In this document: positions 1 through 64,000 of the stretch, piece by piece
Layout: every line of letters starts with the position of its first letter
How positions within the stretch are numbered: position 1 is the first letter of the stretch
Source of the DNA: an uncultured Rickettsiales bacterium
GTDB taxonomy: Bacteria; Pseudomonadota; Alphaproteobacteria; Rs-D84
Direction of reading: 5' to 3'
Assembly (NCBI GenBank): GCA_900550565.1
Contig: URSG01000001.1
Coordinates: forward strand, 14,456 to 78,455
Length of the DNA: 64,000 nt
Made by a program: the position numbers and the translations under genes
The notes under the pieces: generated by a model
What the model was told of the DNA's origin: nothing
The model's database searches: none
The model's input: the letters and a program-made list of their open reading frames with translations, nothing else

Positions 1-1
1 C

Positions 2-661
2 AAACGGTTGAAAGACGCCAACCAAAAATTGGAATCTTATGATGATTTGACACAACAAATAAACAGCGCGAATCAGGCATTGCCCCAGATTCAACAGAAT
101 TTACAACAGTTACAAAATGCGCTGAACAACCCGAACACATATAACGGTATGCCACCACAGGCGGCAAACGCATTGGCAGTGGACATTCAGCGTCAGATTA
201 CAGATTTACAACAACAAGAACGCGATATTCAACAATCCCTGCCCCAGTTGCAACAACAGCAGCAACAGTTATTAGCCAATCCAGATATTCAAAGCGCATT
301 GGCCAGTCGTCCACAATATCAGGCGGACTTTAATGCCGCACAGACATCGTATAATACCGCACAACAAATGGCGGACCAGTTAGGCGATCCTGTACATAAA
401 TTCAAAAATGCCAAAAATCGCGTTGATGAATTGAATCGCCAGATTGATGCCCGCAATGACGAAATTGATAACTGGGACGATAAACACACGGACAAATTCC
501 AAGAACTGATGGCGTATTGGGATTTCTTGGAAACCGGCCGCAACACCCACACGGGCAACATGTATTCGTGGACCCCGGGCAGTGCAGCCAAAAAACAAAA
601 AAAGTTCAACGGCAGTGCACGGTTCCAGCAATATCTGGCCGCGTATGGACGCGTGGCATAA
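2..661 (+). CDS. C-terminal part of a Gln/Asn/Leu-rich coiled-coil protein, function unknown (5-prime end lies outside the window)
   Basis: The frame is open to the window edge (the track start at 8 is only a TTG). Long QQ/LQ-rich heptad-like sequence; no catalytic motif recognised. Confidence 0.4.
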   Translation, partial: KRLKDANQKLESYDDLTQQINSANQALPQIQQNLQQLQNALNNPNTYNGMPPQAANALAVDIQRQITDLQQQERDIQQSLPQLQQQQQQLLANPDIQSALASRPQYQADFNAAQTSYNTAQQMADQLGDPVHKFKNAKNRVDELNRQIDARNDEIDNWDDKHTDKFQELMAYWDFLETGRNTHTGNMYSWTPGSAAKKQKKFNGSARFQQYLAAYGRVA

Positions 662-817
662 CGTCCCTGCCCTGTTTCAGTGATTTGTGGTATAATACGC
701 CGCGTATCCACACCGCCCAATGGCGGTGTTTTTTATCACTGGCCCCGGCCCCAGTTTAGTGTTGAAAACATAAAAATACTTTGCTATGCTGGCCGGCATA
801 GAAGAAAGAGGAAACAA

Positions 818-2059
818 ATGTACATACTTGCACTGAACTGTGGTTCTTCGTCGTTGAAATACCAGGTTTTTGACGCGAAATCCAAGACGGCCGTCGTTGG
901 CGGTAATGTTGAAAAAATCGGCCTGCCGGATTCTTTTGTCACACAAAAATACCCAGACGGCACAAAACAACGCAAAGACACTGTTATGAAAAACCATGAC
1001 GAGGCGTTAAACGTCGTTCTGTTTATGCTGCGCGAGGCGTCTATTGATCTGAACGAAATCAAGGGCGTTGGTCACCGCGTTGTTATGGGTGGCGATAAAT
1101 TCGCATCGTCTGTGGAAATCAATGACGCAGTTATGAAAACTATTGACGAATTGTCATCTATTGCGCCATTGCATAACCCACCGGCACTGATGGGAATTGT
1201 GACGGCAAAACAGTTGTTGCCAAACGCAAAACAGGTTGCCGTATTTGACACCGCATTTCACCAGACTATGCCAGATTACGCGTATCGCTATGCCGTGCCA
1301 ACCGCGTGGTACAAAGAATTGGGCGTCCGTCGTTATGGATTCCACGGGACATCGCACCTGTATGTATCAAAACGCGCCGCGGCAATGCTGGGCAAACCGG
1401 CGGACCAGTGCAATTTGATTACATTGCATATCGGTTCTGGGGCGTCTGCAACCGCAATCAAAAACGGTATTTCTGTTGACACATCGTTGGGTATGACCCC
1501 GTTGTCGGGCCTGACCATGGGAACGCGTCCTGGCGATTTGGACCCAGGTGTTGTTCTGTATGTGATGAACCGCCTGAAACTGAGTCCGGACCAAATGCAA
1601 AAGCATTTGAACAAAGATTCTGGGCTGATGGGGCTGACCGAATGCTTTGCCGATCGTCGCGACGTTGAACAGAACAAAGATTCTGATGCTAAATGCCGTC
1701 TGGCCATTGATACCGAAGTGCATAATGTGAAAAAATACATCGGTGCATATATGGCTGAATTGGGCCACACAGACGCCCTGGTGTTCACCGCTGGCGTTGG
1801 TGAAAACGACGATTACCTGCGCGAAAAATTCTGCACAGGATTGGAAGAATTGGGCATTAAACTGGATCACGAGAAAAATGCCGCGGCCCTGGCACGCAAA
1901 GGCGTTGACGAAGCGGTCATCAGCACCCCTGACAGTCGCGTCAAGGTGTTGATGGTTGCAACCAACGAAGAATTGGTCATCGTTGAAGATACGCTGGCAA
2001 TTATGAACGGAACATATAACCCAAATCATCTGAAAATGGCTTATTCGTTCACTAGATAA
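818..2059 (+). CDS. ackA: Acetate kinase
   Basis: Track ORF 680-2059. Start moved to ATG 818 (MYILALNCGSSSLKYQVFD, the acetate/propionate kinase N-terminal signature) behind an AGAAAGAGG SD. GFHGTSH motif present; 413 aa. Confidence 0.93.
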   Translation: MYILALNCGSSSLKYQVFDAKSKTAVVGGNVEKIGLPDSFVTQKYPDGTKQRKDTVMKNHDEALNVVLFMLREASIDLNEIKGVGHRVVMGGDKFASSVEINDAVMKTIDELSSIAPLHNPPALMGIVTAKQLLPNAKQVAVFDTAFHQTMPDYAYRYAVPTAWYKELGVRRYGFHGTSHLYVSKRAAAMLGKPADQCNLITLHIGSGASATAIKNGISVDTSLGMTPLSGLTMGTRPGDLDPGVVLYVMNRLKLSPDQMQKHLNKDSGLMGLTECFADRRDVEQNKDSDAKCRLAIDTEVHNVKKYIGAYMAELGHTDALVFTAGVGENDDYLREKFCTGLEELGIKLDHEKNAAALARKGVDEAVISTPDSRVKVLMVATNEELVIVEDTLAIMNGTYNPNHLKMAYSFTR

Positions 2060-2077
2060 TAACAGTCTATATACCGA

Positions 2078-2105
2078 ACGGGGCGCACCAGCCCCGTTTT
2101 TTTTT
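2078..2105 (+). terminator. Intrinsic terminator after ackA
   Basis: CGGGGC-GCACCA-GCCCCG hairpin followed by a T9 run. Confidence 0.8.
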
Positions 2106-2161
2106 ACATTTGATTTTTTATACCTATGTTGTTATGCTAACTGTTTGTTAAAGGAAAGTTT

Positions 2162-3184
2162 ATGTCAGCACAAGCAAAACGCGTTATTAAAAAGATTATC
2201 AGTTATTCAGGAATTTTCTTTTTTGTCCTGGCCGCTGGAATGTTATGGTGGCAACTGCGAAATTACACATTTTACGACATCACACACGCGATTACTGCGA
2301 TTCCGTTGATGAATCTGGTGTGTGCGTGTTGTGCGTGCCTGGCTGGGTATTTTGCCCTGTCGCTGTATGATTATTTGGCGTTGAACTATGTCGGGGAAAG
2401 CAAAAAGGTCACCTGGTGGAAATGGATGCTGGCCGGAATGCTGGGCTTTGCAATCAGTAATAACGCCGGACACGCCGTGGTCAGTGGGGGCGCAATTCGG
2501 TATCGTCTGTACACGCGCTGGCGTATTCGCGGTGGCGACATTGTGAAAATGCTGACGATTTCCGGGTTCACGTATTTCTTGGGCTGTGCAGCGATTGTTT
2601 TGATTGGGTATTTCCTGGTTCCGCGCGATGTTCTGTCGTCGGGGGCAACAATCGGCATAAATGCGCTGTTTATATTCTGTGCGGCGTCATTGTTGGCATA
2701 CTTTGCAATGACCCTGTTGTTCCGTGGGAAAAGCATTAAAATCGGCCAAATAAAGTTCCAAATCCCGTCAATCAAGATGGCGTGGATGCAGATGTTGCTG
2801 GGCGTAACAGACAGTATTCTGGCCGGATTGGTGCTGTATTTCTGTTTGATTCCGTTCGTTGACATACCGTTCGGGACATATATCGGCCTGTTCGTTATTG
2901 CCCAGACCACCGGCGTATTCAGCCAGGTTCCCGGCGGCATCGGCGTGTTTGAGAGTGTATTTATGTTGGCATTGCCCGATACCGTGGACAAGGCCAGTAT
3001 TTTCGGCGCACTGTTGGCATACCGCATTATTTACTATGTATTGCCACTGATTGGGGTTGGCGGCCTGTTCTTTATCTATGAACGTTGGCTGCGCGCGCGT
3101 ATGAAACGCTGGGCGGACGAAGCGCGCGAAAAAATTTCCCAGATTCCTGCGAAAATCAAGCATATCAAAACACGCAAAAAATAA
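2162..3184 (+). CDS. Polytopic inner-membrane protein, flippase-like TM domain family (MprF/YbhN, UPF0104-like)
   Basis: About 8 hydrophobic helices. The N-terminal pattern resembles the lysyl-phosphatidylglycerol synthase TM region. Basic C-terminal tail. Confidence 0.5.
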   Translation: MSAQAKRVIKKIISYSGIFFFVLAAGMLWWQLRNYTFYDITHAITAIPLMNLVCACCACLAGYFALSLYDYLALNYVGESKKVTWWKWMLAGMLGFAISNNAGHAVVSGGAIRYRLYTRWRIRGGDIVKMLTISGFTYFLGCAAIVLIGYFLVPRDVLSSGATIGINALFIFCAASLLAYFAMTLLFRGKSIKIGQIKFQIPSIKMAWMQMLLGVTDSILAGLVLYFCLIPFVDIPFGTYIGLFVIAQTTGVFSQVPGGIGVFESVFMLALPDTVDKASIFGALLAYRIIYYVLPLIGVGGLFFIYERWLRARMKRWADEAREKISQIPAKIKHIKTRKK

Positions 3185-3390
3185 ATACCTTGCCATAACG
3201 GGGTTGGGCATGCTAGACTGGAACTTGTCGTATGACAATGGGGTATAGCAAGTGTTTGTATTATCACTAATTTATACATTTTGGATTTTGCCACTGGTTT
3301 GCGTGGCTGTTTCCCTTGGCATGGGCTGGACCGCCCCACGGGGACGAAATGTATCCGTTGCATACGAACCCGCAACAAAAGGATTACTAA

Positions 3391-5184
3391 ATGTCAAAGA
3401 AAATCTATGTGGACGCTGTCCACCCGGAAGAAACACGTGTGGTGGTGGTGGACACTGCGACCAATCGCGTTTCTGATTTTGATGTTGAAACAACAACAAA
3501 ACCCCAGATAAAGGGGAACATCTATCTGGCCAAGGTTATTCGCGTTGAACCGTCATTACAGGCGGCATTTGTGGATTATGGCACGGGTAAAAATGGTTTC
3601 TTGCCGTTTTCAGAAATTCATCCGGACTATTACCAGGTGTCACCCGAACAGAAAAAGAAACTGTTGGAATTGGCGCACGCAAATATCATTGATGACGACG
3701 ATGACCCAGATGATGAAAACGACGAAATCGCAGAATATGATGACCACAGTGCCGGCGAAGACAACAAGGAATTTGCCAAACGCGCACGTGAATTCAAAAT
3801 CCAGGACGTTATAAAGCCAAAACAAATTTTGCTGATTCAGGGCGTCAAAGAAGAACGTGGCCAAAAGGGCGCGTCAATGACGACATATCTGTCGCTGGCT
3901 GGACGTTTTGCTGTTCTGATGCCGAATTCACGCAAACGCAACAGTTATGGCATTTCAAAAAAGATTTCTGATAAATCTGAACGCGCCCGTCTGCGTGACA
4001 TCTTGCATGGGTTAAAGATTCCCAAGGGAATGACGGTCGTTCTGCGCACGGCGGCGATGGGGGCGGATGCCACATCAATCGCGGCTGATTACGATTATCT
4101 GGTGAATCTGTGGAACGAAATCCGCAAAACAACACTGGAATCGGTTGCGCCGGTCACAATCCACACCGAAGATTCATTATTGCGTCGCGTTGTTCGCGAT
4201 TTCTTGGCGGACAAGGACGACGTCCTGGTCGTCCAGGGCGAAGAAGCATACGATGCTGCAAAAATGTATTTCCAGCAAATGTATGGTCGCGCGCCACGCA
4301 AACAGTTGGTCCAATACAAGGACGTTGCCGTTCCATTGATGGTCAAGGCCGGCGTTGAAAAACAACTGGAAGGATTGCATGGCCCATACGTCCAACTGCC
4401 GTCTGGGGGGTCGCTGGTTATAAACCAGACCGAAGCAATGGTCACGATTGACGTCAATTCGTCCCGTGCGATAAAGGAAAAAGATATTGAACAAACCGCC
4501 TTGAATACTAATTTAGAGGCCGCCGAAGAAATCGCCCTGCAACTGCGCCTGCGCGATTTGGCCGGTATTGTCGCGATTGACTTTATTGATATGGAAGAAG
4601 AACGCAACAACCGCAAACTGGAAATGAAAATGCGCGAGGTTATGAAACGTGACCGCGCACGCACCCAGGTTGCAAAAATCAACGCATTTGGCGTATTGAT
4701 GTTGTCGCGTCAACGCCTGCGCAGCAGTTTTATTGAAACATCGTATGTCCAGTGTCCGCACTGTTTGGGTGCCGGCGTTGTGCCATCTATCCAGACGGCG
4801 GCGTTGATTATGTTCCGCCATCTGCAAGAAAAACTGTTGGCAAAAAGCGCACAGAAAATCATTATGACGGTTCCGACCGATGTGGCGATTTATCTGTTGA
4901 ATAACAAACGCGCTGAATTGGCTGCGATGGAATCAGAATTTGAAACTGAAATCGTTATCATCGGCGACGACAGTATGATGAGCATTGAACAATACTCTAT
5001 TCAACGTGTCGCACCCGAGGCTGTCAAGACCGAAGACCTGTTGGACGCGTACGCGCCGTCAACAGACGCGAAAAAGAAAAACGCCCAGCACACCGAGGCA
5101 CGAAAAACAACAATGAATGCCCCACGTCGCAAGCGTAAAAAACAATCCACAAAACAATCTTTTTGGGAAAAATTGATTGGATAA
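3391..5184 (+). CDS. rne: Ribonuclease E/G family endoribonuclease
   Basis: S1 domain (GNIYLAKVIRVEPSLQAAFVDYG), catalytic core and a CPHCxGxG Zn-link. Acidic D/E insert inside the N-terminal domain, as in alphaproteobacterial RNase E. At 597 aa, E versus G is not fully resolved. Confidence 0.85.
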   Translation: MSKKIYVDAVHPEETRVVVVDTATNRVSDFDVETTTKPQIKGNIYLAKVIRVEPSLQAAFVDYGTGKNGFLPFSEIHPDYYQVSPEQKKKLLELAHANIIDDDDDPDDENDEIAEYDDHSAGEDNKEFAKRAREFKIQDVIKPKQILLIQGVKEERGQKGASMTTYLSLAGRFAVLMPNSRKRNSYGISKKISDKSERARLRDILHGLKIPKGMTVVLRTAAMGADATSIAADYDYLVNLWNEIRKTTLESVAPVTIHTEDSLLRRVVRDFLADKDDVLVVQGEEAYDAAKMYFQQMYGRAPRKQLVQYKDVAVPLMVKAGVEKQLEGLHGPYVQLPSGGSLVINQTEAMVTIDVNSSRAIKEKDIEQTALNTNLEAAEEIALQLRLRDLAGIVAIDFIDMEEERNNRKLEMKMREVMKRDRARTQVAKINAFGVLMLSRQRLRSSFIETSYVQCPHCLGAGVVPSIQTAALIMFRHLQEKLLAKSAQKIIMTVPTDVAIYLLNNKRAELAAMESEFETEIVIIGDDSMMSIEQYSIQRVAPEAVKTEDLLDAYAPSTDAKKKNAQHTEARKTTMNAPRRKRKKQSTKQSFWEKLIG

Positions 5185-5212
5185 AAATCGCCCCACTTGG
5201 GGCGATTTTCTG
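5185..5212 (+). terminator. Intrinsic terminator after rne
   Basis: AATCGCCCC-ACTT-GGGGCGATT hairpin followed by TTTTC. Confidence 0.75.
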
Positions 5213-5258
5213 TAATTTGTAATTGCCAAATGGGGCAAATTCGGCTACCGTTTAATAT

Positions 5259-7310
5259 ATGAATGCAACACTGTTGGATTTTTTGAAAACCGACCTGCAA
5301 TTCGTCAAAGGCGTGGGACCCGTTCTGGCCGCGCGATTTGATGATGTGCTGGGCGGACGGCGGATATTAGATTTTATGTTGCATATCCCGGCCTATGTCC
5401 GCGCGCGTGGGGTCACAGAATGTGTCGCAGACGCCACACCTGGCGAAACATTGACGATACCATTACAAATAAAATCTCATCGGCGTGGGCGCACATTTCA
5501 CGGCCGCCGAATTCCAACCCAGGTTATTTGCAATGACCGCACGGGTGGCACGGTCACATTGCAATTTTTTAACACGCACTTCTTGGATTACTGGCTGGAA
5601 AAATTACCCATTGGCGCGTGGCGTATGGTCAGTGGAAAACTGGAAAAATCCGCGCGCGCAATAATCAATCACCCTGATTTCATAGAACCTATGGAAAACG
5701 CCGCACGGATTCCATCGGTCCAGGCGATATACCCATCAGGCGAAGGATTGACACAAAAAACATTTGCCGCCGTCCGCGACCAAATTTTTGCCGCCCTGCC
5801 CGACAAAATCACGGACGAACCCGATGAAAACGTTCGCGAATTCTTTGACGCGGTTGCGCACGTTCATTATCCTGAATCTGATGACGATTTAATGCCAAAC
5901 GCAAAATATATTGTAAAGTTGGCATATTGGGAATTACTGGCGCACCAGACCGCCATCGCAATCAGTCGTCGCAATCGTCGTGACCCACGAAATCGTCGCG
6001 TGGTGCGCGCAAAAAAATACGATTTAATGGACAAATTCCGTGCGATATTACCGTTTGAATTGACCGGCGCCCAGCAACGCACGATTGATGAAATCTGTGC
6101 CGATATGACCGGCCCAGTGCCAATGATGCGCCTGGTCCAGGGTGACGTGGGCAGTGGGAAAACCATCGTCGCAATGGCGGCGGCGGTGCAAATGGCGGAA
6201 ATGGGTGGCCAGACGGCAATGCTGGCCCCAACAGACGCATTGGCATTACAGCATTATAATAAATTAAAGCCTATGTGTGACAAACTGGGCATCGTGTGCG
6301 ACATATTGACCGGCCGGGACAAGGGGGTGGTGCGTCGTGAAAAACTGATATCCCTGCGTTCTGGGCGCACGCGGCTGGTTATTGGGACGCACGCGCTGTT
6401 TTCAGACGATGTAGAATACCGCGATTTGGGTTTGGTAATCGTTGACGAACAACACCGCTTTGGCGTCACCCAGCGCGAGGCCTTGCGTGCCAAGGGCGCG
6501 AATCCAGATTTGCTGGCGTTGTCGGCGACACCGATTCCACGAACGCTGTCTATGACAATATACGGCGATATGGACGTATCAATTATAAATGAAAAGCCGG
6601 CTGGTCGTCTGGCAATAAAAACAACAAAACTGCCGATTGCGCGCATTGGCGAATTGGTTGCGCGTATATCTAAACAAATTGCCAACGGGGCCAAGGTGTT
6701 TTGGGTATGTCCCCTGGTAGAAGACAGCGCGGACGCCCCGGCTGCGGCGGCAACCGCCCGATACGATGACCTGAAAAAATATTTTCCAACCGCCGGCCTG
6801 GTCCACGGCCAGATGGACAAAAAACAGCGTGATGCCGTAATGGAAAAATTTGCCGACGATAATTCTGATATGTCATTGCTGGTCGCCACCACTGTCATAG
6901 AGGTCGGCATTGACGTTCCACGCGCAACAATTATGGTAATTGAAAACGCAGAACGGTTTGGATTGGCCGCCCTGCACCAGTTGCGCGGACGCGTCGGACG
7001 CGGCAATGCCCAATCGTATTGCGTGCTGTTGTTCGGGAAAACAACGGAACACGGAATGCAACGCCTGGACGTATTGTGTGCGACCGACGACGGGTTCGCA
7101 ATCGCAGAACAAGATTTAATGATGCGTGGCACCGGCGAATTGGTTGGCACACGTCAAAGTGGCTGGATAAATTATCACTTTGCCGATTGGCGCGAACATC
7201 GTGATTTGTTCCGTATGGCGGCAAATGCGGCGCGTGACCAGACCACCATTGGCACCTGGGCGCGTGATTTGATGTTTATATTTGACCGGGGGGCGCAAAT
7301 CAGTGCGTAG
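5259..7310 (+). CDS. recG: ATP-dependent DNA helicase RecG
   Basis: Wedge/OB N-terminal domain, Walker A GDVGSGKT, DEQHRFG box, and the C-terminal TRG-like region typical of RecG. Confidence 0.93.
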   Translation: MNATLLDFLKTDLQFVKGVGPVLAARFDDVLGGRRILDFMLHIPAYVRARGVTECVADATPGETLTIPLQIKSHRRGRTFHGRRIPTQVICNDRTGGTVTLQFFNTHFLDYWLEKLPIGAWRMVSGKLEKSARAIINHPDFIEPMENAARIPSVQAIYPSGEGLTQKTFAAVRDQIFAALPDKITDEPDENVREFFDAVAHVHYPESDDDLMPNAKYIVKLAYWELLAHQTAIAISRRNRRDPRNRRVVRAKKYDLMDKFRAILPFELTGAQQRTIDEICADMTGPVPMMRLVQGDVGSGKTIVAMAAAVQMAEMGGQTAMLAPTDALALQHYNKLKPMCDKLGIVCDILTGRDKGVVRREKLISLRSGRTRLVIGTHALFSDDVEYRDLGLVIVDEQHRFGVTQREALRAKGANPDLLALSATPIPRTLSMTIYGDMDVSIINEKPAGRLAIKTTKLPIARIGELVARISKQIANGAKVFWVCPLVEDSADAPAAAATARYDDLKKYFPTAGLVHGQMDKKQRDAVMEKFADDNSDMSLLVATTVIEVGIDVPRATIMVIENAERFGLAALHQLRGRVGRGNAQSYCVLLFGKTTEHGMQRLDVLCATDDGFAIAEQDLMMRGTGELVGTRQSGWINYHFADWREHRDLFRMAANAARDQTTIGTWARDLMFIFDRGAQISA

Positions 7311-8604
7311 GCTGTTTGTATTTTTATTATGCGTATTATTGGCAACGCCTGGGCGCGCTGCGTCACTGATAAACGACACAGAAATTGAACGCTATTTGAT
7401 TGAATTGGTGACCCCGATTGCCACGGCGGCTGATATTCCGGCAAAGCGTCTGCGCGTGCATATCGTGCGTGACGATGATTTTAACGCGTTTGTAATGGGC
7501 GGTGACGACGTGTATATTTACACAGGTCTGTTGATGCAAATAAAGAATCCTGACGCATTACAGGCGGTTGTGGCGCACGAATTGGGGCATACGATTGGTG
7601 GCCACATGGCGCAAATGTCATCACGTATGACCGCCGAAATGCATCGTGCGATGTTGATTCAGGCACTTGGCATAGGGCTGATGGTGGCCGGTGGCAATCC
7701 CAGCCTGGGCGCAGGTGTTGTGGCCGGGTCCAGTGGCATCGCCAGCCAGTCTATGATGGCGTTTTCCCGTGACGAAGAACGCATTGCCGATAACCTGGGG
7801 CTGGATTTGATGGTGCGCGCCGGGCAAAACCCAAACGGATTTATCACTGTGTTTGAACAAATGCAGGAACAGACCGGCGTAATGGAATCACGTATAAACC
7901 CAACGCGCGTCAATCACCCCCTGACAACAGAACGGTTAAAAAACGTTCGTGACCGCATTGCAAAAATGAACTATACCGCCCCACCCAAGAACGCCACGCG
8001 CGACGCAAAATTTGAACTGGTGCGTGCGAAACTGATTGGATACCTGGACACGCCGACGCGCGTAAATGAACTGTATCCCACGCGCGACAAACGCGACGCG
8101 GCGGTTTATGCGCGCGCAATCGCCGCGATGCAGACAGGCGACCTGGCGGCGGCAAAAAGCGAAACACAACGATTGATTTCGCGCGACGGTTCAAATCCGT
8201 ATTTCTATGAATTATTGGGCGATATTCAATATCAATTTGGCCACTATGACGACAGTGTTATCGCGTATGAAAAATCATTAAAATTGGCTGGCAACGCGCC
8301 CCAGATTCAAACTGCATTGGCACTGGTGCTGACCGAACGGAACAAGCTGGGCGACCGCACGCGCGCCATTGAATTGTGCAAACGTGCGATATTGACCGAA
8401 TCCGCGCCACTGACGTATTGGGTGTTGGCGCGCGCCTATGGCGACGATGATTCTGGGCGTGCGGCGTGGGCAACCGCCGAATATTACAATATGATTGGCG
8501 ACAAAAAGAACGCACGTAAATACGCAAAAATCGCGCAAAAGAAATTAAAATCAGATGACGCCGAATACATAAAATCCGGTGACATTTTAAGCAGCACAAA
8601 ATAA
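7303..8604 (+). CDS. Periplasmic M48 zinc metalloprotease with TPR C-terminal domain (BepA-like)
   Basis: HELGH zinc motif (VAHELGHTIGGH) and a TPR-like C-terminus. The track start is TTG 7282; GTG 7303 is preferred (MRRLFVFLLCVLLATPGRA signal peptide, GGGGGG SD 9 nt upstream, overlaps the recG stop). Confidence 0.8.
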   Translation: MRRLFVFLLCVLLATPGRAASLINDTEIERYLIELVTPIATAADIPAKRLRVHIVRDDDFNAFVMGGDDVYIYTGLLMQIKNPDALQAVVAHELGHTIGGHMAQMSSRMTAEMHRAMLIQALGIGLMVAGGNPSLGAGVVAGSSGIASQSMMAFSRDEERIADNLGLDLMVRAGQNPNGFITVFEQMQEQTGVMESRINPTRVNHPLTTERLKNVRDRIAKMNYTAPPKNATRDAKFELVRAKLIGYLDTPTRVNELYPTRDKRDAAVYARAIAAMQTGDLAAAKSETQRLISRDGSNPYFYELLGDIQYQFGHYDDSVIAYEKSLKLAGNAPQIQTALALVLTERNKLGDRTRAIELCKRAILTESAPLTYWVLARAYGDDDSGRAAWATAEYYNMIGDKKNARKYAKIAQKKLKSDDAEYIKSGDILSSTK

Positions 8605-8634
8605 AAATACCGACCTTTCGGTCGGTATTTTTAT
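8605..8634. terminator. Bidirectional intrinsic terminator between the M48 gene and the tRNA pair
   Basis: ATACCGACC-TTTC-GGTCGGTAT hairpin flanked by an A-run and a T-run. Confidence 0.75.
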
Positions 8635-8636
8635 AA

Positions 8637-8714
8637 TGGGGCGGATAACCGGATTCGAACCGGCGACACCTGGTACCACAAACCAGTGCTCTAACCAACT
8701 GAGCTACATCCGCC
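8637..8714 (-). tRNA. tRNA-His (GUG)
   Basis: Manual cloverleaf: anticodon stem-loop CTGGT-TTGTGGT-ACCAG. Encoded G-1 opposite C73; encoded CCA. Confidence 0.9.
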
Positions 8715-8718
8715 ATAC

Positions 8719-8794
8719 TGGTGGAGCTGATCGGACTCGAACCGACGACCCCTTGCATGCCATGCAAGTGCTCTACCAACTGAGCTACAACCCC
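8719..8794 (-). tRNA. tRNA-Ala (GGC)
   Basis: Manual cloverleaf: anticodon loop ATGGCAT, G3-U70 identity pair, encoded CCA. Confidence 0.9.
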
Positions 8795-8875
8795 ATGCGA
8801 AAGCTTATTTTATATTTCTTCTTGCCAAATGTCAAATCAATTTGCTAACCTTTTTACACAAGAAGGAGATTTAAT

Positions 8876-9436
8876 ATGGATTACCAAGCGTTAAAAGCAG
8901 AAGTTGAACAAAAAACCCAGCAAACACTGGACGTTTTGGCCGGTGAATACGCAGGTTTGCGCACTGGGCGCGCATCTGTACACTTGTTGGACGGCGTGCG
9001 TGTGCCAGTCTATGGTTCTGATATGCCATTGAACCAGGTCGCAACCGTCGCAACCCCAGACAATCAGACACTGAGTGTCACCGTATGGGACATCAATAAT
9101 GCAGGCGCAGTTGAAAAAGCGATACGCGATTCGGGATTGGGACTGAATCCAAACACAGCCGGCGGTGTTATTCGTCTGAACCTGCCACCACTTACCGAAG
9201 AACGCCGTCGCGAACTGACCAAGGTTGCCGGCAAATACGCCGAAGAAGCCAAGATTTCTATGCGTAATATTCGCCAAGACGCGATGGGCAAAATCAAACG
9301 CGCCGTCACCGACAAAGAAATTTCCGAAGATGACCAACATAAATTTGAAGACGATTTACAAAAGGTCTTTGATATGCGCGCCGGCCAGGTTGACGCGTTG
9401 GCTAAACAAAAAGAAACGGATATTATGTCGGTCTGA
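8876..9436 (+). CDS. frr: Ribosome recycling factor
   Basis: Full-length 186-aa RRF pattern (LxxxRTGRA, LNLPPLTEERR). AAGGAG SD. Confidence 0.95.
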   Translation: MDYQALKAEVEQKTQQTLDVLAGEYAGLRTGRASVHLLDGVRVPVYGSDMPLNQVATVATPDNQTLSVTVWDINNAGAVEKAIRDSGLGLNPNTAGGVIRLNLPPLTEERRRELTKVAGKYAEEAKISMRNIRQDAMGKIKRAVTDKEISEDDQHKFEDDLQKVFDMRAGQVDALAKQKETDIMSV

Positions 9437-9513
9437 TAACGATTGGTGGGGACGCATCACAAAGAAATAAAAAGCAAAAATTATTAAAACAACAAAAAAA
9501 TATCGGATAAAAA

Positions 9514-10269
9514 ATGTTTAAATTCCTGAAAAAGAAAACCGCACCAGTCACAGAAACCGCAAAAATCCCCCAGCATATCGCATTTATTTGCGACGGCAAT
9601 CGTCGTTGGGCCGAGGCACGCGGCCTGCCCCCGTTGATGGGACACAAGGCTGGGATTTCAAATTTTGAAAACCTGGTTGATTGGTATATTGCGCGTGGCG
9701 TATCAACAATTACGTTCTTTTTGTTTTCAACCGAAAACTGGAACAGAACCCAGGAAGAAGTGGATTTCTTGATGGATTTGTTCTATACAGAACTGCACAA
9801 CAATATGAAACACGCCCTGGAAAAGAATTTGCGCTATCGCGTAATTGGGTCGCGTGAACGCCTGCCGAAACGTTTGGCAAATATGTGCGACAAACTGGAA
9901 CAATCATCTGCGGAAAACACTGGTGGCACGGTTGTGTTTGCATTGAACTATGGCGGCCAAGATGAAATTGTCACGGCGGTCAATGCGGCGATTGAAAATG
10001 GCGCGCCGGTCACACGTGAAACATTTGAAACATTTCTGGACACAGGCGAATTATTGCCTATTGACCTGATGGTTCGCACCAGCAATGAATTCAGAATTTC
10101 TAATTTCTTGCTGTGGAAATTGGCGTATGCAGAATTGATGTTTGTGCCTGAACACTGGCCCGATTTGGTCAAGAGTGAAAAAATGTGGCAACAGACGTTG
10201 GACGAATACGCACGCCGCAATCGTAGATTTGGTGGCGGTAAAAAGGCAAACTATTCTGGCAAAAAATAA
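9514..10269 (+). CDS. uppS: Undecaprenyl-diphosphate synthase
   Basis: HIAFICDGNRRWA and FSTENWNR motifs of cis-prenyltransferases. Confidence 0.93.
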   Translation: MFKFLKKKTAPVTETAKIPQHIAFICDGNRRWAEARGLPPLMGHKAGISNFENLVDWYIARGVSTITFFLFSTENWNRTQEEVDFLMDLFYTELHNNMKHALEKNLRYRVIGSRERLPKRLANMCDKLEQSSAENTGGTVVFALNYGGQDEIVTAVNAAIENGAPVTRETFETFLDTGELLPIDLMVRTSNEFRISNFLLWKLAYAELMFVPEHWPDLVKSEKMWQQTLDEYARRNRRFGGGKKANYSGKK

Positions 10270-10284
10270 ACAGGGACGATAATT

Positions 10285-10935
10285 ATGTCAAACACATCAC
10301 AACGGATTATCATTGGTGGCATAATGGCATTGATTGCTGGGGCCGCTGCATTGGGCGAATATTTCGGATTTCACGCGGTTCGTTATCTGGCAATATTTGT
10401 CGTGTTGGGTATGATTGCAGAATTGATTTTGGCGATAATTCGCACGCCACACAATCAACTGTTGCAAAACAAGACCTGGCTGGTCGGCGCTGGTTTTCTG
10501 GTGTGGCTGCTTGTCGTATTGGCGGCGGCAAATTCGGTCGGCGCGCGCCCGTGGATTATGTTGCTGTTATTACTGATTATCAGTGGCGCAGACATTGGTG
10601 CGTGGTTCTTTGGCCGGTTGCTGGGGGGCGACAAAATGTGGGAACGCCTGTCCGAGCATAAAACCTGGTCTGGGCAAATCGCCGGTATTTTGTGCGGAAC
10701 ATTTATGTCTGTTATGTATGGTCTGTTGGGGACAGATATGTTTATGCCGCAACTGATGTGGATTGGTATCAGTGTCGCGTTATTGAGTCAATATGGTGAC
10801 CTGACTGCCAGTTGGGTAAAACGCCGTCTGGGAATCAAGGATTTTGGTCGTATATTACCCGGACACGGCGGTATGCTGGACCGGTTTGACGGTTGGATTT
10901 ACGCACTGGTTTTGGTGTGGCTGGTTATGATGTAG
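10285..10935 (+). CDS. cdsA: Phosphatidate cytidylyltransferase (short form)
   Basis: Multi-TM protein with the C-terminal signature SxxKRxxGIKDFGxxLPGHGGMLDRFD. Confidence 0.85.
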   Translation: MSNTSQRIIIGGIMALIAGAAALGEYFGFHAVRYLAIFVVLGMIAELILAIIRTPHNQLLQNKTWLVGAGFLVWLLVVLAAANSVGARPWIMLLLLLIISGADIGAWFFGRLLGGDKMWERLSEHKTWSGQIAGILCGTFMSVMYGLLGTDMFMPQLMWIGISVALLSQYGDLTASWVKRRLGIKDFGRILPGHGGMLDRFDGWIYALVLVWLVMM

Positions 10936-10954
10936 GGCTGTGGGGGTCTGTGAA

Positions 10955-12013
10955 ATGCATATTATTTTATCCGTCATCGCATTGCTGGTTGTTCTGGGCG
11001 CGGTGGTGTTTATTCACGAACTGGGACACTTTTTCGCGGCACGTTGGGCGGGCGTTCGTGTGGACAAATTTTCAATCGGGTTCGGCCCAGCGATTATAAA
11101 GTGGCACGACCGACACGGCACACAATGGCAAATCGCCTGTCTGCCACTGGGCGGATACGTTTCTATTTACGGCCAGGATATGATGTTCAATCGTGGTGAA
11201 TACAAAAAATTAAGCGCAGAAAAAAAGCGTGGCCATTATTTATCTGCGCCTGCGTGGAAACAGTTTGTAATTATTGCCGCCGGCGTCACGATGAATTTTT
11301 TCCTGGCGTGGTTGATTTATTCTGGAATGTTTATGGCACGTCCCAAAAATGTCCAGTTGCCCGTCGTTGGCCAGGTTATCCAGGAATCTGTTGCGTTTAA
11401 CGCTGGCGTTAAACCAGGCGACATAATTATGCGCATTGACGGCGAAAAAATCACGAACTGGGGCGAATTGATTATTGCCAAAGAATTGGCGTCAAACCGC
11501 ACGGCGGACGTTGTAATTTTGCGCGGTGAAAAATTGGTAAATGCTGAATTGGGGCCGGCCGCACGTTGGGGACTGATTGCCGACGGCAGCAAAACAGAAC
11601 TACGCAAAAAGGGATTTTTTGGCGCGATATTATCTGGGGCGCGTGAAACGTATTACCAGTCCAAGACGTTGTTGGTCATATTGAAACAGATTGTGACCGG
11701 CGAACGTTCGTCCAAGCAACTGGGGTCATTTATCACCATTGCCCAGGTTTCTGGCCAGGCATTAGAGACAGGAATCTTTGCCTTGTTATCTATTATCGCC
11801 TTGCTGTCGGTGAATTTGGCTGTTATAAATCTGTTGCCGATGCCGGTATTAGATGGGGGGTATCTGATGATTTTGATTATAGAGGGTATAACCCGTCGCA
11901 AACTGGGCGGTCGCGGTATGGAAATAGCAATCATTATTGGTTGGTTTTTGATATTCTGTTTATTTGCGTTGACCATGTGGAATGATTTGGCACGCGTATT
12001 TGGGTTGAACTAA
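10955..12013 (+). CDS. rseP: RIP zinc metalloprotease RseP (site-2 protease)
   Basis: HELGHF motif in TM1, central PDZ-like region, C-terminal LPxPxLDGG motif. ATG 10955 (GGGGG SD) is preferred over the track GTG 10940. Confidence 0.88.
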   Translation: MHIILSVIALLVVLGAVVFIHELGHFFAARWAGVRVDKFSIGFGPAIIKWHDRHGTQWQIACLPLGGYVSIYGQDMMFNRGEYKKLSAEKKRGHYLSAPAWKQFVIIAAGVTMNFFLAWLIYSGMFMARPKNVQLPVVGQVIQESVAFNAGVKPGDIIMRIDGEKITNWGELIIAKELASNRTADVVILRGEKLVNAELGPAARWGLIADGSKTELRKKGFFGAILSGARETYYQSKTLLVILKQIVTGERSSKQLGSFITIAQVSGQALETGIFALLSIIALLSVNLAVINLLPMPVLDGGYLMILIIEGITRRKLGGRGMEIAIIIGWFLIFCLFALTMWNDLARVFGLN

Positions 12014-12015
12014 AA

Positions 12016-14286
12016 ATGAAAACGAAAAAATTTTTTATTGCAACAGTATGCGCGATTACCGCCGGCGGTGCCGATGCAGCAACCGTATCACGCATTGACG
12101 TCACAGGGGCGCGCCGTATGGACAGCGAGTCTATTCGCATTTTGTCTGATGTGAAAATCGGCGACACCGTGGGCGAGGCACGCACCAACGAAATCGCCAA
12201 GAAATTACAAGAAAGCGGATATTTTTCACGCATCAATGTTCGTATGGCTGGCGATGTGCTGAAAATTGACGTGGCCGAGGCCCCAACCGTCAATATGGTC
12301 ACCGTTGAAGGAAACGACGAAATATCCACTGATGATTTAAAGAAAGAAATTCGCCTGAAAGAACGCGCCTCGTATGACGAGTCTGTTATTGGCGCAGACA
12401 CCCAGCGTATGCTGACCATATACCAGCGCAAGGGTTTTTTTGGCACAAAAATAGAACCCAAGAAAATTGAACTGGACGACAATCGCGTGAACGTCGTCTA
12501 TGAAATTACCGAAGGTCACCCGACATATATCACAAAGATTGAATTTGCCGGCAACAAACGTTTTCGTTCCAGTGTATTGCGCGGTGCAATTCTGTCGCGC
12601 GAACACGCCTGGTGGCGTTTTATGACACAGTTTGACGTCTTTGACGAAGACCGCATCCAATACGACCAACAGTTGTTGCGTCAATATTATCTGCGCAATG
12701 GTTATGCCGACGTCCAGATAACGGACACAACGGGGGTATTTACACCTGACCGGCAATACTATTCTGTGAAATTCACGATTGACGAAGGGAAAAAATATAA
12801 ATTCGGCAAACTGACAGTTGACAACCCGTTTGACGATGTCCCTGACAGTGAACTGATGGACGCGATGAAAATGTCGCGTGGCGATACATATAATATTGAC
12901 GAAGTGGACGAAACAATTTCTGCCCTGCGTGGGGTTGTTGCCGATCACGGTTATGCGTTTATCAATGTTGACCCAATTCCGACAAAGAACAATGAAACCC
13001 GAACCATTGATATGGTGTTCAAAATTCAAAAGACCAATCGTGTTTATTTGAATTCTATCAATATCTTGGGCAACGTGCGCACATTTGACACCGTTATTCA
13101 ACAGTTGATTCCGATGCGCCCCGGCGACCCGTTTTCATTACAGACCATTGAACAAGGACGCCAGAATTTGATGCGCACCCGTTATTTCAAAGACGTCCAG
13201 ATGGTGCCAACCCGTGTTGCAGATGCCAATATGATGAATTTGGACATCAAGGTAGAAGAACAACCAACCGGCGAACTGTCTGGGGGATTTGGCTGGTCAA
13301 ACATAAACGGATTTATGGTTGACGCCGGAATTACCGAAAATAACTTTATGGGACGTGGTCAGACGGTGCAACTGCGCGGTTCTATTGCCCAGTACCAGAA
13401 ACAGGCCCTGTTCAGTTTCACAGAACCGTATTTGTTCGGTCGTGCGTTATCAGGCGGATTTGACGTATCATACACAATGTATAACTATTCATCATTGGGT
13501 GGTTTCGGATACGACCGTGATTCATTGACACTGGCGACGCGTATGGGTTGGCGTTTAACCGACCATTGGACCCAGACGGTGCGTCTGTCTGCGTCATTTG
13601 ACCAAAACTATGACCTGCAAATGGGCAGCAAGTGGCGCAACTCTGACCTGTACACGTTGGGGACATATTTGAAATATTATAATCTGGATACCAATTTCCA
13701 ACAGAACACGCACACCGGTGTTGTGGCAAACCTGGGGTTGGCATATACCGGATTTGGTGGCACAGAAACATTTATGCGATACAGTGCGGACATAACCGGT
13801 ATGATAAAGTTCTTGGACGACCGGTGGCAATTACGTTCATCACTGGATTTTGGTTATATCCAGCCATTGGACGACGATTACGTGTCCCGTGTTTATCGTT
13901 ATTTCTTGGGTGGTGAATCACTGCGTGGGTTTGACATTGCCGGCATCGGCAGCCGCAACTGGTATTACCAGTCATACTCGCTGGGCGGTATGTGGAAAAT
14001 CAACGGTTCAACCCAAATGAATTTCCCGATATTTATCCCAGATGAATACCAGGTCAAGGGATTTGTATTTGCCGACTATGGTATTCTGGGCAAACCGCCA
14101 CGTGATGAATACACGTATCTGGGGCGTGACAACTTTATTGACAGCGACCTGCGCACATCGGTTGGTTTTGGTATTTATTGGAATACGCCGATGGGCCCGA
14201 TGAATTTCAGTTGGGGCTGGCCGTTAAAGTTGAACAAGTATGACCAAGAACAACGTTTCTTGCTGTCATTTGAAACCCAGTTCTGA
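12016..14286 (+). CDS. bamA: Outer-membrane protein assembly factor BamA
   Basis: Signal peptide, POTRA repeats, and a C-terminal beta-barrel ending in ...SFETQF. Conserved position after rseP. Confidence 0.9.
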   Translation: MKTKKFFIATVCAITAGGADAATVSRIDVTGARRMDSESIRILSDVKIGDTVGEARTNEIAKKLQESGYFSRINVRMAGDVLKIDVAEAPTVNMVTVEGNDEISTDDLKKEIRLKERASYDESVIGADTQRMLTIYQRKGFFGTKIEPKKIELDDNRVNVVYEITEGHPTYITKIEFAGNKRFRSSVLRGAILSREHAWWRFMTQFDVFDEDRIQYDQQLLRQYYLRNGYADVQITDTTGVFTPDRQYYSVKFTIDEGKKYKFGKLTVDNPFDDVPDSELMDAMKMSRGDTYNIDEVDETISALRGVVADHGYAFINVDPIPTKNNETRTIDMVFKIQKTNRVYLNSINILGNVRTFDTVIQQLIPMRPGDPFSLQTIEQGRQNLMRTRYFKDVQMVPTRVADANMMNLDIKVEEQPTGELSGGFGWSNINGFMVDAGITENNFMGRGQTVQLRGSIAQYQKQALFSFTEPYLFGRALSGGFDVSYTMYNYSSLGGFGYDRDSLTLATRMGWRLTDHWTQTVRLSASFDQNYDLQMGSKWRNSDLYTLGTYLKYYNLDTNFQQNTHTGVVANLGLAYTGFGGTETFMRYSADITGMIKFLDDRWQLRSSLDFGYIQPLDDDYVSRVYRYFLGGESLRGFDIAGIGSRNWYYQSYSLGGMWKINGSTQMNFPIFIPDEYQVKGFVFADYGILGKPPRDEYTYLGRDNFIDSDLRTSVGFGIYWNTPMGPMNFSWGWPLKLNKYDQEQRFLLSFETQF

Positions 14287-14287
14287 T

Positions 14288-14316
14288 AAAAATGCCCCGT
14301 CGGGGCATTTTTATTT
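14288..14316. terminator. Bidirectional terminator between bamA and the convergent T4SS-like operon
   Basis: AATGCCCC-GTC-GGGGCATT hairpin with flanking A and T runs. Confidence 0.75.
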
Positions 14317-14403
14317 TCATTTTGTATAGTATATCAATTTGGTTATTTGTGGAATCACAGAATCAGGAAAGAAACGCGATAATCCGGCCGTGGGAAACGC
14401 GCC

Positions 14404-15195
14404 CTAGAACGCATACGGTTTGGCCTGGAAATAATCACGTGCCTGTTTTACATTTTTTGCCGCGTCTGCTGCATTGCGGCCGTTATCCACCAAATCCAGC
14501 GACCCATAATACGCCGTCATCATCGGGTCATAGGCATTTGTGCTGGAAATCCATTTATCTGTGCCAGAATTTGGCGCACCATACTTGTCCAAGACATTTT
14601 GCCAGAACACCAATATTTTCTTTTGACGCTGGTTTTCAAATTTTTCGGCTGCGCCCTCTAACTCGTTCACGTCATTATTATACACAACGCGCCACACGAC
14701 ATTATCGGTTGCATTGCTGGTAAAATACACGGTTATCGTTTCGCCGGTATTTTCACGCACCAGGTGCAATTCAGACGCATACATCAGTCCACGATTGCGC
14801 GCCAGACTGTTGATACACTTGGTCAATTCGGCCGGGACAACAGTGCCATTTTGACGACACTCGTAATCCAAATTGTATTTCCAATCCTGGGCGATTGAAT
14901 AGATTATGCTGTTTTCTTTGCGTGGCGCATACAGGCCACGTGTCTTGAAAAACAATGTCTGGACGTCATCAAACGACATTCCCAACATAATACCCGCAAT
15001 GTCAAACCCAGATACCGCGGCCGACGACGCGCCAACATTCAGCGCAACAGACGATAAATTGATGTCATCGGTCCCTGCGTCTGTGACAATAAAGTTTTCA
15101 AAATCCATTGGGTCCACATCGCCGTTTGCGTCAACCGCAAACGCCATCGCTGGCGCAACACACAAAATCATAAAGAAAGCAAATATACGTTTCAT
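14404..15195 (-). CDS. Secreted protein of unknown function (last gene of the VirB7/VirB8-like operon)
   Basis: Signal peptide MKRIFAFFMILCVAPAMAFA. No motif recognised. Confidence 0.5.
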   Translation of the reverse strand: MKRIFAFFMILCVAPAMAFAVDANGDVDPMDFENFIVTDAGTDDINLSSVALNVGASSAAVSGFDIAGIMLGMSFDDVQTLFFKTRGLYAPRKENSIIYSIAQDWKYNLDYECRQNGTVVPAELTKCINSLARNRGLMYASELHLVRENTGETITVYFTSNATDNVVWRVVYNNDVNELEGAAEKFENQRQKKILVFWQNVLDKYGAPNSGTDKWISSTNAYDPMMTAYYGSLDLVDNGRNAADAAKNVKQARDYFQAKPYAF

Positions 15196-15212
15196 AAATT
15201 ACCCCAATGCGA

Positions 15213-15854
15213 TTATTTTAACACAACCTCTTCTACGCGAAATTTGAACAGTCCTGCGGGGTCAGCGCCACCCGACAAACGACGACGCACCCCATATTTT
15301 ATCACAGATTCACGAATCCCAGGTTCATACGAAACCCTTAGGAACATTGTTCCCTTGGTCACAACCGGCCCAGTTGCCAGATTATTTGGTGTTTGCCACG
15401 TCCGCAATTCATAATCTGCACGCCAATAGTCGCCGTTGCCAGGGCGCGTAATATCACCAACAACGTTCACCGTGCGCATCATACCCTTGGTCGCCATATT
15501 TTGAATTTCTGGCGCAATGCTAGATTTCCAATAACTAAATACATTTTTAGACGATGTGTTGGCCAGCATACCGTTTGCCGCACTGTGCGTCTGGACATAT
15601 TCGCCGTCGGGCAAAACACTGAAATATTCAGAAACATAATGCGAAATCAGCATATTTATCATACGCGTGTCGCCCAATTCAGACGCCGTTTCTAATTCGC
15701 CCGGCCGGTCAGTTGACAGATTGTTCGGCCGAAAGAAATATGTATCAACCTCGCGACGTTCCCCGGCATCATATATTGCCCCAGTCAAAAATATTGCGCC
15801 AAATACCAGCACAAGTAATAATACCCCGGTAAAAAACATCAATATCTTTTTCAT
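15213..15854 (-). CDS. Divergent VirB8-like bitopic membrane protein (paralogue of the upstream gene)
   Basis: Single N-terminal TM helix followed by a ~180-aa periplasmic domain. VirB8-like size and topology; the C-terminal ...PAGLFKFRVEEV resembles the NPLGF-x-V-x-x-Y end of VirB8. Start overlaps the upstream stop by 1 nt. Confidence 0.4.
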   Translation of the reverse strand: MKKILMFFTGVLLLVLVFGAIFLTGAIYDAGERREVDTYFFRPNNLSTDRPGELETASELGDTRMINMLISHYVSEYFSVLPDGEYVQTHSAANGMLANTSSKNVFSYWKSSIAPEIQNMATKGMMRTVNVVGDITRPGNGDYWRADYELRTWQTPNNLATGPVVTKGTMFLRVSYEPGIRESVIKYGVRRRLSGGADPAGLFKFRVEEVVLK

Positions 15855-16549
15855 CAGTTCAATCTGTATGCGTTAAAATCCGTTATATAATATCCCAATG
15901 TGCGTGGATATGATTTTGTATCACGCCCGACGCGCATAAATGCGATAATCTGCATAGATGGTGTGACATTCCCAGAAATCGTCGCGCGCACACGCCACAT
16001 TCCGCCACCGTCACCAACGCCGCCAACCGGTTCAATTCGCAATGACGATGTATCCAGCACCAAACGTCCCGACGCCGCGGCAATATCCTGCCAGGTGGGG
16101 ACAACCTTGTATATAAATTTATTAAACACCTCGTCGCTGGTGGCACAACATATCGCATACGTTTTATCTGTGTATGCCGTCGCATTATCAGAAGCACAAT
16201 CCTGTTCGCGGTCACAGGTTTTCCACAATGCCTGGTTTTCAGCATCATCACCAACCGTGAACCAATCACGTGTGAAATTCGCAACCAATGATTCCTGCAT
16301 TGTTCGTGCCACAGTGTATTTCACCCTGCCGTGGGCGTGTTCAACCGTCGTCCAGGTTCCCGTCACGTTATCAACTGATATAATAAACGGTTCAACCGTC
16401 GCACTGCGCGTTGTCCATATCAGCAATCCGCACACGCATATAATCAGAAAAAACAGCAACGACACCAAAATAGACGCAGCACGGGAAACAGCAATGCGTT
16501 TTCCCGCTGGAAATGCCGGTGTATCAAAATTATTTGGATAATCCAACAA
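15854..16549 (-). CDS. virB8: Type IV secretion protein VirB8
   Basis: Cytoplasmic N-terminus, one TM, then TVEPFIISVDNVTG (the VirB8 PLKxxEPxVxxVDxxTG-type motif). C-terminal PRTLGYYITDFNAYR resembles NPLGFxVxxYR. TTG start behind a GGGGGGA SD. Confidence 0.65.
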   Translation of the reverse strand: MLDYPNNFDTPAFPAGKRIAVSRAASILVSLLFFLIICVCGLLIWTTRSATVEPFIISVDNVTGTWTTVEHAHGRVKYTVARTMQESLVANFTRDWFTVGDDAENQALWKTCDREQDCASDNATAYTDKTYAICCATSDEVFNKFIYKVVPTWQDIAAASGRLVLDTSSLRIEPVGGVGDGGGMWRVRATISGNVTPSMQIIAFMRVGRDTKSYPRTLGYYITDFNAYRLN

Positions 16550-16579
16550 AATCCCCCCACATAAATTTATCGGTGGATT

Positions 16580-16726
16580 TTATGCCTGGAATACCATAAT
16601 ACAGGCGCACGGACTCAGTTTCAATTCGTTGTTGTCATAACCGACACCCACAGGTTCGCGGTCATATACCTGGCCACAGCCAGCCAACGCCAACGCAACA
16701 AAGAACGCCAGAAATACTTTCTTCAT
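16580..16726 (-). CDS. 48-aa lipoprotein, VirB7-like by position and size
   Basis: Not in the ORF track (<60 aa). Own translation: MKKVFLAFFVALALAGCGQVYDREPVGVGYDNNELKLSPCACIMVFQA. Lipobox LAGC, AAGAGGGGA SD, and it lies directly upstream of virB8. Confidence 0.5.
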   Translation of the reverse strand: MKKVFLAFFVALALAGCGQVYDREPVGVGYDNNELKLSPCACIMVFQA

Positions 16727-16874
16727 GATTTTTCCCCTCTTTGCTTTCAATTCTTGGTTAAATTATAAGAAAATTCACGCGCCCCGGTCAAGGATAAAAA
16801 CACATATTTACCGGCACTGGCGACCAGATTTTTATTTATAGCCTTTGTTTGACAAGATTGCTATAATTACTGGT

Positions 16875-17216
16875 ATGAATTCTTATGAATCTGGGTTATT
16901 TGCTGAATTCTTGGCGCGTATGTATTTGCGTCTGCACGGGTATCGGATTTTGCAATCGCGATATATTACTGGGCGCAACACAGGACGTGCTGAAATTGAC
17001 ATCATCGCGCGCCAGAAAAATACTATCGTTTTCATAGAGGTAAAGCGTCGTCCAACCATCGCCGCCGGCTGGGCCGCAATTACGCATAAACAAAGCGCGC
17101 GCCTGCGTCGCAGTGCAGAAACATTTTTGACGCAAAAATATCCCGGATTTGACGCGCGTTTTGATGTGATAATCGTGTGTGGCCTGCGCGTTGTCCACGC
17201 ACGCGCGGCAATATAA
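16875..17216 (+). CDS. yraN: YraN family (UPF0102) endonuclease-like protein
   Basis: GxxAEx(6)L...GYxIL...R....GEIDIIA...IVFIEVK pattern. ATG 16875 is preferred over the track TTG 16845. A TATAAT at 16862-16867 sits 7 nt upstream (possibly leaderless). Confidence 0.8.
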   Translation: MNSYESGLFAEFLARMYLRLHGYRILQSRYITGRNTGRAEIDIIARQKNTIVFIEVKRRPTIAAGWAAITHKQSARLRRSAETFLTQKYPGFDARFDVIIVCGLRVVHARAAI

Positions 17217-17220
17217 ATAC

Positions 17221-17249
17221 TTGCATTTAGGAATCACTTCTTGTATAAT
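17221..17249 (+). promoter_or_regulatory. Sigma-70-like promoter of the small lipoprotein gene
   Basis: TTGCAT - 17 nt - TATAAT. Confidence 0.5.
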
Positions 17250-17280
17250 TTACCCAGACTTTTGGACAAAAGGAGAAAAT

Positions 17281-17433
17281 ATGAAAAAAGTTATGTTGGC
17301 ATTGTTTGCCGTTATGACATTGGCCGCCTGCACAGGTTCTTATAAATCTGGCAACTGCGAATACGATTTCTTGCTGCACAAAGATATTTCTATCTCTAAA
17401 TTGATTGGCAATGCAACAGGTGGTTGCAAATAA
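17281..17433 (+). CDS. 50-aa lipoprotein, unknown function
   Basis: AAAGGAG SD. MKKVMLALFAVMTLAAC lipobox. Terminator follows. Confidence 0.6.
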   Translation: MKKVMLALFAVMTLAACTGSYKSGNCEYDFLLHKDISISKLIGNATGGCK

Positions 17434-17438
17434 TAATC

Positions 17439-17467
17439 AAAACGGGGCGTCTGCCCCGTTTTTTATT
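17439..17467. terminator. Bidirectional terminator at the left edge of the phage-like cluster
   Basis: ACGGGGC-GTCT-GCCCCGT hairpin with A-run and T-run. Confidence 0.75.
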
Positions 17468-17723
17468 TTATAACGGCGGTTTTAATCAGTGACACGTCAT
17501 CGCGAATTGTATCCAGTTTTATCTGTAATTGACCGATGCCTGTTTCCAATATCGTCGTCCGATTTTCCAACGTGGTAATACGCGTGTCTGCGCGTTGAAT
17601 ATCCGCCAATGATGAATCCTGGCGCGCGACCCAATAAATCAGACCGCCGATAAACGCGATTAAAAACCAACTGTCGCGCAGGGTTGCGATTATACCGCCC
17701 AGTCCGTTTGATTCCTGTTTCAT
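17463..17723 (-). CDS. Small membrane-anchored coiled-coil protein (phage-like cluster)
   Basis: One TM (WFLIAFIGGLIYWV) followed by a heptad-like C-terminus. ATGA overlap with the upstream gene. Confidence 0.45.
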   Translation of the reverse strand: MKQESNGLGGIIATLRDSWFLIAFIGGLIYWVARQDSSLADIQRADTRITTLENRTTILETGIGQLQIKLDTIRDDVSLIKTAVIK

Positions 17724-17926
17724 TTTCGCCCCCGTGATATCATATTTTCAATCAAATGCACCAATGCGCGCTGGGATTCCAGACTGCGTAATTCTGCGTC
17801 TGTGGCATTTGGCCCCAAAACACGTTCAATCGTCATTTTTCGCAGATGCTGTAATACCGCCGCACCGGCGGCGGTTGAAAACGCACGTGCATAATTTTGT
17901 TCTGTTTCGTTCATAGTTTTCCCCAT
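17720..17926 (-). CDS. 68-aa conserved-looking small phage protein, unknown function
   Basis: Co-oriented with, and 2 nt downstream of, the portal gene. Confidence 0.4.
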   Translation of the reverse strand: MGKTMNETEQNYARAFSTAAGAAVLQHLRKMTIERVLGPNATDAELRSLESQRALVHLIENMISRGRK

Positions 17927-17928
17927 TG

Positions 17929-19152
17929 TTAAATCAAGTTTTCAGACACCGCCATTTGTGCGATTGGCGCAATGTATTTCAGTTCTGCGTCACTGTTCAG
18001 CGCGATTGGCGCAATCACCCCACGGCGCGATAAAATCTGTAATCCGCGGTCGGTCAACGGCCGAATAAATTCGTGCAGCAATCGCCCGTATGTCGCGCCC
18101 AGAATTCGCATCATATCCGAATTGCGCGCCATAATTTCGGTCGCGGTCATTTCTTTTTCAGACAGCAATCCCAATCGGTCGGCCAACAACGCGTGGCGAA
18201 TCCGTTCGCGCAGGTCTTTTAATATTATTTGCGACACATCAAAATCTGCACCCGACGACAGCGGTGTCAGCCCTGATGACCCAACGGCCTTGGGGATAAT
18301 TGCGCCCGGCGTCAGGTTTATATTGTTCAGATTTATGACGCCATCATCGTCGGCCTGCCATATCCCAGACACGGCAATCGTTGCGTTTTTCAGCACCAGT
18401 TCAACAACCTTGTTCGCGGTTTTAATATCTGGCAATGCGCGCAAGACCGGCCCACGACCGTATTGTTCACCGCTTAAAACACTCCACCGGAAAATGATGT
18501 ATGGATTGGTTTCAAATGTGCCACGCGCAACGATATTGTTTTCCAGATTTCCCCCAACGTCCAACCACGCGGTGAATTCTGTGCCAACCAAACTCTGGAC
18601 CAGGCGCAACGGCGTTGCCGGGTCGTGCTTGATTTGGTCAGCAACATCGGCCGGTGGCGTCCAAGTTGGATATTTTTCCAGCACTTCGTGCGCCGGCATT
18701 GTCGCTGTGTGAAATACTGCGCCTGGCAAAATCGCAATATCGCGCATAGGCACGGCCGTGAACGAAAACGCCGACGACGCGCCGATTGGTGTTTCTGCCA
18801 TAAACAGACACGCCGTCCCCAGAATCACCAAATCCAGATAGCATTGATGAATGGTGGTATAAAAATTTGAATCGTTCAGGTTCGCACGCAACGCCGCCGT
18901 CGCTACATCTGCGTCGGGGGACGCGTCGCTTTCCGGGACCAGTGATATCCACAGCGATTCTGGTGGCGTCATCAGCGAATATATTGACGCCGCCAGGTTG
19001 TCCACCGCGTCTGCCGCGGTTGCGTCAAACAGTGTTGCGGCATCTGCGTCGTCGGTCGGCATAGTATATCGCATTGCCGCGTCCCAGCGATTTAACCACG
19101 GCGCACGCGCGTCCAGTGCACGCCGATACATTTTTTCTAAATCATTTTGCAT
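17929..19152 (-). CDS. Portal (head-to-tail connector) protein, T7 gp8-like
   Basis: The N-terminus YRRALDARAPWLNRWDAAMRYTMP...AVDNLAASIYSLMTP parallels the T7-type connector N-terminus (YERLKNDRAPYETRAQ..YTIP...LNNLASKL..ALFP, recalled from memory). Adjacent to the terminase. Confidence 0.7.
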   Translation of the reverse strand: MQNDLEKMYRRALDARAPWLNRWDAAMRYTMPTDDADAATLFDATAADAVDNLAASIYSLMTPPESLWISLVPESDASPDADVATAALRANLNDSNFYTTIHQCYLDLVILGTACLFMAETPIGASSAFSFTAVPMRDIAILPGAVFHTATMPAHEVLEKYPTWTPPADVADQIKHDPATPLRLVQSLVGTEFTAWLDVGGNLENNIVARGTFETNPYIIFRWSVLSGEQYGRGPVLRALPDIKTANKVVELVLKNATIAVSGIWQADDDGVINLNNINLTPGAIIPKAVGSSGLTPLSSGADFDVSQIILKDLRERIRHALLADRLGLLSEKEMTATEIMARNSDMMRILGATYGRLLHEFIRPLTDRGLQILSRRGVIAPIALNSDAELKYIAPIAQMAVSENLI

Positions 19153-19175
19153 ATTTTCTCCCTAGGTTTCGTTGG

Positions 19176-20024
19176 TTAAAGGTTAAAATCTGTATTTGCC
19201 GCGTATGTGCGGACGCTGCGCCCCGTGGGGCGAATTGGTGTTGGCGCAATACTGATTGCACCTGCAACTGCGTCCAGGCCGTCGTCGTGTCCGGCACTGC
19301 CGATTGGCGACCAGCCCAACATTTCTGCAACAAATGGTGTTTGGGTTATTCTGTGGTGCGCATACATACGCCCCGCCCCCAGAAATGGTTCTATTGCGTC
19401 CAAGATTCGGTCAACCTTGGGCCGATTATTGGTAATACGCATAATTGTAATTGGCGCGCCGACGCGACTGGCCGCGTCACGCATTATTTCAGGCAACGCA
19501 TTTCCGATTCCGTTTGTTTCAATCGTTATGCGACGCATATTGTGACGCGCCATAAATTCCAGCACACAATCGCACTGGCGTGCCAATGGGTGCGTGTCGT
19601 TGTCTGATACCGTCATATATAAAATATCGTGGACAAACACACACCGCGACGCGTCATCACGATACAGAACAACGCACACACTGCCGTCGCGACCGCGGCG
19701 TCCCGTTGACGGGTCCCAATACACCGCCGCGCCTGTGATTTTATGTTCGCCTATTTGCCCACTGCGCGCGTCAAATTCTGCGTCATATAATTGTACACCC
19801 CCTGGGTCCAGTCGCGCGCGTTCTGTGGAAACAGGTTCCAGCATCATTTGCGACGCAAAGTGCCGATTTCCAACCGCATTGCGCAAATCATCAATACGTG
19901 ACGGCGAAAATAATTCCGGCCACGCAGACGCACCTGTGTCGTCAACAATCGGAATTTTCAGCATTTTATATCCATGCAAAAAAGGCGTTGAAAACGTAAT
20001 TTTTTTAGATACTATATTGGACAT
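19176..20024 (-). CDS. Large terminase, C-terminal nuclease half (separate ORF)
   Basis: RNase-H-like nuclease motifs VYWDPSTGRRGRDGS, ITIETNGIG and GHDDGLDAV. Start set at ATG 20024 (MSNIVSKK) with AGGGG 8 nt upstream. The track ORF extends to 20099 with no support. Confidence 0.7.
   Translation of the reverse strand: MSNIVSKKITFSTPFLHGYKMLKIPIVDDTGASAWPELFSPSRIDDLRNAVGNRHFASQMMLEPVSTERARLDPGGVQLYDAEFDARSGQIGEHKITGAAVYWDPSTGRRGRDGSVCVVLYRDDASRCVFVHDILYMTVSDNDTHPLARQCDCVLEFMARHNMRRITIETNGIGNALPEIMRDAASRVGAPITIMRITNNRPKVDRILDAIEPFLGAGRMYAHHRITQTPFVAEMLGWSPIGSAGHDDGLDAVAGAISIAPTPIRPTGRSVRTYAANTDFNL
19988..20016 (+). promoter_or_regulatory. Candidate promoter giving a leaderless dnaB mRNA
   Basis: TTGAAA - 17 nt - ACTATA, with ATG 20023 only 6 nt downstream. 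No SD before dnaB. Confidence 0.35.
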
Positions 20025-21582
20025 GAACTTTACCCCTGGCGTTTTACCACATAATTTAGAGGCCGAACAGGCCGTCCTGGCTGCGGTATTGATGAACAAC
20101 CGTGCATTGGAACGCGTTTCTGAATTTCTGAAACCAGAAGATTTTTCGCACCCTGCGCACCAGGAAATATATAAATTGGCCGAACGTCAATTTGCGGCCG
20201 GTATTCCGTTTGATATTATTACGGCGAAAAATTACCTGGAACAACAGGGCGTACTGGAATCTGTTGGTGGCGTTGATTATTTGACCCAGTTGGCCGGGGC
20301 CGGCGCGACGGTTGTCAACGTTGAACAATATGCACGCATCGTCCACGAAACCGCACTGCGTCGCGAACTAATCCAGTTGGGCCAATCAATCACAGAAAAG
20401 GCTTTTGTTGAAGACCTGGATTCCCCTGTTTCTGCCCAGATAGAAATTGCCGAACAACAATTATTTAATCTGGCGTCTGTGGGCGAAACCCGACGCGAGG
20501 TGACGCCAATCGCAACCGCATTGGCCGGCGCATTAAAAGAGGCCGAGATTGCATACAAGGCCGACGGTAAATTGTCTGGTCTGACCACGGGGCTGAACGC
20601 GCTGGATAAATCCATCAGCGGTCTGCACCACAGTGATTTGATTATTATCGCAGGTCGTCCGGCGATGGGTAAAACAACGCTGGCAATGAACATTGCATTT
20701 AATGCCGCGAACGCAATTTTATCGGGTCGCGCAAACGAACAATACAAAGGCGCGGTCGTATTTTTCAGCCTGGAAATGTCCCAGGAACAGTTGGCGACAC
20801 GTGTATTATCATCTCAGTCCAAGATTTCGGCCACGTCTATGCGCGAAGGGTCATTTTCTGACGAAGAATTTTTAAAGATGTCACAATACGCATCGGCCAT
20901 CAGTCGCGTGCCACTGTTTATTGATGACACGCCTGGTATGTCGGTGCCAATGATGCGCACACGCGCACGTCGTCTGGCACGTAAAAGTGGCGGAATCGCA
21001 TTGATTGTGGTTGACTATCTGCAACTGATGACTGCGCCGGGTGGTCGCAAAAGCGATAATCGCGTCCAGGAAATTTCTGAAATCACACGTGGTCTGAAAA
21101 TGCTGGCCAAGGAATTAAATGTGCCGGTCATCGCCCTGTCCCAGTTATCGCGCAGTGTTGAAAATCGTGACGACAAACGACCCCAGTTGGCAGACTTGCG
21201 TGAATCTGGTTCTATTGAACAGGACGCGGACATTGTTATGTTCACATACCGCGAAGAATATTATCTGGACAACCGCGATCCGTCCCAACGCATTTCTGGC
21301 AACACCAACGAAAAGATTCAAGAAACGTATCAAAAACGTCTGGAACGCGCCCGGGGCAAGGCTGACATTATCATCGGCAAAAACCGTCACGGTCGCCCTG
21401 AAACGGTTCGGACTGCGTTTTTCGGCGATTACAGTTTGTTTGACAATCTGGACGAAATGGACGCGCGTGGCGAAAATGATTTTGCCCAAACACCGAAATC
21501 CCAGCCAAATCCTGATGTTGACAACGCAGGCGCATTTGAACAAATTGACGCATCGGCAATACCTGACGATATGGACTTATAA
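20023..21582 (+). CDS. dnaB: Replicative DNA helicase DnaB
   Basis: LPHNLEAEQAVLAAVL N-terminal motif, Walker A GRPAMGKTT, Walker B IVVDYLQLM, SQLSR, ESGSIEQDAD. The track ORF start 19594 is an antisense run-on over the terminase nuclease half. Confidence 0.92.
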   Translation: MNFTPGVLPHNLEAEQAVLAAVLMNNRALERVSEFLKPEDFSHPAHQEIYKLAERQFAAGIPFDIITAKNYLEQQGVLESVGGVDYLTQLAGAGATVVNVEQYARIVHETALRRELIQLGQSITEKAFVEDLDSPVSAQIEIAEQQLFNLASVGETRREVTPIATALAGALKEAEIAYKADGKLSGLTTGLNALDKSISGLHHSDLIIIAGRPAMGKTTLAMNIAFNAANAILSGRANEQYKGAVVFFSLEMSQEQLATRVLSSQSKISATSMREGSFSDEEFLKMSQYASAISRVPLFIDDTPGMSVPMMRTRARRLARKSGGIALIVVDYLQLMTAPGGRKSDNRVQEISEITRGLKMLAKELNVPVIALSQLSRSVENRDDKRPQLADLRESGSIEQDADIVMFTYREEYYLDNRDPSQRISGNTNEKIQETYQKRLERARGKADIIIGKNRHGRPETVRTAFFGDYSLFDNLDEMDARGENDFAQTPKSQPNPDVDNAGAFEQIDASAIPDDMDL

Positions 21583-21609
21583 TTATTTTACTTGCGGCGC
21601 GCGCAAAAA

Positions 21610-21628
21610 TTGACTAATATTTTGTCAA
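21610..21628. promoter_or_regulatory. Palindromic operator-like site overlapping a -35 element upstream of the tandem-HTH regulator
   Basis: TTGAC-TAATATTTT-GTCAA inverted repeat. The left arm is a TTGACT -35-like hexamer. Confidence 0.4.
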
Positions 21629-21655
21629 GAAATACCCAAGTGCAGGAGTTTTGCC

Positions 21656-22663
21656 ATGGCCCAAGAAGAAATCATTTTTCCAAATAATATCCGTAATATC
21701 CGTCTGAGTGCCGGAATGAAAATGACCGAACTGGCACGCCAGTCGCACCTGTCCCTGTCGGCTGTATCCAAAATTGAAAAGGGTGTGCGCCGTCTGAACC
21801 AGAAACAGTTGCTGAACATTTGCAATATTTTGGGTTGCAAATTATCTGATATTTTCATCAAAGAAGATGACGCCGTCGCTGACCAGTGGCAAAGTGAAAT
21901 CAAACGTCGTCTGAACGACAACGAAGACAGCGGCCTGAAAATATTCGGCAGTGGCCTGCGCAAGATTCGCCAACAAACCGGCAAAACCATCGCCCAGGCG
22001 GCCCAAGATGCCGGTATGACCCTGTCTGTCTATCACAAGATAGAGGTTGGACAACGCGAAATTTACCAAAATGAAATTGAACCATTGGCCAAATCCTTTG
22101 CGATGAGTGCCGAAAAATTATTTGATAAAATCGCCACATTGTATAAATCAGGCGAATTAAACAAACAAATAAACAAGGTCAAAGAACGCGTAAAATCCGT
22201 TCTGATTCCTGACAACCCGGCATCTGGGATTGATATGCACGGCGGACTGTATGGCGCAAAATTATATGACAGTGCGCGCAAAAAACTGGTTCCTGTGTTT
22301 GGCACACCGTCCGGCAAATCAATTATGTTCAAGAAATCTGATGAAACAATGATTGTTGCCCCAATGCCCCTAGAAGGACGCAGCGGAATATACGCCGTTA
22401 TGCCAAATTCAAAACGTATGGCCGGTTTTATCCCTGAACATTCGTATGTATTTGCCGACGCAACCCAGACACCGGCCGTTGGTGATTTGGCGGTTTGCAT
22501 TGACAGTGATTTTTCATCTTTGTCATCTGATGCGGTCGCAACCGCCCAGATTGTCAGTGTCCGCCAGGATTCCCGTGGCAAGGTGTATGGCCAAATTTCA
22601 TCACCTGATGAAAAAATCATCGGCAAAACTATGCACAAGGTCATTATGATTGTTATGGAATAA
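21656..22663 (+). CDS. Tandem-HTH (2x XRE-type) regulator with a LexA/CI-like C-terminal beta domain
   Basis: Two Cro/C1-type HTH repeats (IRNIRLSAGMKMTELARQSHLSLSAVSKIEKG; LRKIRQQTGKTIAQAAQDAGMTLSVYHKIEVG). The C-terminus aligns loosely to the S24 fold; Ser is possibly kept (NSKRM) but the expected Lys position reads Arg. Confidence 0.6.
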   Translation: MAQEEIIFPNNIRNIRLSAGMKMTELARQSHLSLSAVSKIEKGVRRLNQKQLLNICNILGCKLSDIFIKEDDAVADQWQSEIKRRLNDNEDSGLKIFGSGLRKIRQQTGKTIAQAAQDAGMTLSVYHKIEVGQREIYQNEIEPLAKSFAMSAEKLFDKIATLYKSGELNKQINKVKERVKSVLIPDNPASGIDMHGGLYGAKLYDSARKKLVPVFGTPSGKSIMFKKSDETMIVAPMPLEGRSGIYAVMPNSKRMAGFIPEHSYVFADATQTPAVGDLAVCIDSDFSSLSSDAVATAQIVSVRQDSRGKVYGQISSPDEKIIGKTMHKVIMIVME

Positions 22664-22686
22664 TCACCCAGCAAGAGAGAGAGAAT

Positions 22687-23367
22687 ATGAAAGCCAAAGC
22701 CAGCATAACCGCACAAAAGTTATTAAACCTGTATCGCCAAGAACATGTTATAATTGGCGGTTGGGCATCTGTAAACCCTGTCTTTGTAGCCGAAGCCGAC
22801 GATGACGTTATCCGCGAACTGCGCGCATTGCCAACGGGCAAAATGCTGATTCAGCACATTGAAAATCTGCGCAGTGGCCGCACCCAAATGGATACCATTG
22901 AACGCGGATTATTACCATACGGCGGACAAATGACCGAAACGGTTGTCACGGTGCCACTGACCCAGGACGAATGGCGCGAACTGGAAAATGGTATCAATTC
23001 GTTTGTGCCTGATGAAAATGGCCTGAAACAAATCCAGCAATTGGACGTTATACGCAAATTTGGCGACGAATGGCCGGTGGCAATTCATTCGGCACTTGCC
23101 CAGAAACCCGAACTGTCATCAAAATGGACCGTCATTACCAAAACATATCGCGCGTATTATCTGTGGCACGTTGCAACAGATATGCTGAACGAACCACTGT
23201 CTGAACGTGCGCGCGCGCAATTACAGGCCGATATGCCAGAATACGAAACGTATCTGCCGATGTTTGGCGACGCAGGCGACGCATTGCTGCACAAACTGCG
23301 CGCATTTATCAGCACACGCAACCCGATTGATACCGATAACGCGCCAAACGCACCGACGTCTATTTAA
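22687..23367 (+). CDS. Hypothetical 226-aa protein
   Basis: Good ORF 23 nt after the regulator. No motif recognised. Its stop overlaps the stop of the terminase ATPase half (TTAA). Confidence 0.5.
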   Translation: MKAKASITAQKLLNLYRQEHVIIGGWASVNPVFVAEADDDVIRELRALPTGKMLIQHIENLRSGRTQMDTIERGLLPYGGQMTETVVTVPLTQDEWRELENGINSFVPDENGLKQIQQLDVIRKFGDEWPVAIHSALAQKPELSSKWTVITKTYRAYYLWHVATDMLNEPLSERARAQLQADMPEYETYLPMFGDAGDALLHKLRAFISTRNPIDTDNAPNAPTSI

Positions 23368-23990
23368 TCGTCGTCTGTGCGGTAAATCGTGTCTGGGGTA
23401 TGTGGTGTGCCGATATAAATCATTGTGCCACCGGGCGACAATATAAAATCCAATTCACGCAACCGTTCACGCAACTTTTCACGTTTATCTGGGGTATTGC
23501 TGGTATTTGGAACCTCTACGTCATCACAGATAATTAAATCTGCGCGCGCACCGGTGATATTACCGGCAACCCCGGCGCATACAACCGACGGTTCGCGCAC
23601 GCCGATGGGACGATTTATCGTTATTCGGTCATTTGACCACGTTCGTCGCCCCGTCGGAATCATATCTGCACAGCGCGGATGATTTTCCAGAATATTACGA
23701 ATATGCCCAACCATCCGCGATGACAATGTGCTTTCTGCGGATAAAATCAGAATACGCGATTCTGGGCGCAGCCCCAGGACGCACGCAGCAAAAATTCCAA
23801 CGACGGTAGATTTGCCAGAATGCCGAAATGCCATCAACAAACCGCGATTTGGTGGCGACGTCCAAACGTCAACCAAGAATTTCATTATGCGCCGATGATG
23901 TTCAGGCGTCGTCATTCCCAGCAATGCGTTCCACTCGTCCATAAAATCCAGAAACGCCGTTGTCATCGCATTTTCAATTTGGTGTGACAT
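23364..23990 (-). CDS. Large terminase, N-terminal ATPase half (separate ORF)
   Basis: Walker A AFRHSGKST, Walker B ADLIICDDVE, motif III IYIGTPHT. Ends with a genuine TAA after ...IYRTDDD. Confidence 0.75.
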   Translation of the reverse strand: MSHQIENAMTTAFLDFMDEWNALLGMTTPEHHRRIMKFLVDVWTSPPNRGLLMAFRHSGKSTVVGIFAACVLGLRPESRILILSAESTLSSRMVGHIRNILENHPRCADMIPTGRRTWSNDRITINRPIGVREPSVVCAGVAGNITGARADLIICDDVEVPNTSNTPDKREKLRERLRELDFILSPGGTMIYIGTPHTPDTIYRTDDD

Positions 23991-24005
23991 CGCCCCACCC
24001 TTTTG

Positions 24006-24353
24006 CTATGCGACCAGACTGTCAAATTTATCCATCAGTTTTTTCAGTAAATTTGGTCTGGTTGTTTTTACCTGGCGCAATTTTTCCAATGACTTGCGTC
24101 GTTTTTCATCGTATGGCGCAGACGTTTCAGATTGCAGGCGACGCAACACGGCATCTTCGGTCATACCGCGATTTGACATTCCCGACGCGCCATATTTTGC
24201 GCGCTGGGCCGCCAGTGCTTTTTTCACCAGATTCGTTTTTGTTTTTTCATCTGCGGCCATATCCGCCAAGATTTTTTTGCGTGCAGTGCTGGCATCGCTT
24301 TTGCTTTTTTTATAGTCCAAGACATCTTGAACATCAGAAACCAGTTGTCCCAT
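24006..24353 (-). CDS. Highly charged 115-aa protein, unknown (TerS or internal-protein position)
   Basis: Lys/Glu/Ala-rich, directly upstream of the terminase ATPase half. No motif recognised. Confidence 0.4.
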   Translation of the reverse strand: MGQLVSDVQDVLDYKKSKSDASTARKKILADMAADEKTKTNLVKKALAAQRAKYGASGMSNRGMTEDAVLRRLQSETSAPYDEKRRKSLEKLRQVKTTRPNLLKKLMDKFDSLVA

Positions 24354-24376
24354 TTTTATCCCCTTTGCTTGATTTG

Positions 24377-26104
24377 TTAAACGGTATAGAACCCATACAT
24401 CGTGACAGACATCACTGTGATATTGGACGCATCACACGATGTGATTTGCCACGGCCACGAAACGCACTGGCGCGTCCACCCCAATGTGTTGATTGAAACA
24501 TCACCTGTGAACCCAGGATTTGTTTCTGTGTAAATTTCATCGGGCAATTTTGCACAAACGTTGTTTATCGTGATTGATTTTGTATCACTGACACGTGCAG
24601 TAATTTTGCGAATACGCGCATGCGACGCGTTATGCCCACTGCCCCGTAATGGAATCCCAGCGGCAGCGACGGCAAATTTATAATCTGGCGCATCACACAG
24701 TGCGCTGTGCGAAAACTGTTCCAGGTAATATTTATCATCGCGCGCAACAACAACAAATGTTTTGTCCGCAGATACCGCAACAGATTTGAATTCGCCATTT
24801 GTTTTATACTGTGACCACGCCGAAATCCCCAACGCCGTATTTTTATTCAGAACCGCCATATTGCCCGACGACATAACAACAAACAACTGGCGATTGGTGC
24901 TGTTATACGCAATATCCACCGGCGTCTGCATCAAATGCTTGGCATACGCGCACAGGTCGGTTGCGTTATAATGTTCGCCCAACTCGTCCAGGCTCAGTTC
25001 ACGAATATCACGCATAGACGCGGCAACGAATACGGTCGCCCCTTCTATCTTTTGCGGTGGCAGATAACGCGACGACACACTGCCCACAGACGTGTGCTGT
25101 TTTATATCCACCGACGACGGGGTCAGTGGTTTATTCGCGATTGCCCATTCGCCAACCGTTGTCAAAATTTGCAGATTATCCGCACTGACAACCGTGCAAA
25201 TCTGTTGTCGCTGGGCCGACAGCAATGTGATAAATATCGCCTGGTCGTCCAGCCCGGTTCCAACGTCAAAGTTATTGTGGCGACCGACCTGGGACAGCCA
25301 TACCCCAGCAGGATAATCGCGCGCGCCACCAAAAACCAATCTGTCTTGGTGAAATGTGATACTGACCGGCCACCCACGACGCGCACTGAACGCGGCCTGA
25401 CGCCAATCTGTCACCGGGCCAGACGGCAACGAAAACGTCCCGTTCGTATGGGCGGTTGCGCACTTTGTGTTGGTGACCGATGTTATTGTCCACTGGCGAT
25501 TTAATACAAAGAACCGTCCGCCAATATCATCAGACGTCCAAAATGCCCGGTTCGTTGTAAATGTCGCATAGTTGTTGCCAGCGCTGTTTGCCGTGACACT
25601 TATTTCAATGCCGTCCGTATCATCAAATTTCACAAACGGAATATTTACAGACAAATCAGAATCGTTGCGCGAAAAGTTAAATAACGACAACGTAAATCCG
25701 TCTGCGTTTTTCTGTAATACACGCGGCTGGAAATCAGGGTGTACAAAAATCATCGTTCCAAAACGCTGGGCGTATTGCAGCGACGCAATCGCGTCTGTCG
25801 GCCACGGCGACGCAATATCTTGGATTTGTGTTGCGCCGGCAAAGACCAAGATATGCTCGTCTGTGATTGCCAACAAGTATTCTTGATTTGGCCCCACAGA
25901 AAACGGCACCAAACGCACAGACGCGTCCAGTTCGGCAATTTCTGTCAGGCCTGCGCGACGCGTTATTCCGCCCCCAGACATAACGTCCATATTCACCAGT
26001 TGCCCCAGTCCATTTAAATTATCGTGCGCATAGAATTCGCGCGAAATTTCGCCGTCTGCAAAAGAATTTTGGGTGTTTATAAAATTTGCCATTTTGTTCC
26101 CCAC
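24377..26104 (-). CDS. Large tail protein, tail-tubular-B/nozzle-like
   Basis: 575-aa beta-rich protein immediately after the adaptor-like gene. Its N-terminal pattern (N..F..GE.S......N......N.......GG..RR.G) is typical of podovirus nozzle proteins. Confidence 0.45.
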   Translation of the reverse strand: MGNKMANFINTQNSFADGEISREFYAHDNLNGLGQLVNMDVMSGGGITRRAGLTEIAELDASVRLVPFSVGPNQEYLLAITDEHILVFAGATQIQDIASPWPTDAIASLQYAQRFGTMIFVHPDFQPRVLQKNADGFTLSLFNFSRNDSDLSVNIPFVKFDDTDGIEISVTANSAGNNYATFTTNRAFWTSDDIGGRFFVLNRQWTITSVTNTKCATAHTNGTFSLPSGPVTDWRQAAFSARRGWPVSITFHQDRLVFGGARDYPAGVWLSQVGRHNNFDVGTGLDDQAIFITLLSAQRQQICTVVSADNLQILTTVGEWAIANKPLTPSSVDIKQHTSVGSVSSRYLPPQKIEGATVFVAASMRDIRELSLDELGEHYNATDLCAYAKHLMQTPVDIAYNSTNRQLFVVMSSGNMAVLNKNTALGISAWSQYKTNGEFKSVAVSADKTFVVVARDDKYYLEQFSHSALCDAPDYKFAVAAAGIPLRGSGHNASHARIRKITARVSDTKSITINNVCAKLPDEIYTETNPGFTGDVSINTLGWTRQCVSWPWQITSCDASNITVMSVTMYGFYTV

Positions 26105-26110
26105 AGTTTG

Positions 26111-26629
26111 CTAAAATCGTGAATTTATCAGTGAAAAGTTTTCAATCTTTGACGGCGATGACGTTGTGCCATCAATAAATTTTGCCGTCTGTAATTCTGT
26201 TTCGTATAACGCTGCCAACATTCTGAACATCGCCTGGTCACCGGTCAGTGGCACACTGAATTCCATCGCCAGTTTTGTTGCCGCCACAGACACAAAATAC
26301 CCAGGAAATTCGTCTGGGGCAATACGCGCCACCCCAATCACAGAAACAGTATCCGTTGGTGCAATAATTTTGTTTCCGATAACATTACCCACAGATTTAA
26401 TCACACGCAGACATTCGGTTGGCAATACAAAATCCCCATCAGAATTTCTGACTAAATCAAACCGGCGACACGCAAATCGCCACGGATGAACCGCAATCAA
26501 CGCATCTATGACTGGGTCAAACAGCGTGCGCCCCAGTTGTGCCGCCGCACTGTCGTCCATCAATGACTGAATTGGTTGTTCGCCCAGTTTTAACAACGCC
26601 ATTGAACATAAATCTATTTTGGTTAACAT
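26111..26629 (-). CDS. Tail tubular protein A / adaptor-like protein
   Basis: The N-terminus CSMALLKLGEQPIQSLMDDS...HPWRFA matches the AL..LGe.PI.SLdd......W.F pattern of podovirus gp11-like adaptors (from memory). Confidence 0.5.
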   Translation of the reverse strand: MLTKIDLCSMALLKLGEQPIQSLMDDSAAAQLGRTLFDPVIDALIAVHPWRFACRRFDLVRNSDGDFVLPTECLRVIKSVGNVIGNKIIAPTDTVSVIGVARIAPDEFPGYFVSVAATKLAMEFSVPLTGDQAMFRMLAALYETELQTAKFIDGTTSSPSKIENFSLINSRF

Positions 26630-26650
26630 TTCCGTTTTTCCTTGTGTCTA

Positions 26651-26681
26651 AAAAAATTATGGGGCGTTTTTATGCGCCCCA
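26651..26681 (-). terminator. Intrinsic terminator inside the late-gene string (after the capsid and 76-aa genes)
   Basis: On the minus strand: GGGGCG-loop-CGCCCC hairpin followed by AUAAUUUUUU. Confidence 0.6.
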
Positions 26682-26699
26682 ATTTATAAATCAGTAAAA

Positions 26700-26930
26700 T
26701 TATCCCAACGCTGCCGTTGTGACTGTGCCAGACGCCACACTTATCGTCTTGATTGACGTTTTGTCTGACGCATTGATGATAACAATGTCGCCAGTATTCA
26801 TCAGTGTGTTCACAGCATTAAAATAACCACTGGCGGTGATTGTTGCCAATGTCACATTTTCTGCATAGTGCCACAGCGTAAAGCCATTTGCGTATGCAAT
26901 CACAGATAAATTTTTATTCTGAAAAGCCAT
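26700..26930 (-). CDS. 76-aa protein after the capsid gene (decoration/accessory head protein position)
   Basis: Co-oriented, 22 nt after the capsid gene. No motif recognised. Confidence 0.4.
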   Translation of the reverse strand: MAFQNKNLSVIAYANGFTLWHYAENVTLATITASGYFNAVNTLMNTGDIVIINASDKTSIKTISVASGTVTTAALG

Positions 26931-26952
26931 CTATTTTTCCTTTGGTTATTTT

Positions 26953-27786
26953 TTATTCTGCGTCGGTGTCTTTGCATTTGATACGAACGATACCGTCGCC
27001 ATCAATCAGAACTGCGCCCTGGGACATACTGTTGCTGATAAAGTGCGCTGCACGTTCACCGTGCCACGAAATATCCGTTTTAACTTCCTGGCCACAGGCG
27101 TGTCCGACACTGGACGCGTGATAAATAAAGCAATCACGTTTTGTCGCGTCAGACAACGGCAACGCGTTATACAGCACCCATGTAATTCCCAACCATTTCT
27201 TGGACGCGCCCCCAGAAATCAACGGCAAATCATTATTGCCGACATAATCTGCGGAAACGAATTCTGTGATTTTCAATAATTCGTTCCACTGATGCACGCC
27301 AACAACGGCAAAGCGACGACCATCGTCTGGAATATCTTTGCTGTTCAATGTTTCAACCGCTGACAAAATCAAATCCTTGCTCAGACCGGCCGAATAATCA
27401 CCCACAGATGCACTGGCACCGTTCATCGCATTTACAATCAGTTCGTCGGTTTTTCGGCCCAACGCATACGCGCCTGCACTGGCCACAACACGGCGTTCAT
27501 CAATATTGGTTTTCAATTCGTCCAACGCATCAACCCAATCACCGGCATAGTAATCTTGCAGAACGCATTCAACCGGTTCGTGATTCAGATTCATAACTGG
27601 CACAATGCCGTGACGTGATTTTGTCGCCGCAGTGCCACGTCCAACCTTTTGGAACGTTGTTGATGCACCGACAACACCTGATTTACTGCGCACAGTTCCG
27701 CGCAATTTTGTGCCCATTTGCTGATATGCCAAATGGACATCTGCTTCAAATTGTTTTACAAAAACTTGGTCTATGGAAACAGACAT
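26953..27786 (-). CDS. Major capsid protein
   Basis: 277 aa, between the scaffold and adaptor genes. N-terminal pattern FVKQFEADVHLAYQQMGTKLRGTV...STTFQKVG typical of small podovirus/HK97-fold coat proteins. AAGGGGAAAAA SD. Confidence 0.7.
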   Translation of the reverse strand: MSVSIDQVFVKQFEADVHLAYQQMGTKLRGTVRSKSGVVGASTTFQKVGRGTAATKSRHGIVPVMNLNHEPVECVLQDYYAGDWVDALDELKTNIDERRVVASAGAYALGRKTDELIVNAMNGASASVGDYSAGLSKDLILSAVETLNSKDIPDDGRRFAVVGVHQWNELLKITEFVSADYVGNNDLPLISGGASKKWLGITWVLYNALPLSDATKRDCFIYHASSVGHACGQEVKTDISWHGERAAHFISNSMSQGAVLIDGDGIVRIKCKDTDAE

Positions 27787-27963
27787 TATTTTTCCCCTTG
27801 GTTAAAATTTCTTGGTTATGGCGCAATAAATTGCGTCAAAAAATTTCATCACACGGTTATGCGCCGACGCGCGCCGCAATGAAATACAAAACCGGGTTCC
27901 AATAAATTCGGAATTATCCGTAAAAAAAAATTTCAGTCGCACCGATAAGATACGACTGATACT

Positions 27964-27996
27964 TTTTTCAAATACAAACCCCACCAAACGGTGGGG
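27964..27996 (-). terminator. Intrinsic terminator after the H1-like gene
   Basis: On the minus strand: CCCCACC-GTTT-GGTGGGG followed by UUUGUAUUU. Confidence 0.65.
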
Positions 27997-28002
27997 AAAA
28001 TA

Positions 28003-28362
28003 TTATTTTTTCTTGGCTGCTGGTTTCTTTGCAACTGGCTTTTTAGCAGGTGCTTTTTTCGCAACAACTTTTTTTGCAGCAGGTTTTTTTACCGCTACTT
28101 TTTTAGCAACAGGTTTTTTTGCTGCAACTTTTTTTGCAACTGGTTTCGCTGCTGGTTTCTTTGCAACAACTTTTTTTGCTGCTGGCTTTTTAACCGCTAC
28201 TTTTTTAGCAACTGGTTTTTTCGCCGCTACTTTCTTTGCAGCTGGTTTTGCTGCTGGTTTCTTTGCAGCAGGTTTTGCCGCTGGTTTTTTTGCCGCTGGT
28301 TTCGCAGCAGGTTTTTTTGCAGCAACTTTTTTCGCTGCTGGCTTCAAGAATGTGAATGCCAT
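28003..28362 (-). CDS. Histone-H1-like Lys/Ala/Pro-repeat basic protein (119 aa)
   Basis: [26 protein letters not shown]... built almost entirely of [10 protein letters not shown] units. ATG 28362 behind an AAGGAGAG SD is preferred over the track start 28395. Has its own terminator. Confidence 0.7.
28010..28340 (-). repeat. Coding tandem repeats (12-15-nt AAKK/PAAK units; a ~25-aa block [25 protein letters not shown] occurs twice)
   Basis: Visible periodicity in the DNA and in all three translated frames on both strands. Confidence 0.85.
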
Positions 28363-28465
28363 TCTTCTCTCCTTTTTACTTTTTGGATAGAACAAATTTT
28401 TTTGTTCTTACTTTGTATTTTATACGAAACATAAAACAGAGTAAAGAAGAAAGTGCATTTTTTTA

Positions 28466-29128
28466 TCACGAATATAATTTTTTAAATCCATTTTCTATTT
28501 TTCTGACGTATTCAACATCGTGATCACGCCAATATTTTGGATTACGCATCATACGTCGCAAATCATTATCAGATAAATTTACATCATCACCATCGGCGGT
28601 TTGAACGTCTGGTTCCATTGATTGCATCATTCTGTATATGCCTTGGATTCCCTGGGGTGTAGCGCACAACGCATCAAACGCATCACGTGGTAAAAACTTT
28701 TCACCAAACGCGTTTATCTGTTTAATTGCTTCGTTCATTTTATCTGTTCCACCAAAGAAATTTTTCAGTTCAGAAATTGCTGCGGCTTCGTTTTGTTGTG
28801 CGAACAAATCAGTTATCACTGGTGATAAAAATTCTTGGGCAATGTCATAAATTTTTGTGACCTGAGACGACGTCAACCCAATTTCAAAAAATTTTGCGCG
28901 TAAATTTTCATCATCAAACAAATCATTTTTCGGATATTCATCGGCGGCATTTGGCACGCCAATCGCGCGTCTGAAACGATTGCGCGTATCATCATCGGCA
29001 TCATCAGACGGCACACTTATCATCGTTCCGATTTTCTTTTCCAGTGCAGAATACGATTTTATCAACGCATCAGCGTTTAATGTTCCGTCGTCATTTTGAA
29101 ATTTTTCAGGAATTTTTTCCATTTTCAT
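28466..29128 (-). CDS. Capsid scaffolding/assembly protein
   Basis: The acidic helical protein starts IPEKFQNDDGTLNADALIKSYSALEKKIG, a pattern common in podovirus scaffold proteins. Located upstream of the capsid gene. Confidence 0.55.
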   Translation of the reverse strand: MKMEKIPEKFQNDDGTLNADALIKSYSALEKKIGTMISVPSDDADDDTRNRFRRAIGVPNAADEYPKNDLFDDENLRAKFFEIGLTSSQVTKIYDIAQEFLSPVITDLFAQQNEAAAISELKNFFGGTDKMNEAIKQINAFGEKFLPRDAFDALCATPQGIQGIYRMMQSMEPDVQTADGDDVNLSDNDLRRMMRNPKYWRDHDVEYVRKIENGFKKLYS

Positions 29129-29322
29129 TTTCCTTTGTTTTGATTATTTGATTTGCGAATAAAATAAATTCCACCCAACGTGAACAATGCCTGGCACAGA
29201 ACAAACACATCACTGTCGCCGACCAAATACGCCGCAATCGCAGACATTGCGCCAACTGCTGACATAATGTGTGTGCGCCTGTCTGCCAGCCAGCCACCAC
29301 GAATAATTTTTTGCATATTCAT
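29125..29322 (-). CDS. Holin-like small membrane protein (two TM helices, basic C-terminus)
   Basis: 65 aa; TM1 IMSAVGAMSAIAAYLV, TM2 VFVLCQALFTLGGIYFI; tail KSNNQNKGK. Follows the lysin gene. Confidence 0.45.
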   Translation of the reverse strand: MNMQKIIRGGWLADRRTHIMSAVGAMSAIAAYLVGDSDVFVLCQALFTLGGIYFIRKSNNQNKGK

Positions 29323-29324
29323 TT

Positions 29325-29741
29325 TTAATCCTGTAAATAAAACAGTATTCCATCAACATCGGCGATATAGCCACGCGACATCGCCCACTGTGGCATTTCA
29401 TCTGTGCGATGAAAACGTGTCGCGCCAAAGCACGAATCGCCCAGGTTTCCACGCAACATTCGTCGCGCCACACGCAAACACATTTGAAATGCACGCGAAT
29501 CCGGGGCAACGCCCAATAATTTATGTCGCGCGTTATCTGGGCATAGCGATGGGAACAACGTGGCATCGTTTATAATTACATCTGGGGCAACGCCGGTGGC
29601 ACGTGATATATTCGCTATCATTGACGTGAACGCTTCTGTCACAGACAATGATGTTGCACCTGTCTCGGCATAAACAACGCGCGCGATTTTATATGCCGCG
29701 CCCTGTGACGCATCTGGATTTTTTATCAGTTCAAGTTGCAT
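29325..29741 (-). CDS. Cell-wall hydrolase (SleB/CwlJ Hydrolase_2-like), putative endolysin
   Basis: ARVVYAETGATS...MIANISR pattern resembling the YAEARGE...NR motif of the SleB-type hydrolase domain. First gene of the cluster. Confidence 0.5.
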   Translation of the reverse strand: MQLELIKNPDASQGAAYKIARVVYAETGATSLSVTEAFTSMIANISRATGVAPDVIINDATLFPSLCPDNARHKLLGVAPDSRAFQMCLRVARRMLRGNLGDSCFGATRFHRTDEMPQWAMSRGYIADVDGILFYLQD

Positions 29742-29772
29742 ATTTTCCTATCCTGTTGTTTGACGTTTTCGG

Positions 29773-29834
29773 AAATAAAAAAAACCGCGTGATTTACGCG
29801 GTCAAAAAATAAAAAAATCCGCACCAAGCGCGGA
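29773..29834 (-). terminator. Two tandem intrinsic terminators after birA (insulating the phage-like cluster)
   Basis: On the minus strand: TCCGC-loop-GCGGA followed by U7, then ACCGCGT-loop-ACGCGGT followed by U8. Confidence 0.7.
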
Positions 29835-29936
29835 CAGAATCTTTACTGTTGATGTTTATTATAATATCACAAATCACATAAAAAGTCAAGCGCACATTTT
29901 ATCATCACGTCACACGCCCCAGAATTCGGGCATTTA

Positions 29937-30602
29937 TTACATACTGATTTCGTCACCGTATGCCAATAAATATTGCGTTCCGCGCCGCAAGACCAGCGCA
30001 CCAGATTCATTTATTCCAATCAATTCTACGTTTTCACCACGATAACGCACAACCTTGTTCAATGCCGTCGCCAGTTCCATCCACCGCGCACGCACCGTGG
30101 CAAAATCTGTTCGCATCCATTTGTCCAGATTGCGCATCAAACGATTTAATAAATCCGTCCGTTCTATGTCGGCATAGCGTTCCAATTTAGTCGTCTGGTA
30201 TTCAGGCACCGTTGGATTAGATTTGATATTTATTCCAATGCCAACAACCACAAACGCACCGGCATATTCAATCAAGACCCCACAAACCTTGGCACCGTCA
30301 ATCAGAATATCGTTCGGCCATTTAATTGTTGGACGCACCCCAAATGAAATCATCGTTTCGGCAATCGCAACCGCCACAACATACGCCAGGCGTGGGTCGC
30401 GATTTTCAGACGCAAAAATAAAACTGGCATACAAATTACCGTGATGCGAAACCCATGTCCGACGATACCGACCACGACCTGCCGATTGTGCCTGGGCAAC
30501 GACAACGGTGTGTCCACGCGCCGCACCACGCGCAATCAAATCCAGCGCGTATGTCTGGGTACTGGGGATTTTATCAAACGAAATCAGTTTATACCCGGCC
30601 AA
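29937..30602 (-). CDS. birA: Biotin--[acetyl-CoA-carboxylase] ligase, group I (no N-terminal HTH)
   Basis: GRGRYRRTWVS (GRGRxGRxW) motif. 221 aa, so no room for a DNA-binding domain. Confidence 0.88.
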   Translation of the reverse strand: MAGYKLISFDKIPSTQTYALDLIARGAARGHTVVVAQAQSAGRGRYRRTWVSHHGNLYASFIFASENRDPRLAYVVAVAIAETMISFGVRPTIKWPNDILIDGAKVCGVLIEYAGAFVVVGIGINIKSNPTVPEYQTTKLERYADIERTDLLNRLMRNLDKWMRTDFATVRARWMELATALNKVVRYRGENVELIGINESGALVLRRGTQYLLAYGDEISM

Positions 30603-31038
30603 TTTTATACACCCCGTTGATGTTTTTAATCAAATCGTGTCCATATACCCGGCGCAGTTGATATATCGCCGTGTCAACCGTATGGGTTGTTGCGCGTGGC
30701 GAATACCCCAGTGCCGCACGCAGTTGCGTGCCGGTCATACCGCCACTTTTCTGTAATAAAACGATTATTTGGCGTTGCAGCGGTGCCAACGTCACATTAT
30801 GTCCGAACACCGATTGAATAATATTTGTATTATCCATCGCCGCCAGTATCAAGGACTTTAATTCCAATGGACTGCAATGATTTGGGACATTTATTTCATC
30901 AAAATTGACCGTTGCAATATCAGGCGCATCTACCACCACCGCATTTAAATCGGCCAGCACCGAACGCCACACCGCATCGCCAGAATAGATTTTGATTCCA
31001 GTCAACATACAATCAGGATAATAGATGAAATTATTCAT
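30589..31038 (-). CDS. Winged-helix DNA-binding protein (OmpR/PhoB-type effector-like C-terminus, no receiver domain)
   Basis: C-terminal LAPLQRQIIVLLQKSGGMTGTQLRAALGYSPRATTHTVDTAIYQLRRVYGHDLIKNINGVYKI. Overlaps the birA start by 14 nt. Confidence 0.55.
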   Translation of the reverse strand: MNNFIYYPDCMLTGIKIYSGDAVWRSVLADLNAVVVDAPDIATVNFDEINVPNHCSPLELKSLILAAMDNTNIIQSVFGHNVTLAPLQRQIIVLLQKSGGMTGTQLRAALGYSPRATTHTVDTAIYQLRRVYGHDLIKNINGVYKIGRV

Positions 31039-31097
31039 GTCCAGGGAAAAAGACCGCGCGACGCGCGGTCAAAATTGTATCCAATAAAACAAATCTG

Positions 31098-31343
31098 TTA
31101 TTCGCGACTGGTATCACGTGGGTCAATAAACTTGGTAAAATCGCCGATATTTGCACCCGTTGACGATAAAATTTTGGAAATGCTGTTTGTTGACGGCCAG
31201 CGTGGTTGTCCTTCGCGGGACCAACGCTTGCTGCGGTTAAATGTGGTTGGGTCCAGTCCACTGCACTTTGCCAACCCAGAACACGACATACCGTGTTCAT
31301 CAGCGAATCGTTCTATTGCGCGCCATACATCTTCGTGTGTCAT
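31098..31343 (-). CDS. Stand-alone HTH protein resembling the N-terminal domain of alphaproteobacterial S24/LexA-like phage repressors
   Basis: GMSCSGLAKCSGLDPTTFNRSKRWSREGQPRWPSTNSISKIL pattern. No peptidase domain follows. Confidence 0.6.
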   Translation of the reverse strand: MTHEDVWRAIERFADEHGMSCSGLAKCSGLDPTTFNRSKRWSREGQPRWPSTNSISKILSSTGANIGDFTKFIDPRDTSRE

Positions 31344-31515
31344 GATTATCTCCTCTGGTTATGTCATAGGGTCAATCCTATACCGTGATTTTATTCCACG
31401 TTTCCCAGACCAGCAACAAGCACGATTTCCTAGGATTATCAACACGTTAGGCAATAAATCCCGTTGGCATAAAAACCTATGAAAAATTGTCGCAAAATTT
31501 TTTTGACAAAAAATA

Positions 31516-31544
31516 TTGACAAATAACAAAAAATGTATTACATT
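31516..31544 (+). promoter_or_regulatory. Sigma-70-like promoter of the candidate sRNA
   Basis: TTGACA - 17 nt - TACATT. A second TTGACAA copy lies 13 bp upstream (31503-31509). Confidence 0.5.
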
Positions 31545-31547
31545 TCG

Positions 31548-31734
31548 ATTCGTCAAAGGGGGCAACCCCAAAGACAGGGGTTCAGGGATTCAGACTCCCT
31601 CCTACATTCTCTCTCCTCTGGACTCTGGGCCCCACCCAATTTGACAGTTTAGAATGCCCATTTCTTTTTCTCCTTTCCTTCCTTTCGGGGCATTCGGAAA
31701 CACCGCCGGACGAAACTGGCGGCGTTTTTCTTTT
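31548..31734 (+). ncRNA. Candidate ~185-nt trans-acting sRNA with CU-rich (anti-SD) single-stranded segments
   Basis: Promoter-to-terminator unit with no credible ORF. GNRA-capped hairpin (31558-31569). 8-bp stem GAATGCCC/GGGCATTC enclosing a 28-nt CU-rich loop. CUCCCUCCU and CUCUCUCCUCU tracts. Terminator CCGCCGG-ACGAAA-CTGGCGG followed by a T-run at 31703-31734. Confidence 0.5.
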
Positions 31735-31752
31735 ATTGATTTGTGCGATGAT

Positions 31753-32682
31753 TTATTTTTCAAATACAGCAAACAGTTCCCAGTGCGCGCTGCCCACAAA
31801 TTGGTCCACAGGAATCAGTTTACGAACGGCGTATCCGCCATCGGTCAACACGCGCGCGTCACGCATAAATGTTTGCGGATTACAAGACACATAAATAACA
31901 CGGGCAACGTCTGACTTTACAATTTCTTGGCATTGTGCAAATGCGCCAGCACGCGGCGGATCCATCACCACACAATCGTATGTGCGCAACATTCCGACCG
32001 TCAATGGGTGCGTAAATAAATCGCGACGCGCCCCAGTGCCAACAATATCAAATCCATCGGCATTTAATGCAAATGTAAAGTTTCCCAGTCCACAAAACAA
32101 ATCGGCCACACGGTGCGCGCCATCGGCCGCTGCGACAACCATACGGCGTAATTCATCGGCACTGGCAATCGTCGGCTGCAAGAACGCCCCTGATGGATAC
32201 GGGACCGCGTGGCCGTCAAAACTGACCATCGGGGTTGCACGCATAACAATCGCACGCCCGTTCCACGTGACGCGAATCACCGACGACGGCAATGCGTCAA
32301 CCGCATTACGAAATCCGGCTGAAAAATATGGAACATTTGACGTAATCGCAATATCCAATCCGTTATCGCACCACGTCACCAGGCACGCCCCTGCCCCGTC
32401 CCACGGCAAAGACGCCAACGCCGGCACGATGCTATTTATTTCTGGCACTAAATTCGGACACGACCGCACAGGAACAATATCTTTGGCACGCGCAGCATAA
32501 AAACCAAACCCACCACCTGCAAATGCAAAATCTGCGCGGCGACGCTGACCGGCCGGCGTCCAGACCGGCGCGCCAGTGGGTGCAACATTGCGCAACAGTG
32601 CCAATTTCTGGTCACGATAATCAGGTGCAGAAAAATCAAATTTGCACCCACCACACACACCAAAAAAAGGACAGGTTTTCAT
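31753..32682 (-). CDS. SAM-dependent RNA (uracil-5)-methyltransferase, RlmD/TrmA family, short form
   Basis: N-terminal Cys cluster CPFFGVCGGCKF. SAM-binding and DPPRAG motifs. Confidence 0.75.
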   Translation of the reverse strand: MKTCPFFGVCGGCKFDFSAPDYRDQKLALLRNVAPTGAPVWTPAGQRRRADFAFAGGGFGFYAARAKDIVPVRSCPNLVPEINSIVPALASLPWDGAGACLVTWCDNGLDIAITSNVPYFSAGFRNAVDALPSSVIRVTWNGRAIVMRATPMVSFDGHAVPYPSGAFLQPTIASADELRRMVVAAADGAHRVADLFCGLGNFTFALNADGFDIVGTGARRDLFTHPLTVGMLRTYDCVVMDPPRAGAFAQCQEIVKSDVARVIYVSCNPQTFMRDARVLTDGGYAVRKLIPVDQFVGSAHWELFAVFEK

Positions 32683-32696
32683 CTGTGACCTTTTGC

Positions 32697-33353
32697 CTAG
32701 AAATTCAAACGCACACCGGCACGGAACTGGTGCGCGGTTGGCGCATAATCAGGCACTGCGTCAAATTCAGGTTTCAGCATATACAGATAGCGATACCCCA
32801 GGTCAACCGTAAAATATTCCCCCAGTTCAAATCCAACACCGGCCAAGGCTGAAAAAACACCGCTGATTTTTCTGCCCAGGTGCGCGTCATCAGATGAATT
32901 CCACGACAAACCTGCGCCTGCGCCGACATACGGGACAATGTGCTGGCTGGCAAATACGCGATACAGACTGTCAATGCGTGCATCAAATATTGCGTTTAAC
33001 ATCGCAGTATCGCCTGTCATTTTAAACGCGTTCCAATGCGCGTCTGTGCGGATATAATTCGCCTCAACACGAAATGTGTCCACCGGACGAACGCCGGCGA
33101 CCACTTCAAACGACGACGTGTTCTTGCCAGAAATATGCGTCATATCATCAGACGTATAATTTCCCCACATTGAAAAATTATACATTCCACCAACATAGAA
33201 ACGATGAACGCGTGCAAACGCTTCGTCATCGTTGCCAGAGATTTCACTGGCCGGGACAACAACCTGTTGCACGCGATACGGAATTGCCGCGTTCGCCGCA
33301 AATGGCAACATACACATAAAACAGAATAATAATTTAGTCTTCATATTTTCCAC
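32697..33353 (-). CDS. Outer-membrane beta-barrel protein (Omp25/Omp31/OmpA-like small porin family)
   Basis: Signal peptide, alternating beta-strand pattern, C-terminal ...RAGVRLNF. Confidence 0.7.
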   Translation of the reverse strand: MENMKTKLLFCFMCMLPFAANAAIPYRVQQVVVPASEISGNDDEAFARVHRFYVGGMYNFSMWGNYTSDDMTHISGKNTSSFEVVAGVRPVDTFRVEANYIRTDAHWNAFKMTGDTAMLNAIFDARIDSLYRVFASQHIVPYVGAGAGLSWNSSDDAHLGRKISGVFSALAGVGFELGEYFTVDLGYRYLYMLKPEFDAVPDYAPTAHQFRAGVRLNF

Positions 33354-33358
33354 CCATA

Positions 33359-34126
33359 TCAGAAATTCACACGAAACGACGCCATAACGTCACTGATACT
33401 GTTTGCGCCACCGTGACGCGTATCCCAGCCGAATCCATCGCCAATCATCAGGCGGTATTGATACATAACATCAACCCCGATTAAATCAGTCAACATTATG
33501 TTAAACCCGGCCGCTGCACGTGGCGCAGCAATAACAAATCCGTCGGCACCACGCGCGCCTTCAAACTGATACTGGCCCAAACCGGCACCAACACCAATAA
33601 ACGGCACAAATGTGCGACGACGTGTGACGTCACCCGTCTGGACATAACGACGTGCCAAATCAAAATACAACATCGTCCCAACCGTGTGATACGTCGCCTG
33701 GACATCGTCCAGGTCAGAAAATTCAAACGTTGATTCCTGGAAATCAAATTCGCCACGCACGAACGACGACAAATTCCACCCCAGTCCGATTTGTGTTGAC
33801 CAACTGCCACTGCTTTTATATTTATGATTGTTGAATTTCGCCTGGTCTGTTGCGAACCCCAGGTTTAATCCTGCGCCGGCGCGAACATACATCGTCGTCG
33901 GAATAAACATACGAATATCAGGATTGTTCACCGCGCCGACCGTCTGGTACACATCTGCGCCCAGTTCACCCGGGGCAACATCTGGGATAACGTCCACATT
34001 TGCGCGCGCACTGATTAAATCCAGTCCTTCGCCCACTTCGGCTTTGAATTGTTTATCACTGTATCCGGCCATTGCCACCGACGGCAATATAATCGCCAGA
34101 ATTCCAAAATATGATATTTTTCTCAT
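33359..34126 (-). CDS. Outer-membrane beta-barrel protein, paralogue of the preceding gene
   Basis: Start moved to ATG 34126 (MRKISYFGILAIILPSVAMAG). C-terminal ...MASFRVNF. Confidence 0.7.
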   Translation of the reverse strand: MRKISYFGILAIILPSVAMAGYSDKQFKAEVGEGLDLISARANVDVIPDVAPGELGADVYQTVGAVNNPDIRMFIPTTMYVRAGAGLNLGFATDQAKFNNHKYKSSGSWSTQIGLGWNLSSFVRGEFDFQESTFEFSDLDDVQATYHTVGTMLYFDLARRYVQTGDVTRRRTFVPFIGVGAGLGQYQFEGARGADGFVIAAPRAAAGFNIMLTDLIGVDVMYQYRLMIGDGFGWDTRHGGANSISDVMASFRVNF

Positions 34127-34216
34127 CAAACTGTACCCATTTACTTTTTGCTTTAAAAAAATTTTATCATAAATTGCAACTTGATTCCAGCCCCTTTTAT
34201 GCGTATGATTTAACAC

Positions 34217-35038
34217 ATGAACAAAAATTCAGACAAAAAAATTGCCCTGGTGGCAGGGGCGTTGGCCCTGCCGTTTTTTACGCGCGACGCATTACGACGC
34301 GCGGGCTGGGACGTATATATCGTCGGGCTGAAAAATTTTGTTGACCCAAAATTAAATCCTGACATTACCGTTCGTCTGGGTGGGGCGTGGCCTGCAATTC
34401 GCCAATTCCGCCGTCGTGGGATTCGCAAACTGACATTTGTTGGCGCGCTGGGGCATCCGAATTTTGCCGATATACGACCAGATTGGTGGTCATTCGGATT
34501 ATTGCTAAGCATTATGAAACATCAACGTGGATACGATTCTATGGGGGTTGCATTGAACAAGGCACTTGAAAAACGCGGATTTGAAATCGTCGCCGCCCAG
34601 GATGCGGCACCAGAACTGGCATTTGAAACCGCTGGGATAAAGACTAAAACAAAACCCAGCAAGTCAGACGCACGCGATATTGAACGCGCGATTGACGTTT
34701 CACATACGATTGGCGCGGCCGACATTGGCGCGTCTGTTGTCGTTGACAAACAGGTCATCGCGGTTGAGGCTGCCGAAGGCACCGCAAAAATGTTGGACCG
34801 CGTGGTTGATATGCGCAAAAACAAACGTCGCGCCAGTGGCGTATTTGCAAAGATGACCAAACCTGGCCAGGATTTGCGTATTGATATTCCGGCGATTGGC
34901 GTTGACACTGTGCGCGCAGTCGCGGCGGCACACCTGCGCGGAATTATTGTAAATGCAAAAACGTGTTTTGTTGTTGACAAAGCGGCCACTATTCGTGCCG
35001 CCAACGATGCAAAAATATTTATCGTTGCAGTGGAATAA
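34217..35038 (+). CDS. lpxI: UDP-2,3-diacylglucosamine pyrophosphatase LpxI
   Basis: DUF1009/LpxI pattern: IALVAG...; ADIGASVVVDKQVIAVEAAEGTAKMLDR. Confidence 0.8.
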   Translation: MNKNSDKKIALVAGALALPFFTRDALRRAGWDVYIVGLKNFVDPKLNPDITVRLGGAWPAIRQFRRRGIRKLTFVGALGHPNFADIRPDWWSFGLLLSIMKHQRGYDSMGVALNKALEKRGFEIVAAQDAAPELAFETAGIKTKTKPSKSDARDIERAIDVSHTIGAADIGASVVVDKQVIAVEAAEGTAKMLDRVVDMRKNKRRASGVFAKMTKPGQDLRIDIPAIGVDTVRAVAAAHLRGIIVNAKTCFVVDKAATIRAANDAKIFIVAVE

Positions 35039-35039
35039 A

Positions 35040-35066
35040 AAAACGGGGCGTTGCCCCGTTTTTTAT
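35040..35066. terminator. Bidirectional terminator between lpxI and the FKBP lipoprotein gene
   Basis: ACGGGGCG-TT-GCCCCGT hairpin with A and T runs. Confidence 0.75.
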
Positions 35067-35395
35067 TTAACAATATCTTGGACCGTCACCTTGAATACGA
35101 CGGACTGGCCTGCCAGTTCTGGGTAATAATTTTCTGGGAATGTGATATTGATGTCACGTGTTTCGCCACGCGCCATACCAACAACCTGTTCTTCAAACTC
35201 TGGGACGAATTGACCACTGCCCAATGTCAGTTTATACCCAGTGGCCGTGCCACCATCAAACTGGACCCCATCTTTGAATCCGGCAAAGTCAATTACAACT
35301 GTGTCGCCATTTTTCGCAACATCATCTGCATTGCTGTCGCACGCGCCCAACAACATCGCACCGGCCATTGCCGCCGCAGACATAATTTTTTTCAT
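35063..35395 (-). CDS. Lipoprotein consisting of a trigger-factor-type FKBP (PPIase) domain
   Basis: Start moved to ATG 35395 (AAAGGAAAG SD). Lipobox LLGAC. GDTVVIDFAGFKDGVQFDGGTATGYKLTLGSGQFVPEFEEQVVGM...VVFKVTV parallels the Tig PPIase domain. Confidence 0.7.
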   Translation of the reverse strand: MKKIMSAAAMAGAMLLGACDSNADDVAKNGDTVVIDFAGFKDGVQFDGGTATGYKLTLGSGQFVPEFEEQVVGMARGETRDINITFPENYYPELAGQSVVFKVTVQDIVK

Positions 35396-35414
35396 TACTG
35401 CTTTCCTTTGGCTG

Positions 35415-35978
35415 TTAGTTATTATACACACATCTGAAACCGTATTCGCGCATAGTGACGCCTTCGGCCTCTATTCTATAATCAAAGAACGGGGTTGGGC
35501 GCATCACATCAAACGACGGGCGGTCATACACCATAACAATACTGTCGGCATTACGGCCACATACGCGTTTCATTTCATAGTCCGCGACGTGTCCCAATAT
35601 TTCACGGGCGTCGCCATCAATATCCATACCGTCGGCATTCTGCACCAGGCGCAGGCGCATTTCACGCATATCGGTATTGCCCAGCAAAATCTGGACCCGA
35701 ACCATTGCGCCCTTGTATTCCTGCCACCGGGTTTCCATACGTGACGTTTTCCATTTATTATTAGACTGTTCCTTTTCGGCCGCAGTTTTCGGTTTGTATG
35801 AATCAATATTAGAATACTGATTATCAGACTGCATAAACGTGCTGGTCCGTTCGTTGTATAACGGTGCGTCGGCCCCACCATTGGCAAAGTCTGTTTCATT
35901 GTATGGCGCGTCAGTATTCGTGGCACAACCGCCCAGAATCAACGCACCGCAAATCATACACAGCAAGGATTTTTTCAT
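35415..35978 (-). CDS. Lipoprotein, unknown function
   Basis: MKKSLLCMICGALILGGC lipobox. No further motif. Confidence 0.55.
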   Translation of the reverse strand: MKKSLLCMICGALILGGCATNTDAPYNETDFANGGADAPLYNERTSTFMQSDNQYSNIDSYKPKTAAEKEQSNNKWKTSRMETRWQEYKGAMVRVQILLGNTDMREMRLRLVQNADGMDIDGDAREILGHVADYEMKRVCGRNADSIVMVYDRPSFDVMRPTPFFDYRIEAEGVTMREYGFRCVYNN

Positions 35979-36060
35979 ACTTTATCTCTCTTGTTTTTTT
36001 TAATTTTATCAAATAATCCTTTTTGATTCAAGGGCGGATTTATGATAAAATAATCTTGTA

Positions 36061-37020
36061 ATGTCAAACATAGTTCTGGATTCTTTGCTGAAACCATTGG
36101 CGGAATTTTATCGTCCGTCATTTGTTGAAGAAATCGCAATCAACCACGCCGGCCAGGTGTGGATGCGATTGCACGGCGCGCGCGTGCCGTGGGTTGCGTA
36201 TGATGCACCAATATTGTCAAAGCAGTATTTGGTGGATTTAATTCACACGGTGGCAAACATCTATGAACGGCCATTTGACCCGATTCATGGGATTCCTGTT
36301 GTCTATGCGACATTGCCCGGCAATCATCGTTTTACCGCCATCGCTGGTCCAAACGTCCAATACGACGAACGCGACATCACCGGTGGTGTGGCATTAAATA
36401 TTCGCGGTGGTGGCGCACCAGATACATCGTTTGCAAACTATCACCTGGAACACGGCCGCGAATTGTTAAAGGTTAAACCACGTGAAAGCATACGTCCTGA
36501 TGACCCGTATGACCGATTGATGTCTGCCATCAATGACGGCAGTCCTATTTTGGTCAGTGGCGCAACCGCAACCGGTAAAACCACGTTTTTGAATCACATG
36601 TTGACCCTGATTGACCCGAACAGCCGCGTTATCACGGTTGAAGACGCGCGTGAAATTCGTGTCCCCCAGGCAAATCGTGTGCATTTTATCTTGTCAAGAA
36701 CGGAACAATCTAATAACTTTAACTATGCGCGATTACTGGACTTGGTTGTGCGTATGACGCCTGACGTAATTATTGGTGGTGAAATTTCAACTGATAATGC
36801 GGCGGTGCTGTGGGAAATGTTGGGGACGGGACACGACCATTTTTATACGACAATCCACGCCGAGAGTGCCGATGCCGCCTATGCCGCATTTGCAGACCGT
36901 ATTCTGCACACCCAGCCGGCGTATGACCGCACAGATTTAATCGCAGAAATGAAGAAAAAGATTCGTGTTGTCCAACTGTCGCGCGACGGCGCATTGCGTG
37001 CCGTGACCGAGGTTGTATAG
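36061..37020 (+). CDS. virB11: Type IV secretion ATPase VirB11
   Basis: N-terminal L..LL.PL..F.....V.EI.IN..G.VW pattern, Walker A GATATGKTT, ITVEDAREI, RMTPDVIIGGEI, His-box region. 319 aa. Confidence 0.8.
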   Translation: MSNIVLDSLLKPLAEFYRPSFVEEIAINHAGQVWMRLHGARVPWVAYDAPILSKQYLVDLIHTVANIYERPFDPIHGIPVVYATLPGNHRFTAIAGPNVQYDERDITGGVALNIRGGGAPDTSFANYHLEHGRELLKVKPRESIRPDDPYDRLMSAINDGSPILVSGATATGKTTFLNHMLTLIDPNSRVITVEDAREIRVPQANRVHFILSRTEQSNNFNYARLLDLVVRMTPDVIIGGEISTDNAAVLWEMLGTGHDHFYTTIHAESADAAYAAFADRILHTQPAYDRTDLIAEMKKKIRVVQLSRDGALRAVTEVV

Positions 37021-37055
37021 CACCCTAACAAACAAAAAACACAAGGAGAACAACA

Positions 37056-37298
37056 ATGATACGCGAAGACGAAATCGTAGTATATCCAGATATGAACAAA
37101 TCTGACAAAGAAATCAAAGAACAACTGGAAAAAAATCACCAGGCAAAAATGCGTCACGCAGAACGCAAAGAACGCGAAGCACTGGAAAAAACAACCCTGT
37201 TGGATCATTTCTTGAACGGTGTTGATCGTGTAAAGCGCGCATTTGGTGGCAAGAAAAACGCCAATCAAATCAAAAAAACGAACGACAGACAACGTTAA
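37056..37298 (+). CDS. 80-aa Lys/Glu-rich protein downstream of virB11
   Basis: AAGGAGAA SD. No motif recognised. Confidence 0.4.
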   Translation: MIREDEIVVYPDMNKSDKEIKEQLEKNHQAKMRHAERKEREALEKTTLLDHFLNGVDRVKRAFGGKKNANQIKKTNDRQR

Positions 37299-37299
37299 T

Positions 37300-37328
37300 A
37301 AAAACGCGCCCTGTGGCGCGTTTTTTTC
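37300..37328. terminator. Bidirectional terminator between the virB11 unit and priA
   Basis: CGCGCC-CTGT-GGCGCG hairpin followed by T7. Confidence 0.75.
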
Positions 37329-37329
37329 A

Positions 37330-39522
37330 TTACATAAAGTTTTGCGGATTTACATCAACCTTGACCCGCATATTTGCCGGCTGTTTAATTGCGCGCAACC
37401 AATGCGCCACAACCGGTTGTAACAATGTCGTCGGTCCACCCATAACCAAAAACCGCATACGATACCAGTTTCTGATTTGATATACCCCTGCGGCGATTGG
37501 CCCCATTATTTTGACCCCGGGCGCACGCGGTGCCGCCGCCGCCAACCCAGCACAATATTTTTTCAACGTATCTTCGCGTTGACATTCAACAATCACCGCA
37601 ATCAGTTGCCCAAATGGTGGCATTTTTGCAGACTGGCGTGACGCCATATCGGCCGCCATAAACGCATCACGGTCACCGGCGCATATCGCGCATAACACAG
37701 GATGCTGGGGCTGGTATGTTTGCAACAACACGCGTCCAGGAAATTCGCCACGACCGGCACGACCGGCAACCTGGAACAACTGTTGAAACGTGTGTTCGGC
37801 GGCACGGAAATCCGTTCCGAACAATCCCATATCGGCGTCAACCACCCCCACCAATGTCAGGTTTGGAAAATGATGTCCTTTGGCCAAGATTTGCGTTCCG
37901 ATAACAATATCAATTTCACCGCTTTCCATTTTTGCAACAATGCGTTCCAGCGATTGACGCGTTGAAATTGTATCACTGGACACCAGCGCAACCCGTGCCG
38001 ATGGGAAACGCACAGACACCTCTTCGGCGATTTTTTCCAATCCTGCGCCACGCATAGACACGTCGCCCCCACAATCAGGACACTTGGTCGGCATCGGCGC
38101 CGTTCGCCCACACATGTGGCACAGCAATTTGCCAACCGCGCGATGATACGTCATACCAACACTGCAATCAGGACAGCCGGCAACCCAGCCACATTTTTTA
38201 CACTGGACAATCGGGGCAAATCCACGACGATTTATAAACAACATTACCTGGCGATGCGCCGCGATTGTATCTGAAATCGCATTGCACAGTGGCACCGACA
38301 AAAACCCATTATTCAGCACATCTGAAACCTGGTACGGTTCAGGCCGATTTTCACGCAAATCAATCGTTTCTATTTTCGGTAATTGCGCGCCACCGACCCG
38401 TGACGTCAGACGCAACACCTGGTATTTGCCAGACGCCACATTTTGCAACGTTTCTGCCGATGGCGTCGCACTGGCCAGGACAACAGGAAACCCAGCAATT
38501 TTTCCACGCAACACCGCCATATCGCGCGCGTGATAATTTCCCATATCTTCTTGTTTATATGACGTGTCGTGTTCTTCGTCCACGACAATCAACCCCAGAT
38601 TTTGCCAGGGCAAGAATAACGCACTGCGCGTGCCGACGACCATACGGATTTCCCCACGCAACACACCACGCCAAATCTCGCGCCGACGGGCGGCAGTTAA
38701 ATTACTGTGCCACACAACAGGCGCGGCCCCAAATCGTGCCGCAAAGCGATGCATAAACTGTGCCGTCAATGCGATTTCAGGCATCATCAGCAACACAGAC
38801 CCACCACGTGAATACGCGCGCCACGCGGCGTCAAAATACACCTGGGTTTTACCACTGCCAGTAATGCCGTCCAACAGATGCACCGAAAAACCGCCCCTGT
38901 CAATCGCCGCACCAATAACATCTGCGGCCGATTGCTGTTCTGGGTTTAATACGATATTGCCACAATCGTGATATTCCGGGCTGTTGTATTCTGTGGGGCG
39001 CGCCCGTTGTTCTTTTGGTACCAGAATGCCACTTGAAATCATCGTTCGCACAACAGACGGACTGACCCGTGCAATGTTTTGCACATCTGTGGCCGACATA
39101 GGTTCGTTATCATTTGACGCAAACGCGTCTGCGACCGCCTGGCGCGACGCGGTCATACGCACCGCGTCCGTGATATTTAAGCCATACAGTTGTTCCATTT
39201 TAGGTGGCGAAAACGCATCTGGCACATTTACAATCAGTCGCAATACCGCCCCAGGCGTCATCAATGTCCACCCAGACATTTTTGCAATCCACTGTAAATC
39301 TGTAATCGCCAGGCGTGCGTCATATACCGCCGATACATCTTTGATTTTTTCCGCCGGCAACCCAGAATCACCAAATCCCCACACCACACCAATATACGGC
39401 CGATTCATAACGCGACACGCCACAAACTGTCCCAATGTGGCCGGCCCAGTCAGCCGATAATCATATCCAGCATTTACAACATTTGGTATTAAAACTTTGA
39501 CGACGTCGCCTGCTTTGAACAT
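37330..39522 (-). CDS. priA: Primosomal protein N-prime (replication restart helicase PriA)
   Basis: Walker A GITGSGKT, DEEHD box, Cys-rich zinc-binding insert (CxxC x4). Confidence 0.92.
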   Translation of the reverse strand: MFKAGDVVKVLIPNVVNAGYDYRLTGPATLGQFVACRVMNRPYIGVVWGFGDSGLPAEKIKDVSAVYDARLAITDLQWIAKMSGWTLMTPGAVLRLIVNVPDAFSPPKMEQLYGLNITDAVRMTASRQAVADAFASNDNEPMSATDVQNIARVSPSVVRTMISSGILVPKEQRARPTEYNSPEYHDCGNIVLNPEQQSAADVIGAAIDRGGFSVHLLDGITGSGKTQVYFDAAWRAYSRGGSVLLMMPEIALTAQFMHRFAARFGAAPVVWHSNLTAARRREIWRGVLRGEIRMVVGTRSALFLPWQNLGLIVVDEEHDTSYKQEDMGNYHARDMAVLRGKIAGFPVVLASATPSAETLQNVASGKYQVLRLTSRVGGAQLPKIETIDLRENRPEPYQVSDVLNNGFLSVPLCNAISDTIAAHRQVMLFINRRGFAPIVQCKKCGWVAGCPDCSVGMTYHRAVGKLLCHMCGRTAPMPTKCPDCGGDVSMRGAGLEKIAEEVSVRFPSARVALVSSDTISTRQSLERIVAKMESGEIDIVIGTQILAKGHHFPNLTLVGVVDADMGLFGTDFRAAEHTFQQLFQVAGRAGRGEFPGRVLLQTYQPQHPVLCAICAGDRDAFMAADMASRQSAKMPPFGQLIAVIVECQREDTLKKYCAGLAAAAPRAPGVKIMGPIAAGVYQIRNWYRMRFLVMGGPTTLLQPVVAHWLRAIKQPANMRVKVDVNPQNFM

Positions 39523-39594
39523 AGTGACAAAATACTTGTTTTTTTTCTTTTTTTCAATACCATTTATTATAATTTTTAATTATGTGGGGAATAT

Positions 39595-40338
39595 ATGTGG
39601 AAACAGTTTTTCGAAATTTGTGATTTTTTATGCAATTTAATTCCAGACTCGCACGTACGTCGTCGCATTCGGAAAAAGCAACTGTTTGACTGGCGCACAA
39701 AATACAACGCCCTGCGCGCGGCGTGTCCGGAACTAAAATTCAAACACGTCAAGATGATAAAGGGCGGTTGGAACATTGGTTTTATCGTTGACCATAAATA
39801 TGTTTTCAAAACACGTAAATTCTTCAAGGCCGACGTTCCCGCTGAACGTATAATGCGCGAAAAACGTATTACTGACGCATTTGAAAATATTTCACCCCTG
39901 CGTATTCCAAAAATTGAAATTATTCACGCTGGGAAATACACATTTTATAAATACAATTTTATTCCTGGGAAAAATTTAAACACGTGTTCTGCGCGCACAA
40001 TTAAAAAAAATGCGTGGCGTTGGGGCGCACAACTGGCTGGATTTATCAACGCAGTGCATAACGCACGTCCGAACGAAATTCGCGATATGCAGCGTGGCGA
40101 CGGCGACGGCTGGAATCATAATGACATCTGCAATAATATTATTATAAATCCAAAAACATTGGACATTGTCGGTCTGATTGATTGGGAATACGCTGGCTGG
40201 GGTCGGCTGGAAACAGAATTTAATAACTGCACCGCGTTTTCAAAAAAGATGCGCGCATCTGATATTCTGATTGCGATACAGTCTGAATATCAATCTATGC
40301 AGCCGGACCCAACGCCCGAAATCACAGAAAATCAGTGA
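39595..40338 (+). CDS. Small kinase of the aminoglycoside/choline phosphotransferase (APH) fold
   Basis: Brenner-type WNHNDICNNIIINP and GLIDWEYAGWG motifs. 247 aa. Confidence 0.6.
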   Translation: MWKQFFEICDFLCNLIPDSHVRRRIRKKQLFDWRTKYNALRAACPELKFKHVKMIKGGWNIGFIVDHKYVFKTRKFFKADVPAERIMREKRITDAFENISPLRIPKIEIIHAGKYTFYKYNFIPGKNLNTCSARTIKKNAWRWGAQLAGFINAVHNARPNEIRDMQRGDGDGWNHNDICNNIIINPKTLDIVGLIDWEYAGWGRLETEFNNCTAFSKKMRASDILIAIQSEYQSMQPDPTPEITENQ

Positions 40339-41200
40339 TGGGAATTTCTGGGCTGTCCAGAACCAGGTCGGCGGCGAATTGTGTCCGAAACCACGTCCGT
40401 TGCCGCTTTGCATATTGATTTGTTTTTGTAATCCAATTTTGAACACACACGTCCAAGTCAATTTCACCGCCCAGATACGCAGCAACCTGTGCTGCGCCAA
40501 TCGCACGACGCACATCCCAGTGCGCGTCAATAATCGCACGTCCTTCGTCCAACGCGCCACCCAATAACATCTTGGGGATACGCATCGCGATACGCTGGCG
40601 CAGAACGTCCAATGGCGGATTGATTAAAATCTTGAACGCATCTGGGGCCACTGCACCAACACGGGGCGCAGATTGAAATTCTGTGATATGACGCCCAGTT
40701 GTCAAAAACACCTCTAGCGCACGGGCAACGCGCTGGGGGTCAGTGGCGGTAAAATTCGCCGGCAACATCGCACGGGCGGCATCAATATCTGTGGCAACCA
40801 ATGCGCGCGCACGCCGACGTGCGTCATCAGAAACATCTGGCATTGGCGACATACCATTTACAATCGCGTTTATATAATATCCTGTGCCGCCAACAAAAAT
40901 CGGTGTGCGTCCGGCATCACGCGCCGCGTCGTATGCACGTCGCGCCATATCCAGATAATCAGACACACTGATTTGTTCGGTCAACGGCAATACAGAAAAC
41001 AGTTTATACGGCACGCCATCAATTTCATCGGCAATCGCACGTCCGGCAAACGGACTGGCCGAAATGTTTTCAATTCCGCGGTAAATCTGGACACTGTCAC
41101 AGTTTATAATTGTGCCACCAACCGCGCACGCCAAACGGTGGGCAAAATCAGATTTGCCCGACGCAGTTGGCCCTGTGATGATGTATGACGAACGTTTCAT
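40322..41200 (-). CDS. miaA: tRNA dimethylallyltransferase
   Basis: P-loop GPTASGKS, then IINCDSVQIYRG. Convergent 17-nt overlap with the kinase gene. Confidence 0.92.
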   Translation of the reverse strand: MKRSSYIITGPTASGKSDFAHRLACAVGGTIINCDSVQIYRGIENISASPFAGRAIADEIDGVPYKLFSVLPLTEQISVSDYLDMARRAYDAARDAGRTPIFVGGTGYYINAIVNGMSPMPDVSDDARRRARALVATDIDAARAMLPANFTATDPQRVARALEVFLTTGRHITEFQSAPRVGAVAPDAFKILINPPLDVLRQRIAMRIPKMLLGGALDEGRAIIDAHWDVRRAIGAAQVAAYLGGEIDLDVCVQNWITKTNQYAKRQRTWFRTQFAADLVLDSPEIPITDFL

Positions 41201-41290
41201 TTTGTCTAAGTATAAAATTCCATTGTAATATTGTCAATCGCGCGCTATGATGAAAAACATATAACCGACAAAAAACGAAAGGAAGTAAGT

Positions 41291-42292
41291 ATGTCAAAAC
41301 TAAGAGTTGCTATAAACGGTTTCGGCCGCATTGGTCGCTTGGTATTGCGCGCTGCGCTGGAATCAAAGCGGGATGATATTGAATTTGTTGCTGTAAACGA
41401 TTTGGCCCCGGCCGAACAGAACGCATACCTGTTGCAATATGATTCTGTGCATGGGAAATTACCAATGGACGTAAAACTGGACGGCCAGTATATCATCGTC
41501 GGCAACCAGAAAATCAAATGTCTGGCGGAAAAAGACCCGACAAAATTGCCTTGGCGCGAAATGAACGTTGACGTCGTTATGGAATGCACGGGTATCTTTA
41601 CCGCCGCAGACAAGGCACGCGTTCACCTGGACGCTGGTGCGAAACGCGTTTTGGTATCCGCCCCATCGGCCGGCGCAGACGCCACAATCGTATATGGCGT
41701 GAACCAAGACACATTAAAACCAACCGATATGATTGTTTCAAATGCGTCCTGCACAACGAACTGTCTGGCCCCTGTGGCGCGCGTTCTGGACGACACATTT
41801 GGCATTATATCGGGCTGGATGACAACTGTGCACGCATACACCGGCGACCAGCAATTACTGGATAAAAATCACAAGGATTTCCGTCGCGCCCGTGCCGCAA
41901 ATCTGTCTATGATTCCAACCAGCACCGGTGCCGCCAAGGCGATTGGTCTGGTTCTGCCACGTTTGGCCGGCAAACTGGACGGTATGGCAATTCGCGTGCC
42001 GACCCCAGACGTATCAGTTGTTGAATTGGTTGTAAACCTGGAACGCGCCGCAACTGTTGACGCAGTGAACGACGCGATGCGCGCCGCTAAATCTGAAACA
42101 TTTGGATATAACGAATTGCCGTTGGTTTCCATTGATTTCACACACGACGCACACAGTTCCATCTTTGACGCGGCCCAGACCAAGGTTTTGGGCGACAAAC
42201 TGGTTCATGTGACCGCCTGGTATGACAACGAATGGGGATTTTCAAATCGTATGTGCGACACCGCCGTTGCGATGGGAAAATTGATAAAATAA
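41291..42292 (+). CDS. gap: Glyceraldehyde-3-phosphate dehydrogenase, type I
   Basis: Start moved to ATG 41291 (MSKLRVAINGFGRIGR). Active site SNASCTTNCLAP. Confidence 0.95.
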   Translation: MSKLRVAINGFGRIGRLVLRAALESKRDDIEFVAVNDLAPAEQNAYLLQYDSVHGKLPMDVKLDGQYIIVGNQKIKCLAEKDPTKLPWREMNVDVVMECTGIFTAADKARVHLDAGAKRVLVSAPSAGADATIVYGVNQDTLKPTDMIVSNASCTTNCLAPVARVLDDTFGIISGWMTTVHAYTGDQQLLDKNHKDFRRARAANLSMIPTSTGAAKAIGLVLPRLAGKLDGMAIRVPTPDVSVVELVVNLERAATVDAVNDAMRAAKSETFGYNELPLVSIDFTHDAHSSIFDAAQTKVLGDKLVHVTAWYDNEWGFSNRMCDTAVAMGKLIK

Positions 42293-42293
42293 A

Positions 42294-42320
42294 AAACGGG
42301 GCCTTGCCCCGTTTGTTATT
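42294..42320 (+). terminator. Intrinsic terminator after gap
   Basis: ACGGGGC-CTT-GCCCCGT hairpin followed by TTGTT. Confidence 0.65.
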
Positions 42321-42346
42321 TAGAGAGCAGAGTGTAGAGAGCAGAG
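42321..42346. repeat. Tandem direct repeat TAGAGAGCAGAG (x2, 14-bp register) upstream of a promoter
   Basis: Copies at 42321-42332 and 42335-42346. A TTGCAA-17-TACAAT promoter follows at about 42358-42386. Confidence 0.7.
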
Positions 42347-42442
42347 AGCAAATTATTCTTGCAAAAAAATAACAGCCTTATTACAATATGTTGTGTCCTC
42401 GATAAAGAATTCGGGATACAAAATCCATTACAGGAGAAAAAA

Positions 42443-42829
42443 ATGAATACTCACTTATTGACCCAACGTTACGTATATACCCCTACCACCAACAAGATAA
42501 AATACGTTTTATCCAGGAATACCGACAAAGACGCTGGCGTACATATGGATTGGGATCTGTATGATCGTTTAAACAATAAGAACCCAGAACCCGAATATCG
42601 CGGAACGATTGAGGTTCCAGCAAACGCCGAAACGGTGATATACGAATCACCAGAAGGAGAGCTGTACGAAATTCCAGTTTCTGACCTTATTGAAGCAGAT
42701 GACGATAATGAAATTGAATACAAATCAAAACAGCGCACCCAATTTAAGTCACGCCATCAGACTAACAAGAAACACTTGAATTATAACGTCTTGATGGCCT
42801 CAACCCGGAACGCCATTTACCAACGATAG
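42443..42829 (+). CDS. Hypothetical 128-aa protein
   Basis: Start moved to ATG 42443 behind a CAGGAG SD. No motif recognised. Confidence 0.45.
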   Translation: MNTHLLTQRYVYTPTTNKIKYVLSRNTDKDAGVHMDWDLYDRLNNKNPEPEYRGTIEVPANAETVIYESPEGELYEIPVSDLIEADDDNEIEYKSKQRTQFKSRHQTNKKHLNYNVLMASTRNAIYQR

Positions 42830-42853
42830 AACACAATCAAAAGGATAAACATC

Positions 42854-43054
42854 ATGTTGAAAAACAAAGTCCTGACTCCGGAAATAATCGCATCGATTGA
42901 CAACACAATCCGTTTGATGAAAGAATTGCACCTGGATAACGACCAGGATAAACGCCACATTGACGGACGAATTGCCGCACTGGAATGGATAAAAACAGGC
43001 CAAGGTGGCAAGATTATCGTGAACGTCCCCAAGGATATGCCCGATGCGGAATAA
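42854..43054 (+). CDS. Hypothetical 66-aa protein
   Basis: Co-oriented, 24 nt after the previous ORF. Terminator follows. Confidence 0.4.
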   Translation: MLKNKVLTPEIIASIDNTIRLMKELHLDNDQDKRHIDGRIAALEWIKTGQGGKIIVNVPKDMPDAE

Positions 43055-43085
43055 AAAAACAAACGCCCACACGGGCGTTTTTTTA
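43055..43085 (+). terminator. Intrinsic terminator after the two-gene cassette
   Basis: ACGCCC-ACAC-GGGCGT hairpin followed by T7. Confidence 0.75.
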
Positions 43086-43128
43086 TACACAAAAATCAAA
43101 AAAACACCGCCGAAACGGCGATAAATTC

Positions 43129-43283
43129 TGGCGGGACCACGGGGTTGTAAATTTCCACCGCTGGGCGCGGCGGGCCCCTTTCGGCGCGTAAGACGCGAAC
43201 GGCGCACATGTGTGCGTGCTTGTTCTTGCCAACTCTGCACACGAACCCTCTGCTCGGGTTCTCGCCCAGAATACTTCCGGGTT
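43129..43283. repeat. GC-rich structured element, copy A (inverted relative to copy at 44525-44648)
   Basis: The reverse complement shares AGTTGGCAAGAACAAGC, a hairpin, and GCGCCGTTCGCGYCTTACG with 44525-44648. It ends ...GTGGTCCCGCCA and is flanked by hairpin terminators on both sides (43095-43120, 43288-43317). Confidence 0.6.
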
Positions 43284-43367
43284 AAATAAAAAACACATCG
43301 TTTCCGATGTGTTTTTTACATCAGATTTAACCAGCCAAATAAAATTTTAATTTTATAAAAAAAAGAC

Positions 43368-43396
43368 TTGCGTTTAGAATCCGAACAGTATAATAT
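43368..43396 (+). promoter_or_regulatory. Promoter of tRNA-Asp
   Basis: AGACTTGCGT -35 region, 17 nt, then TAATAT (also readable as TATAAT with a 15-nt spacer). The same AAAAGACTTGC upstream context occurs at the rpmG promoter. Confidence 0.5.
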
Positions 43397-43408
43397 ATGC
43401 CTTGCTCT

Positions 43409-43485
43409 GGGGTTGTAGCTCAGCTGGTTAGAGCGTCTGCCTGTCACGCAGAAGGTCGAGGGTTCGAGCCCCTTCAATCCCGCCA
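43409..43485 (+). tRNA. tRNA-Asp (GUC)
   Basis: Manual cloverleaf: anticodon loop CTGTCAC, T-loop TTCGAGC, discriminator G, encoded CCA. Confidence 0.9.
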
Positions 43486-43489
43486 GATA

Positions 43490-43525
43490 AATAAAAAACA
43501 CATCAGAAATGATGTGTTTTTTTAT
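43490..43525. terminator. Terminator after tRNA-Asp (near inverted copy of the hairpin at 43288-43317)
   Basis: AAAAACACATC-AGAAAT-GATGTGTTTTT hairpin. Confidence 0.7.
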
Positions 43526-43645
43526 TTGGCCTGTTCGGGCATTTAATTGCCCTGTTGGGAATAAAAACATCTTGTCCGGCATTGCATTTATGTAAAATAA
43601 TGGTATGGTAATAATCGTTTAAAACAAATCAAGGGAGAAAACATT

Positions 43646-44110
43646 ATGACATTCAAAGCATTTACACTGGGCGTGTCATTGCTGGCACTGGCGGCATGTG
43701 GCGACAACGGTCAAAATCCGGAAAACCTACGTGGGGCGGCCTTTATCGCCAACGGCGACGGCACAAATATCACATTGTCATTTGACGAAAATGAAATGCG
43801 TTTCTATGGCCAGGTTGTAAATCTGTATAACGGTTCATACCGCGCATCGGGCGACCGTATAAAGTTTGACCAGGACGCAACGACACTGATGATGGGCCCA
43901 GCCGACGCAATGGACGCTGAACGCAACTATTTCCAGTTCTTGACCCAGGTTGAAAAGTATAACCTGAAAGACGGCACATTGGTATTGACCGCAAACGACG
44001 GCAAAACAATGACATTCAAACAGGTTTATGCCGACGCTGTGCCAAACGACACGGTTGTCACAGAAGAAACCGAAACAGTTGTTGTTGACGCACCGGTGGC
44101 AACCAAATAA
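43646..44110 (+). CDS. META-domain (HslJ-like) lipoprotein
   Basis: Lipobox LALAAC. Pattern ...N.Y.GSY...GD.I.F...ATT.M.GP....ERNYF..L..V..Y.L.DG.L.L... Confidence 0.6.
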   Translation: MTFKAFTLGVSLLALAACGDNGQNPENLRGAAFIANGDGTNITLSFDENEMRFYGQVVNLYNGSYRASGDRIKFDQDATTLMMGPADAMDAERNYFQFLTQVEKYNLKDGTLVLTANDGKTMTFKQVYADAVPNDTVVTEETETVVVDAPVATK

Positions 44111-44127
44111 AAAACAACGCAAAAATC

Positions 44128-44160
44128 CCCAGGACGCAATGATTGCGTCCTGGTTTTTAT
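44128..44160 (+). terminator. Intrinsic terminator after the META lipoprotein gene
   Basis: CCAGGACGCAAT-GATTGCGTCCTGG hairpin followed by TTTTTATTT. Confidence 0.75.
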
Positions 44161-44166
44161 TTCCGC

Positions 44167-44195
44167 TTGACAATGTGCAATTTGCCAGTTATAAT
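44167..44195 (+). promoter_or_regulatory. Consensus sigma-70 promoter of tRNA-Glu
   Basis: TTGACA - 17 nt - TATAAT (perfect hexamers). Confidence 0.75.
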
Positions 44196-44219
44196 TTGCC
44201 AGCAATTTTTACCAGTTTT

Positions 44220-44294
44220 GGCCCCATCGTCTAATGGTTAGGACACCGCCCTTTCAAGGCGAGAATCCCGGTTCGAATCCGAGTGGGGCTGCCA
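44220..44294 (+). tRNA. tRNA-Glu (UUC)
   Basis: Manual cloverleaf: ACCGCC-CTTTCAA-GGCGA anticodon arm, discriminator G, encoded CCA. Note a C50-A64 mismatch in the T stem and G1-U72. Confidence 0.85.
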
Positions 44295-44331
44295 AAATAA
44301 TAAATGACCCAAACGGGTCATTTTTTATTTT
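44276..44331 (+). repeat. Direct repeat copy 1: tRNA-Glu 3-prime end plus its terminator
   Basis: AATCCGAGTGGGGCTGCCAAAATAATAAATGACCCAAACGGGTCATTTTTTATTTT. Confidence 0.9.
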
Positions 44332-44472
44332 GCCCCAAGTCCCACGAAGGATCCGCCAGAGTGCCAACGGCACGCATGGCGAATACGCAGATAAACAATT
44401 AGCAAACCCGCAAAAACGGATATGTTATATTAGAGTTTTTGCATGGCGTTTGATTATTGTTTATCAAGGTGG

Positions 44473-44524
44473 CGAGTGGGGCTGCCAAAATAAAATGACC
44501 ACCATTTGGTGGTCTTTTTATTTT
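44473..44524 (+). repeat. Direct repeat copy 2 (diverged): CGAGTGGGGCTGCCA plus a different terminator hairpin
   Basis: CGAGTGGGGCTGCCAAAATAAAATGACCACCATTTGGTGGTCTTTTTATTTT. Confidence 0.85.
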
Positions 44525-44648
44525 GTGAAGCACCCGGATGAGAACCGCAGGTTCGACACGATAGTTGGCAAGAACAAGCGCAACGCTTTGCGCGCCGTTC
44601 GCGCCTTACGTGTGGTGAGTGCAACGAACAATCCGAGTGGGGCTGCCA
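44525..44648. repeat. GC-rich structured element, copy B
   Basis: Shares a conserved core with the reverse complement of 43129-43283. Ends in the tRNA-Glu-type ...CCGAGTGGGGCTGCCA. Confidence 0.6.
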
Positions 44649-44685
44649 AAATAATAAATGACCCGAACGGGTCATTTTTTATTTT
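44630..44685 (+). repeat. Direct repeat copy 3: 55/56 identical to copy 1
   Basis: AATCCGAGTGGGGCTGCCAAAATAATAAATGACCCGAACGGGTCATTTTTTATTTT (single A/G change in the hairpin loop). Confidence 0.9.
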
Positions 44686-44697
44686 GGATTGCTTAAA

Positions 44698-46470
44698 TTA
44701 TATCAATCCTTCTTGATGCATCAATTCGGTGATGTATGTACCCCGGACACGTTTCAGACCGGCAGAACCGAGCATTTTCATAAACCACGGCATTTCTATG
44801 TCCGCCAGTTTCTTTTTATCGTTCAGGTAATACACACTGCGCATCAGGACGCGCACGTCAAAGCACGAACCGAATACTTCGGGCACGCCACGATCAACAT
44901 TTAACAGGGTATATACTGCCTGCATTGCGGTACGAACCGAATATTCGGTTGTGAACACCGTATCGCGTTCTGTTTCGGCATAGTTTCCGATAAATGCGAA
45001 ATTGACCGCCCCATTTGGCACAACCAGTGGCCGGTCGCCCAATGCACGTGGCATAAAGTATGTTGAAATAAACGGCATATGGCACGGGATTGTATGCGAC
45101 GCGTTTTGCGCAATGTCGTCAATTTCGGCCATTGGGACGCCAATGTGATACAGCCATTCGGCGCACAGTTCCGCACCTGTGCAATCGGCGATTTTCTTTT
45201 TCACATAGTTTCCCGGTTTATCCGACAGCAATCCATACGTCCACACCACGATTTCGTTTTTCTTTTGCGCGCGAAAATGCGGCTGGCGCGAGATAGAAAA
45301 TCCATACAGCCAGTTTGAATCGCGAATTGTGACCGGGCCGCTGGACACGATAGAACCGCTGTATGGGTCTTTTTTACAAATGCGTTTGATGTATGGCACA
45401 ACGCGATCGTTGGTCAATGTGATTGTTGCCGACATAACCCAGTTTGCCACCGGTATGTTTTCACAGAACTTGTCCGGTCGCCCGAATTCAACATTTTGTG
45501 CCGCAATATTTTTCCACAAATCCCAACTGGGGCCAACACCGACGGGCTTTGGCGCGGGGGTATTGTTGTCGCCGTATGTGCTGTTTTCGGTAATAGAACC
45601 ATTGGTAATAAACACCAAATCATCTGGCGACAGGTTGATTGTTTTCTTGCGACCGGCGTGCATCATTTCAATAGATTTGGCAACCTTGTGCGTGGCACCA
45701 GAATCAATCACAACATTTGTCACACGTGTGTCATAGTGGAACACAACCCCGCGCGCCGTCAGCCAGCGCACCAGTGGCGTTATCAATGATTCATATTGAT
45801 TATATTTTGTAAATTTCAGTGCGGACATATCGGCCAAACTGCCCACATGGTGGATAAAGCGCAATATGTAACGACGCATTTCCATCGCACTGGACCAGCG
45901 TTCAAACGCAAACATCGTTGCCCAATACATCCAGAAATTTGACGCAAAGAATTCTTCGCTGAACACCTGGTCAATTTGGACGTCTTGCAATTTATCTTCG
46001 GGCGTCATGGCCAGGTCAACCAATTCACGAATTGCGCGCGGCGTCAGGGTCAATTTGCCATCGGTCGGAATTTGTTTGCCGCGATTTTCAATTATGCGCG
46101 TGTGTGAAAAACTGGGGTCGTCTTTGTTCAGCCAATAAAATTCATCCAACACCGATACATTTTCATCTTCCAGTGATGGGATTGAACGGAACAAATCCCA
46201 CAGGGTTTCAAAATGCGCCTCCATTTCACGACCACCACGAATGATATAACCCAATTTTGGATTTTTTATACCGTCCATACTGCCGCCTGGGACGGACAGT
46301 TCTTCAAAAATCTGAATCTTTTTGCCAGACATTTTTGCGTCGCGAATCATAAACACCGCGGCCGCCAACCCGGCCAGTCCGCCACCAACAATATATGCCG
46401 ATTTTTTATCTGCGCCGGCTGGTTTGCGCGCGTCGGCAAATGCCTCGTAATTGCCACTGCTGTGATACAT
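44698..46470 (-). CDS. ohyA: Oleate hydratase (MCRA family, FAD-dependent)
   Basis: N-terminal FAD fold YIVGGGLAGLAAAVFMIRD and full-length 590-aa similarity pattern to myosin-cross-reactive-antigen-type hydratases. Confidence 0.85.
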   Translation of the reverse strand: MYHSSGNYEAFADARKPAGADKKSAYIVGGGLAGLAAAVFMIRDAKMSGKKIQIFEELSVPGGSMDGIKNPKLGYIIRGGREMEAHFETLWDLFRSIPSLEDENVSVLDEFYWLNKDDPSFSHTRIIENRGKQIPTDGKLTLTPRAIRELVDLAMTPEDKLQDVQIDQVFSEEFFASNFWMYWATMFAFERWSSAMEMRRYILRFIHHVGSLADMSALKFTKYNQYESLITPLVRWLTARGVVFHYDTRVTNVVIDSGATHKVAKSIEMMHAGRKKTINLSPDDLVFITNGSITENSTYGDNNTPAPKPVGVGPSWDLWKNIAAQNVEFGRPDKFCENIPVANWVMSATITLTNDRVVPYIKRICKKDPYSGSIVSSGPVTIRDSNWLYGFSISRQPHFRAQKKNEIVVWTYGLLSDKPGNYVKKKIADCTGAELCAEWLYHIGVPMAEIDDIAQNASHTIPCHMPFISTYFMPRALGDRPLVVPNGAVNFAFIGNYAETERDTVFTTEYSVRTAMQAVYTLLNVDRGVPEVFGSCFDVRVLMRSVYYLNDKKKLADIEMPWFMKMLGSAGLKRVRGTYITELMHQEGLI

Positions 46471-46558
46471 AGTATTTCTCCTTTGCTGTATGTGTGGTTA
46501 TTTTACGACATATGCCACGCGTACAACACAGGACAGAATACCGCACCATGACAAATAT

Positions 46559-46587
46559 TTGACTATTTGTTGCGCGCTGGGTATAAT
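46559..46587 (+). promoter_or_regulatory. Promoter giving a probably leaderless mRNA for the small lipoprotein
   Basis: TTGACT - 17 nt - TATAAT. ATG 46595 begins 7 nt after the -10 hexamer; no SD. Confidence 0.55.
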
Positions 46588-46594
46588 ACCAGTT

Positions 46595-46714
46595 ATGAAA
46601 AAGGTGTTTATTGGATTTTTATTGATTGCGACAATGGCGGTCGCCGCATGTGGCGTAAAATCAGACTTGGAAAAACCTGACCCGTCATACCCACGCAATT
46701 ATCCAGTATATTAA
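46595..46714 (+). CDS. 39-aa lipoprotein, LptM/YifL-like
   Basis: MKKVFIGFLLIATMAVAACGVKSDLEKPDPSYPRNYPVY: lipobox followed by the G-x-K-x-x-L-x-x-P pattern of the YifL/LptM small lipoproteins. Confidence 0.55.
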   Translation: MKKVFIGFLLIATMAVAACGVKSDLEKPDPSYPRNYPVY

Positions 46715-46727
46715 AAATCAAAAAAAT

Positions 46728-46812
46728 GCGGGCGTGGCGAAACTGGTAGACGCGCTGGATTTAGGTTCCTGTGGGGCAACCCGTAAGAGTTCAAATCTCT
46801 TCGCCCGCACCA
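46728..46812 (+). tRNA. tRNA-Leu (UAG), class II
   Basis: Parallels E. coli tRNA-Leu(UAG) throughout (GCGGGCGTGGCGAAACTGGTAGACGC...TTTAGGT...long variable arm...GAGTTCAAATCTC...CGCCCGCACCA). One U-U mismatch in the anticodon stem. Confidence 0.85.
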
Positions 46813-46876
46813 AAAATAAATATGCCCGTGGCGACTACGACGCAACGCGTCGTGCGGTTGCGCGACAGCCGCAACC

Positions 46877-46950
46877 AAACTGGTAGACGCGCTGGATTTA
46901 GGGGCCTGTCTGGGCAACCCGTAAGAGTTCAAATCTCTTTACCTGCACCA
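46877..46950 (+). pseudogene. Partial duplicate of tRNA-Leu (D-loop to CCA), acceptor and D stems not formable
   Basis: AAACTGGTAGACGCGCTGGATTTAGG...GGGCAACCCGTAAGAGTTCAAATCTCT shared with the intact gene. The 5-prime acceptor strand is replaced by a GGTTGCG/CGCAACC hairpin, and the 3-prime strand changed to TACCTGC. Confidence 0.7.
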
Positions 46951-46964
46951 AAAATAAAAAAGAC

Positions 46965-46993
46965 TTGCTTTCTGGTAATTTTTGGCATAAAAT
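46965..46993 (+). promoter_or_regulatory. Promoter of rpmG
   Basis: TTGCTT - 17 nt - TAAAAT. Confidence 0.55.
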
Positions 46994-47023
46994 CGGCATC
47001 AGAATAATAAAAAGGTAATAAAC

Positions 47024-47203
47024 ATGGCATCTAAAAAAGGCAGCAAAGAAGTTGTAAAGCTGGAAAACAAGGAAACCGGCTATTTCTATACAACGACAAA
47101 AAATACAAAGTCTGAAAATACGGCTGGCAAAATGAAGTTTCGTAAATATGACCCAAAATTGCGCAAGCACGTGGTTATGACTGAAAATAAAATGCCTCAC
47201 TAA
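47024..47203 (+). CDS. rpmG: 50S ribosomal protein L33
   Basis: Not in the ORF track (59 aa). Own translation: MASKKGSKEVVKLENKETGYFYTTTKNTKSENTAGKMKFRKYDPKLRKHVVMTENKMPH, the L33 pattern (...TG.FY.T.KN.........L.KYDP..RKHV...E.K). Confidence 0.85.
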   Translation: MASKKGSKEVVKLENKETGYFYTTTKNTKSENTAGKMKFRKYDPKLRKHVVMTENKMPH

Positions 47204-47209
47204 TCAAAT

Positions 47210-47233
47210 CACCCCGATTGGGGTGTTTTTTTT
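47210..47233 (+). terminator. Intrinsic terminator after rpmG
   Basis: CACCCC-GATT-GGGGTG hairpin followed by T8. Confidence 0.8.
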
Positions 47234-47316
47234 GCGCGAAATGAATAATGTGTCCGCCAATGGCGCACCAAACCCTATCACTAAATCACTTTAAAAAATG
47301 CCCCAGTGGGGCATTT

Positions 47317-49548
47317 TTACTTTGTAAATTTACCGGTTCGTGGAAATCCCAACGGCACAGTCCGCCCCTGGGACGCGCGCTTGCCACGCCACGGTACCCA
47401 ATCGTCCAGTTTTGTTGTTCCGCGTCCCGTTGTCCAACCAAAACCGTCCGCCGCATTAAAGAACATAACGTCCAGCACATACGTTCTGTCGGCGTTGTAT
47501 TTCTGTAAAATTACGCCCTTGCCCCGGGTCATTTCAGGGATTTCATCGGCCCCAAATATCAACAGTTTGTCATTAGACCCAGACATCGCAATCGTATCGC
47601 CTGTGACCGGAACGCACATAATCGCCGGATTGGCCGCGTCGGTATTCATAACCTGTTTGCCGTTTTTCGTCTGGGCCAGGCAATTTTCGCCGGAAACAAT
47701 AAACCCTGTGCCGTGCCGTCCGACCAACAAATATTTGGCCCCAGTATTCAGCACGAACGCACGCACGATATTTTCGTCCGCCCCAATATCCGCCATTAAA
47801 CGAACAGATTCCCCGAATCCACGCGCCGACGGCAATTCGTTCGCCGCCAATGTGAACATTTTGCCCCCAGACGTGAACAGATTGATTTTATCCGTGGACA
47901 TCGCGTGAAACGCGAATTGCAGTTCATCACCTTCTTTGAATTTCAAATCCAGACTGTTCAAATCCAGCGTTCCCTTGGCCGCGCGAATCCAACCCATCGC
48001 AGACAAGATTATGGTCAACGGTTCTTTTTCAATAAATTCGTCAGTATTTACAACGAGTTCTTCGGTCTGTTCCGCCCACGTTGTGCGACGACGCCCCAGC
48101 GCAGTCTTTTTATCATAACGTTTTTTAATGTCGGCAAACCAGGCCTTTAACTGGTCACGCTGCATCTGGTCAGACGCCAGCAATTCCTGCAACTGTTTCT
48201 GTTCCGCCAACAACGCCGCATCTTCGCGACGGATTTCCATTTCTTCTAATTTACGCAAACTGCGCAGGCGTGTGTTCAAAATCGCTTCTACCTGAACCTC
48301 GGTCAACTGGAATTCAGATACCAGAACAGATTTCGCGTCATCTTCGGTTCTGATGATTTCAATCACCCTGTCCAGATTCAGATACACAACCAACAAACCG
48401 CCCAGAATTTCCAACCGGCGTTCAATATTCCCCAAACGCCAATTCGTCCGACGAACCAGGACGTTTTTCTGGTGCGCGATAAATTCACGCAATACGTCGC
48501 CAATTCCCATCACGCGCGGCGCGCCATTTGAATCAATGACGTTAAAGTTCATATTAAACCGATATTCCAAATCGGTCATCGCGAACAGGTGCGCCATCAT
48601 CTTGTCCAATGGGACATTGCGACTTTTTGGGGTAATTACAATACGAACGTCAGTTGTTGATTCATCAACAATATCGTCAACCAGTGGCAATTTGCGCGCA
48701 TCAATCAGGCCGGCGATTTGTTCCACCAGTTTTGATTTCAGCAATCCATACGGGATTTCAGTGATAACCACCTGTTCTGCGCCACGGTCCAATTTTTCAA
48801 TTTCCCAGCGCGCACGAATACGAAACGCCCCACGGCCAGTTTCATAGTTTTTAACAATCGTATCAAAATTATCAATCAATATGCCGCCCGTCGGGAAATC
48901 AGGCCCAATCATCTTCTTCATAATCTGGGCCGTTGTCGCGTCCGGTTTATCCACCACCAGGGTCAAGGCATCACAAACCTCGGCCACGTTGTGCGTCGGA
49001 ATATTTGTCGCCATACCAACCGCGATACCCATACCGCCATTGGCCAGCAAATTTGGGAACGCCCCTGGCATAACCACAGGCTCGGTCGTTGTGCCGTCAA
49101 AATTCGGCATCATATCAACACTGTTTTCGTCAATGCCGTCCATAATCAGCATTGCCGCATCGGTCATCTTGGATTCAGTATAACGATACGCCGCCTGGGG
49201 GTCACCGTCAATATTACCAAAGTTTCCCTGGCCATCAATCAGCGGATACCGAACCGAAAAATCCTGGGCCAGACGCACCATCGCATCATAAACAGAACTG
49301 TCCCCATGGGGGTGATAGTGACCCAAAACGTCGCCGACCACCGTCGCGCATTTGCGGAACGCCGCCGCCGGCGACAGTTTCTGGCGCAACATAGAATACA
49401 AAATACGGCGATGTACAGGCTTTAACCCATCACGAACATCTGGCAATGCGCGCGATACAATCGTGCTGACCGCGTATGACAGATACCGCTGTGACAGGGC
49501 ATCAGACAGTTGTTGTGATTCAATATTTTCAATAATTTCCTTGCTCAT
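47317..49548 (-). CDS. parC: DNA topoisomerase IV subunit A
   Basis: Type IIA A-subunit motifs ([14 protein letters not shown], catalytic AAYRYTE). 743 aa and the C-terminal domain lacks a recognisable GyrA box, which favours ParC over GyrA. Confidence 0.8.
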
Positions 49549-49841
49549 TTCCCCGAAAATTTAGAACATTTGAAAAAAAATAACAACAGAAAAAATCCTT
49601 TTTTTTCCAGATGCCCGAAAAACGTTCAAAAATTTAACTTTTTTTTAATTTTTTGCTTGAAATTTATTTTACACATAACTATTATATGTATATACAAACT
49701 TTGGTTCCCTGTTTGGGCGGGCTGCCGGTTGAGTAAAAAATGGCAAGTCGGGGCGGTTTGGTTGTACCAGATTGTCTGAATGTACATCGCGGATTGATTT
49801 TTATCGCGGTGAACCAATCAAAAAAGAAAACGTAACATTAA

Positions 49842-49869
49842 TTGACACCTGATAACGCACCGTTATTAA
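49842..49869 (+). promoter_or_regulatory. Promoter of the 381-aa secreted protein gene
   Basis: TTGACA - 16 nt - TATTAA, about 35 nt upstream of ATG 49904. Confidence 0.5.
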
Positions 49870-49903
49870 AAGTGTCTGTTTGATTGCAAAGAGGTAAAAA
49901 AAA

Positions 49904-51049
49904 ATGAAGTTCAAGACAGTTATACCATATTTGTTGGCAATGTCAGCCGCATCATTCCCAGCGGCGGCCCAGGCACAACGCAACTCGTCCCGTGACGACA
50001 GTCGCGCATCGCGTTCGCGCTTAGAAGTTCCTGCCGCGGTAAAAGACCTGATGACGATGAACACCAACACTGCTAAACTGGTCGTTCCAAAATTGGATAT
50101 GGAAGCGACTATGCAGATTGTGGACAACAAATCTTTGGACGGCAAAGCAGACGAACTGATGGACGCATACATCAGCAATATGCTGGACGCACAACAGCGT
50201 TTATTCCCACTGTTGGGCAAACGTGGCTATGCCGCGGCCGTCCGTCGTGAATTGCCGGGTGCGCCGGTTGGCCGTCACTGTGTGTTTGGCCAATACACCC
50301 AGTTGGCACGCGCATTACAGGAAATGGGCGACACATTGACCGTTATCCCAGATGACGCCAGCCGCGCCTGCAAGTCGTTCAAACAACTGATGACAAAAAA
50401 ATATTCAGCCCCAGAATTTTCGGGTGCAATTCACAATGGCACTATGTATGAAACAAATGCTGAATATGATGCTGCGTTAAATCGTTATATGACAGCGCAC
50501 AACATCACCGACACCAAGGCACGCGTCAAGGCAGAGCAAGATTTCGCACGTGAAAACTTTTCCGCCGACGAATTGACACCGGGAACAATGATGGTTGTTC
50601 ACAATGGTGGCCACATGATTATGTATTTGGGTCGTGGTCGCATTGTCAACGGTCACTTTGTCGCCGACAAAAGGGGTCGTCACATCTATGTTGGTCACAA
50701 CCATGAACGTCTGGGCGATTTGATAAAGACGTGGGGAACACGCAACATTTTTGCGTCTGACACCCGTAAAATCGTGCGCGTATTGTATTCCAAAGAATGG
50801 AATAAAATTGAAAAACTGAACTATGCGGCTTTGTTGCGATACGTTGCGCCAACACCGGCAAAGCGTATGGAATTGGCCGGTGCAACGCGTGAACAGTTGT
50901 TGGATTTGGCACGTGATCGCTATTTCCACCAAGCAGTGCCAAACTATAACCAACCTGCTGGCAAAAACCGTGGCATACTGGCACAGAACGATGCCACGTC
51001 CCAAGATGCCCAGTTTGTTATTTTACAGCAATCTCAGCGGACGATATAA
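49904..51049 (+). CDS. Secreted protein, possibly a papain-fold (NlpC/P60-like) amidase
   Basis: Signal peptide ending AAAQA. Candidate Cys (GRHCVFGQYT) and His (NGGHMIMYLGRG) motifs. Weak, by-eye only. Confidence 0.35.
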   Translation: MKFKTVIPYLLAMSAASFPAAAQAQRNSSRDDSRASRSRLEVPAAVKDLMTMNTNTAKLVVPKLDMEATMQIVDNKSLDGKADELMDAYISNMLDAQQRLFPLLGKRGYAAAVRRELPGAPVGRHCVFGQYTQLARALQEMGDTLTVIPDDASRACKSFKQLMTKKYSAPEFSGAIHNGTMYETNAEYDAALNRYMTAHNITDTKARVKAEQDFARENFSADELTPGTMMVVHNGGHMIMYLGRGRIVNGHFVADKRGRHIYVGHNHERLGDLIKTWGTRNIFASDTRKIVRVLYSKEWNKIEKLNYAALLRYVAPTPAKRMELAGATREQLLDLARDRYFHQAVPNYNQPAGKNRGILAQNDATSQDAQFVILQQSQRTI

Positions 51050-51073
51050 AAAATGCGCCAAAGGCGCGTTTTT

Positions 51074-51352
51074 TTATTGTGTAATTTTATGTTTTATTTC
51101 GCGAATACGCGCCAATATCTCGCGCAGGTCTGCGTCCGTTGCGGTTGGCGTGGGGCGATTATGCACTTCGTCGGCCAAGACGATACACAATGTCGCCAAC
51201 AACGCACTTTCAGGCAGTGGTCCGATTTTATCCAAAATTTCGCGCGCACGGGCATCAACCATTTTGCCCAGTTCTATCAGGCGCGCTTCCTGGCCGTCTT
51301 CGCAGCCCATCGGATAATTTTTATTTACAATTGGTATTGAAACAACACTCAT
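51074..51352 (-). CDS. zapA: Cell division protein ZapA
   Basis: IPIVNKNYPMGCEDGQEARLIELGKMVD matches the ZapA I.I.GR.Y.L.C..GEE..L pattern. 92 aa. Confidence 0.8.
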   Translation of the reverse strand: MSVVSIPIVNKNYPMGCEDGQEARLIELGKMVDARAREILDKIGPLPESALLATLCIVLADEVHNRPTPTATDADLREILARIREIKHKITQ

Positions 51353-51558
51353 TTTAACTTCTTTAATATAGATATAGATTTATCAATCATTTGGGTTGCA
51401 CGGGCATTTTTATCGCGCAATGTGCGCACCTGTTCGGTTAAAATTGCCACTTCTAAATCCGTTTGTTTTCCGGCCGCCACCGCAGTTCCGCGCAGACGGG
51501 CCGCCGCCTCTTCCAGGGCGTTTAATTCTGAAAAAATTTGCTGTTTTATATCTGCCAT
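51349..51558 (-). CDS. 69-aa coiled-coil protein overlapping the zapA start (ZapB/ZauP-like position)
   Basis: Entirely heptad-like. ATGA overlap with zapA. Confidence 0.4.
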   Translation of the reverse strand: MADIKQQIFSELNALEEAAARLRGTAVAAGKQTDLEVAILTEQVRTLRDKNARATQMIDKSISILKKLK

Positions 51559-51641
51559 ACCATCAGTTTAAGATATTTTTTATATGCGTTCAACATCAAA
51601 ATGTGATATAATGTTCCTGTTAAATTTATGGGGCGGTTATA

Positions 51642-52724
51642 ATGAAAACAAAAATTATCTATATCTCGGGCAATGAAGTTTTTGAAATGGCGGATATTCG
51701 TGCCGCCTTTGACGAGGTGCGCGCCGCGCTGGACCTGGGATCGGACACCGTTTTGTTTGGTGTTCCGGTGGATAATGACGACGCATTGGCACGCCCGGCT
51801 GAACCGGTCGCAGAACCAGTTGTGGCCCCCGTTGCGGAACCTGTTGCAGAACCTGTCGCAGAACCGGTTGCCGCCGCGCGCGCCACAGAACCAGAAACAA
51901 CGATTGTTTCAGAACCCGTTGCCACAGAACCTGTTGTGGACGTTCCAGAAGTAATTGAAAAACCAAAAAGAAAAACACGTGGTCGCCCGGCCAAGGCCCC
52001 AAAGGCCGTCGCCCCAGACCAGGACGATGTCGTCACCCCAACCGACGTGACCGGTGACCAAACCGCACCTGTTGTGCCGGTGGCATCAATTTTGTCGGTA
52101 TTAAAATCAAAACCTGATGATGATGTGGCCCCTGCCCCAGTTGCCCCAGATGCGCCTGCTGAAAGTGTCACAGATATGGCAGACGCACCAGACGTTGCCC
52201 CTGTGGCGGAAACGGTGACGGTGGCAGAATCTGTCACAGAAATTGCCCCAGTGGTTGATGATGCACCTATTTCGGACGTAACAGACGACACAATCGCCGA
52301 TATGATTAGTGACGACGCCCCAGACGCCCCGGTTGAAAAAACACTGGAACAATTACTGGAAAGTATGACCCCACTGTGCGAAGACCGCAATGACCCTGCG
52401 ACGTGTATCAACCCGGACGAAATCCACGACGAAATTTCAATGCCAGATGACGCACCTGTTATCACTGACACTGACGCTGACACAGATGCAACACTGGAAC
52501 AACTGGCCACAGAATTTGCCGAAAACCAAGATAAAATCCCCGCTGCGCAAAAAAACGAAGGTCGCGGTAAAATCGGAAAATTAAAAAATATCCTGCCATT
52601 TAAAAAGGCACGTCGCGATGACACAGGCCTGATGGGCGATTTGTTCGGCTGGGCCGGGATTGCCGCCAATGACGATGATTTTTCAATGCCAGGTTTCTTT
52701 ACAGGCGTTGCGTCAAAAAAATAA
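51642..52724 (+). CDS. Highly acidic Pro/Val/Ala/Glu/Asp/Thr low-complexity protein (360 aa)
   Basis: Short ordered N-terminus, (A)EPV repeats, long D/P/A/V-rich body, basic/hydrophobic C-terminal tail. Confidence 0.5.
   Translation: MKTKIIYISGNEVFEMADIRAAFDEVRAALDLGSDTVLFGVPVDNDDALARPAEPVAEPVVAPVAEPVAEPVAEPVAAARATEPETTIVSEPVATEPVVDVPEVIEKPKRKTRGRPAKAPKAVAPDQDDVVTPTDVTGDQTAPVVPVASILSVLKSKPDDDVAPAPVAPDAPAESVTDMADAPDVAPVAETVTVAESVTEIAPVVDDAPISDVTDDTIADMISDDAPDAPVEKTLEQLLESMTPLCEDRNDPATCINPDEIHDEISMPDDAPVITDTDADTDATLEQLATEFAENQDKIPAAQKNEGRGKIGKLKNILPFKKARRDDTGLMGDLFGWAGIAANDDDFSMPGFFTGVASKK
51801..51872 (+). repeat. Six tandem 12-nt coding units (GAACCNGTYGCR = E-P-V-A)
   Basis: gaaccggtcgca gaaccagttgtg gcccccgttgcg gaacctgttgca gaacctgtcgca gaaccggttgcc. 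Confidence 0.85.
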
Positions 52725-52738
52725 AATGATATGCACGT

Positions 52739-53779
52739 ATGGAAATTGAAACAATTTTTAGACTGCTGAAAAATTCCGGATTCAATGTTCTGGGTGCCGA
52801 TGGCACGAACATTTATCTGGAAGATCCGTCGTGCATCGCCCGCAGTTTTCAAACCTTTGTTGAATATGCCTGGGTAATTATTTCTGTCCTGACCGCGTTT
52901 TTATTACTTGGTTGGGGAATTTCTATGATACGCGGTTCAAAACACGATGTTTTTATGAAACTGCGTAATTTAATACTGATTCTGGGCGTTCTGTCGGTGG
53001 CCGGCCCTGTGATAAATACGATTTACGGCGACGATTTGTTTGCGCGTGGCTGTCGTACAATCACGGTCAAAAAGACAGAATTAAAACGCCTGTTAGATGC
53101 GCGCAAGGCAACCCTGCGCCCAGAACAGACCGATTTATACGAAGATATTCAGATTTCTGATTCTGGTGCCACGGTCCAGGACACCCCGTATGCCGACGCG
53201 TCATTGCCGTCATCGGGCGCGCCTGAAAACATACCTGTCACTGTATCAGATGAAAAAAACGACACCCAAGATGTAAAGCCCACCCCAGGGGGCGCGCCAA
53301 AACCAACGTCGTCTGATTCCAACAAATCACAATATATCCGCGCCAGCGCACCCAAGAATTCAAGCGATGTTGTATATGAAAGTCCCGACGGCAGTCGCAC
53401 CCGTCGCACAGGCGGAACGCGCGCGTGGCGAAATCTGAATCCTGGGAATCTTCGTTATTCTGATTTTTCCAAACGTGCAGGTGCAATCGGTCGCGCCGGT
53501 GGGTTCGCTGTTTTCCCAGACGAAGAAACCGGTATGCGCGCAATCAATGCACTGTTGCGCACGGATACATACAGCAATCTGACCATTGCAGGCGCAATCA
53601 GCCGATATGCCCCACCAACAGAAAATAATACCGCGGCATATAACAGAAAAATTGAACGCCTGACGGGGCTGTCTATCAATCGCCGTGTCCGTGATTTATC
53701 TGATGCGGAAATATCACGTATGGCACGCGCCATACGCGAGATAGAGGGCTGGTCACCTGGCCGAATTACAAAGGGGTAA
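52739..53779 (+). CDS. Membrane protein with a conserved-looking C-terminal soluble domain (WRNLNPGNLRY...FAVFPDEETGMRA...YAPPTENNT...)
   Basis: Two TM helices near the N-terminus, a low-complexity linker, and a ~130-aa C-terminal domain that I cannot assign to a named family. Confidence 0.45.
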   Translation: MEIETIFRLLKNSGFNVLGADGTNIYLEDPSCIARSFQTFVEYAWVIISVLTAFLLLGWGISMIRGSKHDVFMKLRNLILILGVLSVAGPVINTIYGDDLFARGCRTITVKKTELKRLLDARKATLRPEQTDLYEDIQISDSGATVQDTPYADASLPSSGAPENIPVTVSDEKNDTQDVKPTPGGAPKPTSSDSNKSQYIRASAPKNSSDVVYESPDGSRTRRTGGTRAWRNLNPGNLRYSDFSKRAGAIGRAGGFAVFPDEETGMRAINALLRTDTYSNLTIAGAISRYAPPTENNTAAYNRKIERLTGLSINRRVRDLSDAEISRMARAIREIEGWSPGRITKG

Positions 53780-53781
53780 TT

Positions 53782-54423
53782 ATGAACAACAACTCGCAAC
53801 GTGGTGGTATTACGTTTTATGCCACAATGGCAATTTTATTGACAGCAATCGGCGTATTGGCATATATGCTGGTTGCGCGACATAACGCATCAAAATCCGA
53901 TGCCACAACAAATATAGTGTCGCCAATTATGTCGGACGACCAATCTGTGGCAAACGACGATGAATATGGCAATGGCGAATTTGACGATGGCCTGGGGCGC
54001 GCCAACAGTGTGACCAATGGCACCCTGGACGAATTTGGTGCCGGCATTGCCGAAACCAGTGTATTTGACCGTGACATAAACAACGACGGTCGGCGCGATC
54101 GCATTACACGAACACGTATTGAAAATGGGACGGCGCACTTTCATTACGAATACAAAATAGAACTGAATACACCGAACGGTTATGTTGACATTACCCCAGA
54201 TGGATTTCGCACAACCGAAGGCGCAACGTGCGCGTTGCAAAAACTGCGCTTTTATTTCAAGCCTGACTTTCACGTTGAAAAAATCTCGCGCCCGTGGCAG
54301 GAAACCTGGATTACCCCAACAATGGCCAGCCGCACAAACTATACAATCAAAAAGGACGCGTTTTATGCCAGCGCACCCCAGCAATTACGCAGTGTGTGCA
54401 ATGTATCAGATTTATTTCAATAA
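53782..54423 (+). CDS. Bitopic membrane/periplasmic protein, unknown function
   Basis: One N-terminal TM (ITFYATMAILLTAIGVLAYMLV). Starts 2 nt after the upstream stop. Confidence 0.45.
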   Translation: MNNNSQRGGITFYATMAILLTAIGVLAYMLVARHNASKSDATTNIVSPIMSDDQSVANDDEYGNGEFDDGLGRANSVTNGTLDEFGAGIAETSVFDRDINNDGRRDRITRTRIENGTAHFHYEYKIELNTPNGYVDITPDGFRTTEGATCALQKLRFYFKPDFHVEKISRPWQETWITPTMASRTNYTIKKDAFYASAPQQLRSVCNVSDLFQ

Positions 54424-55092
54424 CTGTAAATCACGCGCAGAATATACGATTGTCCCCGACACAACCAGGTGGTCATATAATTCAATTCCCACAGAATTCA
54501 GCAATTCCTGAACCTGGGCCGTGATTTTAATGTCATCTTGGGAAAAAGAACGTCCAATCGTCGGGTGATTATGAACCATAACAACATTGCGTGCGTTCAG
54601 TACCAACGCACGTTTTAAAATTTCACGCGGATAAACCGATGACTCGTCCCGGGTGCCACGCGTATGCACCTCGTCTGATAGCAATCTGTAATCCACGTCC
54701 AGATACAGGGTATGTACCTCTTCTATGGTTTTACCCATCAGTTGCGCCTTGCAATAATTCGCCAGCGTGCGACGGTCGTGAAATATAGATTGCGATTTCA
54801 TATCATCGTGATAGCCAATTATCATCAGTTGATTTATTGACTTTATAAACACAGCGGTATTTCGTCCCATACCTGGAATCTGGGTCAGTTTATCCACAGG
54901 TGCCGCCAGCACCGCCCCAACCCCACCAAACTGTGCAATCAGCATACGCGCCAATGGCCGCACATCACGTCGTGGTATCGCATACCCCAATAATAATTCC
55001 AACAATTCATAGTCCGCCAACCGCCCATCTAGAAATTTCTGGCGCAGGCGTTCGCGATGTCCTGTATGAAAAGATGTATCCGACGCAGCCAT
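54412..55092 (-). CDS. radC: RadC-like JAB/MPN domain protein (UPF0758)
   Basis: N-terminal GHRERLRQKF plus HhH region. JAB motif HNHPT...S..D. Confidence 0.85.
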   Translation of the reverse strand: MAASDTSFHTGHRERLRQKFLDGRLADYELLELLLGYAIPRRDVRPLARMLIAQFGGVGAVLAAPVDKLTQIPGMGRNTAVFIKSINQLMIIGYHDDMKSQSIFHDRRTLANYCKAQLMGKTIEEVHTLYLDVDYRLLSDEVHTRGTRDESSVYPREILKRALVLNARNVVMVHNHPTIGRSFSQDDIKITAQVQELLNSVGIELYDHLVVSGTIVYSARDLQLLK

Positions 55093-55099
55093 TATCCCA

Positions 55100-55873
55100 T
55101 TAAATCATACGTTCTGTGAATATGATGACACCATCTTCGGTAATTCCCAACGTGTGTTCCCACTGGGCCGACAGACCGCCATCAACCGTGCGCGCCGTCC
55201 AACCATCGGCATCAATTTTGCATTCTGGCCGGCCGGTATTTATCATCGGTTCAATCGTGAATACCAGGCCAGGAACCATTTTCACCTTGTCCCAAATTGG
55301 GTCATAGAAATGATAAATCTGTGGTTCATCGTGCATAACCTTGCCGATACCGTGTCCCACAAAATCGCGCGAGATAGAAAATCCGTGTGGTTTAACAACC
55401 GCCTCTATCGTTTTGCCAATTTCTGATAACGGCACCCCGGGCGCACAGACCGCAATCGCCGCGTTCAATGCGTCTTGACAGGTTTGCACCAATTCACGTG
55501 CGCGTGGCGCAACCTTTCCAATCATAAACATACGCGACATATCGCCGTGAAACCCCTTGTATTCGGCGGTCAAATCTATGTTCACAATATCGCCATCTTT
55601 TAATATACAATCATCACTGGGAATTCCGTGAACGATTACATCGTTGACCGATGTGCAAATACTTTTGGGATAGCCCTGGTACCCCAGGTCAGATGACCGC
55701 GCGCCATTGGCGTGCAACCACGACGCAACCATACGGTCAATTTCACCGGTTGAAATTCCGGCCTGGACATACGGGGAAATATAATCAAAACAGCGCGCAA
55801 CCAAATCGCCCGACGCACGCAAACGTTTAAAATCTTTTGGGGCATATACAGACGCCAACATAATACTTAACAC
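55100..55873 (-). CDS. map: Methionine aminopeptidase, type I
   Basis: Metal ligand pattern (D..NIDLT, HGIG, EPM, EHT). Confidence 0.93.
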   Translation of the reverse strand: MLSIMLASVYAPKDFKRLRASGDLVARCFDYISPYVQAGISTGEIDRMVASWLHANGARSSDLGYQGYPKSICTSVNDVIVHGIPSDDCILKDGDIVNIDLTAEYKGFHGDMSRMFMIGKVAPRARELVQTCQDALNAAIAVCAPGVPLSEIGKTIEAVVKPHGFSISRDFVGHGIGKVMHDEPQIYHFYDPIWDKVKMVPGLVFTIEPMINTGRPECKIDADGWTARTVDGGLSAQWEHTLGITEDGVIIFTERMI

Positions 55874-56859
55874 CTCCGCTTGTTTACTGATAACTTGAAC
55901 GCGCGCATTGATAATTTCAGCGCAAAATCACGCAACAAAATTTCTGGCAAACCGCCACTTGCGCGCAACTGTTTTTCCAGTTCATTTAAACGAATTAAAA
56001 CCGCAACGATTTCAGATTCTGGCCATATCTTTATTGCCTGGTTGAATTTTTCGGCAACTTTCCAAAACAGACGTGGTAATTGTCCGTCAACAACCGCGGT
56101 CTGTAATCTTTTGAAATGTGTCCCCAGAATACGCACCAGCGCATTTGGTTCGGTTCCTGCATACAGCAATCGGTCCAACGCCTGCATTGTTTGCGCCACA
56201 TGCCCAGCCGTCAGCGAATACACAAAATCGTCCATATCCGCCGCCGCCGTATCAGGCAAACATTTTTCCACATCGTCCAGTTCAACGATTTTCTTGTCAT
56301 CAACATATAATGCAATTTTGGTCAGAAAACCACGCGTAATACCACGATCGCCCCCCAGATGTGACGTCATATACGCCATCGCATCGGGTGTAATCTGTTG
56401 AATGCCAGCGTCCGCAGACAATTCACGCCGTATCAATGCCGCCAGAGCCCGCGCATCATCTGTATAGCACGGCAACGCCGCGATGTCATTGCCACCTTCA
56501 AATAAAGTGCGCAATGCACCACCTGCGCGCAGGTCACCGGCGCAAACAATAACCGTCGCGCACAACCCAGAATGTCCAACCAATTCAGAAATAAATTTTG
56601 CTGTGCCATCTGTTGCCCCAGAAATTATCACCATTTTCCGGCCACCAAACATTGATGGACTGCAACTTTCGGCGAACAGTGCGTCTTGCTTTTCGCGCAT
56701 TTCGTCCGCATCCAGTGCGAACAAATTATCTTTGTCTATTTCCAGTTTTTCGGTCGCGCGATCACAATATTCATCAACCTGGCCTGCGTCAGGCCCGTAA
56801 ATCAGCACCGCACGAATTGTGCCAATGCCGTTATTAAAATCATTTTCCTTCCACTTCAT
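55867..56859 (-). CDS. holA: DNA polymerase III subunit delta
   Basis: 330 aa. N-terminal VLIYGPD pattern and the conserved lptE-holA order. Confidence 0.75.
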   Translation of the reverse strand: MKWKENDFNNGIGTIRAVLIYGPDAGQVDEYCDRATEKLEIDKDNLFALDADEMREKQDALFAESCSPSMFGGRKMVIISGATDGTAKFISELVGHSGLCATVIVCAGDLRAGGALRTLFEGGNDIAALPCYTDDARALAALIRRELSADAGIQQITPDAMAYMTSHLGGDRGITRGFLTKIALYVDDKKIVELDDVEKCLPDTAAADMDDFVYSLTAGHVAQTMQALDRLLYAGTEPNALVRILGTHFKRLQTAVVDGQLPRLFWKVAEKFNQAIKIWPESEIVAVLIRLNELEKQLRASGGLPEILLRDFALKLSMRAFKLSVNKRRC

Positions 56860-57335
56860 TACTTTTCATCAGATTTTGTTTCGCGCGCAATTTCGGCAAT
56901 CGCACGTGTTCCGATTTTTTCTGCCAATACCGTGATTGTATTTTGCACCGCATTATTATACGACGCATTTGCCGCAACCAGATAGCGCACAAACGTATAT
57001 GATTCAGACGCACTTTCCGTGCCACGCGCAATCTGAACATCGCCACGGGCCAACGTGTAATCTGCACGAACAACAATTTCCTGCCAGGTGGCGTCGCCTG
57101 TTTGTTCCAGTGCCTTGTATTTTGTGTATGGTTCAGACAGATTGACCGTCAACGTATATTTTGCCGTGCGGTCATGTACGCCACCGAATTTTGCGTTCAG
57201 CGCATTGCGTAATTCAATCCCATTTATACCACTGATTGGTGCGACGTAAATATCGGTATCAGCGCCAGAAAACATCGGGCGAAAACCACAGCCTGCGCAT
57301 AACACCACACATATAATTGCCAGAATTCTTTTCAT
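56859..57335 (-). CDS. lptE: LPS-assembly lipoprotein LptE
   Basis: Lipobox LCAGCGFRP (the typical LptE N-terminus). Located upstream of holA. Confidence 0.7.
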   Translation of the reverse strand: MKRILAIICVVLCAGCGFRPMFSGADTDIYVAPISGINGIELRNALNAKFGGVHDRTAKYTLTVNLSEPYTKYKALEQTGDATWQEIVVRADYTLARGDVQIARGTESASESYTFVRYLVAANASYNNAVQNTITVLAEKIGTRAIAEIARETKSDEK

Positions 57336-57426
57336 AATTTTCGCGCCCTTTTTTGTATATCAGATGCGATTTCCTATTGCATTTTATACTTATATTACCT
57401 AGACTTTTAATAAATCGCAAGAGGGA

Positions 57427-58656
57427 ATGATGAATATTTTTATAATGATTCTGGTTGCAATATTTATGCTGGGCTATTACGTGATTGACAGCCCCAGCCA
57501 ACGTGTTCCCAAAACAGAAACCGAATACGCGGTTGCGCACGCCGACCTGCACGCGATTGCCCAGTGTGCCGCCGCTGTTCACAATGCGAAAATTCACGGA
57601 ACAGAATTTAATGACATTTGCGTCAGCCAAAATAATATCACCAGTCAACTGTATTGCCTGAACAATACCGGGCGCGAAACAAAATGCGAAATTGTGCGCA
57701 ACAAGAAACCGGCATACAGTTATATAATCACAACAACTGCGCCACTGGCGGCGGACGATTTTAACGAAATGATGAACGTCCTGGAAGAATACTATGCCGA
57801 TTCTGGAACGTTTGGAATTCTGATGGACGGTAAAATAACATCGGGCGGAACCGGGACAAAACGCACAGTTCCAAAAGCAATATTATCTGGATTAAAGTTA
57901 TCAGACGGCCAACTGGTTTATATGACGCAATACGAAATCCCAGACGTCGCGACTGAAATGGTCCCAACCGACACGGCCGATATAATATGCCCGACTGGCA
58001 CGGTAAAAACATATCGTTTTGGACGCTGGCAATGTATTGGATACAATACAAAATCAAATTGCGCCGGCGATATGATTTGGGATTCAGATTTGTCTGAATG
58101 CGTGCCTGATGAATCACGCAAACCACTGTGTGCATCACAACAGACCGCGATTATCGTGGACAGCGTATGGGAATGTATTGACCCATTTTCGGCCAAGGTT
58201 TGCCCAGACAAACTGGTGGCGCGATTGAATTATAACACGCTGGAATGGGAATGCATAGAAGACCCAAACAGCGTCCCAACAAAAACCAAATGCGACAAAT
58301 TTATCAGTCGCGATGTCCAGGGGGCCATTGGGGCAACCCTGCGCACGGCACGAACATCGTGTACAGATTGCGAAAAAATGATTATTGACGAAGATACATG
58401 CACGTCATACTGTGTCCCAGACGAGGCCAAGGTAAATGACCCTGCGTGCTATGCCGGCGATGCGCGCGAATGCAGTGGCCCCAGTCGCGCATTTTATTTC
58501 GGATTTCCAAACTATTCGTATGCGACAAATGTCACAGCGGTTGCAAAATACACAATCCAGCCGGGTGGTAATCGTCGTTTTAATTGTCGTGACTGTGGCG
58601 ACGGGGTAATTGACACCACAAAATCCCTGCCACCATACATCGCAACTTGCAAATAA
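57427..58656 (+). CDS. Cys-rich exported protein with repeated W-x-C-I modules, unknown function
   Basis: Hydrophobic N-terminus MMNIFIMILVAIFMLGYYVI, many Cys residues (~25 by eye), and three modules centred on RWQCIGY, VWECIDP and EWECIED. Confidence 0.5.
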   Translation: MMNIFIMILVAIFMLGYYVIDSPSQRVPKTETEYAVAHADLHAIAQCAAAVHNAKIHGTEFNDICVSQNNITSQLYCLNNTGRETKCEIVRNKKPAYSYIITTTAPLAADDFNEMMNVLEEYYADSGTFGILMDGKITSGGTGTKRTVPKAILSGLKLSDGQLVYMTQYEIPDVATEMVPTDTADIICPTGTVKTYRFGRWQCIGYNTKSNCAGDMIWDSDLSECVPDESRKPLCASQQTAIIVDSVWECIDPFSAKVCPDKLVARLNYNTLEWECIEDPNSVPTKTKCDKFISRDVQGAIGATLRTARTSCTDCEKMIIDEDTCTSYCVPDEAKVNDPACYAGDARECSGPSRAFYFGFPNYSYATNVTAVAKYTIQPGGNRRFNCRDCGDGVIDTTKSLPPYIATCK

Positions 58657-58690
58657 AAAAATGCGCCGAATTTTCGGCGCGTTTTTTTTA
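58657..58690. terminator. Bidirectional terminator
   Basis: GCGCCGAA-TTT-TCGGCGC hairpin with A7 and T8 flanks. Confidence 0.75.
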
Positions 58691-59500
58691 TCGTATTTTT
58701 TCTTTGTTCTGCATCATAATGTATTGCATATCTTGAACGGCCTGGTCATATAAATCCGGGCTGATACTGTTGCGATTATCAATCGTTATTTGCAGATTAT
58801 CCATCTGGTCGTCCAGACGTTCCTGGCGTGCCAATTCCGCCACAGACTCAGACATCGCCGGCCCAGGCACGTTCAACGGTGCCAATGCATCTGAACGCAG
58901 ACCGTGCGGATGACGCATTTGCACCACCGATGCAATTTCTGGGCGATACGGCCCACGCTTTTTTTCAAAGTCTGTGACATTTTGGCGCGCAACCAGTGCG
59001 ATACTGTTGCGCAAATGTGCCAAGATTTTATATGTATCATTTGAATGGCCGTCGTGAATTTCAATCTTGGCGTTGCCATTTTTGTCTGATGGGACAACAT
59101 CGCGCCACTGACCATTTGGGGTCGCATTACGTGTCATATACGACACCAATTCATATTGCACCTGGGCCAAGATTTCTTTGCCGGCCTGGGGCGTCCAGTT
59201 CGGCGCACCGTGTTCGCAAAAATAGAATATGTTATTTTTACCGTTATGCAAAAATGGCGACACAGTGCCAAATCGCGCCGGATTATAAGACATTTCATAC
59301 CACAGCGCATTGCATATAATATTACCATCAATATGGCCAACCGGCACACTGCTGAACTTTACAGGCGTGTCCCACTGGGCGGTTGCTTTTAATTTGGCGT
59401 ATGCCCCAGCCAGCCCACTGGCCGTAAATTTGCCAAAATATGGACGGTTTATGTTATATTTCAATATTATCTTGACCGACTTGTCATCTAAGCTCTGCAT
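58688..59500 (-). CDS. Hypothetical 270-aa protein
   Basis: Start moved to ATG 59500 (MQSLDDK) behind an AAGGGGGTG SD. No motif recognised. Confidence 0.45.
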   Translation of the reverse strand: MQSLDDKSVKIILKYNINRPYFGKFTASGLAGAYAKLKATAQWDTPVKFSSVPVGHIDGNIICNALWYEMSYNPARFGTVSPFLHNGKNNIFYFCEHGAPNWTPQAGKEILAQVQYELVSYMTRNATPNGQWRDVVPSDKNGNAKIEIHDGHSNDTYKILAHLRNSIALVARQNVTDFEKKRGPYRPEIASVVQMRHPHGLRSDALAPLNVPGPAMSESVAELARQERLDDQMDNLQITIDNRNSISPDLYDQAVQDMQYIMMQNKEKIR

Positions 59501-59569
59501 CTGCACCCCCTTTGACCACACATATAAAATATAGCGCAAAATGCTTTTTTGTCAAGTTGTCGCACAATG

Positions 59570-59598
59570 AAAAAGCCACCTGATTTGGTGGCTTTTTG
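59570..59598. terminator. Bidirectional terminator
   Basis: AAAAAGCCACC-TGATTT-GGTGGCTTTTT hairpin. Confidence 0.75.
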
Positions 59599-59606
59599 CA
59601 CGTTTG

Positions 59607-61190
59607 TTATTCTGCACGGGTGAACGCCCCTTTGTCCAGCATTTCGCGCACAGCGAAATGTTTTATCTTTTTCGCAGATGTTTGGGGCAATTCATCTTCG
59701 GTGATTGCAAAGTGTTTCACCCACTTGTACGGTGCGATTTTCAGGTTTGATGCCTTCATCAACATCGCAGTGCGCGCGACAGATGTCCCCGGCTTTACCT
59801 GGAACACGGCGAACGGAACAACCTTGCCGTTCAGAACGTATTCAAATACCGCAGCGGCCAAAATCTCGTCATTTTGCAGATACAAATCTTCCAGTTCATC
59901 GGGATAGACATTTTTACCACTGTCCAGAACAATGACCTGTTTTTTACGCCCTTTGACCACCAAGCGACCGTATTTATCCAATTTTCCCAAATCGCCTGTT
60001 TTAAACCAACCGTTTTCAAACGCGGCGGCATTTGCCTCGTCATTGTCCAGGTATCCTGGCATAACCATATTACCGCGCATCCAAATTTCCCCAACGCCTT
60101 CGCTGTCTGGGTTATGAATCTGGATTTCATTGCCCGGCAATGGGCCGGCATAATACATTGAACCGTCGGCGCGACGAAATGCAAAGTTAAAGTTCGCAGG
60201 CCCCGTCGTTTCAGTCAATCCATAGCAATCGCCAACAACAAAATCTAAATCTTCAAAGAATTTGCGTATTGTTGGTTTCAGCGTTGCGCCGGCCGATACC
60301 AGAACCTTGGTATTACCGCCGAATATTTCGTGTACTGGCTTGGTCACCTTGTTCACCAAAAATCCCAATCCGATTGCACGCAACACACGACGCGACGACA
60401 TAACCATACGCATCACCAGATACATATGTTTTTCACGGGCAGCATCTACGATTTTTTTATAGAACCCTTCCCAGACGCGGGGGACTGCTGGGATAACCTC
60501 GGGCCGGTATTGTTTAAAATCTTTCAGGAATTCGCGCGGATTTAACACCGGCTGCAACAGCAATTTACCACGCAGCACAATCGGCGCAATAATATTTATA
60601 ACCACGCCATATATATGATACAGTGGCAAAAATCCATAGAACGTATATCCCGGGTGAATCACAGGTGTATAAAATAATGCCCCGTCGGCCAACGACAACA
60701 AATTATCATGCGTCAGACCAACAACCTTGGGGTTTCCGGTTGACCCAGATGTGAACGATAACATTGCAATATCGTCACGATTGACATCTGCGGCAACAAA
60801 TTCTTTTTCATCGGTGTCATCAATGGATTCAATATCAAACATTTCCGGCCCACCGTCAACAAAGTGCGACTTTTGTGCCAACGCCAATTTACAATTTGTG
60901 CGTTGCATCATATTCAGGTGTTCAGATGCCGACAACCCTGTGTCCAACATCAATGCACGTGCGCCCTGGGACAGAATCGCAAAATACGATTTGATAAATT
61001 CCGGGGTATTACCCGACAGAATCGCAACCGTATCGCCCTTTTTAATACCAAAGCGTTTTGCCAACAGCACTGCGCGCTGTTTCACCTTTTTTAACAAATC
61101 TGCGTATGTTTCGTTCTGTCTGACAAAGAAAATACTGTCTTTGTTCTGGGAACATACATCACGCAGCAAATCATAAACATTTTTCATCAT
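59607..61190 (-). CDS. AMP-dependent acyl-CoA synthetase/ligase (FadD-like)
   Basis: AMP-binding signature SFTSGSTGNPKVV. C-terminal GWFKTGDLG and K-containing motif. Confidence 0.85.
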   Translation of the reverse strand: MMKNVYDLLRDVCSQNKDSIFFVRQNETYADLLKKVKQRAVLLAKRFGIKKGDTVAILSGNTPEFIKSYFAILSQGARALMLDTGLSASEHLNMMQRTNCKLALAQKSHFVDGGPEMFDIESIDDTDEKEFVAADVNRDDIAMLSFTSGSTGNPKVVGLTHDNLLSLADGALFYTPVIHPGYTFYGFLPLYHIYGVVINIIAPIVLRGKLLLQPVLNPREFLKDFKQYRPEVIPAVPRVWEGFYKKIVDAAREKHMYLVMRMVMSSRRVLRAIGLGFLVNKVTKPVHEIFGGNTKVLVSAGATLKPTIRKFFEDLDFVVGDCYGLTETTGPANFNFAFRRADGSMYYAGPLPGNEIQIHNPDSEGVGEIWMRGNMVMPGYLDNDEANAAAFENGWFKTGDLGKLDKYGRLVVKGRKKQVIVLDSGKNVYPDELEDLYLQNDEILAAAVFEYVLNGKVVPFAVFQVKPGTSVARTAMLMKASNLKIAPYKWVKHFAITEDELPQTSAKKIKHFAVREMLDKGAFTRAE

Positions 61191-61572
61191 GATAATTATG
61201 CTCTTTATATTTTTTTGTTAAAAGTCCAGACAACCATTATCCAGACCTGATTGTCAGTATACTGTTTTTATCCCAGGAAACACAACCTATTTTAACACAA
61301 CCACAAAAAACGTACCTTTTTTATACAAGTGCATCTTTTGATTCGTCAAGATATAGATATTTTTTGCCAAAAATATATCTATATTTTGTATTTTTGTTCA
61401 AAAACGAATCAGTCGTTTATACATAATCCACGTTTTTATAATACAAAAACGTGTTTAGTATGACGATTCGTTTTTGAAATATACGTCCAACTGCCCAGAA
61501 AATCCCCCTTTTTAAAAGTAAAGCGAAAAATGAAAAAAATTTTACTTTTTCTGTATTGATAAAGAACCTATA

Positions 61573-61588
61573 AAACTATATATTGACA
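61573..61588. promoter_or_regulatory. NrdR-box-like site 1
   Basis: AAACTATATATTGACA: 12/16 to the remembered consensus acaCwAtATaTwGtgt. Confidence 0.4.
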
Positions 61589-61605
61589 TCAAACAAGAAA
61601 AACAA

Positions 61606-61621
61606 CCACTATATATTGTGT
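61606..61621. promoter_or_regulatory. NrdR-box-like site 2
   Basis: CCACTATATATTGTGT: 15/16 to the remembered consensus. Shares the 11-mer ACTATATATTG with site 1, 33 bp apart. Confidence 0.5.
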
Positions 61622-61644
61622 TTTTTAATAAATAGGGGCGAACA

Positions 61645-63678
61645 ATGTCTGTGACACAGAACGAAACAAAAATAGAGATTATTCCTACACTTACATCCAA
61701 CTTGGTCGTGGTTCAAAAGCGCAGTGGTGAAACTGTTCCGTTTGATGCCAAGAAAATATATGACGCAATTAAAAAGGCTGTTGCCGTCACACACGAAGTG
61801 TCTGATGAAAAAATTATCCAAATTGCCCAGTCTGCACTGGACACATTGGGTGCAGACTTTGCGTCCAAAACGCCCAAGGTTGAAGAAATCCAGGAAATTG
61901 TTATTCAAACATTGATGAACGCCCGTGCCTATAAAACAGCCGAGGCGTATATTATTTACCGCCAGAAACGCAGTGAAATACGCGATTCTTATGTTGATGC
62001 CGTAGAGGTTATAGAAGGATACGTTGGCGGTTCTAATTGGCGGATCAAGGAAAATGCAAACGTTGGATATTCAATCGGCGGATTGATTTTGCGCACCAGT
62101 GAACGCGTCACCGCGGAATATTGGTTGAACCTGTATCCGCGCGAAATTGCCGAAGCGCACAAGAACGCCGCGTTTCATATTCATGACCTGGGCTGGCTGA
62201 CGGGATATTGTGCCGGCTGGTCATTGCGCGAATTGTTATACGAAGGATTTAACGGCGTCCCGGGTTATCTGCAATGCGAACCGGCGCGCCACATGGCAAC
62301 TGCGATTTCGCACATGGTAAATTTCTTGGGGACGTTGCAAAACGAATTTGCTGGGGCCCAGGCATTCTCGTCTGTGGACACATATCTGGCACCGTATGTT
62401 CGTATTGATAACCTGTCGTATGCAGATGTTAAAAACGCGATGCAGACATTGATATTCAACTGTGCTGTGCCGTGCCGTTGGGGAACCCAGACGCCGTTTA
62501 TCAATTTCACGTTTGACTGGACCTGCCCCAAGGATTTACGCGACCAGCGTCCGTTTATCGGCAAAAAACAGGTTGATTTTACATACGGCGACCTGCAGGC
62601 GGAAATGGACATCATCAACAAAGCGTTCTTAGAGGTTATGACCGAAGGTGACGCGTTGGGCCGTCCGTTCACGTTCCCAATTCCGACATATAATATCACA
62701 GATGATTTTCCGTGGAATCACCCAAATGTAAAACCTTTGTTTGATTTGGCGGCAAAATACGGCATTCCGAATTTCCAGAATTTCTTGAATTCTGATTTGA
62801 ATCCGACCGACGTTCGTTCTATGTGTTGCCGTCTGCGTCTGGACGTGCGCGAATTGTTAAAGCGCGGTGGTGGCCTGTTCGGCAGTGCGGAAAAAACCGG
62901 TTCTATTGGTGTTGTCACAATCAACTTGGCGCGGTTGGGCTATGTTCACCGTGGCGACCGTGACGGGCTGTTCGCAGAATTAAAACGCCTGTTGGAACTG
63001 GGACGCGATTCACTGGAAATCAAGCGCAAGATTATCACCAAAAATATGGAACGTGGCCTGTATCCGTTCACCCGTCGTTATCTGGGCGATTGGTCACACC
63101 ACTTTTCTACCATCGGTGTAAATGGCGCAAATGAAATGGTTCGCAACTTTACAGGCGACCGCGAAAACATCGCGACCCCAATGGGCAAAAAATTGGTTCT
63201 GGACGTAATGGACTTTATCCGTGAAAACCTGGCGAATTTCCAGGAACAAACCGGCAACCTGTATAATCTGGAAGCGACCCCGGCCGAAGGCTGTTCGTAT
63301 CGTTTTGCAAAAACTGACGTGAAAAATTTCCCAGACATCATCACAGCTGGGACACACGACGCACCGTATTATACAAATTCAACCCAGTTGCCAGTGAACT
63401 TTACCGACGATCCATTTGTCGCACTGGAACACCAAGAAGAATTACAGCGTAAATACACCGGTGGCACAATGTTGCACCTGTATATGGGCGAACCCGTATC
63501 CAGTGGCGAAGCCGCCCAGAAAATTGTTCGGACAATCTTTGAAAATTACAAGATTCCGTATATGACGCTGACCCCGACATTTTCAATCTGTCCAAAGCAC
63601 GGATATTTGCCGGGACGCTATGAATTCTGTCCGAAATGCGACGCGGAAATCGCCGCAAATCAAAACAGTGAACAATAA
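61645..63678 (+). CDS. nrdD: Anaerobic ribonucleoside-triphosphate reductase (class III), large polypeptide lacking the glycyl-radical segment
   Basis: N-terminal ATP-cone, NrdD core, and a C-terminal Zn-ribbon-like CPKHG...CPKCD. Stops 11 aa after the last Cys. Confidence 0.88.
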   Translation: MSVTQNETKIEIIPTLTSNLVVVQKRSGETVPFDAKKIYDAIKKAVAVTHEVSDEKIIQIAQSALDTLGADFASKTPKVEEIQEIVIQTLMNARAYKTAEAYIIYRQKRSEIRDSYVDAVEVIEGYVGGSNWRIKENANVGYSIGGLILRTSERVTAEYWLNLYPREIAEAHKNAAFHIHDLGWLTGYCAGWSLRELLYEGFNGVPGYLQCEPARHMATAISHMVNFLGTLQNEFAGAQAFSSVDTYLAPYVRIDNLSYADVKNAMQTLIFNCAVPCRWGTQTPFINFTFDWTCPKDLRDQRPFIGKKQVDFTYGDLQAEMDIINKAFLEVMTEGDALGRPFTFPIPTYNITDDFPWNHPNVKPLFDLAAKYGIPNFQNFLNSDLNPTDVRSMCCRLRLDVRELLKRGGGLFGSAEKTGSIGVVTINLARLGYVHRGDRDGLFAELKRLLELGRDSLEIKRKIITKNMERGLYPFTRRYLGDWSHHFSTIGVNGANEMVRNFTGDRENIATPMGKKLVLDVMDFIRENLANFQEQTGNLYNLEATPAEGCSYRFAKTDVKNFPDIITAGTHDAPYYTNSTQLPVNFTDDPFVALEHQEELQRKYTGGTMLHLYMGEPVSSGEAAQKIVRTIFENYKIPYMTLTPTFSICPKHGYLPGRYEFCPKCDAEIAANQNSEQ

Positions 63679-63726
63679 ACCTAAACGCTAATAATGCATT
63701 GCACAAAAAAATAAGGGAGGAAAACT

Positions 63727-63912
63727 ATGCAGGCAGCAAACACTCAGAGAACACCATGTGAAATCTTTTCGCGTTCTATGGGCTTTATCAGACCAGTTTC
63801 TAACTTTAACATTGGCAAGTATTCTGAATTCTGCGAGAGAAAAACTTTTACCGAGGCAAACAGTCTGACCACTGGTGCGCGTCACTGTGATTTGTTAAAA
63901 AAGGCGGCATAA
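63727..63912 (+). CDS. 61-aa protein carrying the NrdD-type glycyl-radical motif
   Basis: EIFSRSMGFIRPVSNFNIGKYSEFCERKTF parallels the NrdD C-terminal RxxGY....WNxGKxxExxxR segment. Own AAGGGAGG SD. Confidence 0.65.
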   Translation: MQAANTQRTPCEIFSRSMGFIRPVSNFNIGKYSEFCERKTFTEANSLTTGARHCDLLKKAA

Positions 63913-63916
63913 TAAA

Positions 63917-64000
63917 ATGCAAGAAATTCAGATTGGTGGGTTGGTTTCGTTCACAACAATAGACTATCCGGGCAAATTGGCCGCTGTGCTGTTTTTGCGC
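63917..64000 (+). CDS. nrdG: Anaerobic RNR activating protein (radical SAM), 5-prime part only
   Basis: Own translation: MQEIQIGGLVSFTTIDYPGKLAAVLFLR..., the typical NrdG N-terminus. Runs off the window. Confidence 0.7.
   Translation, partial: MQEIQIGGLVSFTTIDYPGKLAAVLFLR

Follow-up and report, generated by a model that had tools for sequence, protein, structure and literature searches.

A probable podovirus-derived, GTA-like particle locus in the chromosome of Rs-D84/'Ca. Enterousia'

Genes of short-tailed-phage type for head, tail hub, DNA packaging and lysis form a cluster at positions 17463-29741 (minus strand, about 12 kb) of the window, the 64-kb stretch of DNA that was analyzed. We infer that it is probably a podovirus-derived particle locus resembling a gene transfer agent (GTA), which is fixed, vertically inherited and selected in the chromosome of Rs-D84/'Ca. 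Enterousia'. Judged by sequence, all parts of a head (portal, scaffold, capsid) are encoded together with a short tail hub (adaptor, nozzle), a packaging enzyme and a lysis cassette; genes for independent integration or replication are absent from the cluster. All ORFs given in a first-pass annotation are present at their coordinates, and profile searches (Pfam, phrog) upheld the virion and packaging assignments. Of the two readings it offered, that of a domesticated, GTA-like particle locus received strong support at the genomic level from conserved gene order, purifying selection, co-divergence with the host and a fixed position. A podovirus-like GTA is known from Faecalibacterium (PMC12946183), and GTA clusters are retained in reduced endosymbiont genomes (PMC9254644). 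No description of the present locus was found in the literature.

Lysis, head and tail-hub genes

All features described here are located on the minus strand, unless stated otherwise. The endolysin (29325-29741), a SleB/Hydrolase_2-like cell-wall hydrolase of 138 amino acids, matches PF07486 (Hydrolase_2) weakly (E 0.005) and the endolysin family phrog_938 (3.8e-5). It shares 31% identity with the Hydrolase_2 lysin of a Roseomonas cluster and has a dN/dS of 0.22. The neighboring gene (29125-29322, dN/dS 0.17) encodes a holin-like protein of 65 amino acids, for which two hydrophobic helices and a charged C-terminus were read from the sequence; it matches no family, and its ORF is unbroken in 70 loci. 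The T7-type scaffolding protein (28466-29128, 220 amino acids, dN/dS 0.165) matches PF05396 (1.3e-9) and phrog_3742.

The major capsid protein (26953-27786, 277 amino acids), which has the HK97 fold, was matched by PF19821 (5.9e-72) and phrog_3437 (2.4e-73) in the profile search. Its identity is 84-97% across 80 species with a dN/dS of 0.029, and within the window's species 26 variable codons are synonymous and one is non-synonymous.

A histone-H1/HC2-like gene (28003-28395, or 28003-28445 with its own promoter) is located between the scaffold and capsid genes. Its product contains AAKKP repeats of the DNA-binding type and matches PF07382 (1e-15) and NF038053. Both its promoter (28445-28417) and a palindromic sequence in the 5′ leader (28389-28408) are conserved. 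The gene was found in 71 loci and is missing in the outgroup L126; it is predicted to be an independently transcribed insertion. The non-coding stretch between it and the capsid gene (27800-27996) has no match in Rfam and is also present in L125. It starts with the H1 terminator (27996-27979), after which come a T-run hairpin of conserved sequence (27959-27933) and the structured motif GGAYAA[stem-loop]CCC ... TGGCGC[stem-loop]GCATAACC; a third hairpin, likewise with a T-run, adjoins the capsid ribosome-binding site on its 5′ side. In the H1-capsid interval, RNAalifold showed compensatory changes in 21 of the 29 pairs.

The 76-aa virion-module protein (26700-26930) corresponds to phrog_18004, and the terminator after its gene (26681-26660, the whole unit being 26660-26930) is conserved and covarying. 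A homologue comes after the capsid gene in the related IMG/VR loci L126-L131, whereas phage Hodr has an 81-aa ORF at this position that gave no tblastn match. The adaptor, similar to tail tubular protein A (26111-26629, 172 amino acids, dN/dS 0.125), matches phrog_394 (3e-30) and, weakly, PF17212. The nozzle, similar to tail tubular protein B (24377-26104, 575 amino acids, dN/dS 0.14), matches phrog_376 (1.3e-80) and aligns end to end with its Roseomonas homologue at 32% identity. Next comes a charged 115-aa protein (24006-24353) at the position of a T7 gp13-like internal or assembly protein, which has no PDB or family match and is weakly similar to a 146-aa protein after the nozzle in Roseomonas.

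At the other end of the cluster, the T7-type portal (17929-19152, 407 amino acids) matches PF12236 (3.4e-81) over profile positions 2-439 of 489, but is shortened at both ends compared to its relatives (469-581 amino acids). Its dN/dS is 0.034, with 35 synonymous and 7 non-synonymous variable codons within the window's species. A Bbp19-like small phage protein (17720-17926, 68 amino acids; PF25181, 7e-11) follows, as it also does in relatives and in phage Hodr. The last gene (17463-17723; 17439-17723 with its terminator) encodes an 86-aa membrane-anchored coiled-coil protein, in which the transmembrane helix and the coiled coil are readable; weak phrog matches, including an XhlA-type hemolysin, were obtained, and it possibly is a lysis accessory or spanin-like protein. 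The bidirectional terminator at 17439-17462 forms the left end of the element, beyond which synteny varies among species.

A gene for a 175-aa tailspike stub follows the gene of the 115-aa protein in 68 of 117 related loci. The stub gene is missing here, with only 15 nt (23991-24005) between the gene of the 115-aa protein and that for the terminase ATPase half. The absence of a tail fibre noted in the first-pass annotation is true for the window's genome, but most relatives keep a remnant gene, and what this lineage lost was a tailspike gene that had been truncated before. Neither a receptor-binding protein nor a small terminase (TerS) nor ejection proteins were recognizable in the element. 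These are exactly the functions of specificity, and the locus could thus be a chromosomal depot of structural genes serving another Enterousia replicon, plasmid- or phage-like, that supplies TerS, fibre or ejection functions; the N-terminal anchor stub looks as if kept for docking a separately encoded partner. However, no partner element was seen within the window or its flanks, the stub is dispensable in 50 lineages with no relaxed selection on the remaining genes, and this purely conjectural arrangement seems improbable.

The split terminase and the embedded dnaB operon

The large terminase gene (terL) is cut at the linker between the ATPase and nuclease domains by a dnaB-regulator-u226 operon on the plus strand (20023-23367). 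The same split was found in all 80 species-level genomes retrieved, and its position is exactly the interdomain linker of intact TerL homologues, to whose N-half the ATPase half aligns. The ATPase half TerL-N (23364-23990, 208 amino acids; phrog_38, 1.1e-47, profile positions 268-459) stops 4-5 residues past the end of the ATPase domain and retains Walker A, Walker B and the C-motif in 77 of 77 loci. The nuclease half TerL-C (19176-20024, about 282 amino acids) matches phrog_38 (2.8e-35, profile positions 473-713), PF22530 and PF17289, and its nuclease motifs are retained in 68-74 of 74 loci. The halves have dN/dS values of 0.065 and 0.144, respectively, and 20/2 and 20/3 synonymous/non-synonymous variable codons within the window's species. 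Instead of the TTG at 20099 proposed before, TerL-C most likely starts with the ATG at 20024, which overlaps the start codon of dnaB in a shared CATG; the Shine-Dalgarno sequence of TerL-C falls within dnaB codons. No TerL consisting of two separate polypeptides is known to package DNA.

The dnaB gene (20023-21582, plus strand) is transcribed leaderless from a promoter (19988-20015) that is invariant among the loci compared. DnaB reaches 607 bits with the equivalog model NF006606 (cutoff 540), stays below the phage_DnaB cutoff, and has cellular DnaB proteins as closest structures. Based on these matches, it is the replicative helicase of host alphaproteobacterial type, and the block, previously regarded as the only early-type genes of the element, is a host-type helicase operon. 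The regulator gene (21656-22663, plus strand) encodes two HTH domains (HTH_3 twice). For the all-helical 226-aa protein u226 (22687-23367, plus strand), searches for a family, PDB structure or fold gave no match; in 77 of 77 loci its stop codon overlaps that of TerL-N or is at most 7 nt away from it.

Conservation, inheritance and relatives

A capsid relative was found in 320 GTDB species genomes, and the best 80 of these were retrieved, all of them belonging to uncultured gut Alphaproteobacteria (Rs-D84/'Ca. Enterousia') with genomes below 1 Mb. These 80 genomes and about 40 IMG/VR copies share one gene order and orientation and the terL split, and the ORFs are intact in all 80. ORF lengths are conserved, and each structural gene is intact in about 70-80 species. 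The dN/dS values of the element range from 0.03 to 0.22 (lysis genes 0.17-0.22), which shows purifying selection and resembles the flanking housekeeping genes (0.03-0.165). Among seven strains of the window's fibre-less species, variation is almost entirely synonymous.

A functionless cryptic prophage remnant might also persist in this place, if the interleaved essential host genes (dnaB, H1-like) made deletions lethal. The embedding of these genes, the interrupted TerL and the lost TerS, fibre and ejection proteins would agree with such a remnant. Hitch-hiking, however, guards against deletion and not against non-synonymous changes or frameshifts, while the structural genes are intact with dN/dS values down to 0.03 and within-species synonymous to non-synonymous ratios up to 26:1, and both TerL halves keep their catalytic motifs. 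Moreover, 12 kb of junk would be unexpected in Enterousia genomes, which have about 0.75-1 Mb and a coding density of about 90%. Such a remnant is very improbable.

The distances of the element and of host genes are correlated (Mantel r = 0.82; 0 of 999 permutations as high). Chromosomal position is conserved with birA synteny in all species, and in the window's species six long contigs (348-862 kb), obtained from independent metagenomes, have identical architecture and position, without empty-site variants among them. These data argue against an active mini temperate podovirus or helper-dependent mobile element, which would excise, use the embedded dnaB for replication and be transferred horizontally. 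In IMG/VR many copies are entered as viral contigs of 10-13 kb, and between two genera of Acetobacteraceae the homologous compact clusters differ in chromosomal site, which would agree with such an element. Copies extending past the lysin gene, however, run on into birA and its neighbors, and the IMG/VR contigs are cut-outs of one chromosomal locus. In addition, dnaB is a host equivalog and not of phage type. As reported before, integrase and excisionase are absent, and no Pfam match to an integrase or recombinase was obtained for the element or for 10 kb on each side; direct repeats of the att type were likewise absent, and the closest tRNA gene is about 9 kb away. An active mobile element is thus extremely improbable, and the tiny prophage or smallest tailed-phage genome considered in the first-pass annotation is contradicted by the same absences and by the co-divergence with host genes.

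The closest phage is pelagiphage Hodr with the order TerL-portal-...-scaffold-capsid-adaptor-nozzle, which differs from the portal-first circular order taken as usual for podoviruses; the order of the element is a permutation of it, opened between the portal module and scaffold. In contrast to the element, TerL is intact in the Acetobacteraceae clusters.

Late transcription, proposed mechanism and flanking regulators

A consensus scan identified a late promoter facing the lysin gene (29861-29889) with the −35 hexamer CTTGACTT and the extended −10 region TGTGATATTAT, both hexamers being invariant in 28 species. Two tandem intrinsic terminators (29783-29835; 29835-29817 and 29803-29783) are located between this promoter and the lysin start codon. 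In a covariation test, 87.8% of the cells were paired compared to at most 57% in slid controls, and 46 double-change cells were observed where 16 were expected (0 of 500 shuffles as high). Of the strong host terminators described for both sides, the right-hand ones lie downstream of the conserved lysin-facing promoter. Altogether, the element has six terminators on the coding strand, the internal ones being conserved; no antiterminator was identified. Upstream of TerL-C there is no conserved promoter, and no terminator separates it from the late genes. Since the nuclease half and the portal are located beyond the convergent dnaB operon, late transcription probably runs antisense through dnaB, which would tie particle production to a shut-down of the replication operon.

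For the GTA-like particle, the following mechanism can be proposed. In a subpopulation, a signal would relieve the HTH regulators and/or provide antitermination activity, so that RNA polymerase starting from the late promoter passes both terminators of the leader as well as those inside the element. Proheads would form, and the TerL halves would cooperate as a two-polypeptide terminase that, without a small terminase selecting a pac or cos site, packs any available (host) DNA ends. Adaptor and nozzle would seal the head, holin and endolysin would break the cell open, and the end product would be a GTA-like particle. Since tailspike, ejection proteins and the C-terminal barrel of the portal are lost, any delivery of DNA would need recipient functions or factors encoded elsewhere. 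Lacking a recognizable TerS, receptor-binding or ejection protein and even the tailspike stub, the locus makes delivery to a recipient hard to picture.

A domesticated, functional locus selected for a role other than DNA transfer is worth considering, although it appears rather unlikely. Such roles could be programmed altruistic lysis that sets free DNA or nutrients, a particle for killing or adhesion directed at partners or competitors, or an intracellular capsid for DNA compaction or storage. Strong selection acts on the genes for head, packaging and lysis, whereas the modules for receptor binding and ejection have decayed, and a gene for a DNA-condensing H1-like protein lies inside the head module. 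It has been proposed that the hosts, with their very reduced metabolism, live as symbionts or parasites dependent on a partner (PMC12306168), which would also suit such a role. On the other hand, conservation extends to portal, both terminase domains, adaptor and nozzle, a set needed only for filling and sealing a DNA-containing head. Having a promoter and terminators to itself, the H1-like gene resembles a host gene and not one for a virion component, and no toxin or enzymatic cargo was recognizable.

The element proposed here as a GTA-like particle locus is accompanied by putative regulators outside the boundaries given before. The 81-aa HTH-only protein o81 (31098-31343; HTH_26, 1.3e-4), with a terminator after its gene (31070-31052), has a median identity of 88% in 68 loci. 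It is 52% identical (E 5e-27) to residues 1-73 of a 214-aa S24 repressor adjoining the Roseomonas cluster and is, by this similarity, a remnant or homologue of an Acetobacteraceae CI/LexA-type repressor without the S24 self-cleavage domain. The 149-aa protein u149 (30589-31038), whose gene overlaps the birA start, is possibly a winged-helix protein (Trans_reg_C, weak, E 0.02; weak PDB profile matches to winged-helix regulators). Its synteny with the element, of which it is an uncertain member, holds throughout, and the order o81/u89-u149-BirA-lysin was found in every locus extending that far.

Gene content of the element and its two-gene terminase

The genes of the element (17463–29741, minus strand) are described here in the order from 29741 to 17463. 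The first gene encodes a cell-wall hydrolase of 138 amino acids (lysin) and is followed by a gene for a 65-amino-acid protein with two hydrophobic helices in the holin position. The next three genes encode a T7-type scaffold (220 amino acids; PF05396, 1e-9), an H1/HC2-like protein with AAKKP repeats (130 amino acids) and the capsid protein (277 amino acids; PF19821, 6e-72; phrog_3437, 2e-73). They are followed by g76 (76 amino acids; phrog_18004), the adaptor (phrog_394, 3e-30), the nozzle (575 amino acids; phrog_376, 1e-80), the charged 115-amino-acid protein g115 and TerL-N, the ATPase fragment of the large terminase (208 amino acids; phrog_38, positions 268–459). Profile searches identified, on the plus strand between the terminase fragments, the gene dnaB, a regulator with two HTH domains (HTH2) and u226, a 226-amino-acid protein without a match. 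After these genes, the minus-strand order continues with the nuclease fragment TerL-C (282–307 amino acids; phrog_38, positions 473–713), a T7-type portal (407 amino acids; PF12236, 3e-81), a Bbp19-like protein (68 amino acids) and g86, a membrane-anchored coiled-coil protein of 86 amino acids, which ends at 17463. The late genes total only about 9 kb.

The first-pass annotation had interpreted the open reading frames as virion, packaging and lysis proteins, and the Pfam and PHROG searches agree with this. No pseudogenization was found in the structural genes, and ORF lengths are conserved across loci. For g115 no informative match was obtained in profile or PDB searches. The protein u226 has no match in Pfam, PHROG or NCBIfam, its PDB profile search was empty, and its AF2 model (pLDDT 77) gave no Foldseek match against the PDB. 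For u149, a 149-amino-acid protein encoded beyond birA at the lysin end of the element, the PDB profile matches were weak and the single-sequence AF2 model reached only a pLDDT of 34.

The integrase, att sites, TerS and tail fibre, which had been reported as lacking, were also not found in directed searches. A search for direct and inverted repeats between 15.5 and 32 kb returned only the coding repeats of the H1-like gene and chance matches, no integrase or recombinase domain was matched by Pfam in the element or up to 10 kb on either side, and the nearest tRNA is located about 9 kb away. A TerS-sized ORF ahead of TerL is missing from the window, and one each was found in the clusters of Roseomonas and Siccirubricoccus (L162, L163). 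Furthermore, the Pfam and PHROG searches revealed no large ejection proteins and no recognizable receptor-binding proteins. The portal is about 60–170 residues shorter than its relatives, a difference which includes the C-terminal 50 positions of the Pfam profile.

In 68 of 117 related loci, a gene of about 175 codons is located between g115 and TerL-N (e.g., L001:13793-14320). Over its first 100 residues, this tailspike stub matches the anchor at the N-terminus of phage tail fibres and tailspikes (phrog_1640, 1.7e-13) and likewise the N-terminus of the 787-amino-acid pectate-lyase-like spike of Roseomonas (E 1e-11). The gene is cleanly missing from the window (23991–24005), from its conspecifics and from 49 other loci. 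An assembly error was rejected as the cause, because six independent conspecific contigs lack the gene as well. The patchy distribution among the 117 loci may be read as repeated loss or gain.

Concatenated, TerL-N and TerL-C align as one piece with the intact TerL of T7-like phages and with the intact TerL of related high-GC clusters (507–510 amino acids). The break is located in a linker of 8–14 residues between the motifs '...GTPH..TIY' and '..PFL.GY..L.IP..D', and no residues are missing. Walker A, Walker B and the C-motif are retained in TerL-N of 77/77 loci, and the acidic nuclease motifs in TerL-C of 68–74 out of 74 loci. In all 74–77 loci the two domains are encoded not as a single chain but as separate ORFs 3.3 kb apart. 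This split is unusual, since most TerL relatives with 44–51% identity in a library of 1.8 billion proteins have a length of 450–510 amino acids. A literature search on split large terminases yielded nothing pertinent.

The split predates Enterousia, as separate halves are also present in two more distant loci. In L124, a relative with 51% GC, dnaB and a gene for an 834-amino-acid protein lie between the halves (L124:7367-9871). This protein has no Pfam match and occupies the place of HTH2 and u226. In L126, a relative with 38% GC, the halves are separated by a spacer of only 270 bp (L126:8787-9055) without dnaB. Within this spacer are a perfect TTGACA-17-TATAAT promoter and a short transcript, about 100 nt long and ending in a terminator, for which no Rfam match was found. 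In addition, L126 keeps a gene for a T7-tail-fibre N-terminal domain and a GH108 lysozyme, and TerL-C is followed there by an ABC-F gene instead of the portal.

Conservation, selection and inheritance of the locus

For the capsid protein 3284 database relatives were found, many of them 84–88% identical and located on contigs of up to 1 Mb. Scanning one genome per GTDB species identified a capsid relative in 320 genomes. The best 80 of these 320 are all from uncultured Alphaproteobacteria of the gut that carry the label 'Candidatus Enterousia' or 'uncultured Rickettsiales', and one of them is a circular chromosome of 958 kb. Genomes of the order Rs-D84 comprise 0.75–1 Mb with about 90% coding sequence and a minimal metabolism, and phage genes go unmentioned in the published account (PMC12306168).

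Every sufficiently long locus shows the order (o81)-u149-birA-lysin-holin-scaffold-H1-capsid-g76-adaptor-nozzle-g115-TerL-N-[u226, HTH2, dnaB on the opposite strand]-TerL-C-portal-Bbp19-g86, in which o81 encodes an 81-amino-acid HTH protein. Beyond g86 and beyond o81 the gene arrangement varies between species. A conserved position of the cluster in relatives, which had been named as an argument for domestication, was thereby observed as gene order and birA adjacency in 80 species genomes.

The dN/dS values calculated for the window together with its seven closest relatives are 0.029 for the capsid, 0.034 for the portal, 0.065 for TerL-N, 0.144 for TerL-C, 0.125–0.141 for adaptor and nozzle and 0.17–0.22 for holin and lysin, with 0.03–0.165 for the flanking housekeeping genes. 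Pairwise protein distances of the element and of the neighbouring host genes are correlated (Mantel r = 0.82, 0/999 permutations as high), and the element evolves slightly more slowly than these neighbours. Within the species, the identical locus was found at the identical position in six contigs of 348–862 kb from independent human-gut metagenomes, and 519 collection blocks contain a g115 protein exactly like that of the window. The variable codons in seven conspecific strains are overwhelmingly synonymous, with synonymous to nonsynonymous ratios of 26:1 (capsid), 20:2 (TerL-N), 20:3 (TerL-C) and 35:7 (portal).

Synteny, dN/dS, the Mantel correlation and the conspecific codon data exclude an active prophage as well as a decaying remnant. 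These genome comparisons establish the locus as a chromosomal, ancient and domesticated podovirus-derived cluster, which is vertically inherited under selection and contains nested host genes and a two-gene terminase.

Nested host genes and transcriptional signals

The dnaB block had been taken for early-type genes in the first-pass annotation, and an origin as phage replication genes was considered. This was rejected, as the protein scores 607 bits on the replicative helicase equivalog model NF006606 of NCBIfam (cutoff 540), which identifies it as the host replicative helicase. It scores below the cutoff of the phage_DnaB model, and its best relatives in the PDB are cellular DnaB proteins. 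The dnaB promoter, TTGAAA-16-TACTAT (within 19988–20025), does not vary between species. In most loci only 7 nt separate its end from the ATG, which implies a leaderless dnaB mRNA. In L036, L045 and L046 an insertion provides dnaB with a leader containing a Shine-Dalgarno sequence. On its opposite strand, the promoter DNA encodes the N-terminal part of TerL-C, and the tetranucleotide CATG is common to both start codons. At the opposite end of the operon, the stop codons of u226 and TerL-N share the sequence TTAA, and these stop codons overlap or are at most 7 nt apart in 77/77 loci. The spacer between dnaB and HTH2 (21583–21655) holds the palindrome TTGACTAATATTTTGTCAA, which may serve the double-HTH regulator as an operator or promoter. 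The TTGACT -35 element of this spacer recurs in the late promoter.

The H1-like gene, present in 71 loci and missing from the outgroup L126, has its own conserved promoter and two terminators. Its 5′ leader contains a perfect palindrome, AGAACAAA-N4-TTTGTTCT (28389–28408), which is kept across species. No second copy of it was found in the 64-kb window, and hence no regulon signal.

The late promoter is located downstream of birA and reads CTTGACTT ... TnTGnTAnnnT without variation among loci. About 25 nt further downstream, two tandem intrinsic terminators are followed by the ribosome-binding site of the lysin gene. The stems of these leader terminators covary, with 87.8% paired cells compared to at most 57% in slid controls and 46 double-change cells compared to 16 expected, and none of 500 shuffles reached the observed value. 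More conserved terminators were identified after the H1-like gene, before the capsid gene and after g76.

In addition, a structured RNA motif was found upstream of the capsid gene (27800–27960, minus strand). It has the form GGAYAA[stem-loop]CCC ... TGGCGC[stem-loop]GCATAACC, is flanked by terminator-like hairpins and is also present in L001–L080 and in L125:2690-2840, with stems that covary between species. It might function in cis as an RNA for antitermination, processing or attenuation. At the gathering threshold Rfam identified only tRNAs, and between 26.6 and 30 kb nothing credible appeared at E-values of up to 5.

In phage lambda, the late genes are controlled by the PR′ promoter and the tR′ terminator with antitermination by Q. 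Compared in mechanism with this textbook system, the element has a similar layout: within about 100 nt of a strong promoter that looks constitutive lie intrinsic terminators, ahead of the lysis and morphogenesis genes. Unlike lambda, the element has two tandem terminators and the extra structured RNA motif upstream of the capsid gene. The late promoter and the leader terminators are conserved. No Q-like or GafZ-like protein was recognized by Pfam, PHROG, PDB or fold searches. The protein u226 was considered as a Q-like antiterminator, an idea for which no support was found. The gene o81 (31098–31343) is conserved with a median identity of 88% across 68 loci; its product and the DNA-binding domain of the S24 repressor flanking the Roseomonas cluster share 52% identity (E 5e-27), and no S24 domain is present in o81.

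It seems that the whole gene set would be expressed only with antitermination. The late transcript would then run antisense across the dnaB operon, and its expression would interfere with this operon. A search for a conserved sigma-70 promoter inside dnaB that could serve TerL-C and the portal found none. The short leader transcript could equally be a small RNA.

Relation to gene transfer agents and podoviruses

The element resembles gene transfer agents (GTAs) in being a resident structural cluster under purifying selection, and also in encoding no integrase, excision or own replication functions. Judging from its genes, it would produce DNA-filled, short-tailed and fibre-less GTA-like particles, which would be released by lysis. 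The missing TerS is only suggestive of random packaging of host DNA, and the lack of recognizable receptor-binding and ejection proteins argues for caution regarding DNA delivery.

The GTAs studied best are those of Rhodobacter capsulatus (RcGTA) and Caulobacter (CcGTA). The element shares with them a phage-derived cluster of structural, packaging and lysis genes fixed in an alphaproteobacterial chromosome, vertical inheritance, purifying selection, the lack of integrase and replication genes, and internal terminators. A study of CcGTA describes its expression as requiring an activator and antitermination (bioRxiv 10.1101/2023.11.12.565669). However, no homology to the RcGTA module was seen; Pfam and PHROG searches found no RcGTA-type prohead protease, tail tube or tape measure in the element, which has a T7-type portal, scaffold and tubular proteins instead. 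RcGTA is siphovirus-derived, whereas the element is podovirus-derived, lacks TerS and has a split TerL. According to another report, RcGTA-like clusters are kept in the reduced genomes of protist endosymbionts (PMC9254644). Both cases represent phage-derived particle loci that survive extreme genome reduction in Alphaproteobacteria, but the endosymbiont clusters are homologues of RcGTA and the element represents a separate domestication of another type of phage. BaGTA of Bartonella is characterized by the bgt genes for capsid, portal and terminase and by their linkage to a run-off replication origin; its published gene sizes (portal 1863 nt, TerL 1344 nt) differ from those of the element. BaGTA and podoviruses are not discussed by Esterman et al. 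(2021).

FpGTA of Faecalibacterium prausnitzii is a proposed podovirus-like GTA with a 10.5-kb operon encoding TerL, portal, scaffold, capsid and short-tail proteins; particles of 40 nm with about 9 kb of DNA were characterized, including by proteomics, a candidate TerS is present, and genes for fibre and receptor binding lie in a second operon (Nat Commun 2026, PMC12946183). Compared by description, it is likewise a compact podovirus-type operon of a gut bacterium, but it belongs to the Firmicutes and has neither a split TerL nor embedded host genes.

An autonomous podovirus of the T7-like or Autographiviridae type would carry replication and transcription genes, TerS, fibre and core proteins, and none of these functions was found here. 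Such phages have genomes of at least 30 kb and spread horizontally; the element has only about 9 kb of late genes and is inherited vertically. In contrast to phage satellites (PICI or P4-like), the element has structural genes and lacks an integrase and a replication initiator. Among cultured phages, the closest is Pelagibacter phage EXVC031P Hodr (34 kb; capsid 45% identical). Vibrio phages of about 32 kb also have a capsid of this family (32% identical). The Hodr order TerL-portal-Bbp19-like-...-scaffold-capsid-adaptor-nozzle equals that of the element once circularly permuted. These podoviruses are three times larger; in addition to an intact TerL, they possess genes for replication and early functions as well as large genes for tail and ejection proteins.

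A homologous cluster of about 14 kb was found in chromosomes of Acetobacteraceae (Roseomonas, Teichococcus, Siccirubricoccus, Caldovatus and others) and analyzed in Roseomonas sp. OT10 (L162; CP087719, 4023026–4043859) and Siccirubricoccus sp. G192 (L163). Its order is S24 repressor, three small genes, portal, scaffold, capsid, adaptor, nozzle, 146-amino-acid protein, tailspike, 112-amino-acid protein, TerL and lysin, and no integrase was found within 10 kb. Portal, scaffold, capsid (57% identical), adaptor, nozzle, TerL and lysin are common to both clusters. Unlike the element, the Acetobacteraceae cluster has an intact TerL preceded by the TerS-sized ORF, the full-length tailspike, a full-length repressor with its S24 domain and the portal upstream of the scaffold, and it lacks the dnaB and H1 insertions. 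The TerL call of Siccirubricoccus has only 307 amino acids. Representatives of about ten named genera encode a capsid 75–86% identical to the query, an Acetobacteraceae-type IMG/VR locus, and the flanks differ between the two genomes examined, which belong to two genera. The cluster may represent a second, unrecognized GTA-like family; no paper describing it or the Enterousia cluster was found in the literature.

A more comprehensive model, which as a whole is considered rather unlikely, would make the locus an order-wide, obligately retained podovirus-derived GTA with a two-subunit terminase. Its late transcript would necessarily run antisense through the dnaB-regulator operon, so that particle production would be interlocked physically and transcriptionally with the shut-down of replication, and antitermination, either factor-dependent or mediated by RNA, would come from the structured capsid-upstream RNA together with the leader terminators. 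The element would then be the most reduced member of a widespread, unrecognized family of alphaproteobacterial podovirus-type GTAs including the Acetobacteraceae clusters. 

Only a handful of independent origins are known for GTAs, and nearly all studied ones are siphovirus-like. The element would be an independent, podovirus-derived case of domestication, and it is fixed in a whole lineage of uncultured gut bacteria with genomes below 1 Mb. It accounts for about 1.4% of the chromosome, which strongly hints that exchange by particles, or lysis, is important even when genomes are extremely reduced. It also offers a natural experiment on the terminase motor, with ATPase and nuclease as separate, individually selected proteins. 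A viral operon that encloses essential genes of its host, here the dnaB operon and the gene of a nucleoid protein, is unusual. Cultivable Acetobacteraceae such as Roseomonas with the homologous cluster would make the family experimentally tractable.

Outside the element, GC skew and gene orientation switch sign at about 14000–14400; to the left the genes lie on the plus strand, to the right mostly on the minus strand. The replication terminus may be located at this site, at a distance of about 3 kb from the element, in which case the dnaB operon would be oriented head-on to replication. Finally, three minus-strand ORFs of 263, 213 and 231 amino acids lie between bamA and yraN (14404–16549). 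The last of them has a weak VirB8-like match, and the three are found with 38–79% identity in some related genomes, where their position relative to the element differs.

What the first reader, a model, noticed from the sequence alone, without database searches (positions are those of the whole stretch)
19176..23990. Large terminase split into separate ATPase and nuclease ORFs by a 3.3-kb opposite-strand gene block
ORF 23364-23990(-) holds a complete TerL ATPase half (Walker A AFRHSGKST, Walker B ADLIICDDVE, motif III IYIGTPHT) and then stops. ORF 19176-20024(-) holds a complete RNase-H-like nuclease half (VYWDPSTGRRGRDGS, ITIETNGIG, GHDDGLDAV). Together, 208 + 282 aa equals a normal one-piece TerL, and the break falls in the inter-domain linker. 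Three plus-strand genes lie between the halves: dnaB, a tandem-HTH regulator and a 226-aa unknown. Both junctions are base-tight, with a TTAA stop/stop overlap at 23364-23367 and back-to-back ATGs at 20022-20025. The nuclease ORF has its own AGGGG SD 8 nt upstream, inside dnaB codons. Neither half has internal stops. This looks like a selected two-polypeptide terminase or an old, polished insertion, not fresh decay.
Basis: partly seen in the sequence, partly recalled or inferred. Interest (0 to 1): 0.85.

Follow-up and report, generated by a model that had tools for sequence, protein, structure and literature searches.

The report
Conserved two-piece terminase around dnaB
A phage DNA-packaging enzyme that is normally one protein is encoded here as two separate genes with the cell's own replication helicase gene between them, and this layout is conserved and under selection across the tiny-genome gut bacteria Candidatus Enterousia, so it is a working, domesticated virus-derived module rather than decay.

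Summary
ORF 23364-23990(-) and ORF 19176-20024(-) are the two consecutive parts of one T7-type large terminase (TerL). No residues are missing at the junction. They are separated by 3.3 kb holding dnaB, a double-HTH regulator and an unknown gene on the other strand.

It is not an artefact or fresh decay. The same five-gene layout is found in 73 of 83 related loci from Candidatus Enterousia and kin (about 0.9-Mb gut Alphaproteobacteria). Catalytic motifs are essentially invariant, and dN/dS is 0.05-0.18, like housekeeping genes. The nearest outgroup TerLs are one-piece, 480-515 aa.

One correction: the break is not in the inter-domain linker. It lies in a loop just after ATPase motif III. The second chain therefore carries the last ATPase strand, the lid helices and the nuclease.

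The halves belong to a vertically inherited T7-like cluster that has structural and lysis genes only, so it resembles a gene transfer agent. The dnaB gene is of the cellular type, and its conserved promoter lies inside the first 15 codons of the C-half.

A second lineage splits TerL at the same loop into two adjacent, overlapping cistrons with no insertion. The split may therefore predate the insertion.

Best reading: a non-covalent two-chain terminase. This is a new variant of a known kind, and its function is not yet shown.

The parts
23364..23990 (-). TerL chain 1 (208 aa). It holds the ATPase Rossmann core with Walker A (FRHSGKST), Walker B and catalytic Glu (DLIICDDVE) and motif III (IGTPH), followed by a short acidic tail.
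   Evidence: phrog_38 E=1e-47. NCBIfam termin_lrg_T7 scores 224.6 bits against a cut-off of 150, profile positions 2-190. Residues 49-206 align to PDB 8dgc_E residues 54-213. Motifs are invariant in 59-83 relatives. dN/dS 0.05-0.09.
22687..23367 (+). Conserved 226-aa protein of unknown function. It is the last gene of the intervening block, and its stop overlaps the stop of TerL chain 1 (TTAA).
   Evidence: No hit in Pfam, PHROGs, NCBIfam, PADLOC or PDB. Present in all 73 complete loci at 53-87% identity, dN/dS 0.07-0.18.
21656..22663 (+). 335-aa regulator with two XRE-type HTH domains and a C-terminal domain of about 170 aa. It is one of the most conserved genes of the locus.
   Evidence: Pfam HTH_3 at residues 12-65 and HTH_31 at 97-146. 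Mean column identity 86% over 26 species. dN/dS 0.04-0.08.
20023..21582 (+). dnaB, the cellular-type replicative DNA helicase (519 aa).
   Evidence: NCBIfam NF006606 scores 607 bits (cut-off 540) and TIGR00665 scores 515 bits (cut-off 385). The phage_DnaB model TIGR03600 scores 412 bits, below its cut-off of 499. Pfam DnaB + DnaB_C.
19977..20022 (+). Conserved dnaB promoter embedded in the first ~15 codons of TerL chain 2. It has an A-tract, a -35 box TTGAAA (19988-19993) and a -10 box TACTAT (20010-20015). The dnaB ATG lies 7 nt after the -10 box.
   Evidence: The promoter scan finds it. It is nearly invariant at the nucleotide level in 72 loci. Synonymous-site entropy is 0.11 in C-half codons 1-15 against a gene mean of 0.73.
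19176..20024 (-). TerL chain 2 (282 aa). It holds the last ATPase beta-strand (LKIPIV), two lid helices, a linker and the RNase H-like nuclease (D104, E169, D247/D248/D251).
   Evidence: phrog_38 E=3e-35, positions 473-713. termin_lrg_T7 profile positions 216-500. The AF2 model is confident for residues 71-282 and matches terminase nucleases: 8dgc_E at 7e-11, plus P22, Sf6 and pUL15. dN/dS 0.08-0.18.
17929..19152 (-). Portal (head-to-tail connector), immediately downstream of TerL chain 2.
   Evidence: Pfam Head-tail_con E=3e-81. 78-99% identity across loci, dN/dS 0.03-0.05.
17463..17926 (-). Bbp19-like small protein (17720-17926) and an 86-aa protein (17463-17723). These are the last genes of the phage-like cluster.
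   Evidence: Pfam Phage_Bbp19 E=7e-11. Conserved in the loci.
17439..17462 (.). Bidirectional hairpin terminator that closes the cluster.
   Evidence: Stem of 10 bp with 6 GC pairs and T-runs on both strands.
24006..29741 (-). Upstream part of the same cluster. It holds an endolysin-like gene (29325-29741), scaffold (28466-29128), major capsid (26953-27786), a 76-aa protein (26700-26930), tail tube A (26111-26629), tail tube B (24377-26104) and a 115-aa protein (24006-24353).
   Evidence: Pfam Phage_T7_Capsid and Phage_capsid_2 (E=6e-72). PHROG tail proteins phrog_394 and phrog_376. Hydrolase_2 and phrog_938 endolysin. Same order in the related loci that reach these genes.

Best explanation
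The two ORFs encode a two-chain large terminase.

- Chain 1 is the nucleotide-binding core of the packaging ATPase, up to and including motif III.
- Chain 2 supplies the last beta-strand and the lid helices of that same ATPase domain, then the linker and the RNase H-like nuclease.
- The cut lies in a surface loop. The two chains are therefore expected to reassemble non-covalently by fragment complementation into a normal T7-type motor on the portal.

The genes belong to a chromosomal, vertically inherited T7-like head/tail-tube/lysis cluster in Candidatus Enterousia. These are gut Alphaproteobacteria of order Rs-D84 with genomes of about 0.9 Mb. The cluster has no replication or integration genes, so it looks like a domesticated element that makes particles, in the manner of a gene transfer agent.

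The block between the halves is cellular: dnaB, a regulator and an unknown gene. The dnaB promoter overlaps the first codons of chain 2.

Shown here: the anatomy, the conservation, the purifying selection, the position of the cut and the cellular type of dnaB.
Inferred: that the chains associate, that the motor packages DNA, and that particles are made.
For: - The halves are consecutive parts of one TerL family with nothing missing.
- The layout is conserved in 73 of 83 loci, and both ORFs are intact in 70 of those 73. The insert length is 3260-3363 bp.
- The best 120 homologues of the N-half are all 189-225 aa. Those of the C-half are nearly all 279-288 aa.
- dN/dS of both halves is like that of housekeeping genes. 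Catalytic residues are invariant or nearly so.
- Position of the cut: in the AF2 model of the one-piece relative P0122 (pLDDT 89.7), motif III ends strand 185-195. Loop 196-224 has the lowest confidence within the ATPase part. Strand 225-229 and helices 246-265 follow, and the nuclease starts at about 283. The break corresponds to residues 207-219.
- Foldseek matches that model to PhiV-1, T4, Sf6 and D6E terminases. It aligns about 280 columns to the P74-26 ATPase-only construct.
- The C-half modelled alone is disordered for residues 1-70 and confident for the nuclease.
- The chain ends are variable. The acidic tail runs 9-44 aa after GTPH, and 7-15 aa precede FSTPFL. This is expected for a permissive loop.
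- Domestication: synteny lipB ... yraN is conserved, and there is no integrase or polymerase within 10 kb either side. Capsid and portal are about as conserved as dnaB. Pairwise distances of the phage-like genes correlate with those of lipB and dnaB, rho 0.3-0.76.
- Outgroups carry one-piece TerL in the canonical order portal-scaffold-capsid-tubes-TerL.
- A second lineage (L106/L107) cuts TerL at the same loop into overlapping cistrons (ATGGGTGA, with SD GGAGGAG).
Against: - There is no direct evidence that the chains bind each other or that particles are made.
- No multimer model could be run.
- The cluster lacks recognisable internal-core proteins and a small terminase. In this window it also lacks the tail-fibre stub present in 64 of 79 relatives. 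The particle may therefore be incomplete or do something other than deliver DNA.
- No conserved promoter for chain 2 and portal was found inside the dnaB 5' codons, so how they are transcribed is unknown.
- The C-half is among the fastest-evolving genes of the cluster, with a mean pairwise distance of 0.37.
- Amino-acid conservation of C-half residues 1-16 is confounded by the overlapping dnaB promoter.
Confidence: 0.6

Rival explanations
1. The halves are kept, but not as a packaging motor. Each chain, or only one, has taken on another role such as a stand-alone nuclease or ATPase. Alternatively, the reading frames persist mainly because they overlap signals of the essential dnaB block.
For: The dnaB promoter lies inside C-half codons 1-15. 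The N-half stop overlaps the 226-aa gene. The cluster has lost core and fibre genes relative to outgroups. The C-half evolves faster than the N-half.
Against: Overlaps cover only a few codons. Low dN/dS and near-normal synonymous variation extend over the whole length of both ORFs. All packaging-ATPase and nuclease catalytic residues are invariant. Portal, capsid, scaffold and tail-tube genes are co-conserved next to them.
Confidence: 0.2
2. The two halves are rejoined into a one-piece TerL. Possible routes are excision or inversion of the 3.3-kb block in producer cells, RNA trans-splicing or an intron, or a split intein.
For: There are precedents elsewhere. Herpesvirus UL15 has two exons around antisense genes (own knowledge). 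Streptomyces phage terminase genes are interrupted by short non-coding gaps and are thought to be recoded (PMC10732093).
Against: - Rfam gives no group I or II intron, or any other hit, in 19000-24100, even at E<=1.
- No direct or inverted repeats bracket the block, and no recombinase is present in it.
- The junction holds 15 aa where the one-piece relative has 11, so there is no room for intein fragments.
- No one-piece form appears among the best 120 homologues of either half.
- Excision would remove dnaB.
Confidence: 0.03
3. This is an ordinary, possibly still mobile, prophage or a decaying remnant whose terL was broken by an insertion, or it is an assembly artefact.
For: Phage-derived genes sit in a bacterial chromosome. 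A few relatives have a shortened C-half (L048 130 aa, L061 97 aa).
Against: The locus sits at the same chromosomal position between lipB and yraN, in the same order, in dozens of species-level genomes from many hosts and assemblers. These include a circular long-read chromosome, and the same strain appears in at least 6 independent contigs. There is no integrase or replication module. Purifying selection is strong.
Confidence: 0.05

Closest known systems
T7-type large terminase (T7 gp19; PhiV-1 TerL, PDB 8DGC chain E; NCBIfam NF033889 termin_lrg_T7; phrog_38)
   Same: It has the same family, the same order of motifs, an ASCE ATPase followed by an RNase H-like nuclease, and sits next to a T7-type portal, scaffold, capsid and tail tube A/B.
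   Different: It is encoded as two polypeptides, cut after motif III. The halves are 3.3 kb apart with cellular genes on the other strand between them. The total is 490 aa, like the ~500-aa alphaproteobacterial relatives and unlike T7's 586 aa.
One-piece TerL of chromosomal T7-like clusters in Rhodospirillales (Roseospirillum parvum, Caenispirillum bisanense, Magnetospirillum) and IMG/VR contigs L084-L088
   Same: These are the closest relatives: 45-51% identity to the N-half, 55-59% for capsid and 44-46% for portal. At least in Roseospirillum parvum and Caenispirillum bisanense the clusters are embedded among cellular genes with cell-wall hydrolase genes (plus a GTA-type holin in R. parvum) and no replication genes within reach.
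   Different: TerL there is a single 483-515-aa gene. In the IMG/VR contigs that reach it, portal lies upstream of scaffold. Larger tail or core genes sit between tube B and TerL. No dnaB is nearby.
Gene transfer agents (RcGTA, BaGTA, VSH-1)
   Same: It is a phage-derived cluster of structural and lysis genes with no replication or integration genes. It is fixed at one chromosomal site, inherited with the host and under purifying selection.
   Different: It derives from a T7-like podovirus rather than an HK97-like siphovirus. The terminase is split. No particle or DNA-transfer data exist. No CtrA boxes are present.
Herpesvirus terminase gene UL15 (two exons flanking UL16/UL17 on the opposite strand; own knowledge)
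   Same: The terminase ATPase gene is interrupted by a block of genes encoded on the other strand.
   Different: There the halves are joined by mRNA splicing into one protein. Here there is no intron signature, and bacteria lack that machinery.
Interrupted terminase genes of Streptomyces phages phiHau3 and StrepC.1 (PMC10732093)
   Same: terL reading frames are broken into consecutive ORFs.
   Different: Those gaps are 7-10 nt and are thought to be bridged by recoding to give one protein. That could apply to the adjacent split in L106/L107 but not to a 3.3-kb antisense block.

Membership tests
T7-type large terminase (NF033889 / phrog_38) | ASCE packaging ATPase with Walker A, Walker B plus catalytic Glu, and motif III | tested here: met
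   FRHSGKST, DLIICDDVE and IGTPH are present and invariant in relatives. Residues align to 8dgc_E 54-213.
T7-type large terminase (NF033889 / phrog_38) | C-terminal RNase H-like nuclease with an acidic triad | tested here: met
   D104, E169 and D247/D248/D251 are invariant. The AF2 model matches terminase nuclease domains.
T7-type large terminase (NF033889 / phrog_38) | Score above the curated family cut-off | tested here: inconclusive
   The N-half scores 224.6 bits, above the 150 cut-off. The C-half alone scores 107.9 bits, below it. Together they cover profile positions 2-190 and 216-500.
T7-type large terminase (NF033889 / phrog_38) | Both domains on a single polypeptide | tested here: not met
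   There are two ORFs 3.3 kb apart, and the same holds in 73 of 83 loci.
Gene transfer agent | Phage-like structural cluster without its own replication or integration genes, at a fixed chromosomal site | tested here: met
   Only head, tail-tube, lysis and terminase genes lie between lipB and yraN. The flanks are housekeeping genes.
Gene transfer agent | Inherited with the host lineage and under purifying selection | tested here: met
   Synteny holds across the 80 species-level loci wherever the contigs extend. dN/dS is 0.02-0.18. Pairwise distances correlate with those of lipB and dnaB.
Gene transfer agent | Particles are produced that package fragments of host DNA and transfer them | not testable with these tools
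   This needs virus-like-particle sequencing, electron microscopy or genetics.
Split intein / protein trans-splicing | Intein N- and C-fragments at the two ends of the split | tested here: not met
   Only 2 + 13 residues lie at the junction, where the one-piece relative has 11.
Group I / group II intron-interrupted gene | Intron RNA structure at the junctions | tested here: not met
   No Rfam match in 19000-24100 at E<=1.
Developmentally excised intervening element (skin / nifD-element type) | Site-specific recombinase in the element and repeats at its ends | tested here: not met
   The block encodes dnaB, an HTH regulator and an unknown protein, with no recombinase family hit. No repeats flank it.
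Cellular replicative helicase DnaB | Passes the equivalog models for replicative DnaB and not the phage-DnaB model | tested here: met
   NF006606 scores 607 against a cut-off of 540, and TIGR00665 scores 515 against 385. TIGR03600 phage_DnaB scores 412, below its cut-off of 499.
Cellular replicative helicase DnaB | It is the only dnaB of the genome | not tested
   Whole genomes could not be read. Only this 64-kb window and 20-kb loci were available.

The most novel reading that the evidence does not exclude
Enterousia and its relatives carry a previously unrecognised podovirus-derived (T7-like) gene transfer agent whose packaging motor is assembled from two polypeptides. The essential dnaB gene and its promoter are nested inside the terminase gene. 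This both locks the element into a shrinking genome and couples, by divergent or antisense transcription, the choice between chromosome replication and particle production.
Probability: 0.25. Interest if true: 0.85.

Novelty: new variant of a known kind. Interest (0 to 1): 0.72.

Why it matters
Large terminases are textbook single-chain, two-domain motors. A naturally occurring version under selection that is cut inside the ATPase domain would show that the motor tolerates fragment complementation at a defined loop. It would also offer a handle for dissecting how ATPase, lid and nuclease communicate.

The setting adds interest. These are about 0.9-Mb gut symbionts whose genomes are being reduced, yet they keep roughly 8.4 kb of T7-like virion genes about as conserved as dnaB. 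That argues the virion genes provide a cellular function. It points to a possible new, podovirus-type family of GTA-like elements, also seen with one-piece TerL in Rhodospirillales.

The nesting of the replicative helicase gene and its promoter within a virus-derived gene is an unusual case of entanglement between host and domesticated-virus genes.

Tried and rejected
- **Fused-chain model.** I aligned a concatenated N+C sequence with homologues of both halves, to model the reassembled protein. MAFFT misaligned the C-half homologues onto the N-half (A3), so I did not use it. I modelled the one-piece relative P0122 instead.
- **Pfam on the fused sequence and on P0122.** This gave only weak partial Terminase_6N hits and did not help place the domain border.
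- **Profile search of the C-half against PDB sequences.** Only marginal matches to T7-type TerL. Fold comparison was needed.
- **The 226-aa protein.** No hit in Pfam, PHROGs, NCBIfam, PADLOC or the PDB profile search.
- **CtrA-box scan** (TTAA-N7-TTAA) as a GTA-type regulatory signal. One site in the window, at chance level and outside the cluster.
- **Promoter and terminator scan.** Promoter-like sites are at chance frequency (20 found against 20.1 expected). Only the dnaB promoter gained support, from cross-species conservation.
- **Conserved promoter for the C-half and portal inside dnaB.** Synonymous-site conservation in the dnaB 5' codons is not reduced.
- **Metagenome scan for more members of the adjacent-split lineage.** Only 27-29% relatives turned up.
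- **P0261 / L108.** This looked like a third split, but it is an in-frame TAA inside an otherwise continuous frame, so it is probably an error or a pseudogene.
- **P0272, a 402-aa C-half homologue.** It is an internal tandem duplication, not a one-piece TerL.
- **Neighbour-joining tree.** It could not resolve whether the two split lineages share an origin; they are sisters in 15 of 100 bootstraps. An earlier version of the script timed out.
- **Literature searches.** None describe this locus.

Full report

The ORF list shows 23364-23990(-) of 208 aa and 19176-20099(-). The latter is 282 aa from the ATG at 20024. The quoted motifs are all there.

The sequence at the two junctions is as described.
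- TTAA at 23364-23367 is shared by the stop of the N-half and the stop of the 226-aa plus-strand ORF.
- CATG at 20022-20025 holds the two divergent start codons, so dnaB starts at 20023.

Both ORFs hit the same terminase families in consecutive register.
- In PHROG 38, the N-half covers positions 268-459 (E=1e-47) and the C-half 473-713 (E=3e-35).
- In NCBIfam termin_lrg_T7 (500 positions), the N-half covers 2-190 and the C-half 216-500.
- The N-half aligns to residues 54-213 of the PhiV-1 terminase (8DGC_E) and 52-212 of T7 gp19.

Against the nearest one-piece relative (P0122, 505 aa), N-half residues 9-206 match 10-207 and C-half residues 14-273 match 219-488. The junction therefore has 15 residues where the one-piece protein has 11. 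Nothing is missing.

Between the halves lie three genes:
- dnaB (Pfam DnaB + DnaB_C);
- a 335-aa protein with two XRE-type HTH domains;
- a 226-aa protein with no family hit.

**2. Not an artefact, not recent decay**

The identical N-half protein is found on at least six contigs from separate samples. One of them is 894 kb long.

A scan of one genome per GTDB species found 582 stretches encoding relatives. The best 80 loci (71-88% identity) come from MAGs named Candidatus Enterousia or unnamed Alphaproteobacteria, from human, ruminant, horse, bird and rodent guts. They include a circular 958,618-bp long-read chromosome. Published work describes Enterousia (order Rs-D84) as having reduced genomes of about 0.75-1.0 Mb. 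It does not mention this locus (PMC12306168).

Of the 83 loci fetched (these 80 plus three contigs carrying homologue P0051), 73 reach far enough to hold all five genes. In every one of those the order and strands are the same: N-half, then the unknown gene, the HTH gene and dnaB on the other strand, then the C-half. The distance between the halves is 3260-3363 bp. The N-half is 198-238 aa. The C-half is 279-287 aa in 70 of the 73; two are shortened and one runs off its contig.

In the 5.8-billion-protein collection, all of the best 120 homologues of the N-half are 189-225 aa. Nearly all of the best 120 of the C-half are 279-288 aa.

**3. Selection**

Nei-Gojobori dN/dS between the window and its four closest relatives:

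| Gene | dN/dS |
|---|---|
| TerL N-half | 0.05-0.09 |
| TerL C-half | 0.08-0.18 |
| dnaB | 0.07-0.09 |
| lipB | 0.05-0.12 |
| yraN | 0.13-0.15 |
| capsid | 0.02-0.05 |
| portal | 0.03-0.05 |

dS is 0.6-1.6 for most genes, so these values are approximate.

Walker A, Walker B with the catalytic Glu, motif III and the nuclease acidic residues (D104, E169, D247, D248, D251) are invariant or nearly so across 59-83 sequences.

**4. Where exactly is the cut?**

That is not what the structure says.

An AlphaFold2 model of the one-piece relative P0122 used 66 one-piece homologues and reached mean pLDDT 89.7. Its elements run in this order:
- the strand that ends in motif III (185-195);
- a loop (196-224), the least confident part of the ATPase region;
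- a further beta-strand (225-229);
- two helices (246-265);
- the nuclease, from about residue 283.

Foldseek matches this model to the PhiV-1, T4, Sf6 and D6E terminases. It aligns about 280 columns to the P74-26 ATPase-domain-only crystal construct. The ATPase domain therefore extends to about residue 275.

The Enterousia break corresponds to residues 207-219, inside the loop after motif III. That is 60-70 residues before the domain ends. Chain 2 therefore carries the last ATPase strand (LKIPIV), the lid helices (WPELF...FASQMML), the linker and the nuclease.

In agreement, chain 2 modelled alone is poorly defined for residues 1-70 and confident for 71-282. The confident part matches terminase nucleases.

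The chain ends vary in length. After GTPH come 9-44 residues, mostly acidic. Before FSTPFL come 7-15 residues. This fits a permissive surface loop.

That strand 225-229 joins the ATPase sheet rests on domain borders and on general knowledge of terminase ATPases. I could not inspect coordinates.

**5. The surroundings: a domesticated T7-like module**

On the minus strand the order is: endolysin-like gene, scaffold, capsid, a 76-aa gene, tail tube A, tail tube B, a 115-aa gene, N-half, [block], C-half, portal, Bbp19-like gene, an 86-aa gene, and a strong bidirectional terminator.

The flanks are housekeeping genes: lipB, FKBP, trmA-like, LpxI, PriA, GapA and MiaA on one side, and yraN, a VirB8-like gene and BamA on the other. 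There is no integrase, polymerase or recognisable small terminase.

The same order between lipB and yraN holds in the related loci that reach these genes. Mean pairwise protein distances across 53 loci are 0.135 for capsid, 0.159 for dnaB, 0.173 for portal, 0.22 for the N-half, 0.31 for lipB and 0.37 for the C-half. Pairwise distances of the phage-like genes correlate with those of lipB and dnaB (Spearman 0.3-0.76). This is what co-inheritance predicts.

This profile fits a GTA-like domesticated element: structural and lysis genes only, a fixed site, inheritance with the host and purifying selection. Particle production is not shown.

**6. The block**

dnaB passes the NCBIfam equivalog models for the cellular replicative helicase (NF006606, 607 bits against a cut-off of 540). 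It fails the phage-DnaB model (412 bits against 499). I could not test whether it is the only dnaB of the genome.

Immediately upstream of dnaB lies a motif of the sigma-70 type: AAAAAAGGCGTTGAAAA, a 16-17-nt spacer, then TATACTAT. It is almost invariant in 72 loci. It lies inside the first ~15 codons of the C-half, where synonymous-site entropy falls to 0.11 against a gene mean of 0.73. In the window the dnaB ATG is 7 nt after the -10 box. Some relatives have 18-31 extra bases there with an AAGGA Shine-Dalgarno sequence.

No comparable conserved element was seen in the 5' codons of dnaB. The promoter that serves the C-half and portal is therefore unknown. It may be weak, or those genes may depend on read-through from the capsid operon antisense to the block. 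That last idea is speculation.

**7. Evolution**

The nearest relatives outside the clade share at most 51% identity with the N-half. The full-length ones are one-piece proteins of about 450-530 aa.

They occur in chromosomes of Rhodospirillales such as Roseospirillum parvum, Caenispirillum bisanense and Magnetospirillum, and in IMG/VR contigs of about 13.7 kb. The order there is canonical: portal, scaffold, capsid, tube A, tube B, larger tail or core genes, a small gene, TerL. In R. parvum and C. bisanense the clusters sit among cellular genes with cell-wall hydrolase genes, and the R. parvum cluster also has a GTA-type holin gene.

Compared with these, the Enterousia cluster differs in four ways:
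- it has lost about 3 kb of tail or core genes;
- portal now lies downstream of TerL;
- TerL is split;
- the dnaB block sits in the split.

A second lineage is known from two contigs of another bacterium, one a 1.47-Mb contig whose assembler name suffix ('c') suggests it is circular. There TerL is encoded as two adjacent cistrons cut at the same loop, 16 residues after GTPH. The cistrons overlap by 8 nt (ATGGGTGA), with GGAGGAG upstream. There is no insertion and no capsid or portal within 8 kb.

A neighbour-joining tree makes each split lineage monophyletic (100/100). They are sisters in only 15 of 100 bootstraps, and the deep branches are unresolved. Two scenarios remain. Either the loop was cut twice independently, or an adjacent two-cistron stage preceded the insertion of the block between cistrons that were already separate. 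In the second case the insertion would have been nearly neutral. I cannot decide between them.

**8. Ways of rejoining the halves**

- Rfam finds no intron or other RNA family in 19000-24100, even at E<=1.
- No repeats bracket the block, and the block has no recombinase.
- The junction is too short for intein fragments.
- Ribosomal recoding cannot bridge 3.3 kb of antisense genes, although it cannot be excluded for the adjacent-split lineage.
- No one-piece form occurs among close homologues. The one 402-aa C-half homologue is an internal duplication.

**9. Comparison with what is known**

The proteins are T7-type TerL by every sequence and fold criterion except being one polypeptide.

I found no description of this locus, or of a terminase split around cellular genes, in the searchable literature. 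This is only absence within an incomplete library. The nearest precedents are:
- Streptomyces phage terminase genes interrupted by 7-10-nt gaps and thought to be recoded (PMC10732093);
- from my own knowledge, herpesvirus UL15, whose two exons flank antisense genes and are spliced.

Both precedents yield one protein. Here two proteins are the only reading consistent with the evidence.

**10. Verdict**

The split is real, old, conserved and under selection (confidence about 0.95). That it works as a non-covalent two-chain packaging motor in a GTA-like particle system is the best explanation but remains inferred (about 0.6).

I rate it a new variant of a known kind, interest 0.72.

Noticed in passing
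window 23991-24005 (gap between the 115-aa gene and the N-half); L004:9490-10044: In 64 of 79 related loci, a 182-184-aa gene sits between the 115-aa gene and the N-half and overlaps the N-half start. It matches only the N-terminal, tail-attachment part of phage tail-fibre families (phrog_1640). The window and 15 other loci lack it, and no copy was found elsewhere in the window.
   Followed up: partly
window 17463-19152 versus L004: Synonymous divergence from the closest relative L004 is only 0.15 for portal, 0.39 for the Bbp19-like gene and 0.49 for the 86-aa gene. The scaffold and the 76-aa gene are also on the low side (0.57 and 0.43). The other genes compared give 0.6-1.1. This suggests recent recombination or exchange of the portal segment between species.
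   Followed up: no
L001:16532-19890, L003:16533-19924; L001-L003 after yraN: Strains that share an identical N-half protein differ in the cargo between the last cluster gene and yraN (178 + 429 aa, or 660 aa, or nothing). They also carry a 158-aa protein with an Mtd_N domain, the tropism-determinant domain of Bordetella phage BPP-1. This is a possible variable receptor-binding region. The window has none of it.
   Followed up: no
window 19977-20025: In the window, the dnaB ATG lies only 7 nt after the conserved -10 box TACTAT, which would give a leaderless or nearly leaderless mRNA. Some relatives have 18-31 extra bases there with an AAGGA ribosome-binding site.
   Followed up: partly
L102 (Roseospirillum parvum), L103 (Caenispirillum bisanense), L084-L088 (IMG/VR): Chromosomal T7-like clusters with a one-piece TerL occur in Rhodospirillales. 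In L102 and L103 they carry cell-wall hydrolase genes (L102 also a GTA-type holin gene), sit among cellular genes and have no replication genes within reach. Three IMG/VR contigs of this type have nearly the same length (13.6-13.8 kb). This may be an undescribed podovirus-type GTA-like family.
   Followed up: partly
L106:8001-9480, L107:8001-9441: In another bacterium TerL is split at the same loop into two adjacent overlapping cistrons. The head of the second chain carries a PKFPE-like repeat whose copy number differs between the two genomes. A 149-aa gene precedes the pair, and no capsid or portal lies within 8 kb.
   Followed up: partly
L108:3310-4047: A soil metagenome contig has a T7-type terL with an in-frame TAA at the same post-motif-III loop. 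The frame continues as ...LIIPLF... after the stop. This is probably a sequencing error or a pseudogene.
   Followed up: partly
window 15854-16549 (-): A 231-aa membrane protein with a VirB8 domain and two unannotated genes (15213-15854, 14404-15195) lie just beyond yraN, next to bamA. This is a possible remnant or part of a type IV secretion or DNA-uptake system beside the phage-like cluster.
   Followed up: no
window 21656-22663 (+): The double-HTH regulator is one of the most conserved proteins of the locus, with 86% mean column identity over 26 species and dN/dS 0.04-0.08. Its C-terminal ~170 residues match no family. Its target is unknown.
   Followed up: partly
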